From Deltaproteobacteria bacterium (lineage in GTDB: Bacteria > SAR324 > NAC60-12): a stretch of 37,496 nucleotides of DNA. The translations under genes and the position numbers were made by a program. The notes under the pieces are model-generated. The model did no database searches and was not told the DNA's origin. It worked only from the letters and a program-made list of their open reading frames with translations. The stretch lies in assembly GCA_038150265.1 (NCBI GenBank), contig JAYOTF010000012.1, positions 45,254 to 82,749 on the forward strand. The letters run 5' to 3'. Below are positions 1 through 37,496 of this stretch, in pieces; position 1 is the stretch's first letter, and each line of letters starts with the position of its first letter.

Positions 1-1480
1 CGGGTTCAGGCCTCGAGGGCACCGGCTCCGGAGGCGCAGGCACGGCCATGAACGCAGGCGTGGGGGTGGGCTCCACAGCGACCGCCGGTTCAGGCATCCG
101 TTCAGGCACGGGTTCGGGCACCGGTGTCACCAGAGGCCCTCCGGTTCGTTCCGAGAGCGGTTCCGGTTCGTCGGAAAGCTCTTCCGCCGGGAGGTCCGTC
201 AGGGGTCGAAATCCGCGGGGCTCCGTCACCTCTGGCACCCTGGGCGCTGGCGTGGAAGTCCGTGGGCTCTGCACCACCGTGTCATACAGCGCCCCAATTT
301 CCCGGTCATCGGGTTGCTCCGAGACATCAATCTCCACAGCAGGGTCCGAGTCGTCCAACATGAAATCGGCAGCAACGGGTTTGCGGAACCGCTCTTTGGG
401 TTCCGGAGGCTCCACCCGTGGAGCCGGAGTCGTGGGCTCATGCAGATCTCGGGGCGAAAGAGGCGTCAGGGGCTCCTTCTCTTGAGAACTGGAGGTGGTG
501 GGCACAACCGAGTCCTGACTGTCAAACCCGGTGGCAATGACGGTGATCATGATCTGCTCGCCCATGTCCGGATTGGTCGCCGCTCCCCAGATGATGACCG
601 CGTCTTCGTGTCCTTGCTGCTCGATGAAGCTGGAGGCCTCAGTGACCTCATGCAGGCTCATGGTCTCGTCTCCCACCACGTTGATGAGGATGCCGCGTGC
701 GCCTTGAATGCGGCAGTCACTCAGGAGCGGGCTGTGGATGGCCATCTCGGCCGCCTTGCGGGCGCGGTTTTCCCCACTCGCAATGCCGGTTCCCATCACG
801 GCCTTGCCCTTGTTCGCCATGACGGTCCGGACGTCGGCAAAGTCGAGGTTCACCATGCCGTCTCGGGTGATGAGGTCCGAGATGCCCTGAATGCCCTGAC
901 GCAGCACGTCATCAGCATAGCCAAAGGCCTCAATCATCGGGGTCCGCTTGCTGATCATTCCCAGGAGGTTGTTGTTGGGAATGACAATGAGCGAGTCCAC
1001 CTGATCCTTGAGGTCCATGACTCCACTGTCGGCCGCCTTGCGTCGCTTCCGGGCTTCAAACTCAAAGGGCAGGGTCACCACCCCAACGGTGAGGGCACCC
1101 AGTTCCCGGGCCACCTGAGCAATGACAGGCGCGCCTCCGGTTCCCGTTCCGCCACCCATTCCGGCAGTCACAAAGACCATGTCGGCTCCCTGCAGGGCTT
1201 CTCGGATCTGGTCCATGCTCTCCTGAGCAGCGGTGCGTCCCACCTCCGGTTTGGCGCCAGCGCCCAACCCGCGAGTGCTCTGATGCCCCAGCTGCAGCTT
1301 GCTCTTGGCGAGGGACTTGCGCAGGTCCTGGAGGTCGGTGTTGGCGGCAATGTACTCCACCCCATCCACCTGTTGCTGGATCATGCGGTTGATGGCATTG
1401 CCTCCCCCACCTCCGACTCCGACCACCTTGATGCTCGGCGCGTCGTCGCGGACGGGCTGGATTGAGGTGAAGCTTAGCAT
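1..1480 (-). CDS. ftsZ: Cell division protein FtsZ (partial, 3' end runs off the window start)
   Basis: Manual translation from the ATG at 1480 gives [34 protein letters not shown]..., the tubulin signature [24 protein letters not shown] and VIATGF, then a long Pro/Glu-rich linker. Directly downstream of ftsA. Absent from the ORF track because no stop lies in the window. Confidence 0.98.
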
Positions 1481-1505
1481 AGGCGAGTTAGCGGGCTGAG
1501 GTTGG

Positions 1506-2744
1506 TCAAAAGAATTCTTTGAGGACATCCTTCATCCGACGGGAAACACGGTGGAACAGGTTGGTTTCGTCACCTCCGAAAATCGGGCGACCATAGTTGT
1601 TGTTGATGCCGTACCGCACCAGGCCAACGCTGGTGGCATACTTGGGGGAGTAAATCAGTTCATGCAGGCCTGCAATGTTTTCCGGGAAGCCCACCCGCAC
1701 CGGCAGCCCCAGAATCTGGGCGCCCAGGCGATCGGCCCCAGGCATGATGCAGGTGCCTCCGGTGATCACGACTCCGGACGCCATCAGGTTGCGGTACGGG
1801 GTCTTCTCAACCTCCTGAGCAATCAGCTCAAAGATTTCCTGAAAGCGGGCCTCAATGACTTCGGCCAGGACCTTCTTCTTCATTCCGCGGGTGTTGCGTC
1901 CGCCGACACCCGGCACCTGGATTTCTTCGGATTCGGAGACTTCACTGGAGAGGGCGATGCCATGGGCGTGCTTGATCTCTTCGGCTTCCGCCAGCGGCGT
2001 TCCGAGACCAATCGCAATGTCGTGGGTGAGGTGGTTGCCGCCGAGCGCCAGCACGGCCGTGTGGACGATGCTGCCTTCGGAGTAGATCGTGATGTCGGTG
2101 GTGCCGCCACCAATGTCAATGAGGATCACCCCCACTTCCTGCTCATCCGGACTCAGAACCGCCTGGCTGGACGCCAGCGGCTCGAGGACAATGTCTTCCA
2201 CATCCAGACCGGCCTGGTTGCAGCACTTGATGATGTTCTGAGCAGAGGTGACGGATCCTGTCACGATGTGGACGTTGACCTCCAGGCGAGCAGCCGCCAT
2301 TCCCAGTGGGTTCTGCACCCCGTCCTGATCGTCCACAATGAACTCCTGGGGGAGGATGTGGAGCACCTCGCGGTCACTCTGAATGAGCACCTGGGCCGCA
2401 TCAATCACCCGCCGGATGTCGTCTTCGGTCACGGTTCGGCTGTAGACCGTGACCATCCCCCGGCTGTTCTGCCCCCGGATGTGATGCCCGGCAATTCCGG
2501 CATAGACGGAGTGAATCTGCTGACCACACATCAGCTCACACTCCTCAATCGCCTTCTTGATCGACTTGACCGTCTTTTCGATGTTGACGACCACCCCCTT
2601 GCGGAGCCCTTCCGACTTGGCCGTCCCCACGCCAATGATGTTCAGCGGTTCGCGCGAATCAGCTTCTGCTGCAATTGCACAGATCTTGGTGGTGCCTATG
2701 TCCAAGCCAACCACGAGGTTGCTGCTTCTACTTTTTGGGGGCAT
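1506..2744 (-). CDS. ftsA: Cell division protein FtsA
   Basis: [20 protein letters not shown] and VITGG actin-fold motifs; C-terminal amphipathic helix [17 protein letters not shown]; adjacent to ftsZ. Confidence 0.98.
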
Positions 2745-2819
2745 CCATGCTACTCGAATGGAGGGATCAAGGAGGGATTTTCGGCCAACTTCCTAACTTC
2801 CATGTCTGGCGTGCGGACC

Positions 2820-3035
2820 TGATTGAATGAAAAAGATATAGGCTATCGAAACTAGTTGTAAATCCTTGCCTATTGATTGTCAAACGATATTTGGTCAATC
2901 ATACAGGCGCTGTTTCCTAGCCTTAACGGGTAGGGAGTCTATATAATTTCCAGACTGTTGCCTAGGAAAAAATGAGGGTTTTTGAAAAATTGTATTTTTA
3001 ATCAAATTTGGATTTTTTCAGAAATAGGCTCACTT
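2820..3035 (-). promoter_or_regulatory. AT-rich upstream region of ftsA-ftsZ with candidate sigma70 elements
   Basis: Sharp AT-rich island. Minus-strand TTGACA at 2883-2878, then a 17-nt spacer and TACAAC (weak -10). Alternative TAGGCA-N17-TAGACT at 2964-2936. Imperfect inverted repeat at 2868-2908. Confidence 0.4.
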
Positions 3036-4895
3036 TCAGGCCCAATCCGGAGGCAGAGCCCGGTGCAGCAGGGGCCGTGTGAGGGCTCCGAGCGAAAACT
3101 GCTGTGAGCCGTCCACCCCCAGATGATCCGGACTGAGCCACTGCTGAAAGGCTTGCTGGATCAGGGGCCAATCACGATCGGTCAACCCGAACCACGCGGT
3201 GTCCCGGTTCCGTCCCTTGTAGGTCACAGCCTGGCGAAAAATCCCTTCAAACGAGAACCCAAACCGCTGCGCTGCCCGACAGGACCGAACGTTGAGGGCA
3301 TCGCACTTCCACTCAAAACGGCGGTACCCCAACGCGAACACCTGCTCCATCATCAAGTAGATCGCTTCGGTCGCAATCGGAGTCCGCTGCAACGCCGGGG
3401 AGAAGCTGACGTGCCCGACTTCAACGGAGCCGGCCGTTGGGTTGATGCGCAGGTAGGTTGCCACGCCCACGGCTTTTCCGGAGGCCTGGCTGACCAGCGC
3501 AAAGAAGAGCGGGTCTTCTGAGCCCGAAACGGATTCGAGCCACGTGCAATAAGCCGCCTCATCGGCAAAGGGGCCATACGGCAGGTAGGTCCACATCGCT
3601 CCGTCGGCATCTTCAGCATATGCCTCATACAGCTCAGAGGCATGACGCGCCAGGTCCAGCGGCTCCACACGGCAAAACCGTCCTTCCAGAATCCGGCGCT
3701 CCGGAAACGGCGGGGGCGTCCACCCTTCCAGCGGAAAGCCCACGGGCTGATCGTGCTCATTGAGCGCATCTTCCGGGTTGCCCCGGGCGAAACGCCGGCG
3801 TTCCAGCCACCACCCGTACTGAGGGGGCCAGCTGGCAAAGTGGTCCCCTTCCAGCTGCTGCTGAGCCATCCGGGGCCACGAAGGTTGATACAGCGCCTCT
3901 CGTGCGAGTGCGACCAGATCCGCCTGCCCGGAACGCAGGATGCTCTCGGCCTGTTGGGCGCTCACAATCAGGCCCACCGCCTGCGTGGCCAGCTCGGCTT
4001 CCTCCCGAATGGTCTGGGCGTAGGGTACCTGAAAGCCCCGTTTCGGAACCTGGCCACTTGCGGTCGCCGCTCCAGCAATGCCCCGAGAAGAGCAATCGAT
4101 CACATCCACCCCCCGCTTCTTCAGCTCCCGAGCAAGCGCCACAGAATCTTCCAGCGACCACCCGCCTTCCATGCCATCCACAGCCGAGACGCGGAAAAAC
4201 AGCGGCAGCGACTCCGGCCACACCTTCCGGACGGCTTCCGTCACTTCCAGCGCCAGGCGCATGCGGTTGGTCCGCGAACCTCCGTAGGCATCGGTCCGCT
4301 GGTTCGAGAGGGGAGAGAGAAAGCTGTGGAGCAGGTAGCCATGAGCCCCATGAATTTCCGCCACCTCAAATCCAGCCGTGTGGGCATGAACGGCAGCGGC
4401 GGCAAAGGTGGCCACAAGCTGCTCAATTTCCGGGACCTCCAACTCATGCGGCACCAGCCACCCGGGCGCAACTGGAACCGCACTGGGCGCCACCGTGTTC
4501 CAGGGCTGATCGCCCCGCGCCAGGTCAGCGGCTCCGAGCGGGCCATTGCCAAACCACGGACGCTGCATGCTCGCCTTCCGGCCGGCGTGTCCCAGCTGGA
4601 TCCCTGGCGTGGCGCCCTGCTGCTTCAGAAAGCGGGTCACCCGCTGCAGGGCCTGAGCATGTGCCTCCGACCAGATTCCCAGGTCCCCGTGCGTGATGCG
4701 CCCCTCCGGACCCACCGCTGCGGCCTCCGTAAACACCAACCCCGCGCCACCGAGGGCAAACTGAGACAGGTGCGCAAAGTGCCAGTCGTTTGCCAGCCCT
4801 TCTTCGGCGGCATACTGGCACATGGGAGAAATGACCACGCGATTGCGCAGGGTGACCCCTCGGAGCGTGAGCGGGCGAAACAAATGGGCAGGCAT
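3036..4895 (-). CDS. NADH:flavin oxidoreductase (Old Yellow Enzyme, YqjM/XenA-like) fused to a C-terminal RimJ/RimL-type GNAT acetyltransferase
   Basis: N-part: NRVVISPMCQY, QLGHAGRKAS, EIHGAHGYLLHSFLSPLSNQRTDAYGGS, PQYGWW. C-part (about the last 240 aa): NEHDQPVG...LEGRFCRVEPL, EVGHV, LGYRRFEWKCDALN..S.RAAQRFGF.FEG.FRQ, KGRNRDTAWF. Confidence 0.9.
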   Translation of the reverse strand: MPAHLFRPLTLRGVTLRNRVVISPMCQYAAEEGLANDWHFAHLSQFALGGAGLVFTEAAAVGPEGRITHGDLGIWSEAHAQALQRVTRFLKQQGATPGIQLGHAGRKASMQRPWFGNGPLGAADLARGDQPWNTVAPSAVPVAPGWLVPHELEVPEIEQLVATFAAAAVHAHTAGFEVAEIHGAHGYLLHSFLSPLSNQRTDAYGGSRTNRMRLALEVTEAVRKVWPESLPLFFRVSAVDGMEGGWSLEDSVALARELKKRGVDVIDCSSRGIAGAATASGQVPKRGFQVPYAQTIREEAELATQAVGLIVSAQQAESILRSGQADLVALAREALYQPSWPRMAQQQLEGDHFASWPPQYGWWLERRRFARGNPEDALNEHDQPVGFPLEGWTPPPFPERRILEGRFCRVEPLDLARHASELYEAYAEDADGAMWTYLPYGPFADEAAYCTWLESVSGSEDPLFFALVSQASGKAVGVATYLRINPTAGSVEVGHVSFSPALQRTPIATEAIYLMMEQVFALGYRRFEWKCDALNVRSCRAAQRFGFSFEGIFRQAVTYKGRNRDTAWFGLTDRDWPLIQQAFQQWLSPDHLGVDGSQQFSLGALTRPLLHRALPPDWA

Positions 4896-5135
4896 AGCGA
4901 GCTTTCCGTCAAAAGGAGAGAAACCAGCGGGCCGCCCCCGTCTTTCCAGACGGGTTCGCTGGAACCGGCCTCAGCTGTGCGATCAATCGTAAAAACGAAG
5001 GGGCACGAAGCAAGTGTTTTTCCAAGGTCCCCTGAAAATGACTGGTTCCCTACTCCCTCGCCATTACACTGGATGCCTCCGGAGGAACCCACCCACTCCT
5101 GAACCCTGATCCTGCTGAACCGCTTTTTTGACGAC

Positions 5136-6848
5136 ATGACCGCCCCTCTCGAATTTCCCTTCACAGCAATCGTTGGCCGCGACCTGGCCAAACGCTCCCT
5201 GCTTTACCATGCCGTTGCGCCCCAGCTCGGAGGCACCGTGCTGATGGGACACCGCGGGTGTGCCAAAAGCACCCTCGTTCGCGCCTTCCGGGAGCTCCTT
5301 CCGCCTGACAGCGGACACGGCGAGGCCCCCTTTCAGGAGGTGCCGCTGGGCGCAACGGAAGACCGCCTGCTTGGCTCCGTCGATGCCGCCCACCTGACCA
5401 CCACCGGTACCTGGCGCCGGCAGCACGGCCTGCTCGAACAGGCACACCAGGGGGTGCTTTACATTGACGAAGTGAACCTGCTTCCGGATCACCTCGTGGA
5501 CGTGATTCTGGATGCCGCTGCCAGTGGGCGCTACCACCTTGAGCGTGACGGCCTCTCTGCGCACATCGAGTCGCGCTTCATCCTCATTGGCACCATGAAT
5601 CCGGAGGAAGGTGACCTGCGTCCGCAGCTGCTGGACCGCTTCACCCATGGGGTGTGGATCCACGACCACTACACGCCGGAGGAGCGACGCGAAATCGTCC
5701 GGGCCCGGATGGCCTTCGAAGACGACCCCCTTGGCTTCCGGAAGGAACACGAGCCGCACCTCCAGCGCCTCCGGGCCCAGATCGGGGAAGCACGGACGCG
5801 CCTGAAGGAAGTCGCCATTGCCGAAGAGGTCCGAGCCGCTGTCGCCGAACGCGCGGCAACCTTGCAGCTCGAAGGCGTCCGGGCCGAGCTGGGGGTGCTC
5901 CGAACCGCGCGCTGTGCGGCTGCGTGGAGAGGCGCTCTGGAGGTCAGCCTGGAGGATGTTGCTGAAGGCTGGGAGCTGTGCCTGGGGCATCGCCTGCCTC
6001 CGGAGGCTGGTTCTCCCCCACCGCCACCGACTTCTGCCCCCGAACCGTCCTCGTCGCCCCAGTCGGCTCCGGCTTCGAACGCACAAACCGCGGCCGCACC
6101 AAAGGCGTCCAACGCCACACCGTTTCAGATTGAGCCCGTCCCGGCGCCGTCGGTTTCCCCCTTGCAGGAGTGGTGGCAGCGTTCGCCGCAGCCGCCCAAA
6201 CGCGCCTCGCTTGTGATGGGCACCGCCCGCCCAGCCTCAACTCCGGAGGCACACACGCGTTTGGACTGGCCCCGGACCCTGCTGGAGTCGCGCAAGCAGG
6301 GCTGGACCGCCGGCACCGCGCTCACGCTGCAGTACCGACGCCTGGAGCGACGCCCGCACCTGTGGCTGTTTCTGGACGCCAGCCGTTCCACCGGAGCGCT
6401 CCGGTTTCTCGGGAAGGCCCTGGCCGCGCTGCAAACGCTTCCACTGCGTTCCTCGGCCCACCGTTTTCAGGTCCTGCTGCTTCAGGACAGTCAGGTGTCC
6501 TGGGCCCTGAAGCGCGGGACGGCCTCGAGCGCCCTTGGGCTGCTGCGCCACCTGCAGCAGGCGTCGGGCAAGAGCCTCTTGCACCACTCGCTCGACACCC
6601 TGCACCACGCCGTGCAACGCGCCGGCGCGCTTCCTCGAGATCGCGTGCTGATCTGCAGCGATGGGCTCTTCACTCCCGGAAACGCCTCGCTGGCGCACGA
6701 GAAGCAGCGGCTGCGGCAACGCCTGCAACGCCTCAGCGACCTCCTTCCGGAAATCGCCTGGCTGCACCCAGCGCCAAAGCGCGGACTCGCCCGCTGGCTC
6801 GTGGACCTCACGGACGGGACCGCGGTGCAGCGGATTCAGCTGTCGTAG
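5136..6848 (+). CDS. Magnesium/cobalt chelatase ChlI/ChlD-like AAA+ ATPase with Pro-rich linker and C-terminal vWA domain
   Basis: FPFTAIVG, Walker A GHRGCAKST, PLGATEDRLLGS, LYIDEVNLLPDHLVD, GTMNPEEGDLRPQLLDRF; polyproline linker; vWA-like LFLDASRS and ICSDG. Confidence 0.88.
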   Translation: MTAPLEFPFTAIVGRDLAKRSLLYHAVAPQLGGTVLMGHRGCAKSTLVRAFRELLPPDSGHGEAPFQEVPLGATEDRLLGSVDAAHLTTTGTWRRQHGLLEQAHQGVLYIDEVNLLPDHLVDVILDAAASGRYHLERDGLSAHIESRFILIGTMNPEEGDLRPQLLDRFTHGVWIHDHYTPEERREIVRARMAFEDDPLGFRKEHEPHLQRLRAQIGEARTRLKEVAIAEEVRAAVAERAATLQLEGVRAELGVLRTARCAAAWRGALEVSLEDVAEGWELCLGHRLPPEAGSPPPPPTSAPEPSSSPQSAPASNAQTAAAPKASNATPFQIEPVPAPSVSPLQEWWQRSPQPPKRASLVMGTARPASTPEAHTRLDWPRTLLESRKQGWTAGTALTLQYRRLERRPHLWLFLDASRSTGALRFLGKALAALQTLPLRSSAHRFQVLLLQDSQVSWALKRGTASSALGLLRHLQQASGKSLLHHSLDTLHHAVQRAGALPRDRVLICSDGLFTPGNASLAHEKQRLRQRLQRLSDLLPEIAWLHPAPKRGLARWLVDLTDGTAVQRIQLS

Positions 6849-6861
6849 AGAACAGACCGGC

Positions 6862-7428
6862 TCAGTCGAAGCGCAGGCGCCCCAACTCCTGAAACGAGGT
6901 GCCCGTTGGCTGGAGGATCACGGCCTCTCCGGAGGCGACTCCTCGGCGAGTCAGAGCCGTGATGTTGACCTGGTGTGTGACCAGAATGAGGTTCCCGGCC
7001 CCCGCGTAGGCCACCGCTCGCTCGCGGACCTCTCGGGTTTGGGCTTCTCGGGTGGAGTAGTCGTCAAAGAAGGAATTGAGCGCCGGCCAGAGTTCGTAGC
7101 GCCCAAACGCCAGCTCAGCCGTCTCGTAACACCGGCACCATTCGCTGGAGAGGACGGTTTCCACGGGCACCGACTCTGCTCGGAAGCGCGCGCCCATTCT
7201 CCGGGACTGCTCCTTCCCGTCTTCCGAGAGGTACCGTTGGCTCTGGCAATTGTCGAGGGAGTAACCAGCAGGGTCTCCAATGCCGGAAATCGTTCGGGCG
7301 TGGCGGATCAGGACCACCTTTCCTCCTTCTCGGAGGGCGTCCCAGGTGGCGGCTTCTGAAGCCCAACTGACCGAGGTCGTCAGCAGGGCAATCAGCAGGA
7401 AGAGGAGGCGGGCGGGCTTCATGGGCAA
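6862..7428 (-). CDS. Exported histidine phosphatase family protein
   Basis: Signal-peptide-like N-terminus (RLLFLLIALLTTSVSWA); LIRHA, SSEWCRCYETA and LVTHQVNI motifs. The start could be 7422. Confidence 0.82.
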   Translation of the reverse strand: MPMKPARLLFLLIALLTTSVSWASEAATWDALREGGKVVLIRHARTISGIGDPAGYSLDNCQSQRYLSEDGKEQSRRMGARFRAESVPVETVLSSEWCRCYETAELAFGRYELWPALNSFFDDYSTREAQTREVRERAVAYAGAGNLILVTHQVNITALTRRGVASGEAVILQPTGTSFQELGRLRFD

Positions 7429-7470
7429 CTCACGACGGGGGTTCAGCAGTTTCCGGAAGCCCCCGAGGCG

Positions 7471-9666
7471 TCAGTAAATGCGGCGGAGCTCTTCCAGGTG
7501 TTCCAGCAACTTCCAACGGAGGATGGGAATTTCCTTGAGCATCTCCACATCCGGAAAGTGAAACACGCGGGCCTCTGGCGAGACCGACACTTCCAGGTCG
7601 CTCGGACGCTGCAGGATGGAGCCTTCGCCCCAGAACGCGCCCGGCAGGAGCGGATGCAGGACCTTGCCCCTTCGCTTCAGCTCGGCTCCCCCGCGCTGCA
7701 GGACCTTCAGGCCCGGAACCTCCATGAGCGCGTTCCCGGTCACCAGCTGGGCCTGATTGGCCAGCTTGAGCTGAATCGGATAGGAAATCCCTTCTCCCAG
7801 AATGGAAGTTTCCATCATGAAGTCAATCACATTCTGGAACTTCTGGATCTGCGGGTAGATGCGGTTGCGGTTGACAAACTCCCGGTAGAGGTCGGCAGGA
7901 ATCGCCAGGGTTTCGAGGTGGCTGAAGGCCCGGTAGGTTCCCTGGTTCCGGCCTCGGAACAGCGCCCAGAGGTCTCCGATGAGGGAGCCGCTGGAGAGCA
8001 GGCGCACGGAGTGGTCGTGGGCCCGGATGTATTCGGCGTTTCCAGTGAGCAGCAGGTGCACAAAGGCTGGGGTTTCGTTGTTCTTCAACATGATCTCACC
8101 CGCACTGAAGCGCTGGCGTTCGCAGTTGAGGAGCATCTGCAGGTCATGCTGCGGGATCGTCGGGTAGAAGATCTTCAGGTAGTTGTTGGCCTGCTCCAGG
8201 ATGTAGTCCTGGGTGCCCGGGATGAGGACATCGATGCTGCCGAAAGCCGCCTCGGAGCCAATTTCCTTCTGGTTGGGCTTCAGGCGTTCCGCGGTATGAG
8301 CCAGGATGATCTTGTCTGATGGATCGTCCCGGAAGTCCTCGGCCATTCCGTGGATGATGCCCCCCCCCACGTCGATCTTCTTGAGGTCCGCGTGGACGTG
8401 GTAGTGCTTGAGGGTGGTCTCCAGAAACTCCTGGCTGATGCCGGGTTTTTGCGGATCATCGGTTTGCATCTTCTGCAGCACCTCCACCGAGGCAATGTCT
8501 GCCAGGTGCGCATAGGAGACGTAGCCCTCGCTCCACAACGCTCGAAAGTGAAGCACATTGGTCTCCACCGGATGGGGCGAAAAGATCGGCATCACCTCCA
8601 GGCCCTGGATGTCGTTCCAGTGGTCGAACTGCAGGTCGTGCACCTCAAAGAACTCCTCAAACTCGCCCTCATTGAGCGTCATCAGCGCCGACAGCTTCCG
8701 GGTGACGGACTCCCGGACCAGCGGGGTTGCGTAGTACTTGATGCGGTGATCGGCCCGGATCAGGGTGGTGAGCCCGGCAAAGTGGTCATCGTGAGTGTGG
8801 GTGTGGAAGATGCCTTCAATTTCGTTGGTGCTGATGCCCATGGCATTGAGGCTGTGGTCAATGTTGGGGCCGGCATCAATGAGGTAGATTTTGCCCTGAA
8901 AGCAGACGATGCTCCCCATGCAGGGCCGATTGATGTCCCAGCCATCGCCCTCTCCCGTATGGACCACCGAAAAGTACTGGCGCTCAAAGCGGTGAGATCC
9001 GAGTTCATAAGGCGTGGCATAGTTCTCATGGGGCTCCAGGTTGAGGTCCACCACCTCGGAGGCGCCCTGGTAACGAAACTCGTACCGGTTCGTCTCCAGC
9101 CGCACCACCACCACCCCCTGGCCAATGTCGGTGGCCTGGTCGCCCACGACACGGGCTTCCAGCAGCTCCTCGCTGGGATGAATGACTCCAAAGGCAAACC
9201 ACAGCTTCATGCGCAGCATCGCCTCGGCCTCCTGCTCCGTGGCCCCACTGGCCATGATCTCCTCAAGAGACGTCAGGCCGTAGTTGCCCCGGTAGATGTA
9301 GTTCATCTGCGCCTTCACCACATCTTCCTGACCAATGAGAATGGGCTTGGAACCGTTGTTGTTGGGGTGTCCAGGCAAGAGCATGCCCTGCCGGTAAAGC
9401 ATCTGCAGCACCGGAAACTCTCCAAGGTTCGTGAAGTTGCCCTTCTGGATCGGCAGGTCCGACAGCAAAATCGCATTTGGGCCGGTCTCGCAGCTCACCC
9501 CCTTCACCGTGTGGCTGCGGATCAGCTTCTCACGCATCAGGTGCTTGACGCAGTCCGCAGGGCAGCCGCAGAGAATCCGTAGGTCAGCCTCTGGGACCTC
9601 TAACCAGACGATCCCCGGTGCCACGTAGTTTTTAATGATTTTCCCCATCCGTTTCCATCTCATCAA
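7471..9666 (-). CDS. Metallo-beta-lactamase-fold hydrolase with C-terminal cyclic-nucleotide-binding domain(s)
   Basis: LIDAGP, HTHTHDDHFAG (HxHxDH) and SPHPVETN; C-terminal cNMP/Crp-like segments (VHLLLTGNAEY...GSLIGD; PGAFWGE). Alternative start at 9648. Confidence 0.8.
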   Translation of the reverse strand: MMRWKRMGKIIKNYVAPGIVWLEVPEADLRILCGCPADCVKHLMREKLIRSHTVKGVSCETGPNAILLSDLPIQKGNFTNLGEFPVLQMLYRQGMLLPGHPNNNGSKPILIGQEDVVKAQMNYIYRGNYGLTSLEEIMASGATEQEAEAMLRMKLWFAFGVIHPSEELLEARVVGDQATDIGQGVVVVRLETNRYEFRYQGASEVVDLNLEPHENYATPYELGSHRFERQYFSVVHTGEGDGWDINRPCMGSIVCFQGKIYLIDAGPNIDHSLNAMGISTNEIEGIFHTHTHDDHFAGLTTLIRADHRIKYYATPLVRESVTRKLSALMTLNEGEFEEFFEVHDLQFDHWNDIQGLEVMPIFSPHPVETNVLHFRALWSEGYVSYAHLADIASVEVLQKMQTDDPQKPGISQEFLETTLKHYHVHADLKKIDVGGGIIHGMAEDFRDDPSDKIILAHTAERLKPNQKEIGSEAAFGSIDVLIPGTQDYILEQANNYLKIFYPTIPQHDLQMLLNCERQRFSAGEIMLKNNETPAFVHLLLTGNAEYIRAHDHSVRLLSSGSLIGDLWALFRGRNQGTYRAFSHLETLAIPADLYREFVNRNRIYPQIQKFQNVIDFMMETSILGEGISYPIQLKLANQAQLVTGNALMEVPGLKVLQRGGAELKRRGKVLHPLLPGAFWGEGSILQRPSDLEVSVSPEARVFHFPDVEMLKEIPILRWKLLEHLEELRRIY

Positions 9667-9687
9667 AAAATCAATCTGTCCGGAAAC

Positions 9688-10569
9688 TCAGGAAATGCCA
9701 GAAGCGTTCCCGTCCAGCGTCTGCAACACGTGATAAAGTTCAGGACGTCGATCCCGGAAGAGCCCCCATGCCTGCCGCATCTGCTGGATGGCTTCCAGGT
9801 CAAACGTCTCCAAAAGCAGGGCCGCTTCAGACCGTCCAGCCTGCTGGAGGCGTTCTCCCATGGGCCCCGCAATGAACGAGGAGCCATAAAACGTCAGCTC
9901 GCAGGAGGCTCCCACCTCCACGCCCACTCGGTTGGAGGCGACCACAGGCACCAGGTTCGCCGCCGCGTGTCCCTGCATGACCCGTTGCCAGTGCGCCGCA
10001 GAATCCCACTCCGGCGCCTGAGGCTCAGAACCAATTGCAGTCGGGTAGAAGAGCAACTCGGCTCCCTGCAGGACCATCGCCCGTGCAGCTTCCGGAAACC
10101 ACTGATCCCAGCAAATGCCCACTCCAATGGTCGCATAACGCGTGGACCAGACCCGGAATCCGGTGTCTCCGGGGGAGAAGTAGTACTTTTCCTGATATCC
10201 TGGACCATCCGGAATGTGGGACTTGCGGTAAAGCCCCAGGTCCTTCCCATCGGCATCGAACACGACGAGGGAGTTGAAAAAGGCGGGGCCCGACCGCTCA
10301 AAGAAGCTGATCGGCAGCACCACCTTCAGCTCAGCGGCCAGTGCAGAAAAGTGCTGAAGCAGCTCGCTCTCTTCCCGAGTCTGTGCCCACTGAAAGTACG
10401 CCGGATCCTGATCCTTGCAGAAGTACGGGCCCTCAAACAGCTCCTGAAGCAAGATGACCTGTGCCCCCTCCTGCGCCGCCTGCCGGACCAGTGCCTCGGC
10501 CTGCTTCCAGTTTTCCTGAAAGTCCGGACCGCACGCAAACTGGGTGGCTGCCACCGTTACCTGGCTCAT
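9688..10569 (-). CDS. aguB: N-carbamoylputrescine amidase (nitrilase superfamily)
   Basis: LLQELF, YRKSHIPDGPGYQEKYYFSPGDTGF, GICWDQWFPEAARAM, YPTAIGSEP, WQRVMQGHAAAN; Glu-Lys-Cys triad present. Confidence 0.93.
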   Translation of the reverse strand: MSQVTVAATQFACGPDFQENWKQAEALVRQAAQEGAQVILLQELFEGPYFCKDQDPAYFQWAQTREESELLQHFSALAAELKVVLPISFFERSGPAFFNSLVVFDADGKDLGLYRKSHIPDGPGYQEKYYFSPGDTGFRVWSTRYATIGVGICWDQWFPEAARAMVLQGAELLFYPTAIGSEPQAPEWDSAAHWQRVMQGHAAANLVPVVASNRVGVEVGASCELTFYGSSFIAGPMGERLQQAGRSEAALLLETFDLEAIQQMRQAWGLFRDRRPELYHVLQTLDGNASGIS

Positions 10570-10773
10570 CGGCTCCCCCTGTCAGAAAATTCAAGATTCC
10601 ACGGTTGGTCCTCTCGGCAGAATAGAGCCTTCCCCGGAACTTGCAACCCGGGAACACGTCTTACAGAACGCAACATCTTCCAGATTGACTTCATCCGGAC
10701 TTCCTCCGACCCTGTTGAGTTAGTTCCGCCACACGACAAGTGCCTCTGTTTCATTCCATACACAGGTTTTCTC

Positions 10774-11232
10774 ATGAATGCCCTCGGTCGATTCCTGCTT
10801 CCCGCGTTTCTCATCAGCCTCCTCCTCGTCAGCCTCTCGTCCTCTGCCAGCGCTCAGGAGTACACGGAAGCAGACCTCCGCCGCGTCTTCCAGACCTACA
10901 GCAGCAACGAAATCCGCTTCAAGCGCGACATCAAGACCAAGCGGATTGTCGTCAACGGCACCTTCGAGACCGTCAAGGAAGGGGCCATGGGCTGGGTGGT
11001 TTCCGTCTCGCACCGAGGCTTCTTCGTGATGTGCTCCATGAGCGAAGAGAAGGCCCTCAAGATGGCCGAGCTGGATCCGGGAGACCGCATCAAGATCAGC
11101 GGCAGCATCCTCTCGGTCGATCCGCCCAAGCTCACGGTTCAGCTCTACGGCGAAGGCTGCGACCTCCTGGAGATGGAAAAGCTCATCTACCGTCCGGACT
11201 ACCAGGGAGAGCGCATCATTCAGGTGAAGTGA
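10774..11232 (+). CDS. Exported hypothetical protein, probable OB-fold (tRNA_anti-like)
   Basis: The ATG at 10774 gives a clear signal peptide (MNALGRFLLPAFLISLLLVSLSSSASA). The pattern YSSNE....K.I.V.G...L.PGD.I.I.G resembles exported OB folds. Its stop overlaps the moaB start (TGATG). Confidence 0.65.
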   Translation: MNALGRFLLPAFLISLLLVSLSSSASAQEYTEADLRRVFQTYSSNEIRFKRDIKTKRIVVNGTFETVKEGAMGWVVSVSHRGFFVMCSMSEEKALKMAELDPGDRIKISGSILSVDPPKLTVQLYGEGCDLLEMEKLIYRPDYQGERIIQVK

Positions 11233-11750
11233 TGGCTGAAAAGGAATTCCTCCCGCTGCCCATCGCCGTCCTGACCGTCTCGGACACCCGCACTGAAGAG
11301 ACGGACACCTCCGGAAAATTGCTCGTTGAGCGTCTCACCGAAGCGGGGCACCACCTGGCTGAAAAGCGCATCGTTCCCGATGACGTCTATCAGATCCGGG
11401 CTGTGGTCTCGCAGTGGATTGCCGATGCGTCGGTGGGCATCGTCCTCACCACCGGCGGCACGGGCCTGACCGGACGAGACGGCACTCCCGAAGCCCTGAA
11501 GCCCCTCTTTGACAAGGAAATCGAGGGCTTCGGCGAGCTGTTCCGGTGGCTGTCGTTTGACGAGATCCGGACCTCCACCGTCCAGTCCCGCGCTGTCGCA
11601 GGTGTGGCCAACGGCACCTACCTCTTTGCGCTTCCGGGCTCCTCTGGCGCCTGCCGACTTGCCTGGGACCGCATCCTTCAGGACCAGCTCGACCTGCGTC
11701 ACCGGCCCTGCAACTTCGCCGAACTCATTCCCCGCCTCCTTGAGACCTAG
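11232..11750 (+). CDS. moaB: Molybdenum cofactor biosynthesis protein B
   Basis: IAVLTVSDTR, DTSG, LTTGGTGLTGRDGTPEA, IEGFGELFR, QSRAVAG, LPGSSGAC and the C-terminal RHRPCNF typical of MoaB. Confidence 0.95.
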   Translation: MAEKEFLPLPIAVLTVSDTRTEETDTSGKLLVERLTEAGHHLAEKRIVPDDVYQIRAVVSQWIADASVGIVLTTGGTGLTGRDGTPEALKPLFDKEIEGFGELFRWLSFDEIRTSTVQSRAVAGVANGTYLFALPGSSGACRLAWDRILQDQLDLRHRPCNFAELIPRLLET

Positions 11751-11756
11751 CGGCTC

Positions 11757-13004
11757 CTAAGGCTGAAGCAGCGGGGCATCGGCCCCCTCTGGAAGCCGGC
11801 GCTGCAGCAGCGGTTTCAGCCGGTCCAGGGTCGGCAGCTCTCGGAAGAGAAATCCGGAGTGTGCAAAGTACGCAGACTGCTCAACAGCGCCAGCCACCTC
11901 CTCATCCTTCAGCAGACTCCGCATCACCCCCAGCAGCAACGGCGGTTGCGGCGACCGCCTCAGCTGGGCTAAGCGGTCCTTCAGGGGTCCAGCATGCCAG
12001 GGGTGAAACAGCTCCAGAAAGACCTGCACGCCGCTCGTGTGCGTCAGCTCATAATCGGGAAAGCAGTGAACCTCTCCGCCCAGGATGAGGAAGTCACCTC
12101 CGGGGGCAATCGTCCACTCGGGAAGCTTCTGGGCCAGCAACTGCTGAAGCCGCGTCAGCTCTTCCGGAACATACGCCAGGAAGCGTCGGTTGACCGGCTG
12201 GAGCCCACAGCCCTCATCCAGCTTCAGCAGCTCCGGACGGTTCTTGCGGACCTGCACCAGGGCCTCGCAGGACCAGTGCGGCTGGTGGAGCAGGGCCGGA
12301 AAGAAACTGGCCAGGTTGAGGCCATACTTCTGAGACTGCGCGTAGAGGCTCATGGGCCCCTCCACCACCATCCGGAAGGTGCCCGAGTCCTCACGTTGCC
12401 ACTGAGCGAGCAGCTGATGAAAGCGGAGGTACTTCAGCACCTGCCGCAATTCCGCGGGACGGGGGTTCCGGAGGGTCACCTCCAGCCGGTCGCAGTAGAG
12501 CAGCAGCGACTGCACCAGCGAGAGGTTGTAGCGCCGAAGCAGGCCCTCGGCAGAAAGCGTCCGGAAGCCAAGCAGCCGATGATACGGAGGCAAATCGCCA
12601 TACAGCCGGTTCATCAGCCGGTCCGGGGGCTCACCCAACTCCGGTTGCAGCCGCTCTCGGAAGGCCGCTGGCGTCTCCGGAAGCCCCTTCTTGAGGTGCT
12701 GGGCACTCGCGGCAAACACCCGAGCCCGCAGCTCGGTCAGGTCCTCGGCTTCTCCAGAATCAAACTCTGAGCGGTCCTGCAGCAGCTTGTCCAGCCCCTT
12801 GGCCAGCTGCGCCTCTCCAGCAAAGGCGTCGAGTTCCTGCTGAACCTGCTCCTGGAGGTGTTCGCGGGTGGCCCCCACGCCAGACTCGTACTGCCCCACC
12901 AGCGCCCGCGCCAGTGCCAGCAGGTCCGGATCGTCCACGGCAATGAAGCGAGGCCGCACCTGCCCCTTGACGGAGCGGAAGCGCAGGAGGTCCTTCGTCA
13001 GCAT
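11757..13004 (-). CDS. DUF790 family (Bax1-like) predicted endonuclease
   Basis: MLTKDLLR start, LYGDL, RYNLSLVQSLLL, KYLRFHQLL, GPMSLYAQSQKYGLNLA; C-terminal FPDY...VFLELF..W restriction-like segment. Confidence 0.8.
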   Translation of the reverse strand: MLTKDLLRFRSVKGQVRPRFIAVDDPDLLALARALVGQYESGVGATREHLQEQVQQELDAFAGEAQLAKGLDKLLQDRSEFDSGEAEDLTELRARVFAASAQHLKKGLPETPAAFRERLQPELGEPPDRLMNRLYGDLPPYHRLLGFRTLSAEGLLRRYNLSLVQSLLLYCDRLEVTLRNPRPAELRQVLKYLRFHQLLAQWQREDSGTFRMVVEGPMSLYAQSQKYGLNLASFFPALLHQPHWSCEALVQVRKNRPELLKLDEGCGLQPVNRRFLAYVPEELTRLQQLLAQKLPEWTIAPGGDFLILGGEVHCFPDYELTHTSGVQVFLELFHPWHAGPLKDRLAQLRRSPQPPLLLGVMRSLLKDEEVAGAVEQSAYFAHSGFLFRELPTLDRLKPLLQRRLPEGADAPLLQP

Positions 13005-13019
13005 CTGCGACGGCCTCCG

Positions 13020-13730
13020 TTAGTCCCAAAACTGAACACACTGCTCCACGGACATGCGCTCGGTGACCAGTTGGTTTTCAACCTTGCTCCGGTCTTCATA
13101 CCCCAGTGACATGCCACACACCACCATCTGCTCATCAGGAAGGCCCAGGACCGCTTCAATGAGGCGGTGATACTGCGTGAAGGCTGCTTGCGGACACGTA
13201 TCCAACCCTCGCCCCCGCGCCGCGACCATGATGTTTTGCAGAAACATTCCGTAGTCCAGCCAACTGCCCTGGCGCATCACCCGCTCAATCGTGAAGATCA
13301 GTCCCACTGGCGCATCAAAGAACTGGTAGTTCCGGGCATGCTGCGCCCGCATGCGGTCCTTGTCGCCCTTGCCAATGCCAAGCAGCCCATAGAGGTCATA
13401 GCCCACCTTGCGGCGCCGGCTCAAGTAAGGCTCCCGCCACTCCTGAGGGTAGTAGTCATATTCCTCGGTGTGCTGCCGGTTCGCCTCGTCATCCCAGTAC
13501 ACTTCCAAAATCGCCTCCGAAAGCCGCTGCTTGGTGGCGCCGGTCAGCACATGAATCTGCCAGGGCTGCGTGTTGGTTCCGGAAGGCGCCCGCAGGGCCA
13601 CCTCCAGCAACTCGCGGATCACCGTTTCCGGGACAGGATCCGGGAGAAAGGCGCGGACGGAGCGACGGCTCCGGATGGCGTCATCAACGGCCTGGGTGAC
13701 TTCTTTTTGAATTTGAGTAGCGTTATTCAT
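13020..13730 (-). CDS. Nitroreductase family protein
   Basis: IRSRRSVRAF, RAPSGTNTQPW, FFDAPVGL, DYGMFLQNIMVAARGRGLDTCPQ, GMSLGY. The ATG at 13730 is preferred over the upstream extension to 13832. Confidence 0.92.
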   Translation of the reverse strand: MNNATQIQKEVTQAVDDAIRSRRSVRAFLPDPVPETVIRELLEVALRAPSGTNTQPWQIHVLTGATKQRLSEAILEVYWDDEANRQHTEEYDYYPQEWREPYLSRRRKVGYDLYGLLGIGKGDKDRMRAQHARNYQFFDAPVGLIFTIERVMRQGSWLDYGMFLQNIMVAARGRGLDTCPQAAFTQYHRLIEAVLGLPDEQMVVCGMSLGYEDRSKVENQLVTERMSVEQCVQFWD

Positions 13731-13926
13731 AAAACGAAACGGCGGATGGGTGAGAGGTGAGTCCGATGGCGTGGGCCCACTCCCGGAACGCGGGAGCGCA
13801 GGGGCTTGCATCAGGAACAGCGCCCGCCCCAACCTGTGGGCTCCGGCTTCCGGACGCGAACAGGCCCCGGCAAAGGCGGCCCCCGAAGCAAACGGGTGGG
13901 GACGAGGTCAGGCAGCCCTCCGCAGC

Positions 13927-14937
13927 TCAGACTGGCCGGAGGTCGACCAGCCGGTGCGTGATGGCAAAGCGGACGAGCATGGGCATGTCGTGGATCTGCA
14001 GCTTCACCATCATGTTCTGCCGATGCGCCTCCACCGTCCGGGGGCTGATGCTGAGGTCGTAGGCAATTTCCTTGGTGCTGGAGCCATTGACCATGAGCTG
14101 CAGAATCTCCAGCTCTCGAGGCGTCAGCAGCTGCGTCAGCGCCGTCCGGGCTTCGCTGAGCTGCAGTTCGGTTTGCTTGCGAGGCGAGATGTTCCGAAGC
14201 ACCAGCACGGCGCCAACGACTTCTTCACGGTCATTGAGGAGCGGGGCGGCTCCGGCATCGAGGGCCACATACTCGCCACTTCGGGTGATCAGCACCGGCT
14301 CCTCTTCCACCAGGCACTGAACCGAGCGTCCCTGGAGCGCCTCGTCCACGAGGTCCAGCAGGCAGCCTTCGTCATTGCCTTCCTGCAGCGGAAAGACCTC
14401 CGGGAGCGTCTTGCCGACGCCTTCGGACTCTGGCCAGCCCGAGAGCTTCTCTGCCTGCGGGCTCAGGGACGTGATCTGCCCCTGCTGATCGACCGTTGCC
14501 ACCGAGTCGCCGATGCTCTTGAGCAGGGTGTCCAGCCAGCGTTCGTTTTCCCGGAGGCGCTGCTCCATGCGGTGCTTGTAGAGGCTGATCTCCAGGGCCG
14601 AGTGCAGCTCCCGCTCCTTGTAGGGCTTCACGAGGTAGGCAAAGGGCTCCGTAATCTTGGCGCGCTCCAGGGTTTTCGGATCGGAGTAAGCGGTGAGGTA
14701 CACCACGGGCAACCGGTACTGGTCCATGATCTGCTGGGCCGTGGCAATGCCGTCCAGCTCCCCTGCCAGCATGATGTCCATCATCACCAAATCCGGACGC
14801 TCCTGCGCCACCAGCTCCAGCGCCCGCTCGCCACTTGAGGCCATCCCGCAGATGGAGTAGCCCAGGGTTTCCAGTTGGTCATGAAGACTCTCGGCAACAA
14901 TCGCTTCATCTTCAACAATCAGGATTCGTTCATTCAT
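13927..14937 (-). CDS. Response regulator: REC + PAS + LuxR-type HTH
   Basis: ILIVEDE, DLVMMDI and YLVKPY (REC); central PAS; LTPRELEILQLMVNGSSTKEIAYDLSISPRTVEAHRQNMMVKL (LuxR HTH). Confidence 0.92.
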   Translation of the reverse strand: MNERILIVEDEAIVAESLHDQLETLGYSICGMASSGERALELVAQERPDLVMMDIMLAGELDGIATAQQIMDQYRLPVVYLTAYSDPKTLERAKITEPFAYLVKPYKERELHSALEISLYKHRMEQRLRENERWLDTLLKSIGDSVATVDQQGQITSLSPQAEKLSGWPESEGVGKTLPEVFPLQEGNDEGCLLDLVDEALQGRSVQCLVEEEPVLITRSGEYVALDAGAAPLLNDREEVVGAVLVLRNISPRKQTELQLSEARTALTQLLTPRELEILQLMVNGSSTKEIAYDLSISPRTVEAHRQNMMVKLQIHDMPMLVRFAITHRLVDLRPV

Positions 14938-16397
14938 GCTGATTTCAAAGGTGAGGTTTTTCCAGGGATGTGAAACTCGTAACAGGTGCCTTCATGTGAG
15001 GAAACCACCAGCTCTCCTTGCAGCTGCCCGTTGAGGACCCGGACCAGGCGGAGCCCCAGGCTTTTGGTGGTCTGCCAGGTCACGTCTTCCGGAAGCCCCT
15101 GCCCATCGTCCCAGATCCGGAGGATGAGGGTCGACTGGTCTCCCGCCCACTCGCGCTTGAGGTGAATGCCAATGATCCCTGAGGTCCGGTCTTCTGGAAA
15201 CGCATGCTTGAGCGCATTGCTGACCAGTTCATTGAGGATTAAGGCGCAGGGAATCGCTGTATCAATATCCAACCCCACGGGCTCCAAGTCAAACTGAGTT
15301 TGCACCCGGACGGCGCCCGTGAGGTAGGACTGCATGATGTCCACCGTCAGCTCCCGGATGTACTGATCGAACGGAACCTGCACCAGCCCCTCCGACTGGT
15401 AGATCTTTTCATGGATGAGGGCCATGGACTGAATGCGGTGCTGGCTGTCTTTCAGAACAGCCAGGAGGTGCTCGTCGGAGGTGTCGCGCGACTGCAGGGT
15501 GAAGAGGCTGGAGATGACCTGCAGGTTGTTCTTCACTCGGTGGTGGATCTCTCGCAGCAGCACATCCTTTTCTGCAAGCGACTCCCGGAGCTGCCGCTCC
15601 ATCTGCTTGCGCTCCGTGATGTCTCGCAAGATGGCGGTGTAGATCTTTTCTCCGTTGACCTCAAGCTGCGAGATGTTCGCCTCAGCATCAAACTCGCTCC
15701 CGTCCTTGCGACGTCCGTAGATTTCCGAGCGATCGGCCATGCAGCGCGAGTGCTGATCGGAGCGCCCAAATGCGTCAATGTGCTGGTGATGCCCCTCCCA
15801 GTAGCGACGCGGCAGGAGCGTGGTCAGGGGCTGCCCAATGACTTCCGAAGCCGTGTAGCCAAAGATCTGCTCGGCGCCGTGGTTGTAGAGGATGATGTTC
15901 TGGTCGGAGTCAATGGAAATGACGGCATCTTCCGCCGTGTCGAGAATGCCGGAAAGCCGCCGCTGCGACACCCGAAGCTCCTCCGTCTGCTGCTCCACCA
16001 TCTCCTCCAGGTTGGCCCGGTAGCTCCACAGCTCGGCCTCAGCCTGCCGCAGCTCCGTGATGTCCAGTGCCGTCACCACCAGCCGCACCGGGCGGTCTTC
16101 CGAGGAGAAGCGCGTGAGGGTAAACGAGACCCGCCGGAGCTGTCCGGACTTGATGCGCCAGACGTGCTCGTGGGTGGTCCGGTATGGGGGAACCTGCACC
16201 TCTTCCAGGAACTGCGAGACCAGCTCCTGCTCCGAGGGGTGGAAGAAGATTTCCCAGATGGACTGCCCCAGCAGCTCCTCGGCCTTAAACCCCGTGGCTT
16301 CGCGACAGGCTCGGTTGGCGGCCAGGATCTCCCCATCCAGGGTCAGCACCATCAGGATCGCGTCAACCGCGTCATAAACTTCGGTAGGGTACTTCAT
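14934..16397 (-). CDS. Cytoplasmic PAS-PAS sensor histidine kinase, HisKA_2 family
   Basis: Two PAS domains, H-box REIHHRVKNNLQVISSL, NELVSNALKHAF, DDGQGLP and SLGLRLV. No transmembrane segment. Its stop overlaps the regulator start (ATGA). Confidence 0.92.
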   Translation of the reverse strand: MKYPTEVYDAVDAILMVLTLDGEILAANRACREATGFKAEELLGQSIWEIFFHPSEQELVSQFLEEVQVPPYRTTHEHVWRIKSGQLRRVSFTLTRFSSEDRPVRLVVTALDITELRQAEAELWSYRANLEEMVEQQTEELRVSQRRLSGILDTAEDAVISIDSDQNIILYNHGAEQIFGYTASEVIGQPLTTLLPRRYWEGHHQHIDAFGRSDQHSRCMADRSEIYGRRKDGSEFDAEANISQLEVNGEKIYTAILRDITERKQMERQLRESLAEKDVLLREIHHRVKNNLQVISSLFTLQSRDTSDEHLLAVLKDSQHRIQSMALIHEKIYQSEGLVQVPFDQYIRELTVDIMQSYLTGAVRVQTQFDLEPVGLDIDTAIPCALILNELVSNALKHAFPEDRTSGIIGIHLKREWAGDQSTLILRIWDDGQGLPEDVTWQTTKSLGLRLVRVLNGQLQGELVVSSHEGTCYEFHIPGKTSPLKSA

Positions 16398-16428
16398 TTC
16401 CTTTCAAGACAAGGGACGTGGGGAACCT

Positions 16429-17799
16429 TCAAGCGACTCCCAGTTGCTCTGCGGTATCAGACAGCGCCAGCTCAAAGCGTTGGAGGATTTCCTGAATCTG
16501 TTCGGCTTCAATGATCAACGGGGGGCAAAACGCCACCGCGTCTCCCGGAAGGGCCCGCAGGATCAAGCCATGCTTCTGCGCATGGGCCACCAGCGTGGCC
16601 GCCACCTTCTGCGCCGGATCGTACTGCTCCTTGGTGGCGCGGTCCTTCACCAACTCAATGGCTCCAATCAGGCCCCGCCCCCGGACTTCGCCCACCAGCG
16701 GATGATCGGCAAAGGCCCGGAGGCCCGTTTGCAGCACCGGCTCCAGCTCCTGCACCCGTCCCACGAGGTTGCGCTCCTCATAAATCTTGAGCGTCTCCAG
16801 GGCAACCGCGGCTGGAGTCGGGTGCCCCGAGTAGGTGTAGCCGTGCCCAAACAGGCCCAGCTTGCCACTGGCATCCCGCAGCACGTCATAAACGTGATCG
16901 GAGATGAGCAATCCGGAGATCGGTTGGTAGCCCGAGGAAAGCTGCTTGGCCACGACCATCATGTCGGGCTCAATCTGGTAGGTCTGAGAGCCAAACATCT
17001 GTCCGGTACGCCCGAAGCCACAGATGACCTCATCGGCAATCAAGAGGACGTCGTGCTTCTTCAGCACCGGCTGGATGTGCTGGAAGTACGTCTCCGGCGG
17101 AAGGATCACACCTCCTGCCCCCTGAATGGGCTCGGCAATGAAGGCCGCAACAGTGTCCGGACCTTCCTGCTGAATCAGCTGGTCCAGGTTCTGGGCCAGG
17201 CGCGCCGCAAAGGCGTCATCGGTCTCCCCCGGCTGGGCCGCCCGGTAGGCGTGGGGACAGTCGGTGTGCAGAAAGCGCGCAGCCGGAAGGTCGAAGCCGT
17301 TTTGCGCATACGCCAGCCCCGTCATGGAACCGGAGACCACCGTGACCCCGTGGTACCCGCGTTGCCGGGAGATGATCTTCTTCTTTTCCGGGCGTCCCAG
17401 CTGGTTGTTGTAGTACCAGGCAACCTTGACGGCTGTGTCGTTGGACTCCGATCCCGAATTCGCAAACACCACCTTCCCCAAAGGCGCGGGAGCCAGGTCG
17501 ATCAGCCGCTCCGCCAGTTCCACCGTGACCCGGGGGAGCTTGCCCGTGAAGCTGTGGTAGTAGGGCAACTCGTCCATCTGCCGGCGCGCGGCTTCCACCA
17601 ACCGGGGCTCACTCCACCCCAACGACACACACCACAATCCGGACATGCCCTCCAGGTACTCGCGTCCAGACTCATCGTAAACGTACACGCCCTTTCCCCG
17701 GGCAATCACCAGATGCTCCTGCTGGTCCTTCGCCAGGAGGTTGGTGAACGGATTCAGGTAATAGCGCCGGTCGCGCTCAAGAGAAGTGAGTTGGGACAT
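16429..17799 (-). CDS. Class III (omega) aminotransferase, putrescine/omega-amino acid:pyruvate type
   Basis: SGLWCVSLG, NSGSESND, RQRGYHG, FIAEPIQGAGG, IADEVICGFGRTG, VAKQLSSGY, HGYTYSGHP. GGAGAG RBS before the ATG at 17799. Confidence 0.9.
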   Translation of the reverse strand: MSQLTSLERDRRYYLNPFTNLLAKDQQEHLVIARGKGVYVYDESGREYLEGMSGLWCVSLGWSEPRLVEAARRQMDELPYYHSFTGKLPRVTVELAERLIDLAPAPLGKVVFANSGSESNDTAVKVAWYYNNQLGRPEKKKIISRQRGYHGVTVVSGSMTGLAYAQNGFDLPAARFLHTDCPHAYRAAQPGETDDAFAARLAQNLDQLIQQEGPDTVAAFIAEPIQGAGGVILPPETYFQHIQPVLKKHDVLLIADEVICGFGRTGQMFGSQTYQIEPDMMVVAKQLSSGYQPISGLLISDHVYDVLRDASGKLGLFGHGYTYSGHPTPAAVALETLKIYEERNLVGRVQELEPVLQTGLRAFADHPLVGEVRGRGLIGAIELVKDRATKEQYDPAQKVAATLVAHAQKHGLILRALPGDAVAFCPPLIIEAEQIQEILQRFELALSDTAEQLGVA

Positions 17800-17857
17800 G
17801 TTCGACTCTCCGGTTGGCAGCAAAACTGATAGGGGTTTCCGTATTTGGAAAGGCTGA

Positions 17858-17886
17858 ATCCTAGCCTCCTGACTCGCTAACTGCAA
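17858..17886 (-). promoter_or_regulatory. Candidate sigma70 promoter for the aminotransferase
   Basis: Minus-strand TTGCAG (17886-17881), 17-nt spacer, TAGGAT (17863-17858), with an AT-rich tract just upstream. Confidence 0.45.
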
Positions 17887-17950
17887 ATAATTATTGAGGC
17901 TGTAAAAAAAATAACTTTCTCACCTTCTGTCGTTTTTCGCGTCCGGATGC

Positions 17951-19324
17951 TCAGGAAGCGGGCTCAAAGTGCGTGCCCAGAACCAGATCGGTCATGGAAA
18001 GCACCGCTTCCGGCATCCGGTTCATGACCCACAAAACGGTCTGGGCGCCAGAGCAGGCCTGCGCCACCGAGGTAAAGCAGTCCACATACTTTTCATAGCG
18101 TCCGGGCTCGCTGTTGTGCGGACGCTGAAGGTAGTCTGCCAGGTCACTCACCCGCTTGGTGTGTCCAAAAATAAGCTGGCCGTACTCGATGTGGGCTTCC
18201 GGAAAGCGTTCTGCCGCTGCACGGGCCAGGTCCAGGCTGTTGGGCAGACCGTCCGTCAGGTGGACCAGGGTCCGGGTGCCCTCCCACTTTTCCAGGTAGC
18301 CCTGTGCTGCCGCAAAGGCGGCTTCATACGCGGTGGTTCCGCCCGGGGGCACAAAGCCGTCAAAGCGCTCAAAGGACGGGAGCGCCGAGTCACTGTAGGG
18401 AATGACCCGCAGGGCAATTTTGGGAATGCAGGCCTTGAGGTGCTTCAGCAACGCGGCACAGGCAAGGTTTGCCATCTTGAAGAGGTCCCGCTCAAACGTT
18501 GAGGAGCTGATGTCGAGCAGAATCACCACCGCCGGACGCGCCTTGCGCAGCACCGGCCACGACTCCTGATGGAGCAACGACGGGCACAGCCGCGCCTGCT
18601 GCCGCTCCAGCGTCCGGCGAGTCCGCTCCGGAAACTGGTTCTCCAGCGTCGCTCCTTCCTCGGTGACCAACACCGAAGCCTCCAGCTTCAGTTCCGGAGG
18701 CGCATCCAGATCAAAGCGGGTGGGCACCCGAAACGCAAACATGTCCGCTTCCAGAGCCTCCCGGAGCAGCTTGGAGCGCACCGACCTCGGAGACGCCTCT
18801 GCCCGGTCGGCTTCTGCCACCGCCTGCCGCGCCAGGCGGTACTCGCGGATCAGCCCGTCGTGCTTGAGGACACAGGCAAAACGCTCCCCCCAGCGGGGCT
18901 CCGGAAGCGGAGCGCCTTCGCAGTAGGGAACCCGCTCCGCCTGCACCACCCGGATTTCAAAGTGCGGGTCCACCTTCCCAAAACGCAGCCCTCGCTGCAT
19001 CAGGGTCAGCAGCTGCCGCACCTCCAGTGCCACCGCGCGACGGGGCACCCACCACGGAACGCCTCCCACCTCCACCTGCTGCAGGCACCGTCGGACCCAC
19101 TGCTGTTCCTCCTTGCTCCGGCACGCCCGGAGCATCCGGTTGAGGTGCTGCTGCACCCGCCGCGACCCCGGACCCAGCTCCTGCTTCAGGCGCTGCTCGG
19201 CCACCACGCGTGCCACCGTCTGGCGCAGATCCGGGGGCAGCATCGGCGCCTCAGGAGGGTCGGGAGTCATCTCAAATTCCGTTCGACCGTCCTCCGAGAC
19301 TCCGGAGCGGTTCGGCATTTGCAT
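17951..19324 (-). CDS. Hypothetical protein with C-terminal von Willebrand factor A domain
   Basis: MIDAS motifs VILLDISSS, GGTT and LVHLTDGLPN. The N-terminal ~260 aa are not recognised and the start is uncertain (19324, 19270 or 19243). Confidence 0.72.
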   Translation of the reverse strand: MQMPNRSGVSEDGRTEFEMTPDPPEAPMLPPDLRQTVARVVAEQRLKQELGPGSRRVQQHLNRMLRACRSKEEQQWVRRCLQQVEVGGVPWWVPRRAVALEVRQLLTLMQRGLRFGKVDPHFEIRVVQAERVPYCEGAPLPEPRWGERFACVLKHDGLIREYRLARQAVAEADRAEASPRSVRSKLLREALEADMFAFRVPTRFDLDAPPELKLEASVLVTEEGATLENQFPERTRRTLERQQARLCPSLLHQESWPVLRKARPAVVILLDISSSTFERDLFKMANLACAALLKHLKACIPKIALRVIPYSDSALPSFERFDGFVPPGGTTAYEAAFAAAQGYLEKWEGTRTLVHLTDGLPNSLDLARAAAERFPEAHIEYGQLIFGHTKRVSDLADYLQRPHNSEPGRYEKYVDCFTSVAQACSGAQTVLWVMNRMPEAVLSMTDLVLGTHFEPAS

Positions 19325-19378
19325 GGACTCCAGCAGTGTCTCTGAACCCTTGCACCCTCATTCACGATTCGGTGTTTC

Positions 19379-19996
19379 ATGTTCCGTAAATTACTTCCGG
19401 CCCTGTCTGGCCTGCTACTCCTTGCTGTTCCGGTTTCTGCTGAAACAATTTACCTCAATAGTGGGGAGTCCCTTAAGGGCAAGATTCAGGGAATGGACGA
19501 GCAGCGCCTGATTCTTGAATCCAACATCACCGGTAGCCAGATCCGGATTGAGCGTGCGGACCTCCGCATGGTCGAATTCGAATCCAGCACCCGAAGCCTC
19601 TCCCGCCGCCTGGGATTTGGCCTGCACTACCGCCCGGAAAACAGCGAGGAAGCCCTTTCGCTGAAAAACTGGGTCTCTCCCCTGGACTCCTTTGAGCTGC
19701 TCCTCGGCTACCAGAAGGAAGGTGCCGTCCGCGACCGCATGAACGTCGAAGGCCGCTTTGCCCGGGTCTTTGCCAAGGAGGGCATTCAGGACATGTTCTT
19801 TGGCGTCGGCGCCGGACTGGTCAATGAAGGCGACCAGCGGGGCACCACCATCCGGGTCTTCGGAGGCGCTGAGTTCTTCCCCATCTCCACGCCCAACTTC
19901 GGCTTTTCCTTTGAGCTGGGCGCCCTGGGACGCCAGGGGCTCGCAGAAGACCAGCAGGCCATCTACAACGCAGTTGCGGCTCGCTATTACTTCTGA
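19379..19996 (+). CDS. Exported protein, probable small outer-membrane beta-barrel with N-terminal beta domain
   Basis: Signal peptide MFRKLLPALSGLLLLAVPVSA; ETIYLNSGESLKGKI; alternating amphipathic strands (FFGVGAG, FGGAEFF, FGFSFELG); C-terminal ARYYF (BAM-type signal). Confidence 0.7.
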   Translation: MFRKLLPALSGLLLLAVPVSAETIYLNSGESLKGKIQGMDEQRLILESNITGSQIRIERADLRMVEFESSTRSLSRRLGFGLHYRPENSEEALSLKNWVSPLDSFELLLGYQKEGAVRDRMNVEGRFARVFAKEGIQDMFFGVGAGLVNEGDQRGTTIRVFGGAEFFPISTPNFGFSFELGALGRQGLAEDQQAIYNAVAARYYF

Positions 19997-19999
19997 GTC

Positions 20000-20446
20000 A
20001 TGCCGGCCAAGCGACCGTCCGGAATCGAGTTTGACGCATCGGATGCGGACGGTCAGTTGATGGAGCAGGCGTTTGAGCGCCTGAAACCGCCTCCGGAAGA
20101 CCTCAAGCCATCTCCGGCGCCTCCGGCGCTTCCTTCCCCGCCCACTCGCGCCAAGCGGGTTCCCCTCACCAACCGTCCTGACGATGAAATTGACCTGCAC
20201 GGCATGACCCGTGAGGAAGCCATTCACGCCGTCCAGAACTTCATTCTCAGCTCTCACCGTGCAGGCTTCCGGAATGTCCTCATCATCACCGGGCGCGGAC
20301 GACGCTCCGGGGGGCAGGGGCCGGTGCTGAAGCAAAGCGTGGAGCAGTGGCTGCAGCGCAATGGCAAGCCGTACCTCCGGGACTTCGGCGAGGCGCCAGG
20401 CGAATGGGGAGGAGCCGGCGCCCTCTGGGTGTTTCTGAAGAACTGA
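20000..20446 (+). CDS. Smr/MutS2 C-terminal domain protein
   Basis: IDLHGMTREEA, VLIITGRG, VLKQSVEQWL, GGAGALWVFL. Confidence 0.9.
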   Translation: MPAKRPSGIEFDASDADGQLMEQAFERLKPPPEDLKPSPAPPALPSPPTRAKRVPLTNRPDDEIDLHGMTREEAIHAVQNFILSSHRAGFRNVLIITGRGRRSGGQGPVLKQSVEQWLQRNGKPYLRDFGEAPGEWGGAGALWVFLKN

Positions 20447-20827
20447 CTACAGCCGCCCCTGCTCCTCCAGCACCTTCCGGGCCGACCGGAAGCACTCCAC
20501 GGCCTGCGGCACCCCGCAGTAGATCCCGACCACATGGATCACGGAGCGAATTTCTTCCGTGGTGACCCCATTGTTCAGCGCGCCTCGGCAGTGGGTTTCC
20601 CACTCCGTCATCTTCCCCAACGCGGCCAGCATCGCCAGGTTCATCAGCGACCGGGTCTTGGGCGGCAGCGTGTCATCCCCCCACCCGAAGCCCCAGCACC
20701 ACTCCGTCATCGCCTCCTGAAACGGCCGGGTGAAGTCATCCGCAGCCGCCAGGTTCCGCTCTACGTAATCGGCTCCAAGCGTCTGCTTGCGCTGCTCCAG
20801 CCCCTTGCGAAAAAGCTCCTCATCCAT
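20447..20827 (-). CDS. Carboxymuconolactone decarboxylase (CMD) family protein
   Basis: GLEQRKQTLG..YV, TEWCWG..W, RSLMNLAMLAALG, H.RGALNNGVT.EEI, IYCGVP. Confidence 0.88.
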   Translation of the reverse strand: MDEELFRKGLEQRKQTLGADYVERNLAAADDFTRPFQEAMTEWCWGFGWGDDTLPPKTRSLMNLAMLAALGKMTEWETHCRGALNNGVTTEEIRSVIHVVGIYCGVPQAVECFRSARKVLEEQGRL

Positions 20828-20853
20828 GGTTCCTCCCTGGGAAAAAAATCAGT

Positions 20854-22050
20854 TCAGGCCTCAACCCGCTGGAGCAGCAGCCCCTTCAGGTACAGTCCCT
20901 CCGGAAAGGTCAACGACGCCGCATGGTCCGGGGCCGCACTCAGCTCCCGGATGATCCGGGTCGAGGCCCCGGCATCCTGCGCAGCTCCCGCCACGATCTT
21001 CCGAAACAGCTCCGGGCCCACGGCTCCGGAACAGGAAAACGTCATCAGCTTGCCTCCGGGGCTGAGGAGCTTCAGGGCCAGCAGGTTGGCGTCCTTGTAC
21101 GCCCGGGACGCCCGCTCCACGTGGCGGTGCGTGGGAGCAAACTTGGGCGGATCCAAAATGATGGTGTCAAACTGCTGACCCCGGTCTCGCAGCTCTCGGA
21201 AGAGGCTGAACACATCGGCCTCAGCCAGCATCACCGACCGTTGGGAGAACCCGTTGGCCTCAACGTTTCGGCGGGCGAGGTCCATTGCCCTTGCCGAGGA
21301 ATCGACCGCCATCACCGAAGACGCCTCTCCAGCAAGTGCCGCACAGGTAAAGCCACCGCTGAAGCAAAACGCATCCAGCACCCGGTCTCCTGCCACGAGG
21401 GTCCGCAGCAGCGCCCGGTTGTCGCGTTGGTCCAGAAAGAAGCCCGTCTTCTGGCCGTGCTCCACATCCACCGCAAAGCGCAGGCCGTGCTCCTCCACCC
21501 ACAGCTCCGGAGGCAAGGTGCCATGGAGGGTCTGCCCCACGGGCTCCAGCCCCTCGAGCTTCCGGACCTCGGCATCGGAGCGTTCCTGCACCACCGTGGC
21601 GCCCGTCAGCTCCACCAGCAGCTTCACCAGCGTGTCGCGCCAGAACTCCGGACCGGTGCTCAGCAGCTGCACCACCAGCACGTTGCCGTAACGGTCCACC
21701 ACCAGTCCAGGCAGGCCGTCGGCTTCACCATGAATCAAGCGGACCGCATTGGTCGCGTGGGCGTCCATCCAGTTTCGCCGAAAATCAAGCGCCTGCTGAA
21801 TCCGTCTCCGGAACCACTCTTCATCCACCCAGTCGGCTTCCTGCCAGCTCCAGACCCGGGCCCGAATCCGCGATTCCGGACTCCAGGCGGCCCAGGCCAG
21901 GAAGCGTCCACCGGCATCTTCAAGCCGAACGGTCTCTCCCGGACGAGGCTTCCCATGAACGGAACGGATGGCTTGGGCAAACAGCCACGGATGATGCCGC
22001 TGGAGCGCTTTCTCTCGCTCGGGCGCAACGACTACTCGAATGTCACTCAT
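20854..22050 (-). CDS. rlmI: SAM-dependent rRNA methyltransferase, RlmI (23S m5C1962) family
   Basis: HHPWLF (PUA), HGEADGLPGLVVDRY, GQKTGFFLDQRDNR, FDTIILDPPKF, TFSCS, FPEGLYLKG. The ATG at 22050 overlaps the folB stop. Confidence 0.88.
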   Translation of the reverse strand: MSDIRVVVAPEREKALQRHHPWLFAQAIRSVHGKPRPGETVRLEDAGGRFLAWAAWSPESRIRARVWSWQEADWVDEEWFRRRIQQALDFRRNWMDAHATNAVRLIHGEADGLPGLVVDRYGNVLVVQLLSTGPEFWRDTLVKLLVELTGATVVQERSDAEVRKLEGLEPVGQTLHGTLPPELWVEEHGLRFAVDVEHGQKTGFFLDQRDNRALLRTLVAGDRVLDAFCFSGGFTCAALAGEASSVMAVDSSARAMDLARRNVEANGFSQRSVMLAEADVFSLFRELRDRGQQFDTIILDPPKFAPTHRHVERASRAYKDANLLALKLLSPGGKLMTFSCSGAVGPELFRKIVAGAAQDAGASTRIIRELSAAPDHAASLTFPEGLYLKGLLLQRVEA

Positions 22051-22430
22051 GACTCCTCTACAGGCGGTGCCTCCCAGCACACCTCGGCTTCCACATAATC
22101 GAGGACACCGGGCAGGGGCACCGAAGGCTTGCGGACCTTGACCCGGACCATCCGGACCAATTGAGACCGCCGAATTTCATCCACCAACCGGTCGGCCAGG
22201 GTCTCGATGAGGTCAAACTGCTCCTCTCCTGCCAGCTGTTCCACCCGCTGATGAAGCTCCACGTACGACACCGTCGACTCCAGCCGATCGGTCCATGGAT
22301 CCGGAGGGTTCGCCAGCGTGTACTCCAGGTCAATCTCAAACCGCTGGCCGAGCGTTTTTTCCTCCGGAAACACGCCATGGTACCCGTAAACAACCAGGTT
22401 ATGAACCCGAACCGTGTAGGTCTTTGACAT
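22047..22430 (-). CDS. folB: Dihydroneopterin aldolase
   Basis: YGYHGVFPEEKTLGQRFEIDL, TVSY, FDLIETLA, VKVRKP. Confidence 0.93.
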   Translation of the reverse strand: MSKTYTVRVHNLVVYGYHGVFPEEKTLGQRFEIDLEYTLANPPDPWTDRLESTVSYVELHQRVEQLAGEEQFDLIETLADRLVDEIRRSQLVRMVRVKVRKPSVPLPGVLDYVEAEVCWEAPPVEES

Positions 22431-22567
22431 GTGGGGGCTTGGTGTTGAGAAGCATCCGGGCTTCTGTTGGAAGATTTCTGGCCCCTAGAAGTCTCAAACT
22501 TGCCTTCAGGGATCAAGAGAATTCGCGATCCGCCTGCGGCTTTCCCCATAAATCGCGATATGCGGAT

Positions 22568-22595
22568 TTGACGATTTACTCACTTCTGCTATAGT
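22568..22595 (+). promoter_or_regulatory. Candidate sigma70 promoter of metK
   Basis: TTGACG (22568-22573), 16-nt spacer, TATAGT (22590-22595) with an extended -10 TG. Confidence 0.6.
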
Positions 22596-22673
22596 CGGGG
22601 TTTCCTGAAGATCCATCGGGGAGCGGTACGCGGCGTCCGCAGATCCCCCAACCTCTTTTCTGAGAAGAACGCC

Positions 22674-23831
22674 ATGGCAGAGACCTTGTTTACCTCCGAA
22701 TCCGTGTCCGAGGGGCATCCGGATAAAGTTTCCGACCAAATTTCTGATGCCGTCCTGGATGCCATTTTGGCGCAGGACCCCACTGCTCGGGTGGCCTGTG
22801 AGACCCTGGTGAAGACGGGCATGGTCCTGCTGGCTGGCGAAGTGACCACCAGCGCGTGGGTGGACATGGAGGAGTTGGTCCGCAAGGTGGTCTGTGACAT
22901 CGGTTACAACAGCGACGACCTGGGCTTTGACGGAAACGCCTGCGCCGTCCTCAACGCCATTGGCAAGCAGTCTCCGGACATTGCCATGGGAGTCGATGAG
23001 AGCGAGGAACACGAGCAGGGCGCCGGTGACCAGGGGATGATGTTTGGCTACGCCACCAACGAGACCGATGTCCTCATGCCTGCCGCCATCACCTACTCGC
23101 ACCGGCTGGTGGAGCGACAGGCGGCCAAGCGCAAGGACGGCACCCTGCCGTGGCTGCGTCCGGACGCCAAGAGCCAGGTGACGCTCCGCTACCAGGATGG
23201 CGCCATCGCGGGCATTGACGCCGTGGTCCTCTCCACCCAGCACGCGCCGTCGGTTTCCCGCAAGGACCTCGAGGAAGGCGTCATGGAGGAGATCATCAAG
23301 CCGACCCTCCCGCAGGAGTGGCTGACGGCTTCCACCAAGTTCCACATCAACCCCACCGGAAACTTTGTCATCGGGGGGCCGGTTGGCGACTGTGGCCTCA
23401 CCGGCCGGAAGATCATTGTCGATACCTACGGGGGCATGGGCCGACACGGCGGGGGCGCCTTCTCGGGCAAGGACCCCTCCAAGGTCGACCGCTCTGCCGC
23501 CTATGCCGCCCGGTACGTGGCCAAAAATATTGTGGCCGCAGGACTTGCATCCCGCTGTGAAGTTCAGGTAGCTTATGCGATCGGGGTTGCCGAGCCGGTT
23601 TCGGTCAACGTCGACACCTTTGGAACCAACGTCATTCCGGAAGACCGGATTGTCCAATTGGTCCGCGACCACTTTGAACTGAAGCCTGCCGGGATCATCC
23701 GCACCCTGAATCTGCTGCGCCCCATCTACCGAGCCACCGCGGCCTATGGTCACTTTGGCCGGGAGCTGCCGGAGTTCACCTGGGAGCAGACGGATAAAGC
23801 GGAGGCGCTGCGTCAGCAGGCGGGACTCTGA
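22674..23831 (+). CDS. metK: S-adenosylmethionine synthetase
   Basis: [59 protein letters not shown]. Confidence 0.98.
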
Positions 23832-23835
23832 CTGC

Positions 23836-24105
23836 ATGAAGTCTCAGGACACCACCATCGTCAACCGCCTCGGCCTGCACGCCCGTGCAGCAGCTGAGGT
23901 GGTGAAGCTGGCCAACCGCTTTCAGGCCCGCGTGCACCTGCACGGCAACGGGTTGCAAGCAGACGCCAAGACCATCATGGAGCTGCTCATGCTGGGAGCC
24001 CCCCAGGGCACCAAGGTCCAGGTGACCGCAGACGGCTCCGATGAGGAAGAAGCCCTGCAGGCGATGGTGGGCCTGATTGAAAACCGCTTCAACGAGCTCG
24101 AATGA
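23836..24105 (+). CDS. ptsH: HPr-family phosphocarrier protein (HPr/NPr)
   Basis: ATG at 23836; NRLGLHARAAA (His15), ADAKTIMELLMLGAPQGT, ADGSDEEEAL. Confidence 0.9.
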   Translation: MKSQDTTIVNRLGLHARAAAEVVKLANRFQARVHLHGNGLQADAKTIMELLMLGAPQGTKVQVTADGSDEEEALQAMVGLIENRFNELE

Positions 24106-24953
24106 CTCGCCCCGCCATCAACGGGAACACCCGCGTTTATGCGGTTCTTGGACACCCGGTTGAGCACTCGCTGTCTCCGGACATGCACAACGCGGCGTTT
24201 CAGGAGCTTGGCCTCAATGCCGTCTACGTTGCCCTCCCCTCTCCTCCGGAACAGATCGAAGCCGCCCTCCACGGCCTGCGCGCCCTGAACCTCGCTGGCG
24301 TCAACGTCACGGTTCCGCACAAGAGCGCAGTCCTCCCGTTTCTTGACGAAATCACCCCCATTGCCCAAAAGATTGGGGCCGTGAACACCATCCGCAACCG
24401 CAAGGGCCACCTCGTGGGCACCAACACCGATGCCAGCGGCTTCCTGCGGTCCCTGGAGCCCCTGAACTTCGCACCAGCCAACCAGACCATCGCGCTGCTC
24501 GGCGCGGGAGGTTCTGCCCGAGGCCTGATGGTGGGACTCGCCGACGCAGGAGCTGCCGCCCTGACCATCTGGAATCGCACGCCCGAACGCGCTCAGGCCC
24601 TAGTGGCCGAACTGGCTCCGCTCTTTCCTCAGACGCGGCTGCAGGCGGTTTCCCAAGAAGAGCTGTACGCCGGACGCTACGACCTGGTCATCAACACAAC
24701 CACCGTGGGCATGTCGATTCCCGGGGCCCCAGTGGACCTGGCGGCCTTTCAGGAGGTCCGGCATGTGGCCGACATCATCTACCGCCCGGCCCACACGCCT
24801 CTGCTGCAACAAGCCGAACAGCTCCGGATTCCGGCCATCAACGGCCTCGGCATGCTGCTCCATCAGGGCTGCGAGGCGTTCACCTTCTGGACCGGCCAGC
24901 CGGCACCGGTTGGCGTCATGCGCAACGCGTTGCTCGCGGGGCTCACTCCGTAA
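24102..24953 (+). CDS. aroE: Shikimate dehydrogenase
   Basis: GHPVEHSLSPDMHN, GVNVTVPHK, GAVNTI, NTDASGF, LLGAGGSARG, NRT, GLGMLLHQG. Confidence 0.95.
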   Translation: MTRPAINGNTRVYAVLGHPVEHSLSPDMHNAAFQELGLNAVYVALPSPPEQIEAALHGLRALNLAGVNVTVPHKSAVLPFLDEITPIAQKIGAVNTIRNRKGHLVGTNTDASGFLRSLEPLNFAPANQTIALLGAGGSARGLMVGLADAGAAALTIWNRTPERAQALVAELAPLFPQTRLQAVSQEELYAGRYDLVINTTTVGMSIPGAPVDLAAFQEVRHVADIIYRPAHTPLLQQAEQLRIPAINGLGMLLHQGCEAFTFWTGQPAPVGVMRNALLAGLTP

Positions 24954-24983
24954 CCCGCCCTGACCTGACATCGGCATCGTCTC

Positions 24984-25628
24984 ATGACCTTCTCTCAATG
25001 GGGACAGGTGGCCCTGGTGTGCCTGCTCGGCGCCATGTCTCCTGGCCCAAGCCTCGCCGTGGTGCTCCGGAACACCGTCGCCGGCGGACGCCTGCAGGGG
25101 CTGGCCACCGGCGTGGGGCACGGGCTGGGGATGCTCTTCTACGCCCTGGTTGCCGTGGCAGGGCTCGTGACGCTGTTCCAGACCATCCCGCACTTCTTTG
25201 AAATCGCCCAGTGGCTCGGAGCCGCCTTCCTGACCTGGCTCGGGGTTCAGATGATCCGAGGCGGTTGGCATGAGCTGCAGGCCCCTCCCGTCGCTCCACC
25301 AGACGCCCTGCCGCCTTCCGGACGTCGCGGCTTCGTCGAGGGCTTCCTGATTGCGTTCCTGAACCCGAAGATTGCGGCGTGGCTGCTGGCGCTGTTCAGC
25401 CAGTTTGTGCATCCGGAAGCAGCCTGGAGTGAACAGGCGGTGCTGGTCTCCACCGTGGGCGGCATCGACATGAGCTGGTACAGCCTCGTCGTGGTGCTTG
25501 CCTCTTCCGGAAACTGGATTGAGCGACTGAGGCGGCACAAGCCGCGGTTGGATCTGGGGATGGGAGCGTTGCTGCTGCTGCTGGCCTTCAGCATGGCCGG
25601 TCGGTCGCTTTGGGAACTAGCGAGCTGA
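24984..25628 (+). CDS. LysE/RhtB family amino acid exporter
   Basis: SPGP motif, GF.IAFLNPK, and several hydrophobic helices. Confidence 0.9.
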   Translation: MTFSQWGQVALVCLLGAMSPGPSLAVVLRNTVAGGRLQGLATGVGHGLGMLFYALVAVAGLVTLFQTIPHFFEIAQWLGAAFLTWLGVQMIRGGWHELQAPPVAPPDALPPSGRRGFVEGFLIAFLNPKIAAWLLALFSQFVHPEAAWSEQAVLVSTVGGIDMSWYSLVVVLASSGNWIERLRRHKPRLDLGMGALLLLLAFSMAGRSLWELAS

Positions 25629-26306
25629 CGCCGGAAAGCACGCGCGCATCTGCTGCACACGCGTCGGGTGCGGAGTGCCATCGGCCTGCATGGCACTGAA
25701 GTGCAGCTCGGTGACTCCAGTCGCCGCGACCACCGCCCGCGCATGCTCCGGACGCACCCCGCCACCGGCCAGCACCGTTGGTCCGGGGAGTTGCTGGAGC
25801 GCTGCCAGCGCGGCTCCCCCCTGACGGGCCTGAGGCGCCCCTCCGGAAGTGAGCACCCGCGTGATCGCTGGAAAGCGCTGCAGGCAGCGCCACGCTTCCG
25901 GAAGGTCTCGGGCTGCATCAAACGCCCGGTGAAAGGTCACCGGAACCACCGAGGCCTGACGCTTCAGCCGCTCCAGCCAAACGGCCAGTGCCGCTTCGTC
26001 CACCGCTCCTTCCGGAGTCAGTGCCCCCAGCACCACGCCAGCCGCTCCGGCCCCCAGAGCCTCGCTCAGCTGCTCCGCCATCGTTTGCACCTCCTCGGAG
26101 GTGTAGCAAAAGCTTCCGGCCCGGCAGCGGATCAGTACCATCACCGGCACACCCAGCTTCGCTGCTGCGGTCACCTGCTCCGCCTCTGGGGTGACGCCTC
26201 CGACGGCCAACTCGGCACACAGCTCCAAACGGTCCGCGCCCTGCGCCACGGCCAGCTGGGCGGCTTCCAGCGAGGTCACACACGCCTCCAGCGTGACCGG
26301 GCTCAC
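25617..26306 (-). CDS. cutC: CutC family protein
   Basis: LEACV, GADRLELC..LAVGGVTP, VLIRCRAGSFCY, TFHRAFD, RVLTSGG, AGGGV, ELHFS. The GTG at 26306 overlaps the upstream stop (GTGA). Confidence 0.9.
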   Translation of the reverse strand: MSPVTLEACVTSLEAAQLAVAQGADRLELCAELAVGGVTPEAEQVTAAAKLGVPVMVLIRCRAGSFCYTSEEVQTMAEQLSEALGAGAAGVVLGALTPEGAVDEAALAVWLERLKRQASVVPVTFHRAFDAARDLPEAWRCLQRFPAITRVLTSGGAPQARQGGAALAALQQLPGPTVLAGGGVRPEHARAVVAATGVTELHFSAMQADGTPHPTRVQQMRACFPASAR

Positions 26307-27601
26307 GCCAGAAAGGTCCGGACGGCCGAGACCACGTTCCACTGCTCATCCACCACATGCAACAACCGCCAGCGGTCAAACGTGGTGCAAGGATGCGAAA
26401 TGCCCATTCCCACCAGGTCTCCCACCTTCCAGCGCGCCTCCGGGGGCAGCTTCAGGTAGGCGTGTTGGTCGTTCAGGGCCGTGACCTGGTAGGAACCGTG
26501 GGAAAGCGGCTGCGGACAGGAGTGGGTTCCCGGCTGAAAGTGAAGTTCCGGAACAGGCAGGTGGATGTCATGGGAAAGGTCCCGTTTGCCAGCGGTGACG
26601 AGCGCCAGTCCCGGTTCCGGAAGCGACTGCACCACCCCCCACACCTGCAGGGCGGGCCGGAGTCCGTTCCCCAGCTCCTTCAGCGCAGGGCTGCGCTCGC
26701 AGATCTGTTCAAAGAGGTGCCGGTAAAATTCCGAATCGTGGGTCAGGTAGCAGCCGCTCCGGAGGATCCGGACCACCTCGACAGGCCCCTCTGGAGCCGA
26801 AAGATGCTGGGCCACCAGGTCGTAGTAATCGGAGCCACCGGCGCTGAGAATGACCGGCCCCGGCGCGAGCCAACCGTTGTCCCAGCAAGTCTGTGCCAGG
26901 CGGTTGAGGGTCTGCATGAATTCCGGAATCGCCGTTGCCGCATGGGGCCCCCGCAAGACGGCTTCGTAGGCCTCCAGTCCGCGCAACGCCAGCTTCGGAA
27001 ACTGCTGGATGTGCTCCGCCAGCGCCAACACGGCCTCCTCGGTCCGGCACCCCGTTCGGGCACCCGGCACCCCTAGCTCCACCAGCACCCCCAGGCGAGC
27101 CCCTTCTGGCGCGCGGGCTCCGGATGCGGCAAGCTGCTCCACGTTGTCTGGCGAGTCCACCAGACACAGCACCTCCAGTTCCGGGAAGCACCGGAGCGTG
27201 TCCCAAAGCCCCGCCCGCTCCTGCGGCCCCACCACCTGGTTGGCAATGAGCACCCGCGGAACGCCCCACTGCGCACAAAGCCGGAGCTGATGGACGTTGG
27301 CGACCGTGATCCCCCACGCGCCATCTTCCAGCTGCAGATCAAACAACTGTGGGGCCATCGTGGTCTTGCCATGCGGCGCCAGCTTCACGCCAAACGCTTC
27401 GGTGAAACGCCGCATCCAGGCGCTGTTTTCCCGAAGCACCGAGTCCTTGAGCACTGCCACCGGAAACGGCAGGTCGCCGCGAAGCAGGTTCCAGCCCTGT
27501 GTCCCCACCGCGCCCAAAGGCAGGGGAGGAGCCAGGTAGGGGAAGCCCTTGCAGGAAGCATCCACGGGTTCATGAAGGAGGGCGTTCAGGGAGAGAGCCA
27601 T
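26303..27601 (-). CDS. PLP-dependent (fold type III) D-amino acid/amino-sugar-acid deaminase, D-serine dehydratase/D-threonine aldolase-like
   Basis: LAPHGKTTMAPQLF (PLP Lys), GARTGCR, SAGGS, LRSGCYLTHD, GKRD, LNDQHAY, ISHPCTTFDRW. Confidence 0.85.
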   Translation of the reverse strand: MALSLNALLHEPVDASCKGFPYLAPPLPLGAVGTQGWNLLRGDLPFPVAVLKDSVLRENSAWMRRFTEAFGVKLAPHGKTTMAPQLFDLQLEDGAWGITVANVHQLRLCAQWGVPRVLIANQVVGPQERAGLWDTLRCFPELEVLCLVDSPDNVEQLAASGARAPEGARLGVLVELGVPGARTGCRTEEAVLALAEHIQQFPKLALRGLEAYEAVLRGPHAATAIPEFMQTLNRLAQTCWDNGWLAPGPVILSAGGSDYYDLVAQHLSAPEGPVEVVRILRSGCYLTHDSEFYRHLFEQICERSPALKELGNGLRPALQVWGVVQSLPEPGLALVTAGKRDLSHDIHLPVPELHFQPGTHSCPQPLSHGSYQVTALNDQHAYLKLPPEARWKVGDLVGMGISHPCTTFDRWRLLHVVDEQWNVVSAVRTFLA

Positions 27602-27615
27602 AAGCGTGGGTCGGG

Positions 27616-28392
27616 TTAGGTGTGGGTCAGGTCCTGAATCATCCGGAAGCTCCCGGCGGTCAGGCCACCATCAACGGCCAGGACGGCGCCGGTGACAAAG
27701 CTGGCATCTGACGACGCGAGGAAGGCAATGGCCGCAGCCACCTCTTCTGGCTGCCCGATCCGCCCCAGCGGGTACCACGCCACCAGCTTCTCAAAGTGCT
27801 CCGGATGGGCTTCGTACCGGTAGCGATGAACCGGGGTCTCAATGGTTCCGGGCAACACCGCATTGCAGCGAATGCCCTGCGGACCGTAAGAGGTGGCCAC
27901 GTTTTGGGTCAGGGAAAGCAGCCCCGCCTTGGCCGCGCTGTACGCCGGATTGCCCAACCCCACCACGGCATTGACCGAAGAGACATTGACGATGGCGCCT
28001 CCTTCCGGAAGCACCGACACGGCGCGGGTGATCAGGTCAAACTGAGCGTTGAGGTTCAGCTCCAGGTCCTCACGCCAACGGGTCGCATCCAGCTGCCCAA
28101 AGGTATCGTACCGCGAGCCCCCGGCGTTGTTGATCAGCCCATCCAGGCCTCCGAGGTGCTGCAGCGTTTGCTCCCACGCCTGCTGCTGACGGTCCGGGTT
28201 GCGCAGGTCGGCTTCCACAAAATGAACCGAGCCCGCTGCCGACAGCTCTTTTGCAGCCTTGTCACCGGTTACAGCATCAACGTCCCAGAACACCACGGTT
28301 GCCTGCTCCTGAAGCAACCGGCGGCAGGTGGCCTTGCCGATTCCGGACGCGCCACCGGTAACAAGCAGGCGTTTGTTGGCAAAGCGTTCCAT
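27616..28392 (-). CDS. Short-chain dehydrogenase/reductase
   Basis: TGGASGIG, NNAG, NVSS, YSAAK, PGTIET, FVTG..L.VDGG. The ATG at 28392 overlaps the upstream stop. Confidence 0.92.
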   Translation of the reverse strand: MERFANKRLLVTGGASGIGKATCRRLLQEQATVVFWDVDAVTGDKAAKELSAAGSVHFVEADLRNPDRQQQAWEQTLQHLGGLDGLINNAGGSRYDTFGQLDATRWREDLELNLNAQFDLITRAVSVLPEGGAIVNVSSVNAVVGLGNPAYSAAKAGLLSLTQNVATSYGPQGIRCNAVLPGTIETPVHRYRYEAHPEHFEKLVAWYPLGRIGQPEEVAAAIAFLASSDASFVTGAVLAVDGGLTAGSFRMIQDLTHT

Positions 28393-29570
28393 CAGGCGTC
28401 CTCCTCCAAAAGGGTGAAGGCCTCCCGGACCCACTCCAGTTGCACCTCCCGGAGGAAGCCGTAGTTGTAGAAGGCGATTCCATCTGGCTGGTACGCTCGC
28501 AACCCAGCGACCGCCTGCAGCACGGCCTCGCGACTCGGCAGGTCCGGATGCGCCGGACGCAGCACAAACCGGAGGCTGGCCTCAGGGCCCAGGCGATGGC
28601 GCACGTCTTCGGCATCCTGCAGCACTTCGGTGACACCGGGCTGGTAGGTGCAGGAGTCCAGGCCATCTGTGTGGGTCCGGACGCCCAGGAGGTCGGTGCC
28701 TTCGTACCAGCAGCCGGCGGTCGGACGCTGCACCGTCGGAATGACCCGCAGCGCCACCTCGCGAGGAAGGGCTTCCCGGATGCGCTGCAGCAGTTCGTTG
28801 ACCACCCGGCACCGCATCTTCAGAAACGCCTGGAGCTCCGGATGCGCCAGGAGGTCCGCCAGGAGCCAATGCTGCGCCAGTGTCGAACTCGGAACCACCG
28901 GATTCGTGAAGAACCGCTCCAGCTCCTGCTGAACCCAACGCTGCAACGCGTCCACATCAATGCCGTCTTGGCGCGCTTCCCGCTGAGAGGCTTCGGAAAA
29001 ACAGAGCCCGAGGAGGAACTCCGTCCTCGGGTCCATCGTTGTGAGGGCAAATTCATGGTGGTACCCATGCGCAGAGGGGAGCCACCCCGGCGTCTCCAGC
29101 GTCAGGGTGGACACGGCTTCATGACGGGCCAGGTCCTCGCAGAGGTGGACCGCATAATCCTGAACCTCCGGATGAGCGGGGCAGAGGCTATACAGGTACG
29201 GATCGCCCCAGGCGTTCCGGGCACAGTGCTCCGGATGCAGCGTCCCCAGCCGGGAGTTGTGCAGCAGCACCGTCCACGCCTCCAGACGCAGGGAGGAGTT
29301 CCAGTGCTGAAACAGGTTCAGCTCCGGGACCTGAGAGTTCCGCGCCGGCTTCAGGGCTCCGTACCGCGACTGATCCGGATCGAAGTAGACCGTGCCATCT
29401 TCCGGGAAGTACACCTTGTTCCGGGTGGCTCGGGGGCGGAGGAACTTTCCGGCGTGGTAGCTTGCAGCCACAGCCACCGAAGTGGCCCCCAGGGCTTCCA
29501 TGCGGGCCTGCGTTTGCTGCGGCCCTTCTTCCTGAAAGTCCCAGGCATAGGCAAACAGGGTTTTGTCCAT
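28392..29570 (-). CDS. Conserved hypothetical protein, probable glycoside-hydrolase-like TIM barrel
   Basis: Full-length ORF translationally coupled on both sides. Motifs FAYAWD, AASYHAGKFLRP, AWTVLLHN, LCPAHPEVQDY, LETPG, HGYHHE and GIAFYNYG. The fold assignment is an inference. Confidence 0.65.
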   Translation of the reverse strand: MDKTLFAYAWDFQEEGPQQTQARMEALGATSVAVAASYHAGKFLRPRATRNKVYFPEDGTVYFDPDQSRYGALKPARNSQVPELNLFQHWNSSLRLEAWTVLLHNSRLGTLHPEHCARNAWGDPYLYSLCPAHPEVQDYAVHLCEDLARHEAVSTLTLETPGWLPSAHGYHHEFALTTMDPRTEFLLGLCFSEASQREARQDGIDVDALQRWVQQELERFFTNPVVPSSTLAQHWLLADLLAHPELQAFLKMRCRVVNELLQRIREALPREVALRVIPTVQRPTAGCWYEGTDLLGVRTHTDGLDSCTYQPGVTEVLQDAEDVRHRLGPEASLRFVLRPAHPDLPSREAVLQAVAGLRAYQPDGIAFYNYGFLREVQLEWVREAFTLLEEDA

Positions 29571-30715
29571 CAGGGCTCCTCCGGCCAGGGCGTTCCGGCA
29601 AGGAAGATCTGCTGCAGCGTCAGTCGCTGAGAGCCCGTCATTTCCTGCCCCTTCACGTCTTGATACACAAACCGTCCCTCTTCCAGCGCCAGCAGGGCCA
29701 CATCGGCGTGGGCGCCTTCCTGAAGTGTTCCCAGATCCGGACGTCGCAGCACGGAAGCTGGCGTTGCGGTCACCCGACGGAGCGCCTCCAGAAGCGGCAG
29801 CCCCATGCAGAGAAACTTTGACACCGTGACCAGGACATCAAACGCCGGGCCGTTGACGCTGAGCACATGGGCGTCGCTGCTGACGGTATCAGGAGCAAAT
29901 CCATCGGCCAGCATCTGCTGGGCGACCTCAAACGAGAGCGCGCCCATGCCGTGTCCCACGTCAAACAGCACCCCGCGTTCCCGAGCCTTCCGGACCGAAT
30001 CGCGCGCCGTTCCCTGAGGACTGACGAGGGAGTTCGGAAAGGGGCGGAAGCAGTGCGTCAGCAGGTCTCCCGGACGCAGCAGCTCCAGGATTTCCTCGCG
30101 GCCGGGAGGTGGGAAGTCGATGTGGGTCATCACGGGCAGGCCGAGTTCTTCCGCCACCTCCAGGGCCACCAACAGCGGCGCCAGGCCGGCGTTTCCCCCA
30201 GCGTTGCGCCCAACCCGGACCTTGATGCCCACGATGCTCTCGGGGAACTTCCGGGCCACCTCCACGCACTCCTCCGCATTGAGCAGGCGCAGGTCCTCGC
30301 ACTCGGGGGCCATGACCCGCTCGCTGAAGCCGAAGATGCCGGCAAAGGAGACGTTCAGGAAGGCAAAGAAGCGCAGGGGCGAGGCATCGGCAATGAAGCG
30401 CTGGAACCCCGCGTAATTGCCGGGCCCGGCACTTCCCGCGTCCACAAACGTGGTGGTGCCACTCCGGCGGGCAATCGGCTCGGCTTCCACCCCCAGAGAC
30501 GTTCCGCCCCAGTAGACATGGGTGTGCAGGTCAATCAGTCCCGGAACCACCAGCTTTCCCGTGGCGTCCCAAACGGCTTCAGCCTCGGATGCCGGTAGCT
30601 CCGGAGCCACCGCCACCACCCGGCCTCCGGCAATGCCCACATCCCGGTTCGCGTCCAAATCTGCCGCCGGATCCACCAGGCGGCCCCCCTTGATGAGCCA
30701 CTCAAAACGCTTCAC
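29570..30715 (-). CDS. Amidohydrolase/deacetylase family metallohydrolase (dihydroorotase-like, EF_0837/Atu3266 type)
   Basis: PGLIDLHTHVY, GTTTFVDAGSAG, GIKVR, HIDFPP, THCF, FDVGHG, SSDAH. GTG at 30715 with an AAAGGGGG RBS; alternative ATG at 30745. Confidence 0.88.
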   Translation of the reverse strand: MKRFEWLIKGGRLVDPAADLDANRDVGIAGGRVVAVAPELPASEAEAVWDATGKLVVPGLIDLHTHVYWGGTSLGVEAEPIARRSGTTTFVDAGSAGPGNYAGFQRFIADASPLRFFAFLNVSFAGIFGFSERVMAPECEDLRLLNAEECVEVARKFPESIVGIKVRVGRNAGGNAGLAPLLVALEVAEELGLPVMTHIDFPPPGREEILELLRPGDLLTHCFRPFPNSLVSPQGTARDSVRKARERGVLFDVGHGMGALSFEVAQQMLADGFAPDTVSSDAHVLSVNGPAFDVLVTVSKFLCMGLPLLEALRRVTATPASVLRRPDLGTLQEGAHADVALLALEEGRFVYQDVKGQEMTGSQRLTLQQIFLAGTPWPEEP

Positions 30716-30766
30716 AGCCCCCTTTCTTCCTTGTCTCAAACTCATGGTTCGTTTCTCAGGACGATG

Positions 30767-30795
30767 ATGTTATCGTTATCATCAAGGGAAATCAA
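30767..30795 (-). promoter_or_regulatory. Candidate sigma70 promoter with overlapping LacI-family (GntR/cre-like) operator
   Basis: Minus-strand TTGATT (30795-30790), 17-nt spacer, TAACAT (30772-30767). Pseudo-palindrome ATGTTATCGTTATCAT at 30767-30782. Confidence 0.55.
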
Positions 30796-30975
30796 GGGAG
30801 CAAATAGCGACCGCTGGGGAGGTCCGCGGGGACTCACCGTTTGTTGAGCGTGCCGGAGGTCCGATTCCTGGCGCGTTCAGGAAAATCAGCTTAAATTCAT
30901 TTATCGGAAAATCGGTTTCGCCGGATTCCTCCGGTTCTCTTTTCCTTACTCTCGCAATAAATACTTTAGTAAAAA

Positions 30976-30997
30976 AATTTATACAATTGTAAAAATT
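30976..30997. promoter_or_regulatory. 22-bp near-perfect palindrome, candidate operator
   Basis: AATTTATACAATTGTAAAAATT: one mismatched pair, with a perfect core TACAATTGTA, in the AT-rich divergent intergenic region. Confidence 0.4.
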
Positions 30998-31240
30998 AAA
31001 AATCAGTTGGCATTCCAAGAATTTACCTCAAAGCAGCCGCCCCGCCCCCACTTCTAAAACGAAATCCCGTCCATCCGAGTGACCCGGTTCGCCGGGCTGA
31101 GGCTTCTTCATTCGGAGTCAGCCCCTGGATTCCCCCTTGTATCTATCCGCCTTTCCGGGAGAATCATGAGGGGGAAAATTGGAAAAATCCGGAGGCCGCC
31201 CCACTTACTCGCGCCCGACTCTGGCAAATGTATTTTTTTC

Positions 31241-31269
31241 TTGCAAATGTTTAATTTGTTCTGAACAAT
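31241..31269 (+). promoter_or_regulatory. Candidate promoter and operator of the ABC transporter operon
   Basis: TTGCAA (31241-31246), 17-nt spacer, AACAAT (31264-31269). Inverted repeat TTGTTC-T-GAACAA (31256-31268) overlaps the -10. Confidence 0.5.
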
Positions 31270-31424
31270 AGAGCCGTTCTGCACTCAAACAATGGTTTCT
31301 CATCCACGAGCACGAGAATAGTCTGGTCACTGATCAGAGCCGTTTGGGGAAGCGCGAGGACACGAAAAACAGGGCATTCAAACCGACTGAGTGGCAACTG
31401 AGTCCGGAGGAGAAAGACGGGATA

Positions 31425-32513
31425 ATGACATTGAAGTTGGAGGGAGTCTCAAAGTTGGTGGAGGGGCAGACCCACATCTACGAGACCAGTTTGGAGTTGC
31501 AAAAGGGGACCATGAACGTCCTCTTGGGGCCGACCTCTTCCGGCAAGACCTCGCTCATGCGCCTGATGGCAGGTCTGGACGTCCCCCATTCAGGGAAGAT
31601 CTTCTGGGAAGGCCAAGACGTCACTGGGCAGCGGGTGCAGGACCGCAGGGTCGCGATGGTGTACCAGCAGTTCATCAACTATCCCTCCATGACCGTCTAC
31701 GAAAACATTGCGTCTCCCCTCCGGTTGCTGGGCAAGCGTCCGCAGGAAATTGACGAGGCGGTTCGGAAGACCGCCGACCTGATGAAGCTGACCCCGATGC
31801 TGGACCGCAAACCCCTGGAGCTTTCCGGAGGCCAGCAGCAGCGGTGTGCGCTGGCACGGGCGTTGGTCAAGAACGCGGGGCTGGTGCTCCTGGATGAGCC
31901 GCTGGCGAACCTCGACTACAAGCTCCGGGAAGAGCTGCGCGCCGAGATCCCTCGCATCTTTGAAGAATCCGGATCCATCTTTGTGTACGCGACCACCGAG
32001 CCGGAAGAGGCGCTGCTGCTGGGTGGCAACACGGCCACCCTGTGGGAGGGCCGGGTCACGCAGTTTGGCCTCACGCCGCAGGTGTACCGCAAACCGAATG
32101 ACGCGACCACCGCTCGGGTCTTCTCCGATCCTCCCATGAACTTCATTTCCATTCAAAAATCTGGAAATCAGGTGGCTTTTGGCAGCCGCCAGCACCCGCT
32201 GCCTTCCGGTCCGCTGACTGGCCTGGCCGACGGTTCCTACCTGGCCGGGTTCCGGCCCAACCACCTCAAGCTCCAACCAACGGTGGCAGGAGCCATGGAG
32301 TTTCACACCACGTTGGGGGTGACGGAAATCACGGGCTCGGAAACCTTTGTGCACCTTGATTACGAGGGCAACCGCTGGATTGGGCTGGTTCATGGCATCC
32401 AGCACCTCAAGATTGGTCAGGACCTTTCGGTTTACCTGGATCCGGCGCACGTTTACCTGTTTGCCCCGGACGGTGCCCTGGTGGCTCCGGCCCCTTACGC
32501 GGAGGTGGCATAA
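31425..32513 (+). CDS. glpS: ABC transporter ATP-binding subunit 1 (glycerol uptake GlpS-like)
   Basis: GPTSSGKT, VYQQFINYP, LSGGQQQR, LLDEPLANLDYKLREELR, YATTEP, C-terminal TOBE-like region. ATG at 31425. Confidence 0.85.
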   Translation: MTLKLEGVSKLVEGQTHIYETSLELQKGTMNVLLGPTSSGKTSLMRLMAGLDVPHSGKIFWEGQDVTGQRVQDRRVAMVYQQFINYPSMTVYENIASPLRLLGKRPQEIDEAVRKTADLMKLTPMLDRKPLELSGGQQQRCALARALVKNAGLVLLDEPLANLDYKLREELRAEIPRIFEESGSIFVYATTEPEEALLLGGNTATLWEGRVTQFGLTPQVYRKPNDATTARVFSDPPMNFISIQKSGNQVAFGSRQHPLPSGPLTGLADGSYLAGFRPNHLKLQPTVAGAMEFHTTLGVTEITGSETFVHLDYEGNRWIGLVHGIQHLKIGQDLSVYLDPAHVYLFAPDGALVAPAPYAEVA

Positions 32514-32516
32514 CTC

Positions 32517-33605
32517 ATGGCTAAGATCACCCTCGACAACCTCGCTCACTCCTACCTTCCGAATCCGACGTCGGAAGACGACTTTGCGCTCAAGGACCTG
32601 AACCACGTCTGGGCCGATGGAGAAGCCTATGCGCTGCTGGGTCCGTCCGGATGTGGCAAGTCCACGCTCCTCAACATCATTTCCGGCCTGCTGGTTCCCA
32701 GTCAGGGGCGCATCCTGTTTGATGGAACCGATGTCACCCAGGCGCCCACCGCCGAGCGGAACATCGCCCAGGTGTTTCAGTTTCCCGTGGTGTACGACAC
32801 CATGTCGGTCCGCGACAACCTGGCCTTTCCCCTCCGGAACCGAGGCTCCGACCCCAGCTACATCCGTGAGCGGGTGAATCAGGTGGCCCGGATGATCGGC
32901 ATGGAGGCAGAACTCGATCGCAAGGCCCGGGGCCTGACGGCTGATGCCAAGCAGAAGATTTCGCTGGGACGGGGCATGGTCCGCGAAGACGTGAACGCCC
33001 TCCTCTTTGACGAGCCGCTGACGGTGATTGACCCCCACATGAAGTGGGAGCTCCGGACTCAGCTGAAGTCGCTTCACATTGAGTTTGGGCACACGATGAT
33101 CTACGTCACCCACGACCAGACGGAAGCCCTGACGTTTGCCGACAAGGTGGTGGTCATGTATGACGGGCGGGTCGTCCAGATCGGAACCCCGCAGGAGCTG
33201 TTTGAGCGTCCGGCCCACACGTTTGTGGGCTACTTCATTGGCTCTCCCGGGATGAACCTCTTTGACATGGAGCTTTCTGGCTCACACGCCTATGTGGCAG
33301 GCACCCGCATCGAACTGGGGGCCTCCTACCAGGTGACCGGAGGCAAGCTCCAGTTGGGGGTGCGCCCGGACTACATTCGCCTGACTCAGGATGAAACCGG
33401 AATTCCCGCCAAGCTGATCCGGGTGGAGGACGTCGGCCGTCACAAGATCGTCCGCCTGGAGGTCAATGGACAGGCCGTGAACGCCATTGCAGAGGAGGGC
33501 GAGGAGATTCCAGCCGATGCCCACCGCATCGCCCTGCTTCCGGAAGGCCTCAACGTTTATGCCGATGACTGGCGCCTGGCGCCCGAAGGAGAGTCGAATT
33601 CATGA
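32517..33605 (+). CDS. glpT: ABC transporter ATP-binding subunit 2 (glycerol uptake GlpT-like of the rhizobial glp ABC system, not the MFS GlpT)
   Basis: GPSGCGKST, FQFPVVYDTM, LTADAKQKISLGRG, FDEPLTVIDP, YVTHDQTEA. Confidence 0.85.
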   Translation: MAKITLDNLAHSYLPNPTSEDDFALKDLNHVWADGEAYALLGPSGCGKSTLLNIISGLLVPSQGRILFDGTDVTQAPTAERNIAQVFQFPVVYDTMSVRDNLAFPLRNRGSDPSYIRERVNQVARMIGMEAELDRKARGLTADAKQKISLGRGMVREDVNALLFDEPLTVIDPHMKWELRTQLKSLHIEFGHTMIYVTHDQTEALTFADKVVVMYDGRVVQIGTPQELFERPAHTFVGYFIGSPGMNLFDMELSGSHAYVAGTRIELGASYQVTGGKLQLGVRPDYIRLTQDETGIPAKLIRVEDVGRHKIVRLEVNGQAVNAIAEEGEEIPADAHRIALLPEGLNVYADDWRLAPEGESNS

Positions 33606-34477
33606 ATAAAACCGTCAATCAAAAGGCCTGGTTCCTCGTCCTTCCGGTTCTGATCCTGGTCGCCTTCTCTGCCGTCATTCCCCTCATGACCGTGGTCAAC
33701 TACTCGGTCCAGGACACCTTTGGGAACAACAAGTTCTTCTGGGCGGGGCTGGAGTGGTTTCAGGAGATGCTGGACTCCGAGCGCATGTGGAATGCGCTGG
33801 GGCGGCAATTGGCCTTTTCAGCCATCATCCTGGCTCTGGAGATTCCGCTGGGCATTTATGTGGCCCTGCACATGCCGAAGCGGGGCTTCTGGGCCAGCTT
33901 CTGCCTCGTGGTGATGTCGCTGCCGCTGCTGATTCCATGGAACGTCGTGGGGACCATCTGGCAGATTTTCGGACGTGTGGACATTGGCCTGCTCGGTTAC
34001 ACGCTCAACCAGGCGGGGATTTCGTACAACTACACGCAGGACTTCTTTGCCGCGTGGAGCACGCTGATTGTCATGGACGTCTGGCACTGGACGTCGCTGG
34101 TGGCCCTGCTCGCCTACGCGGGGCTGCAGTCCATTCCGGAAGCCTACTACCAGGCGGCTAAAATCGACCAGGCCTCTCGCTGGAAGGTCTTCCGCTACAT
34201 TGAGCTGCCCAAGATGTCCGGCGTCCTCATGATCGCGATCCTGCTGCGGTTCATGGACAGCTTCATGATCTACACGGAGCCGTTTGTGGTCACGGGAGGC
34301 GGCCCTGGAAACGATACCACCTTCCTTTCGATCGATTTGGTGAAGATGGCGCTGGGGCAGTTTGACCTTGGCCCGGCGGCCGCCTTCTCCATCATGTACT
34401 TCCTGGTCATCCTCCTGATCTCCTGGGTGTTCTACATTGTCATGACGAATCTCGACAAGCGGGAAGCACAGTCATGA
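33602..34477 (+). CDS. glpP: Carbohydrate ABC transporter permease 1 (GlpP-like)
   Basis: NQKAWFLVLPV, DVWHWTSLV, EAA-like YQAAKIDQAS.W.VFRYIELP, RFMDSF. Confidence 0.85.
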   Translation: MNKTVNQKAWFLVLPVLILVAFSAVIPLMTVVNYSVQDTFGNNKFFWAGLEWFQEMLDSERMWNALGRQLAFSAIILALEIPLGIYVALHMPKRGFWASFCLVVMSLPLLIPWNVVGTIWQIFGRVDIGLLGYTLNQAGISYNYTQDFFAAWSTLIVMDVWHWTSLVALLAYAGLQSIPEAYYQAAKIDQASRWKVFRYIELPKMSGVLMIAILLRFMDSFMIYTEPFVVTGGGPGNDTTFLSIDLVKMALGQFDLGPAAAFSIMYFLVILLISWVFYIVMTNLDKREAQS

Positions 34478-34513
34478 TCCTGACCCCTCATCCTTCTGTG
34501 GGAGCCGTTCCTC

Positions 34514-35335
34514 ATGAGTAAACCGTCCGGCAACGCCAGCACCCAGTCACCCCTGGTCATTGCGCTGTACCTGATCTTCCTGATGCTCCCCATCTACTGG
34601 CTCCTCAACATGAGCCTGAAGACCAACACGGAGATCCTCGGCGAGATCACGCTCTGGCCCCAGGACCTGACCTTTGAGAACTACATCACGATTCTGACGG
34701 ATGCGAGTTGGTACATGGGGTACGTCAACTCCCTCATCTACGTGGTCCTGAACACCGTCATCAGCGTGGTCGTGGCCCTTCCGGCGGCTTACGCGTTCTC
34801 GCGGTACAGCTTCCTCGGAGACAAGCACCTCTTCTTCTGGCTGCTGACCAACCGGATGGCGCCTCCGGCCGTCTTTGCGCTCCCGTTCTTTCAGCTTTAT
34901 TCGTCTGTCGGACTCTTTGACACGCACATTGCGGTGGCACTCGCCCACTGCCTCTTCAACATCCCCCTCGCGGTTTGGATTCTGGAAGGCTTCATGCGGG
35001 GGGTGCCCAAGGAAATTGACGAAACGGCCTACATTGACGGCTACAGCTTCGGACGGTTCTTTGGACGGATCTTCATGCCGCTGATTGCTTCCGGAGTGGG
35101 CGTGGTCGCGTTCTTCTGCTTCATGTTTTCCTGGGTGGAGCTGCTGCTCTCCCGGACCCTGACCACGGTAGACGCCAAGCCCATTTCCGCAATCATGACC
35201 CGGACGCAGGGCGCCTCCGGAATCGATTGGGGCGTCTTGGCGGCAGCGGGGATGCTGACCATTGTCCCAGGCGCGCTGGTGATCTACTTCGTTCGCAACT
35301 ACATCGCCAAGGGCTTTGCCCTCGGTCGAGTCTAA
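34514..35335 (+). CDS. glpQ: Carbohydrate ABC transporter permease 2 (GlpQ-like of the rhizobial glp ABC system)
   Basis: LPIYWLLNMSLK, EAA loop IDETAYIDG, FMFSWVELL, YIAKGFALGRV. Confidence 0.85.
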   Translation: MSKPSGNASTQSPLVIALYLIFLMLPIYWLLNMSLKTNTEILGEITLWPQDLTFENYITILTDASWYMGYVNSLIYVVLNTVISVVVALPAAYAFSRYSFLGDKHLFFWLLTNRMAPPAVFALPFFQLYSSVGLFDTHIAVALAHCLFNIPLAVWILEGFMRGVPKEIDETAYIDGYSFGRFFGRIFMPLIASGVGVVAFFCFMFSWVELLLSRTLTTVDAKPISAIMTRTQGASGIDWGVLAAAGMLTIVPGALVIYFVRNYIAKGFALGRV

Positions 35336-35362
35336 GCCCCCCTACGGAAAGGAGCTTCCCTC

Positions 35363-35635
35363 ATGGAATGGATGGCATGGACTGCACCGACTGCGATTTT
35401 TTTCGCCGTCATTGCTTCCCTTCTTGTGACCTTTACCGTGTTGGCCATTAAGTTTCCGGAGACGCCCCGTGTGGGCATCCTCCGCATTGAGACAACCCGT
35501 GGTGACCGCTTATTCATCACCTTGCTGGGGTCCGCCTTCATCAATTTGATCTGGCTGGGCTTCGAGGTTGGTCCGCAGCCTTATGCGCTGCTGGCATGTT
35601 TGGTTTACGCTGGAGCGGTGTTCCGCTGGGTGTGA
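35363..35635 (+). CDS. glpU: Small integral membrane protein DUF2160 (GlpU-like)
   Basis: WMAWTAPTAIFF, RVGILRIETTRGDRLFITLLGSAFI; AAGGAG RBS; lies between the permeases and the binding protein. Confidence 0.82.
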   Translation: MEWMAWTAPTAIFFAVIASLLVTFTVLAIKFPETPRVGILRIETTRGDRLFITLLGSAFINLIWLGFEVGPQPYALLACLVYAGAVFRWV

Positions 35636-35724
35636 GCCAATTTTGAGTCGGGAGCGCGTTGGAGATGTCCTCTGAGCCTCCTTGGTAGCAATCAATTCCT
35701 AATTGAATAGGGAGGAGAGAGTCA

Positions 35725-37446
35725 ATGAAGTTGACACTGAAATCCGCACTGGCCACGGCCTTTGCGATGGGGCTCATGGGCAGCGCTGCCCAAGCCGACA
35801 TGACCGCTGCGCGGAACTTCCTGCAGTCGGAGATTGGCGACCAGTCCACGTTGACTCGGGCGCAGCAAGAAGCTGAAATGCAGTGGTTCATTGATGCTGC
35901 AAAGCCGTTCGCCGGCATGGAGATCAAGGTGGTCTCGGAGACCATCACCACCCACGAGTACGAGAGCCAGGTGCTGGCCCCGGCCTTCAGCGCCATCACG
36001 GGCATCAAGGACACCCACGACCTCATGGGTGAGGGAGACGTGGTGGAAAAGCTGCAGACCCAGATGCAGTCCGGCGAGAACATCTACGACGGCTACATCA
36101 ACGACTCCGACCTGATCGGCACCCACTGGCGCTATCAGCAGGCCCGGAACCTGTCTGACTGGATCTCGGGAGAAGGCAAGGACGTCACGAACCCGAACCT
36201 CGACCTCGAAGACTTCATTGGCCTGAGCTTCACCACCGGTCCGGATGGAAAGGTGTACCAGCTCCCGGATCAGCAGTTTGCGAACCTGTACTGGTTCCGC
36301 TACGACTGGTTCAATGACGCCCAGAACAAGGCAGACTTCAAAGCCAAGTATGGCTACGAGCTCGGAGTGCCGGTCAACTGGTCGGCTTACGAAGACATTG
36401 CCGAGTTCTTCACCGGACGTGACCTGAGCCGCCTCGGTGTCGAGGGCAAGGTCTATGGAAACATGGACTACGGCAAGAAGGACCCCTCCCTCGGCTGGCG
36501 TTACACTGACGCGTGGATGTCGATGGCAGGAATGGGCGACAAGGGTGAGCCGAACGGACTCCCTGTCGACGAGTGGGGCATCCGGGTCAACGAGAAGTCC
36601 CAGCCGGTGGGCTCCTGTGTTGCTCGTGGTGGCGCCACCAACTCCCCGGCCGCAGTTTACGCGGTCACCAAGGCCATTGAGTGGCTCCAGAAGTACTCCC
36701 CGCCTGCAGCCGCTGGGATGACCTTCTCGGAAGCGGGTCCGATTCCGGCTCAAGGAAACGTGGCTCAGCAGATGTTCTGGTACACCGCCTTCACCGCAGA
36801 CACCGTGAAGCCGGGCCTGCCCGTGATGAATGCCGATGGCACTCCGAAGTGGCGCATGGCTCCCAGCCCCCACGGCGCCTACTGGAGCGAAGGCACCAAG
36901 ATTGGCTATCAGGACGCCGGTTCCTGGACCCTGATGAAGTCCACCCCGGTGGACCGTGCCAAGGCCGCTTGGCTCTACGCCCAGTTTGTCACCTCCAAGA
37001 CCGTGGACGTGAAGAAGTCCCACGTGGGCCTGACCTTCATCCGCGAGTCGACCATCCAGCACCAGAGCTTCACCGAGCGTGCCCCGCAGCTGGGTGGACT
37101 CGTTGAGTTCTACCGCTCCCCGGCTCGCGTCCAGTGGTCCCCCACCGGCACCAACGTTCCGGACTACCCGAAGCTGGCTCAGCTGTGGTGGCAGAACATC
37201 GGTGACGCCATGTCCGGCTCCAAGACTCCGCAAGAAGCCCTTGATGGACTCTGCGAAGACCAGGAGAAGGTGCTGATCCGCCTCGAGCGGGCTGGCATCC
37301 AGGGCGAGTTGGGTCCGAAGATGAACGACGAGCGCGACCCGGACTACTGGCTGAATCAGCCGGGCTCCCCGAAGGCCAAGCTGGCCAACGAGGACGAAAA
37401 GCCGATCACCGTCTCCTATGACGAACTGATCAAGTCCTGGCAGTAA
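35725..37446 (+). CDS. glpV: ABC transporter periplasmic substrate-binding protein (glycerol-binding GlpV-like)
   Basis: Signal peptide ending AAQA; VVSETITTHEYES, NDSDLIGTH, YQLPDQQFANLYWFR, MDYGKKDPSLGWR, WSPTGTNVPDYPKLAQLWW; GGAGG RBS. Confidence 0.85.
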   Translation: MKLTLKSALATAFAMGLMGSAAQADMTAARNFLQSEIGDQSTLTRAQQEAEMQWFIDAAKPFAGMEIKVVSETITTHEYESQVLAPAFSAITGIKDTHDLMGEGDVVEKLQTQMQSGENIYDGYINDSDLIGTHWRYQQARNLSDWISGEGKDVTNPNLDLEDFIGLSFTTGPDGKVYQLPDQQFANLYWFRYDWFNDAQNKADFKAKYGYELGVPVNWSAYEDIAEFFTGRDLSRLGVEGKVYGNMDYGKKDPSLGWRYTDAWMSMAGMGDKGEPNGLPVDEWGIRVNEKSQPVGSCVARGGATNSPAAVYAVTKAIEWLQKYSPPAAAGMTFSEAGPIPAQGNVAQQMFWYTAFTADTVKPGLPVMNADGTPKWRMAPSPHGAYWSEGTKIGYQDAGSWTLMKSTPVDRAKAAWLYAQFVTSKTVDVKKSHVGLTFIRESTIQHQSFTERAPQLGGLVEFYRSPARVQWSPTGTNVPDYPKLAQLWWQNIGDAMSGSKTPQEALDGLCEDQEKVLIRLERAGIQGELGPKMNDERDPDYWLNQPGSPKAKLANEDEKPITVSYDELIKSWQ

Positions 37447-37459
37447 GCCTTACTTTCTG

Positions 37460-37489
37460 AAGCCGAGGTCTCCCAGGCCTCGGCTTTTT
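37460..37489 (+). terminator. Rho-independent terminator
   Basis: AAGCCGAGG-TCTCCCAGG-CCTCGGCTT stem-loop followed by a T run, about 14 nt after the glpV stop. Confidence 0.85.
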
Positions 37490-37496
37490 CACCTCC

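What the first reader, a model, noticed from the sequence alone, without database searches (positions are those of the whole stretch)
25617..30795. Five-gene operon that looks like an undescribed amino-sugar-acid catabolic route (deacetylase + unknown TIM barrel + SDR + PLP deaminase + CutC)
Seen: five co-oriented genes with overlapping stop/start junctions at 29570, 28392 and 26303-26306 and a 14-nt gap, so probably one operon. Known: EF_0837/Atu3266-type amidohydrolases are deacetylase-like; fold-III 'cryptic D-serine dehydratase' PLP enzymes eliminate ammonia from beta-hydroxy D-amino acids, the chemistry that converts glucosaminate to KDG; oxidative GlcNAc use via deacetylase then deaminase to KDG has been described in marine Gammaproteobacteria. 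Inference: the SDR oxidises an N-acyl amino sugar, the amidohydrolase deacylates it and the PLP enzyme deaminates it to a 2-keto-3-deoxy acid. The uncharacterised TIM barrel and CutC would supply unknown steps. CutC's position here argues for a carbohydrate-related role rather than copper homeostasis. No transporter, kinase or aldolase is in the operon.
Basis: partly seen in the sequence, partly recalled or inferred. Interest (0 to 1): 0.72.

Follow-up and report, generated by a model that had tools for sequence, protein, structure and literature searches.

The report
Oxidative amino-sugar breakdown operon, unnamed enzyme
Five tightly joined genes in an estuarine bacterium likely oxidise an N-acetylated amino sugar, remove its acetyl and amino groups and feed the carbon into central metabolism, using a widespread enzyme family that has no name yet and a protein long labelled as a copper protein.

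Summary
The operon is real: all five genes and junctions are as described. Its core is an unnamed, glycosidase-shaped barrel plus one SDR subfamily (65 of 80 loci). Around this core, genomes swap parts that keep the same chemistry. The deacylase is a COG3964 amidohydrolase or a D-aminoacylase; all 41 non-family genomes tested have one, and only 4 have both. Most also have a fold-III PLP deaminase with a His-x-Cys metal site. Relatives place nagB, dgoK/dgoA, nanE, anmK/nagZ or glycosaminoglycan-degrading genes beside the barrel. Best reading: N-acylhexosamine → lactone → acid → amino-sugar acid → 2-keto-3-deoxy acid plus ammonia. The second half mirrors the known Ong route. I found no paper describing the dehydrogenase entry, the COG3964 deacylase in this role, or the barrel. 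No activity is shown. The sugar is open; GalNAc is my best guess, because this genome appears to route GlcNAc and ManNAc otherwise. The five-gene unit itself occurs in only two genomes of one genus, and CutC's link is recurrent but loose. Verdict: new variant of a known kind, interest 0.6.

The parts
29570..30745 (-). COG3964/PRK09237 binuclear amidohydrolase; predicted N-acyl-hexosaminate deacylase (likely start GTG 30715)
   Evidence: NCBIfam PRK09237 395 bits over cut-off 371; 2OGJ E 8e-59; H74, H76, K175, H208, H231, D291 present; replaced by a D-aminoacylase in 15 of 15 barrel genomes that lack it
28392..29570 (-). Unnamed glycoside-hydrolase-like (beta/alpha)8 barrel with a His-rich site (D11, H39, H104, E159, H168, H171, H172); predicted to act on the lactone/acid intermediate
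   Evidence: No Pfam; AF2 pLDDT 94.9; Cwp19 Z 26.9, GH151 Z 24.0, PgaB Z 23.5, GH156 Z 20.9; conservation in 129 diverse sequences; 2289 clusters at 50% identity with E<=0.001
27616..28392 (-). SDR of the PRK07074-like subfamily; predicted NAD+-dependent N-acylhexosamine 1-dehydrogenase
   Evidence: TGxxxGIG at 12, Asp37, NNAG at 88, YxxxK at 151; barrel-linked SDRs form one clade (66 rows, SH-aLRT 96, quick tree) with haloarchaeal SDRs as sister (support 80)
26303..27601 (-). Fold-type III PLP enzyme of the 3GWQ (D-serine deaminase-like) type; predicted hexosaminate ammonia-lyase
   Evidence: 3GWQ E 1.6e-101; PLP lysine K79 and H403-x-C405 metal motif, aligned to the His347/Asp349 site of D-threonine aldolase 4V15
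25617..26306 (-). CutC-family barrel; accessory, role unknown, amino-sugar context recurrent
   Evidence: PF03932 E 4e-48; within 10 kb of the barrel in 5 of 80 loci; next to nagA-like or ROK genes in 3 further genomes
30978..30995 (.). Palindrome with a perfect 10-bp core in the AT-rich upstream region; candidate operator overlapping a promoter-like site
   Evidence: Inverted repeat I2; promoter-like site 31013-30986 on the minus strand (9 of 12 matches, weak); same stretch kept in L001 while flanks diverge; position

Best explanation
The five co-oriented genes likely form an oxidative route that would turn an N-acetylated amino sugar (most likely N-acetylgalactosamine in this genome) into a 2-keto-3-deoxy sugar acid, acetate and ammonia. 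Steps, all inferred: (1) the SDR oxidises C1 with NAD+ to the N-acetyl-hexosaminono-lactone. (2) The His-rich barrel acts on that lactone or its acid. My single best guess is a metal-dependent lactone hydrolase (about 0.35), then a C2 epimerase or lactone isomerase (0.25), a glycosidase (0.15), a 3-O-eliminase (0.1), other (0.15). (3) The COG3964 amidohydrolase removes the N-acetyl group from the D-amino-acid-like acid. (4) The fold-III PLP/Zn enzyme beta-eliminates water and releases ammonia, giving KDGal or KDG. (5) Kinase and aldolase encoded elsewhere (dgoK, kdgK-like, dgoA) finish the route. CutC is an accessory sugar-acid enzyme or binding protein, not a copper protein. Substrate odds: GalNAc 0.35, GlcNAc 0.25, ManNAc 0.15, other N-acyl amino sugar (MurNAc, 6-deoxy, sulfated) 0.25. 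Shown: gene structure, families, catalytic residues, fold, co-occurrence. Not shown: any activity.
For: Barrel + SDR within 2 kb in 65 of 80 GTDB loci. Deacylase swap: COG3964 in 27 of 80 loci, D-aminoacylase in 13 of 80, never together. In 41 whole genomes: 26 COG3964, 19 D-aminoacylase, 4 both, 0 neither. Creatininase, AstE/AspA and PIG-L deacylases fill the slot in Haloferax, Rhizobium and Natrinema. Fold-III lyase in 13 of 80 loci, all 12 full-length ones with His-x-Cys; RidA in 15 of 80. In the host family (37 genomes) SDR orthologues occur in 11 of 14 barrel genomes versus 1 of 23 others, amidohydrolase 11 vs 1, fold-III lyase 13 vs 4. Sugar clues: nagB inside the operon in L004 passes its cut-offs; dgoK + dgoA with barrel, SDR, lyase and deacylase in L072, and with lyase and deacylase in L155; nanE + ROK in L024, L026, L231, L234, L236; GH88/kduD, heparinase/GH20/sulfatase and anmK/namZ/nagZ clusters. 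Own genome: anmK-murQ-nagB-kdgK-like operon, dgoK, dgoA, GH20/ABC/BadF-kinase cluster, nanA-like/ABC/AGE-epimerase cluster, no ROK or NanE match. OngB/OngC carry out steps 3-4 on GlcNAc acid, and OngC is fold III (PMC9537276).
Against: No enzyme here has been assayed. The barrel-linked D-aminoacylases read G-S-T where OngB has S290-S291-S292, and mostly lack Q298. The OngB S292T mutant keeps 1.3% efficiency (PMC12017989), so they may act on N-acyl-D-amino acids or a different sugar. Four of the 13 (L015, L018, L019, L021) look like ordinary D-aminoacylases on the opposite strand and may be chance neighbours. OngC itself also deaminates D-Ser and D-Thr. 15 of 41 barrel genomes have no close lyase orthologue at my thresholds. 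G001 (same genus, 96% complete) keeps SDR-PLP-CutC and the amidohydrolase but has no barrel. The haloarchaeal barrels in peptidoglycan and glycosaminoglycan clusters have lost D11 and H171, so their context may not transfer. A second barrel subfamily sits beside an amidohydrolase-type lactonase in 35 of 80 loci, which argues against the barrel being a plain lactonase. Kin are not independent, so the Fisher p of 6e-8 overstates.
Confidence: 0.65

Rival explanations
1. The cluster salvages N-acyl-D-amino acids or other small N- or O-acylated hydroxy acids (for example N-acetyl-D-serine or -threonine): deacylase plus D-serine deaminase, with the SDR and barrel acting on a non-sugar precursor.
For: Barrel-linked D-aminoacylases carry the amino-acid-type G-S-T motif. 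The closest PLP structure is named D-serine deaminase. NMT1-type ABC transporters for small anions occur in 16 of 80 loci. Atu3266 was reported to prefer acetyl-R-mandelate (recalled; paper not held).
Against: It does not explain nagB, dgoK/dgoA, KDGP aldolase, eda, nanE/ROK, sugar ABC transporters, RpiR regulators or a glycosidase-like fold beside the barrel.
Confidence: 0.12
2. The barrel is an inverting glycosidase that frees the N-acylhexosamine from a disaccharide or glycoside; the other genes then oxidise and deaminate the released sugar.
For: Fold neighbours are all glycosidases (Cwp19, GH151, GH153, GH156). D11 and E159 are near-invariant, and the family has a Cys4 cluster (C130, C190, C192, C195). 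Haloarchaeal members sit among polysaccharide hydrolases.
Against: No acidic residue ends strand 7 (R338), so the clan-A nucleophile is missing. Five conserved histidines suggest a metal site. Many clusters carry monosaccharide-type (CUT2) or NMT1 transporters rather than oligosaccharide ones. The members among hydrolases have lost D11.
Confidence: 0.12
3. The route handles N-acetylmuramic acid or 3-O-substituted HexNAc: after C1 oxidation the barrel eliminates lactate (or a sugar) from C3, and the deacylase and RidA release KDG.
For: Barrel + SDR lie in anmK/HAD/amidase/namZ/nagZ clusters of Haladaptatus and Halorussus. This genome has a kdgK-like gene at the end of anmK-murQ-nagB. Some clusters have a deacylase and aldolase but no PLP lyase.
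Against: The host already has MurQ above cut-off. Those haloarchaeal barrels are a divergent clade. A PLP lyase would be redundant, yet 13 of 14 family genomes with the barrel have one.
Confidence: 0.07
4. The five genes are a recent, partly accidental assembly, and CutC (perhaps also the PLP gene) is unrelated to the barrel-SDR module.
For: The full order was found only in G000 and G002. Most CutC genes in the 78 genomes searched have unrelated neighbours. The window's CutC is only 33-35% identical to the barrel-linked alphaproteobacterial CutCs.
Against: Scattered copies still co-occur across the family. CutC was recruited next to the barrel in a second lineage and lies next to nagA/ROK genes in others.
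Confidence: 0.04

Closest known systems
Ong pathway of Pseudoalteromonas (OngB deacetylase, OngC fold-III deaminase, OngD RidA, KdgK; PMC9537276, PMC12017989)
   Same: Deacylation, then PLP-dependent deamination of an N-acetyl-hexosaminate to a 2-keto-3-deoxy acid; RidA and RpiR-type neighbours in relatives.
   Different: Ong starts from the acid made by LPMO cleavage of chitin. Here an SDR and an unnamed barrel lie upstream, the deacylase is COG3964 rather than D-aminoacylase-fold, and there is no LPMO, GH20, transporter, kinase or regulator in the operon.
COG3964 amidohydrolases Atu3266 (2OGJ), EF0837 (2ICS), 8JE0, 8WZY
   Same: Same metal ligands and NCBIfam PRK09237 membership.
   Different: A distinct subfamily (E 8e-59 to 2OGJ; EF_0837 model not passed). 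EF0837-type paralogues lie beside DgaE-like lyases (L148). No physiological substrate is known to me (recalled).
D-serine deaminase-like 3GWQ; D-threonine aldolase 4V15; chicken D-serine dehydratase 3ANU
   Same: Fold III, PLP lysine, metal site at the same place.
   Different: His-x-Cys rather than the aldolase's His-x-Asp; substrate of the 3GWQ subfamily not established in anything I could read.
GHL10/GH177 (Cwp19), GH151, GH153 (PgaB), GH156
   Same: (beta/alpha)8 barrel, Z 20.9-26.9, rmsd 2.8-3.5 over 276-311 residues.
   Different: 11-17% identity, no significant sequence match to PDB, His-rich site, no strand-7 acid, cytoplasmic catabolic context.
Salmonella dga (D-glucosaminate PTS, DgaE lyase, KDPG aldolase)
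   Same: Amino-sugar acid to 2-keto-3-deoxy acid by PLP beta-elimination; a DgaE-like gene lies beside the barrel in Natrinema and Halomontanus.
   Different: Dga works on the 6-phosphate with a fold-I enzyme and has no deacylase or dehydrogenase (recalled; only search listings seen).
CutC
   Same: Full-length PF03932 member.
   Different: The E. coli copper phenotype is due to the MicL RNA inside cutC, not the protein (PMC4102768); here the context is amino-sugar catabolism.

Membership tests
Ong (oxidative GlcNAc-acid) pathway | D-aminoacylase-fold deacetylase OngB with S290/S292/Q298 | tested here: not met
   The operon has a COG3964 enzyme; no D-aminoacylase in G000. Barrel-linked D-aminoacylases read G-S-T.
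Ong (oxidative GlcNAc-acid) pathway | Fold-type III PLP deaminase | tested here: met
   PF14031 + PF01168, K79, H403-x-C405. Orthology to OngC itself not tested: I had no OngC sequence.
Ong (oxidative GlcNAc-acid) pathway | KDG kinase, RidA, regulator and transporter in the cluster | tested here: not met
   None in the operon; a kdgK-like kinase (below cut-off) and two RidA-family genes lie elsewhere; no RpiR match.
Ong (oxidative GlcNAc-acid) pathway | Activity on GlcNAc acid giving KDG | not testable with these tools
   Needs assay.
COG3964 / PRK09237 amidohydrolase | Score above the PRK09237 cut-off and binuclear ligands HxH, K, H, H, D | tested here: met
   395 vs 371 bits; residues.
EF_0837 family (TIGR03583) | Score above cut-off 432 | tested here: not met
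   251 bits.
Retaining clan GH-A glycosidases | Glu at the ends of strands 4 and 7 | tested here: not met
   E159 invariant at strand 4; strand 7 ends in R338 (60% R, no acid).
GHL10/GH177, GH151, GH153, GH156 | Shared barrel fold | tested here: met
   Z 20.9-26.9; Foldseek E down to 8e-10.
GHL10/GH177, GH151, GH153, GH156 | Family profile match and matching catalytic residues | tested here: inconclusive
   No Pfam hit for the window protein; PF02638 is listed for 8 of 120 homologues; residue-level structural alignments were not available.
D-serine dehydratase-type fold III (versus D-threonine aldolase) | His-x-Cys metal site in place of His-x-Asp | tested here: met
   that His/Cys marks the dehydratases is recalled.
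N-acylhexosamine 1-dehydrogenase (EC 1.1.1.240) or N-acylmannosamine dehydrogenase | Sequence kinship or activity | tested here: inconclusive
   No such enzyme named in the best 60 PDB hits; aldose 1-dehydrogenases appear. SDR similarity does not fix the substrate; the EC entry is recalled.
CutC | PF03932 above cut-off over the full length | tested here: met
   163.9 bits, positions 2-200 of 202; PRK11572 equivalog not passed (138 vs 311).

The most novel reading that the evidence does not exclude
A self-contained oxidative route for free N-acylhexosamines (GalNAc above all), spread from marine SAR324-like bacteria through Alphaproteobacteria to haloarchaea. In it a glycosidase scaffold has become a metal-dependent enzyme for sugar lactones (hydrolase, epimerase or eliminase), COG3964 finds its natural substrate, the SDR is the missing N-acylhexosamine dehydrogenase, and CutC turns out to be an amino-sugar-acid enzyme.
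Probability: 0.35. Interest if true: 0.8.

Novelty: new variant of a known kind. Interest (0 to 1): 0.6.

Why it matters
Amino sugars from chitin, peptidoglycan and glycoproteins are a large pool of carbon and nitrogen in water and soil. Pathway databases largely assume phosphorylative routes, so genomes with this module would be scored as unable to use them. The operon also makes four open questions testable with one set of clones: what COG3964 amidohydrolases act on in the cell; what CutC does now that its copper phenotype is explained by MicL; which gene encodes an N-acylhexosamine dehydrogenase; and what a family of over 2,000 sequence clusters with a glycosidase fold and a His-rich site catalyses.

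Tried and rejected
Sequence searches of the barrel against PDB found nothing significant (Cwp19 only at E 0.64). The Atlas gave only unnamed clusters, with GHL10 at 0.90-0.92. No relative in viral contigs. The barrel was found in no further genome among 300 scored in the class of G062 and in 2 more of 150 in the phylum of G061, with only 6-12 candidates scored per genome: not found in those searched, not absent. The Atu3266 paper is not held. Paper searches gave no description of this cluster: GlcNAc/glucosaminate/deacetylase/deaminase/KDG; Atu3266, cog3964, EF0837, STM4445, Oant2987; N-acylhexosamine dehydrogenase terms; glucosaminate/galactosaminate terms; Haloferax locus tags, guessed from memory; CutC; PDB ids; ManNAc oxidation. 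The library lacks most subscription journals, and I opened no supplements. Earlier scan findings: none. No RNA holder listed. Rejected: the divergent ABC transporter (31344-37446) as the operon's importer, because it has the layout of a glycerol ABC system (recalled) and its binding protein occurs in only 1 of 80 loci. Rejected: the barrel as a substitute for the PLP lyase, because most barrel genomes have a lyase. Rejected: a C2 epimerase for ManNAc as first choice in this genome, because a nanA-like/AGE-epimerase cluster exists. No complex prediction was run, as no binding is claimed. The SDR tree is the quick tree; the careful search did not finish. Gene calls in loci came from my own composition-based caller, which missed the window's CutC, so neighbour counts are floors.

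Full report
Observation. CutC ends head-to-head with a LysE gene. Contigs from 3 public runs cover the stretch without indels. The host is probably a SAR324-group bacterium: the closest barrel homologues (52-62%) come from records titled SAR324 or Deltaproteobacteria MAGs (inference). Runs holding half or more of the sampled words are labelled estuary or aquatic metagenomes where labelled.

The proteins. The amidohydrolase passes NCBIfam PRK09237 but not the EF_0837 model, and keeps all six metal ligands of 2OGJ. The SDR is a classical type with Asp37, so NAD+ is likely; its best model is PRK07074, below cut-off. The PLP enzyme matches 3GWQ at E 1.6e-101 and has His403-x-Cys405 where D-threonine aldolase has His347-x-Asp349; that pattern marks dehydratases (recalled). 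CutC is full length.

The barrel. The 392-aa protein has no Pfam, NCBIfam or PDB sequence match. It folds with pLDDT 94.9 into a glycosidase-type barrel: Cwp19 Z 26.9 (rmsd 2.8, 286 aligned), GH151 Z 24.0, PgaB Z 23.5, GH156 Z 20.9. A profile finds 2289 representatives at E<=0.001. In 129 diverse sequences (25-52% identity) D11, H39, H104, E159, H168, H171 and H172 are 93-100% conserved. So is a Cys4 cluster, of which the window protein has lost two cysteines. Strand 7 ends in Arg, not the Glu of retaining glycosidases. A metal-using enzyme on a sugar-binding scaffold is my inference.

Neighbourhoods. Of 537 GTDB relatives the best 80 were returned. The SDR follows the barrel within 2 kb in 65 of 80. 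The COG3964 enzyme is present in 27 and a D-aminoacylase in 13, never together. A fold-III lyase is present in 13, RidA in 15, RpiR in 14, Gfo/Idh/MocA oxidoreductases in 26 and CutC in 5. Barrel-linked SDRs form one clade of 66 rows (SH-aLRT 96, quick tree) with haloarchaeal SDRs as sister at 80.

Whole genomes. I searched the genomes behind 41 of the 80 loci, chosen for longer loci: 26 have COG3964, 19 a D-aminoacylase, 4 both, none neither; 26 of 41 have a close lyase orthologue. Among 37 genomes of the host's family, 14 have the barrel. SDR orthologues occur in 11 of these 14 versus 1 of 23 others, the amidohydrolase (>=50% identity) in 11 versus 1, a lyase in 13 versus 4, CutC in 3 versus 2. 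The second lyase type was sought in only 7 of the 23. The three barrel genomes without an SDR hit have the barrel near a contig end. The full five-gene order was seen only in G000 and G002. G001 keeps SDR-PLP-CutC at the same site and the amidohydrolase elsewhere, but has no barrel.

Distant members. Annotated plasmids (158 records; 14 opened) show the same logic with other parts. Rhizobium etli: AstE-type deacylase, RidA, amino acid deaminase, lactonase-like enzyme and sugar ABC. Haloferax and Haloarcula: creatininase-type deacylase, sugar ABC, enolase-superfamily enzyme, SDR, RidA, and eda in Haloferax. Alicyclobacillus: phosphotriesterase-like, creatininase, KDGP aldolase, kinase. Nonomuraea: D-aminoacylase, fold-III enzyme and a RidA-like ORF. 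Natrinema and Halomontanus: heparinase, GH20, PIG-L deacetylase, DgaE-like lyase, D-aminoacylase. Haladaptatus salinisoli and Halorussus: anmK, namZ, nagZ. A Burkholderia plasmid: GH88 and kduD. Three records gave no clear amino-sugar context. A metagenome scan centred on a second subfamily (253 relatives, best 80, many Rhizobium-like and 39 under 8 kb) gave deacylase 39, lactonase-like 35, lyase 26, RidA 26 and SDR only 10. Lactonase-like genes occur in only 2 of the first 80 loci by that test, 4 counting Pfam hits. So the barrel pairs either with a lactone-maker or with a lactone-opener, which places it at the lactone step; whether it hydrolyses, epimerises or eliminates is open.

Which sugar. 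L004 has nagB inside the operon, above cut-off. L072 has dgoK and dgoA in the barrel cluster; L155, from another barrel genome, has them beside its deacylase and lyase. That points to KDGal and so GalNAc. NanE + ROK follow the barrel in 5 loci, pointing to ManNAc. The host has anmK-murQ-nagB plus a kdgK-like kinase, a nagA-like gene below cut-off, a GH20/ABC/BadF-kinase cluster, a nanA-like/ABC/AGE-epimerase cluster, dgoK and one dgoA-type aldolase. GlcNAc, MurNAc and ManNAc thus appear to have other routes. I saw no ROK kinase match and no SIS protein that looks like AgaS by size (not a dedicated search), so GalNAc is the best guess. Against GlcNAc acid: barrel-linked D-aminoacylases read G-S-T at OngB's S290-S292 and mostly lack Q298, while an unlinked ong-like cluster (L159) has both. 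PMC12017989 shows these residues decide specificity. The same result keeps the N-acyl-D-amino-acid rival alive.

CutC. The E. coli copper phenotype belongs to MicL (PMC4102768, passages). Of 24 CutC genes in 78 genomes, 6 lie near the barrel (two lineages), 1 in G001's SDR-PLP unit, 3 beside nagA-like or ROK genes and 1 beside a Gfo gene of the barrel-linked type; the rest have unrelated neighbours. One more barrel-CutC link is in L225. These genomes were chosen for having the barrel or for kinship, so this is suggestive only.

Papers seen. PMC9537276: passages and section 13. PMC12017989: passages and parts 2-4 of 8. PMC4102768, PMC4401734, PMC12343721, PMC12524618 and bioRxiv 2022.07.15.499691: passages. 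Ornelas 2013 (Atu3266): reference line only, content recalled. EC 1.1.1.240 and the glycerol ABC layout: recalled. No supplements were read; the ong paper's supplements may list further clusters. Ten searches found no description of this cluster.

Verdict. It works like the Ong route but is not a member: the deacylase family differs and two upstream genes are added. New variant of a known kind; pathway confidence 0.65; interest 0.6.

Noticed in passing
window 31344-37446 (+): Six-gene ABC transporter divergent from the operon (two ATPases, two permeases, a 90-aa ORF, a 573-aa binding protein with no Pfam hit); the layout resembles glycerol ABC systems (recalled). Conserved in L001 only.
   Followed up: partly
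window 31220-31257: A 19-nt tandem repeat upstream of the ABC transporter is kept in L001 while flanks diverge; candidate regulator site.
   Followed up: partly
window 3036-4895 (-): Old-yellow-enzyme-type flavin oxidoreductase fused to a GNAT acetyltransferase in one ORF.
   Followed up: no
window 7471-9666 (-): 731-aa metallo-beta-lactamase-fold protein with a cNMP-binding domain; weak anti-Pycsar Apyc1 match below cut-off.
   Followed up: no
window 5136-6848 (+) and 17951-19324 (-): A ChlI/MoxR-type AAA-VWA fusion, and a 457-aa ORF with a VWA-like motif and no Pfam hit.
   Followed up: no
G000:C25:29950-33684 (L110): anmK-murQ-nagB operon ends in a KDG/KDGal-kinase-like PfkB gene, an unusual addition to peptidoglycan-sugar genes.
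   Followed up: partly
L059:9609-9965 and 7 other loci: A 113-118-aa VOC-fold protein without Pfam travels with the barrel and a Gfo oxidoreductase in Rhizobiales; a glyoxalase-family gene takes its place in 3 loci.
   Followed up: partly
L102, L108 (haloarchaeal plasmids): Haloarchaea carry a full peptidoglycan-sugar scavenging cluster (anmK, HAD, amidase-like, namZ, nagZ) with no murQ in the stretch shown, and with a divergent barrel.
   Followed up: partly
L054:2342-4597: COG3964 amidohydrolase in one ORF with an M42 peptidase, next to CutC and an FGGY kinase; fusion or frameshift not checked.
   Followed up: no
L231, L234, L236: Amidohydrolase-barrel-fatty-acid-hydroxylase-like-nanE-ROK cluster; L231 and L234 also carry two BNR-repeat proteins, a PhyH dioxygenase and an M81 peptidase; possibly for a modified sialic acid.
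   Followed up: no
L148 (G019): Two COG3964 paralogues flank a sugar ABC transporter, one paired with a DgaE-like lyase.
   Followed up: no
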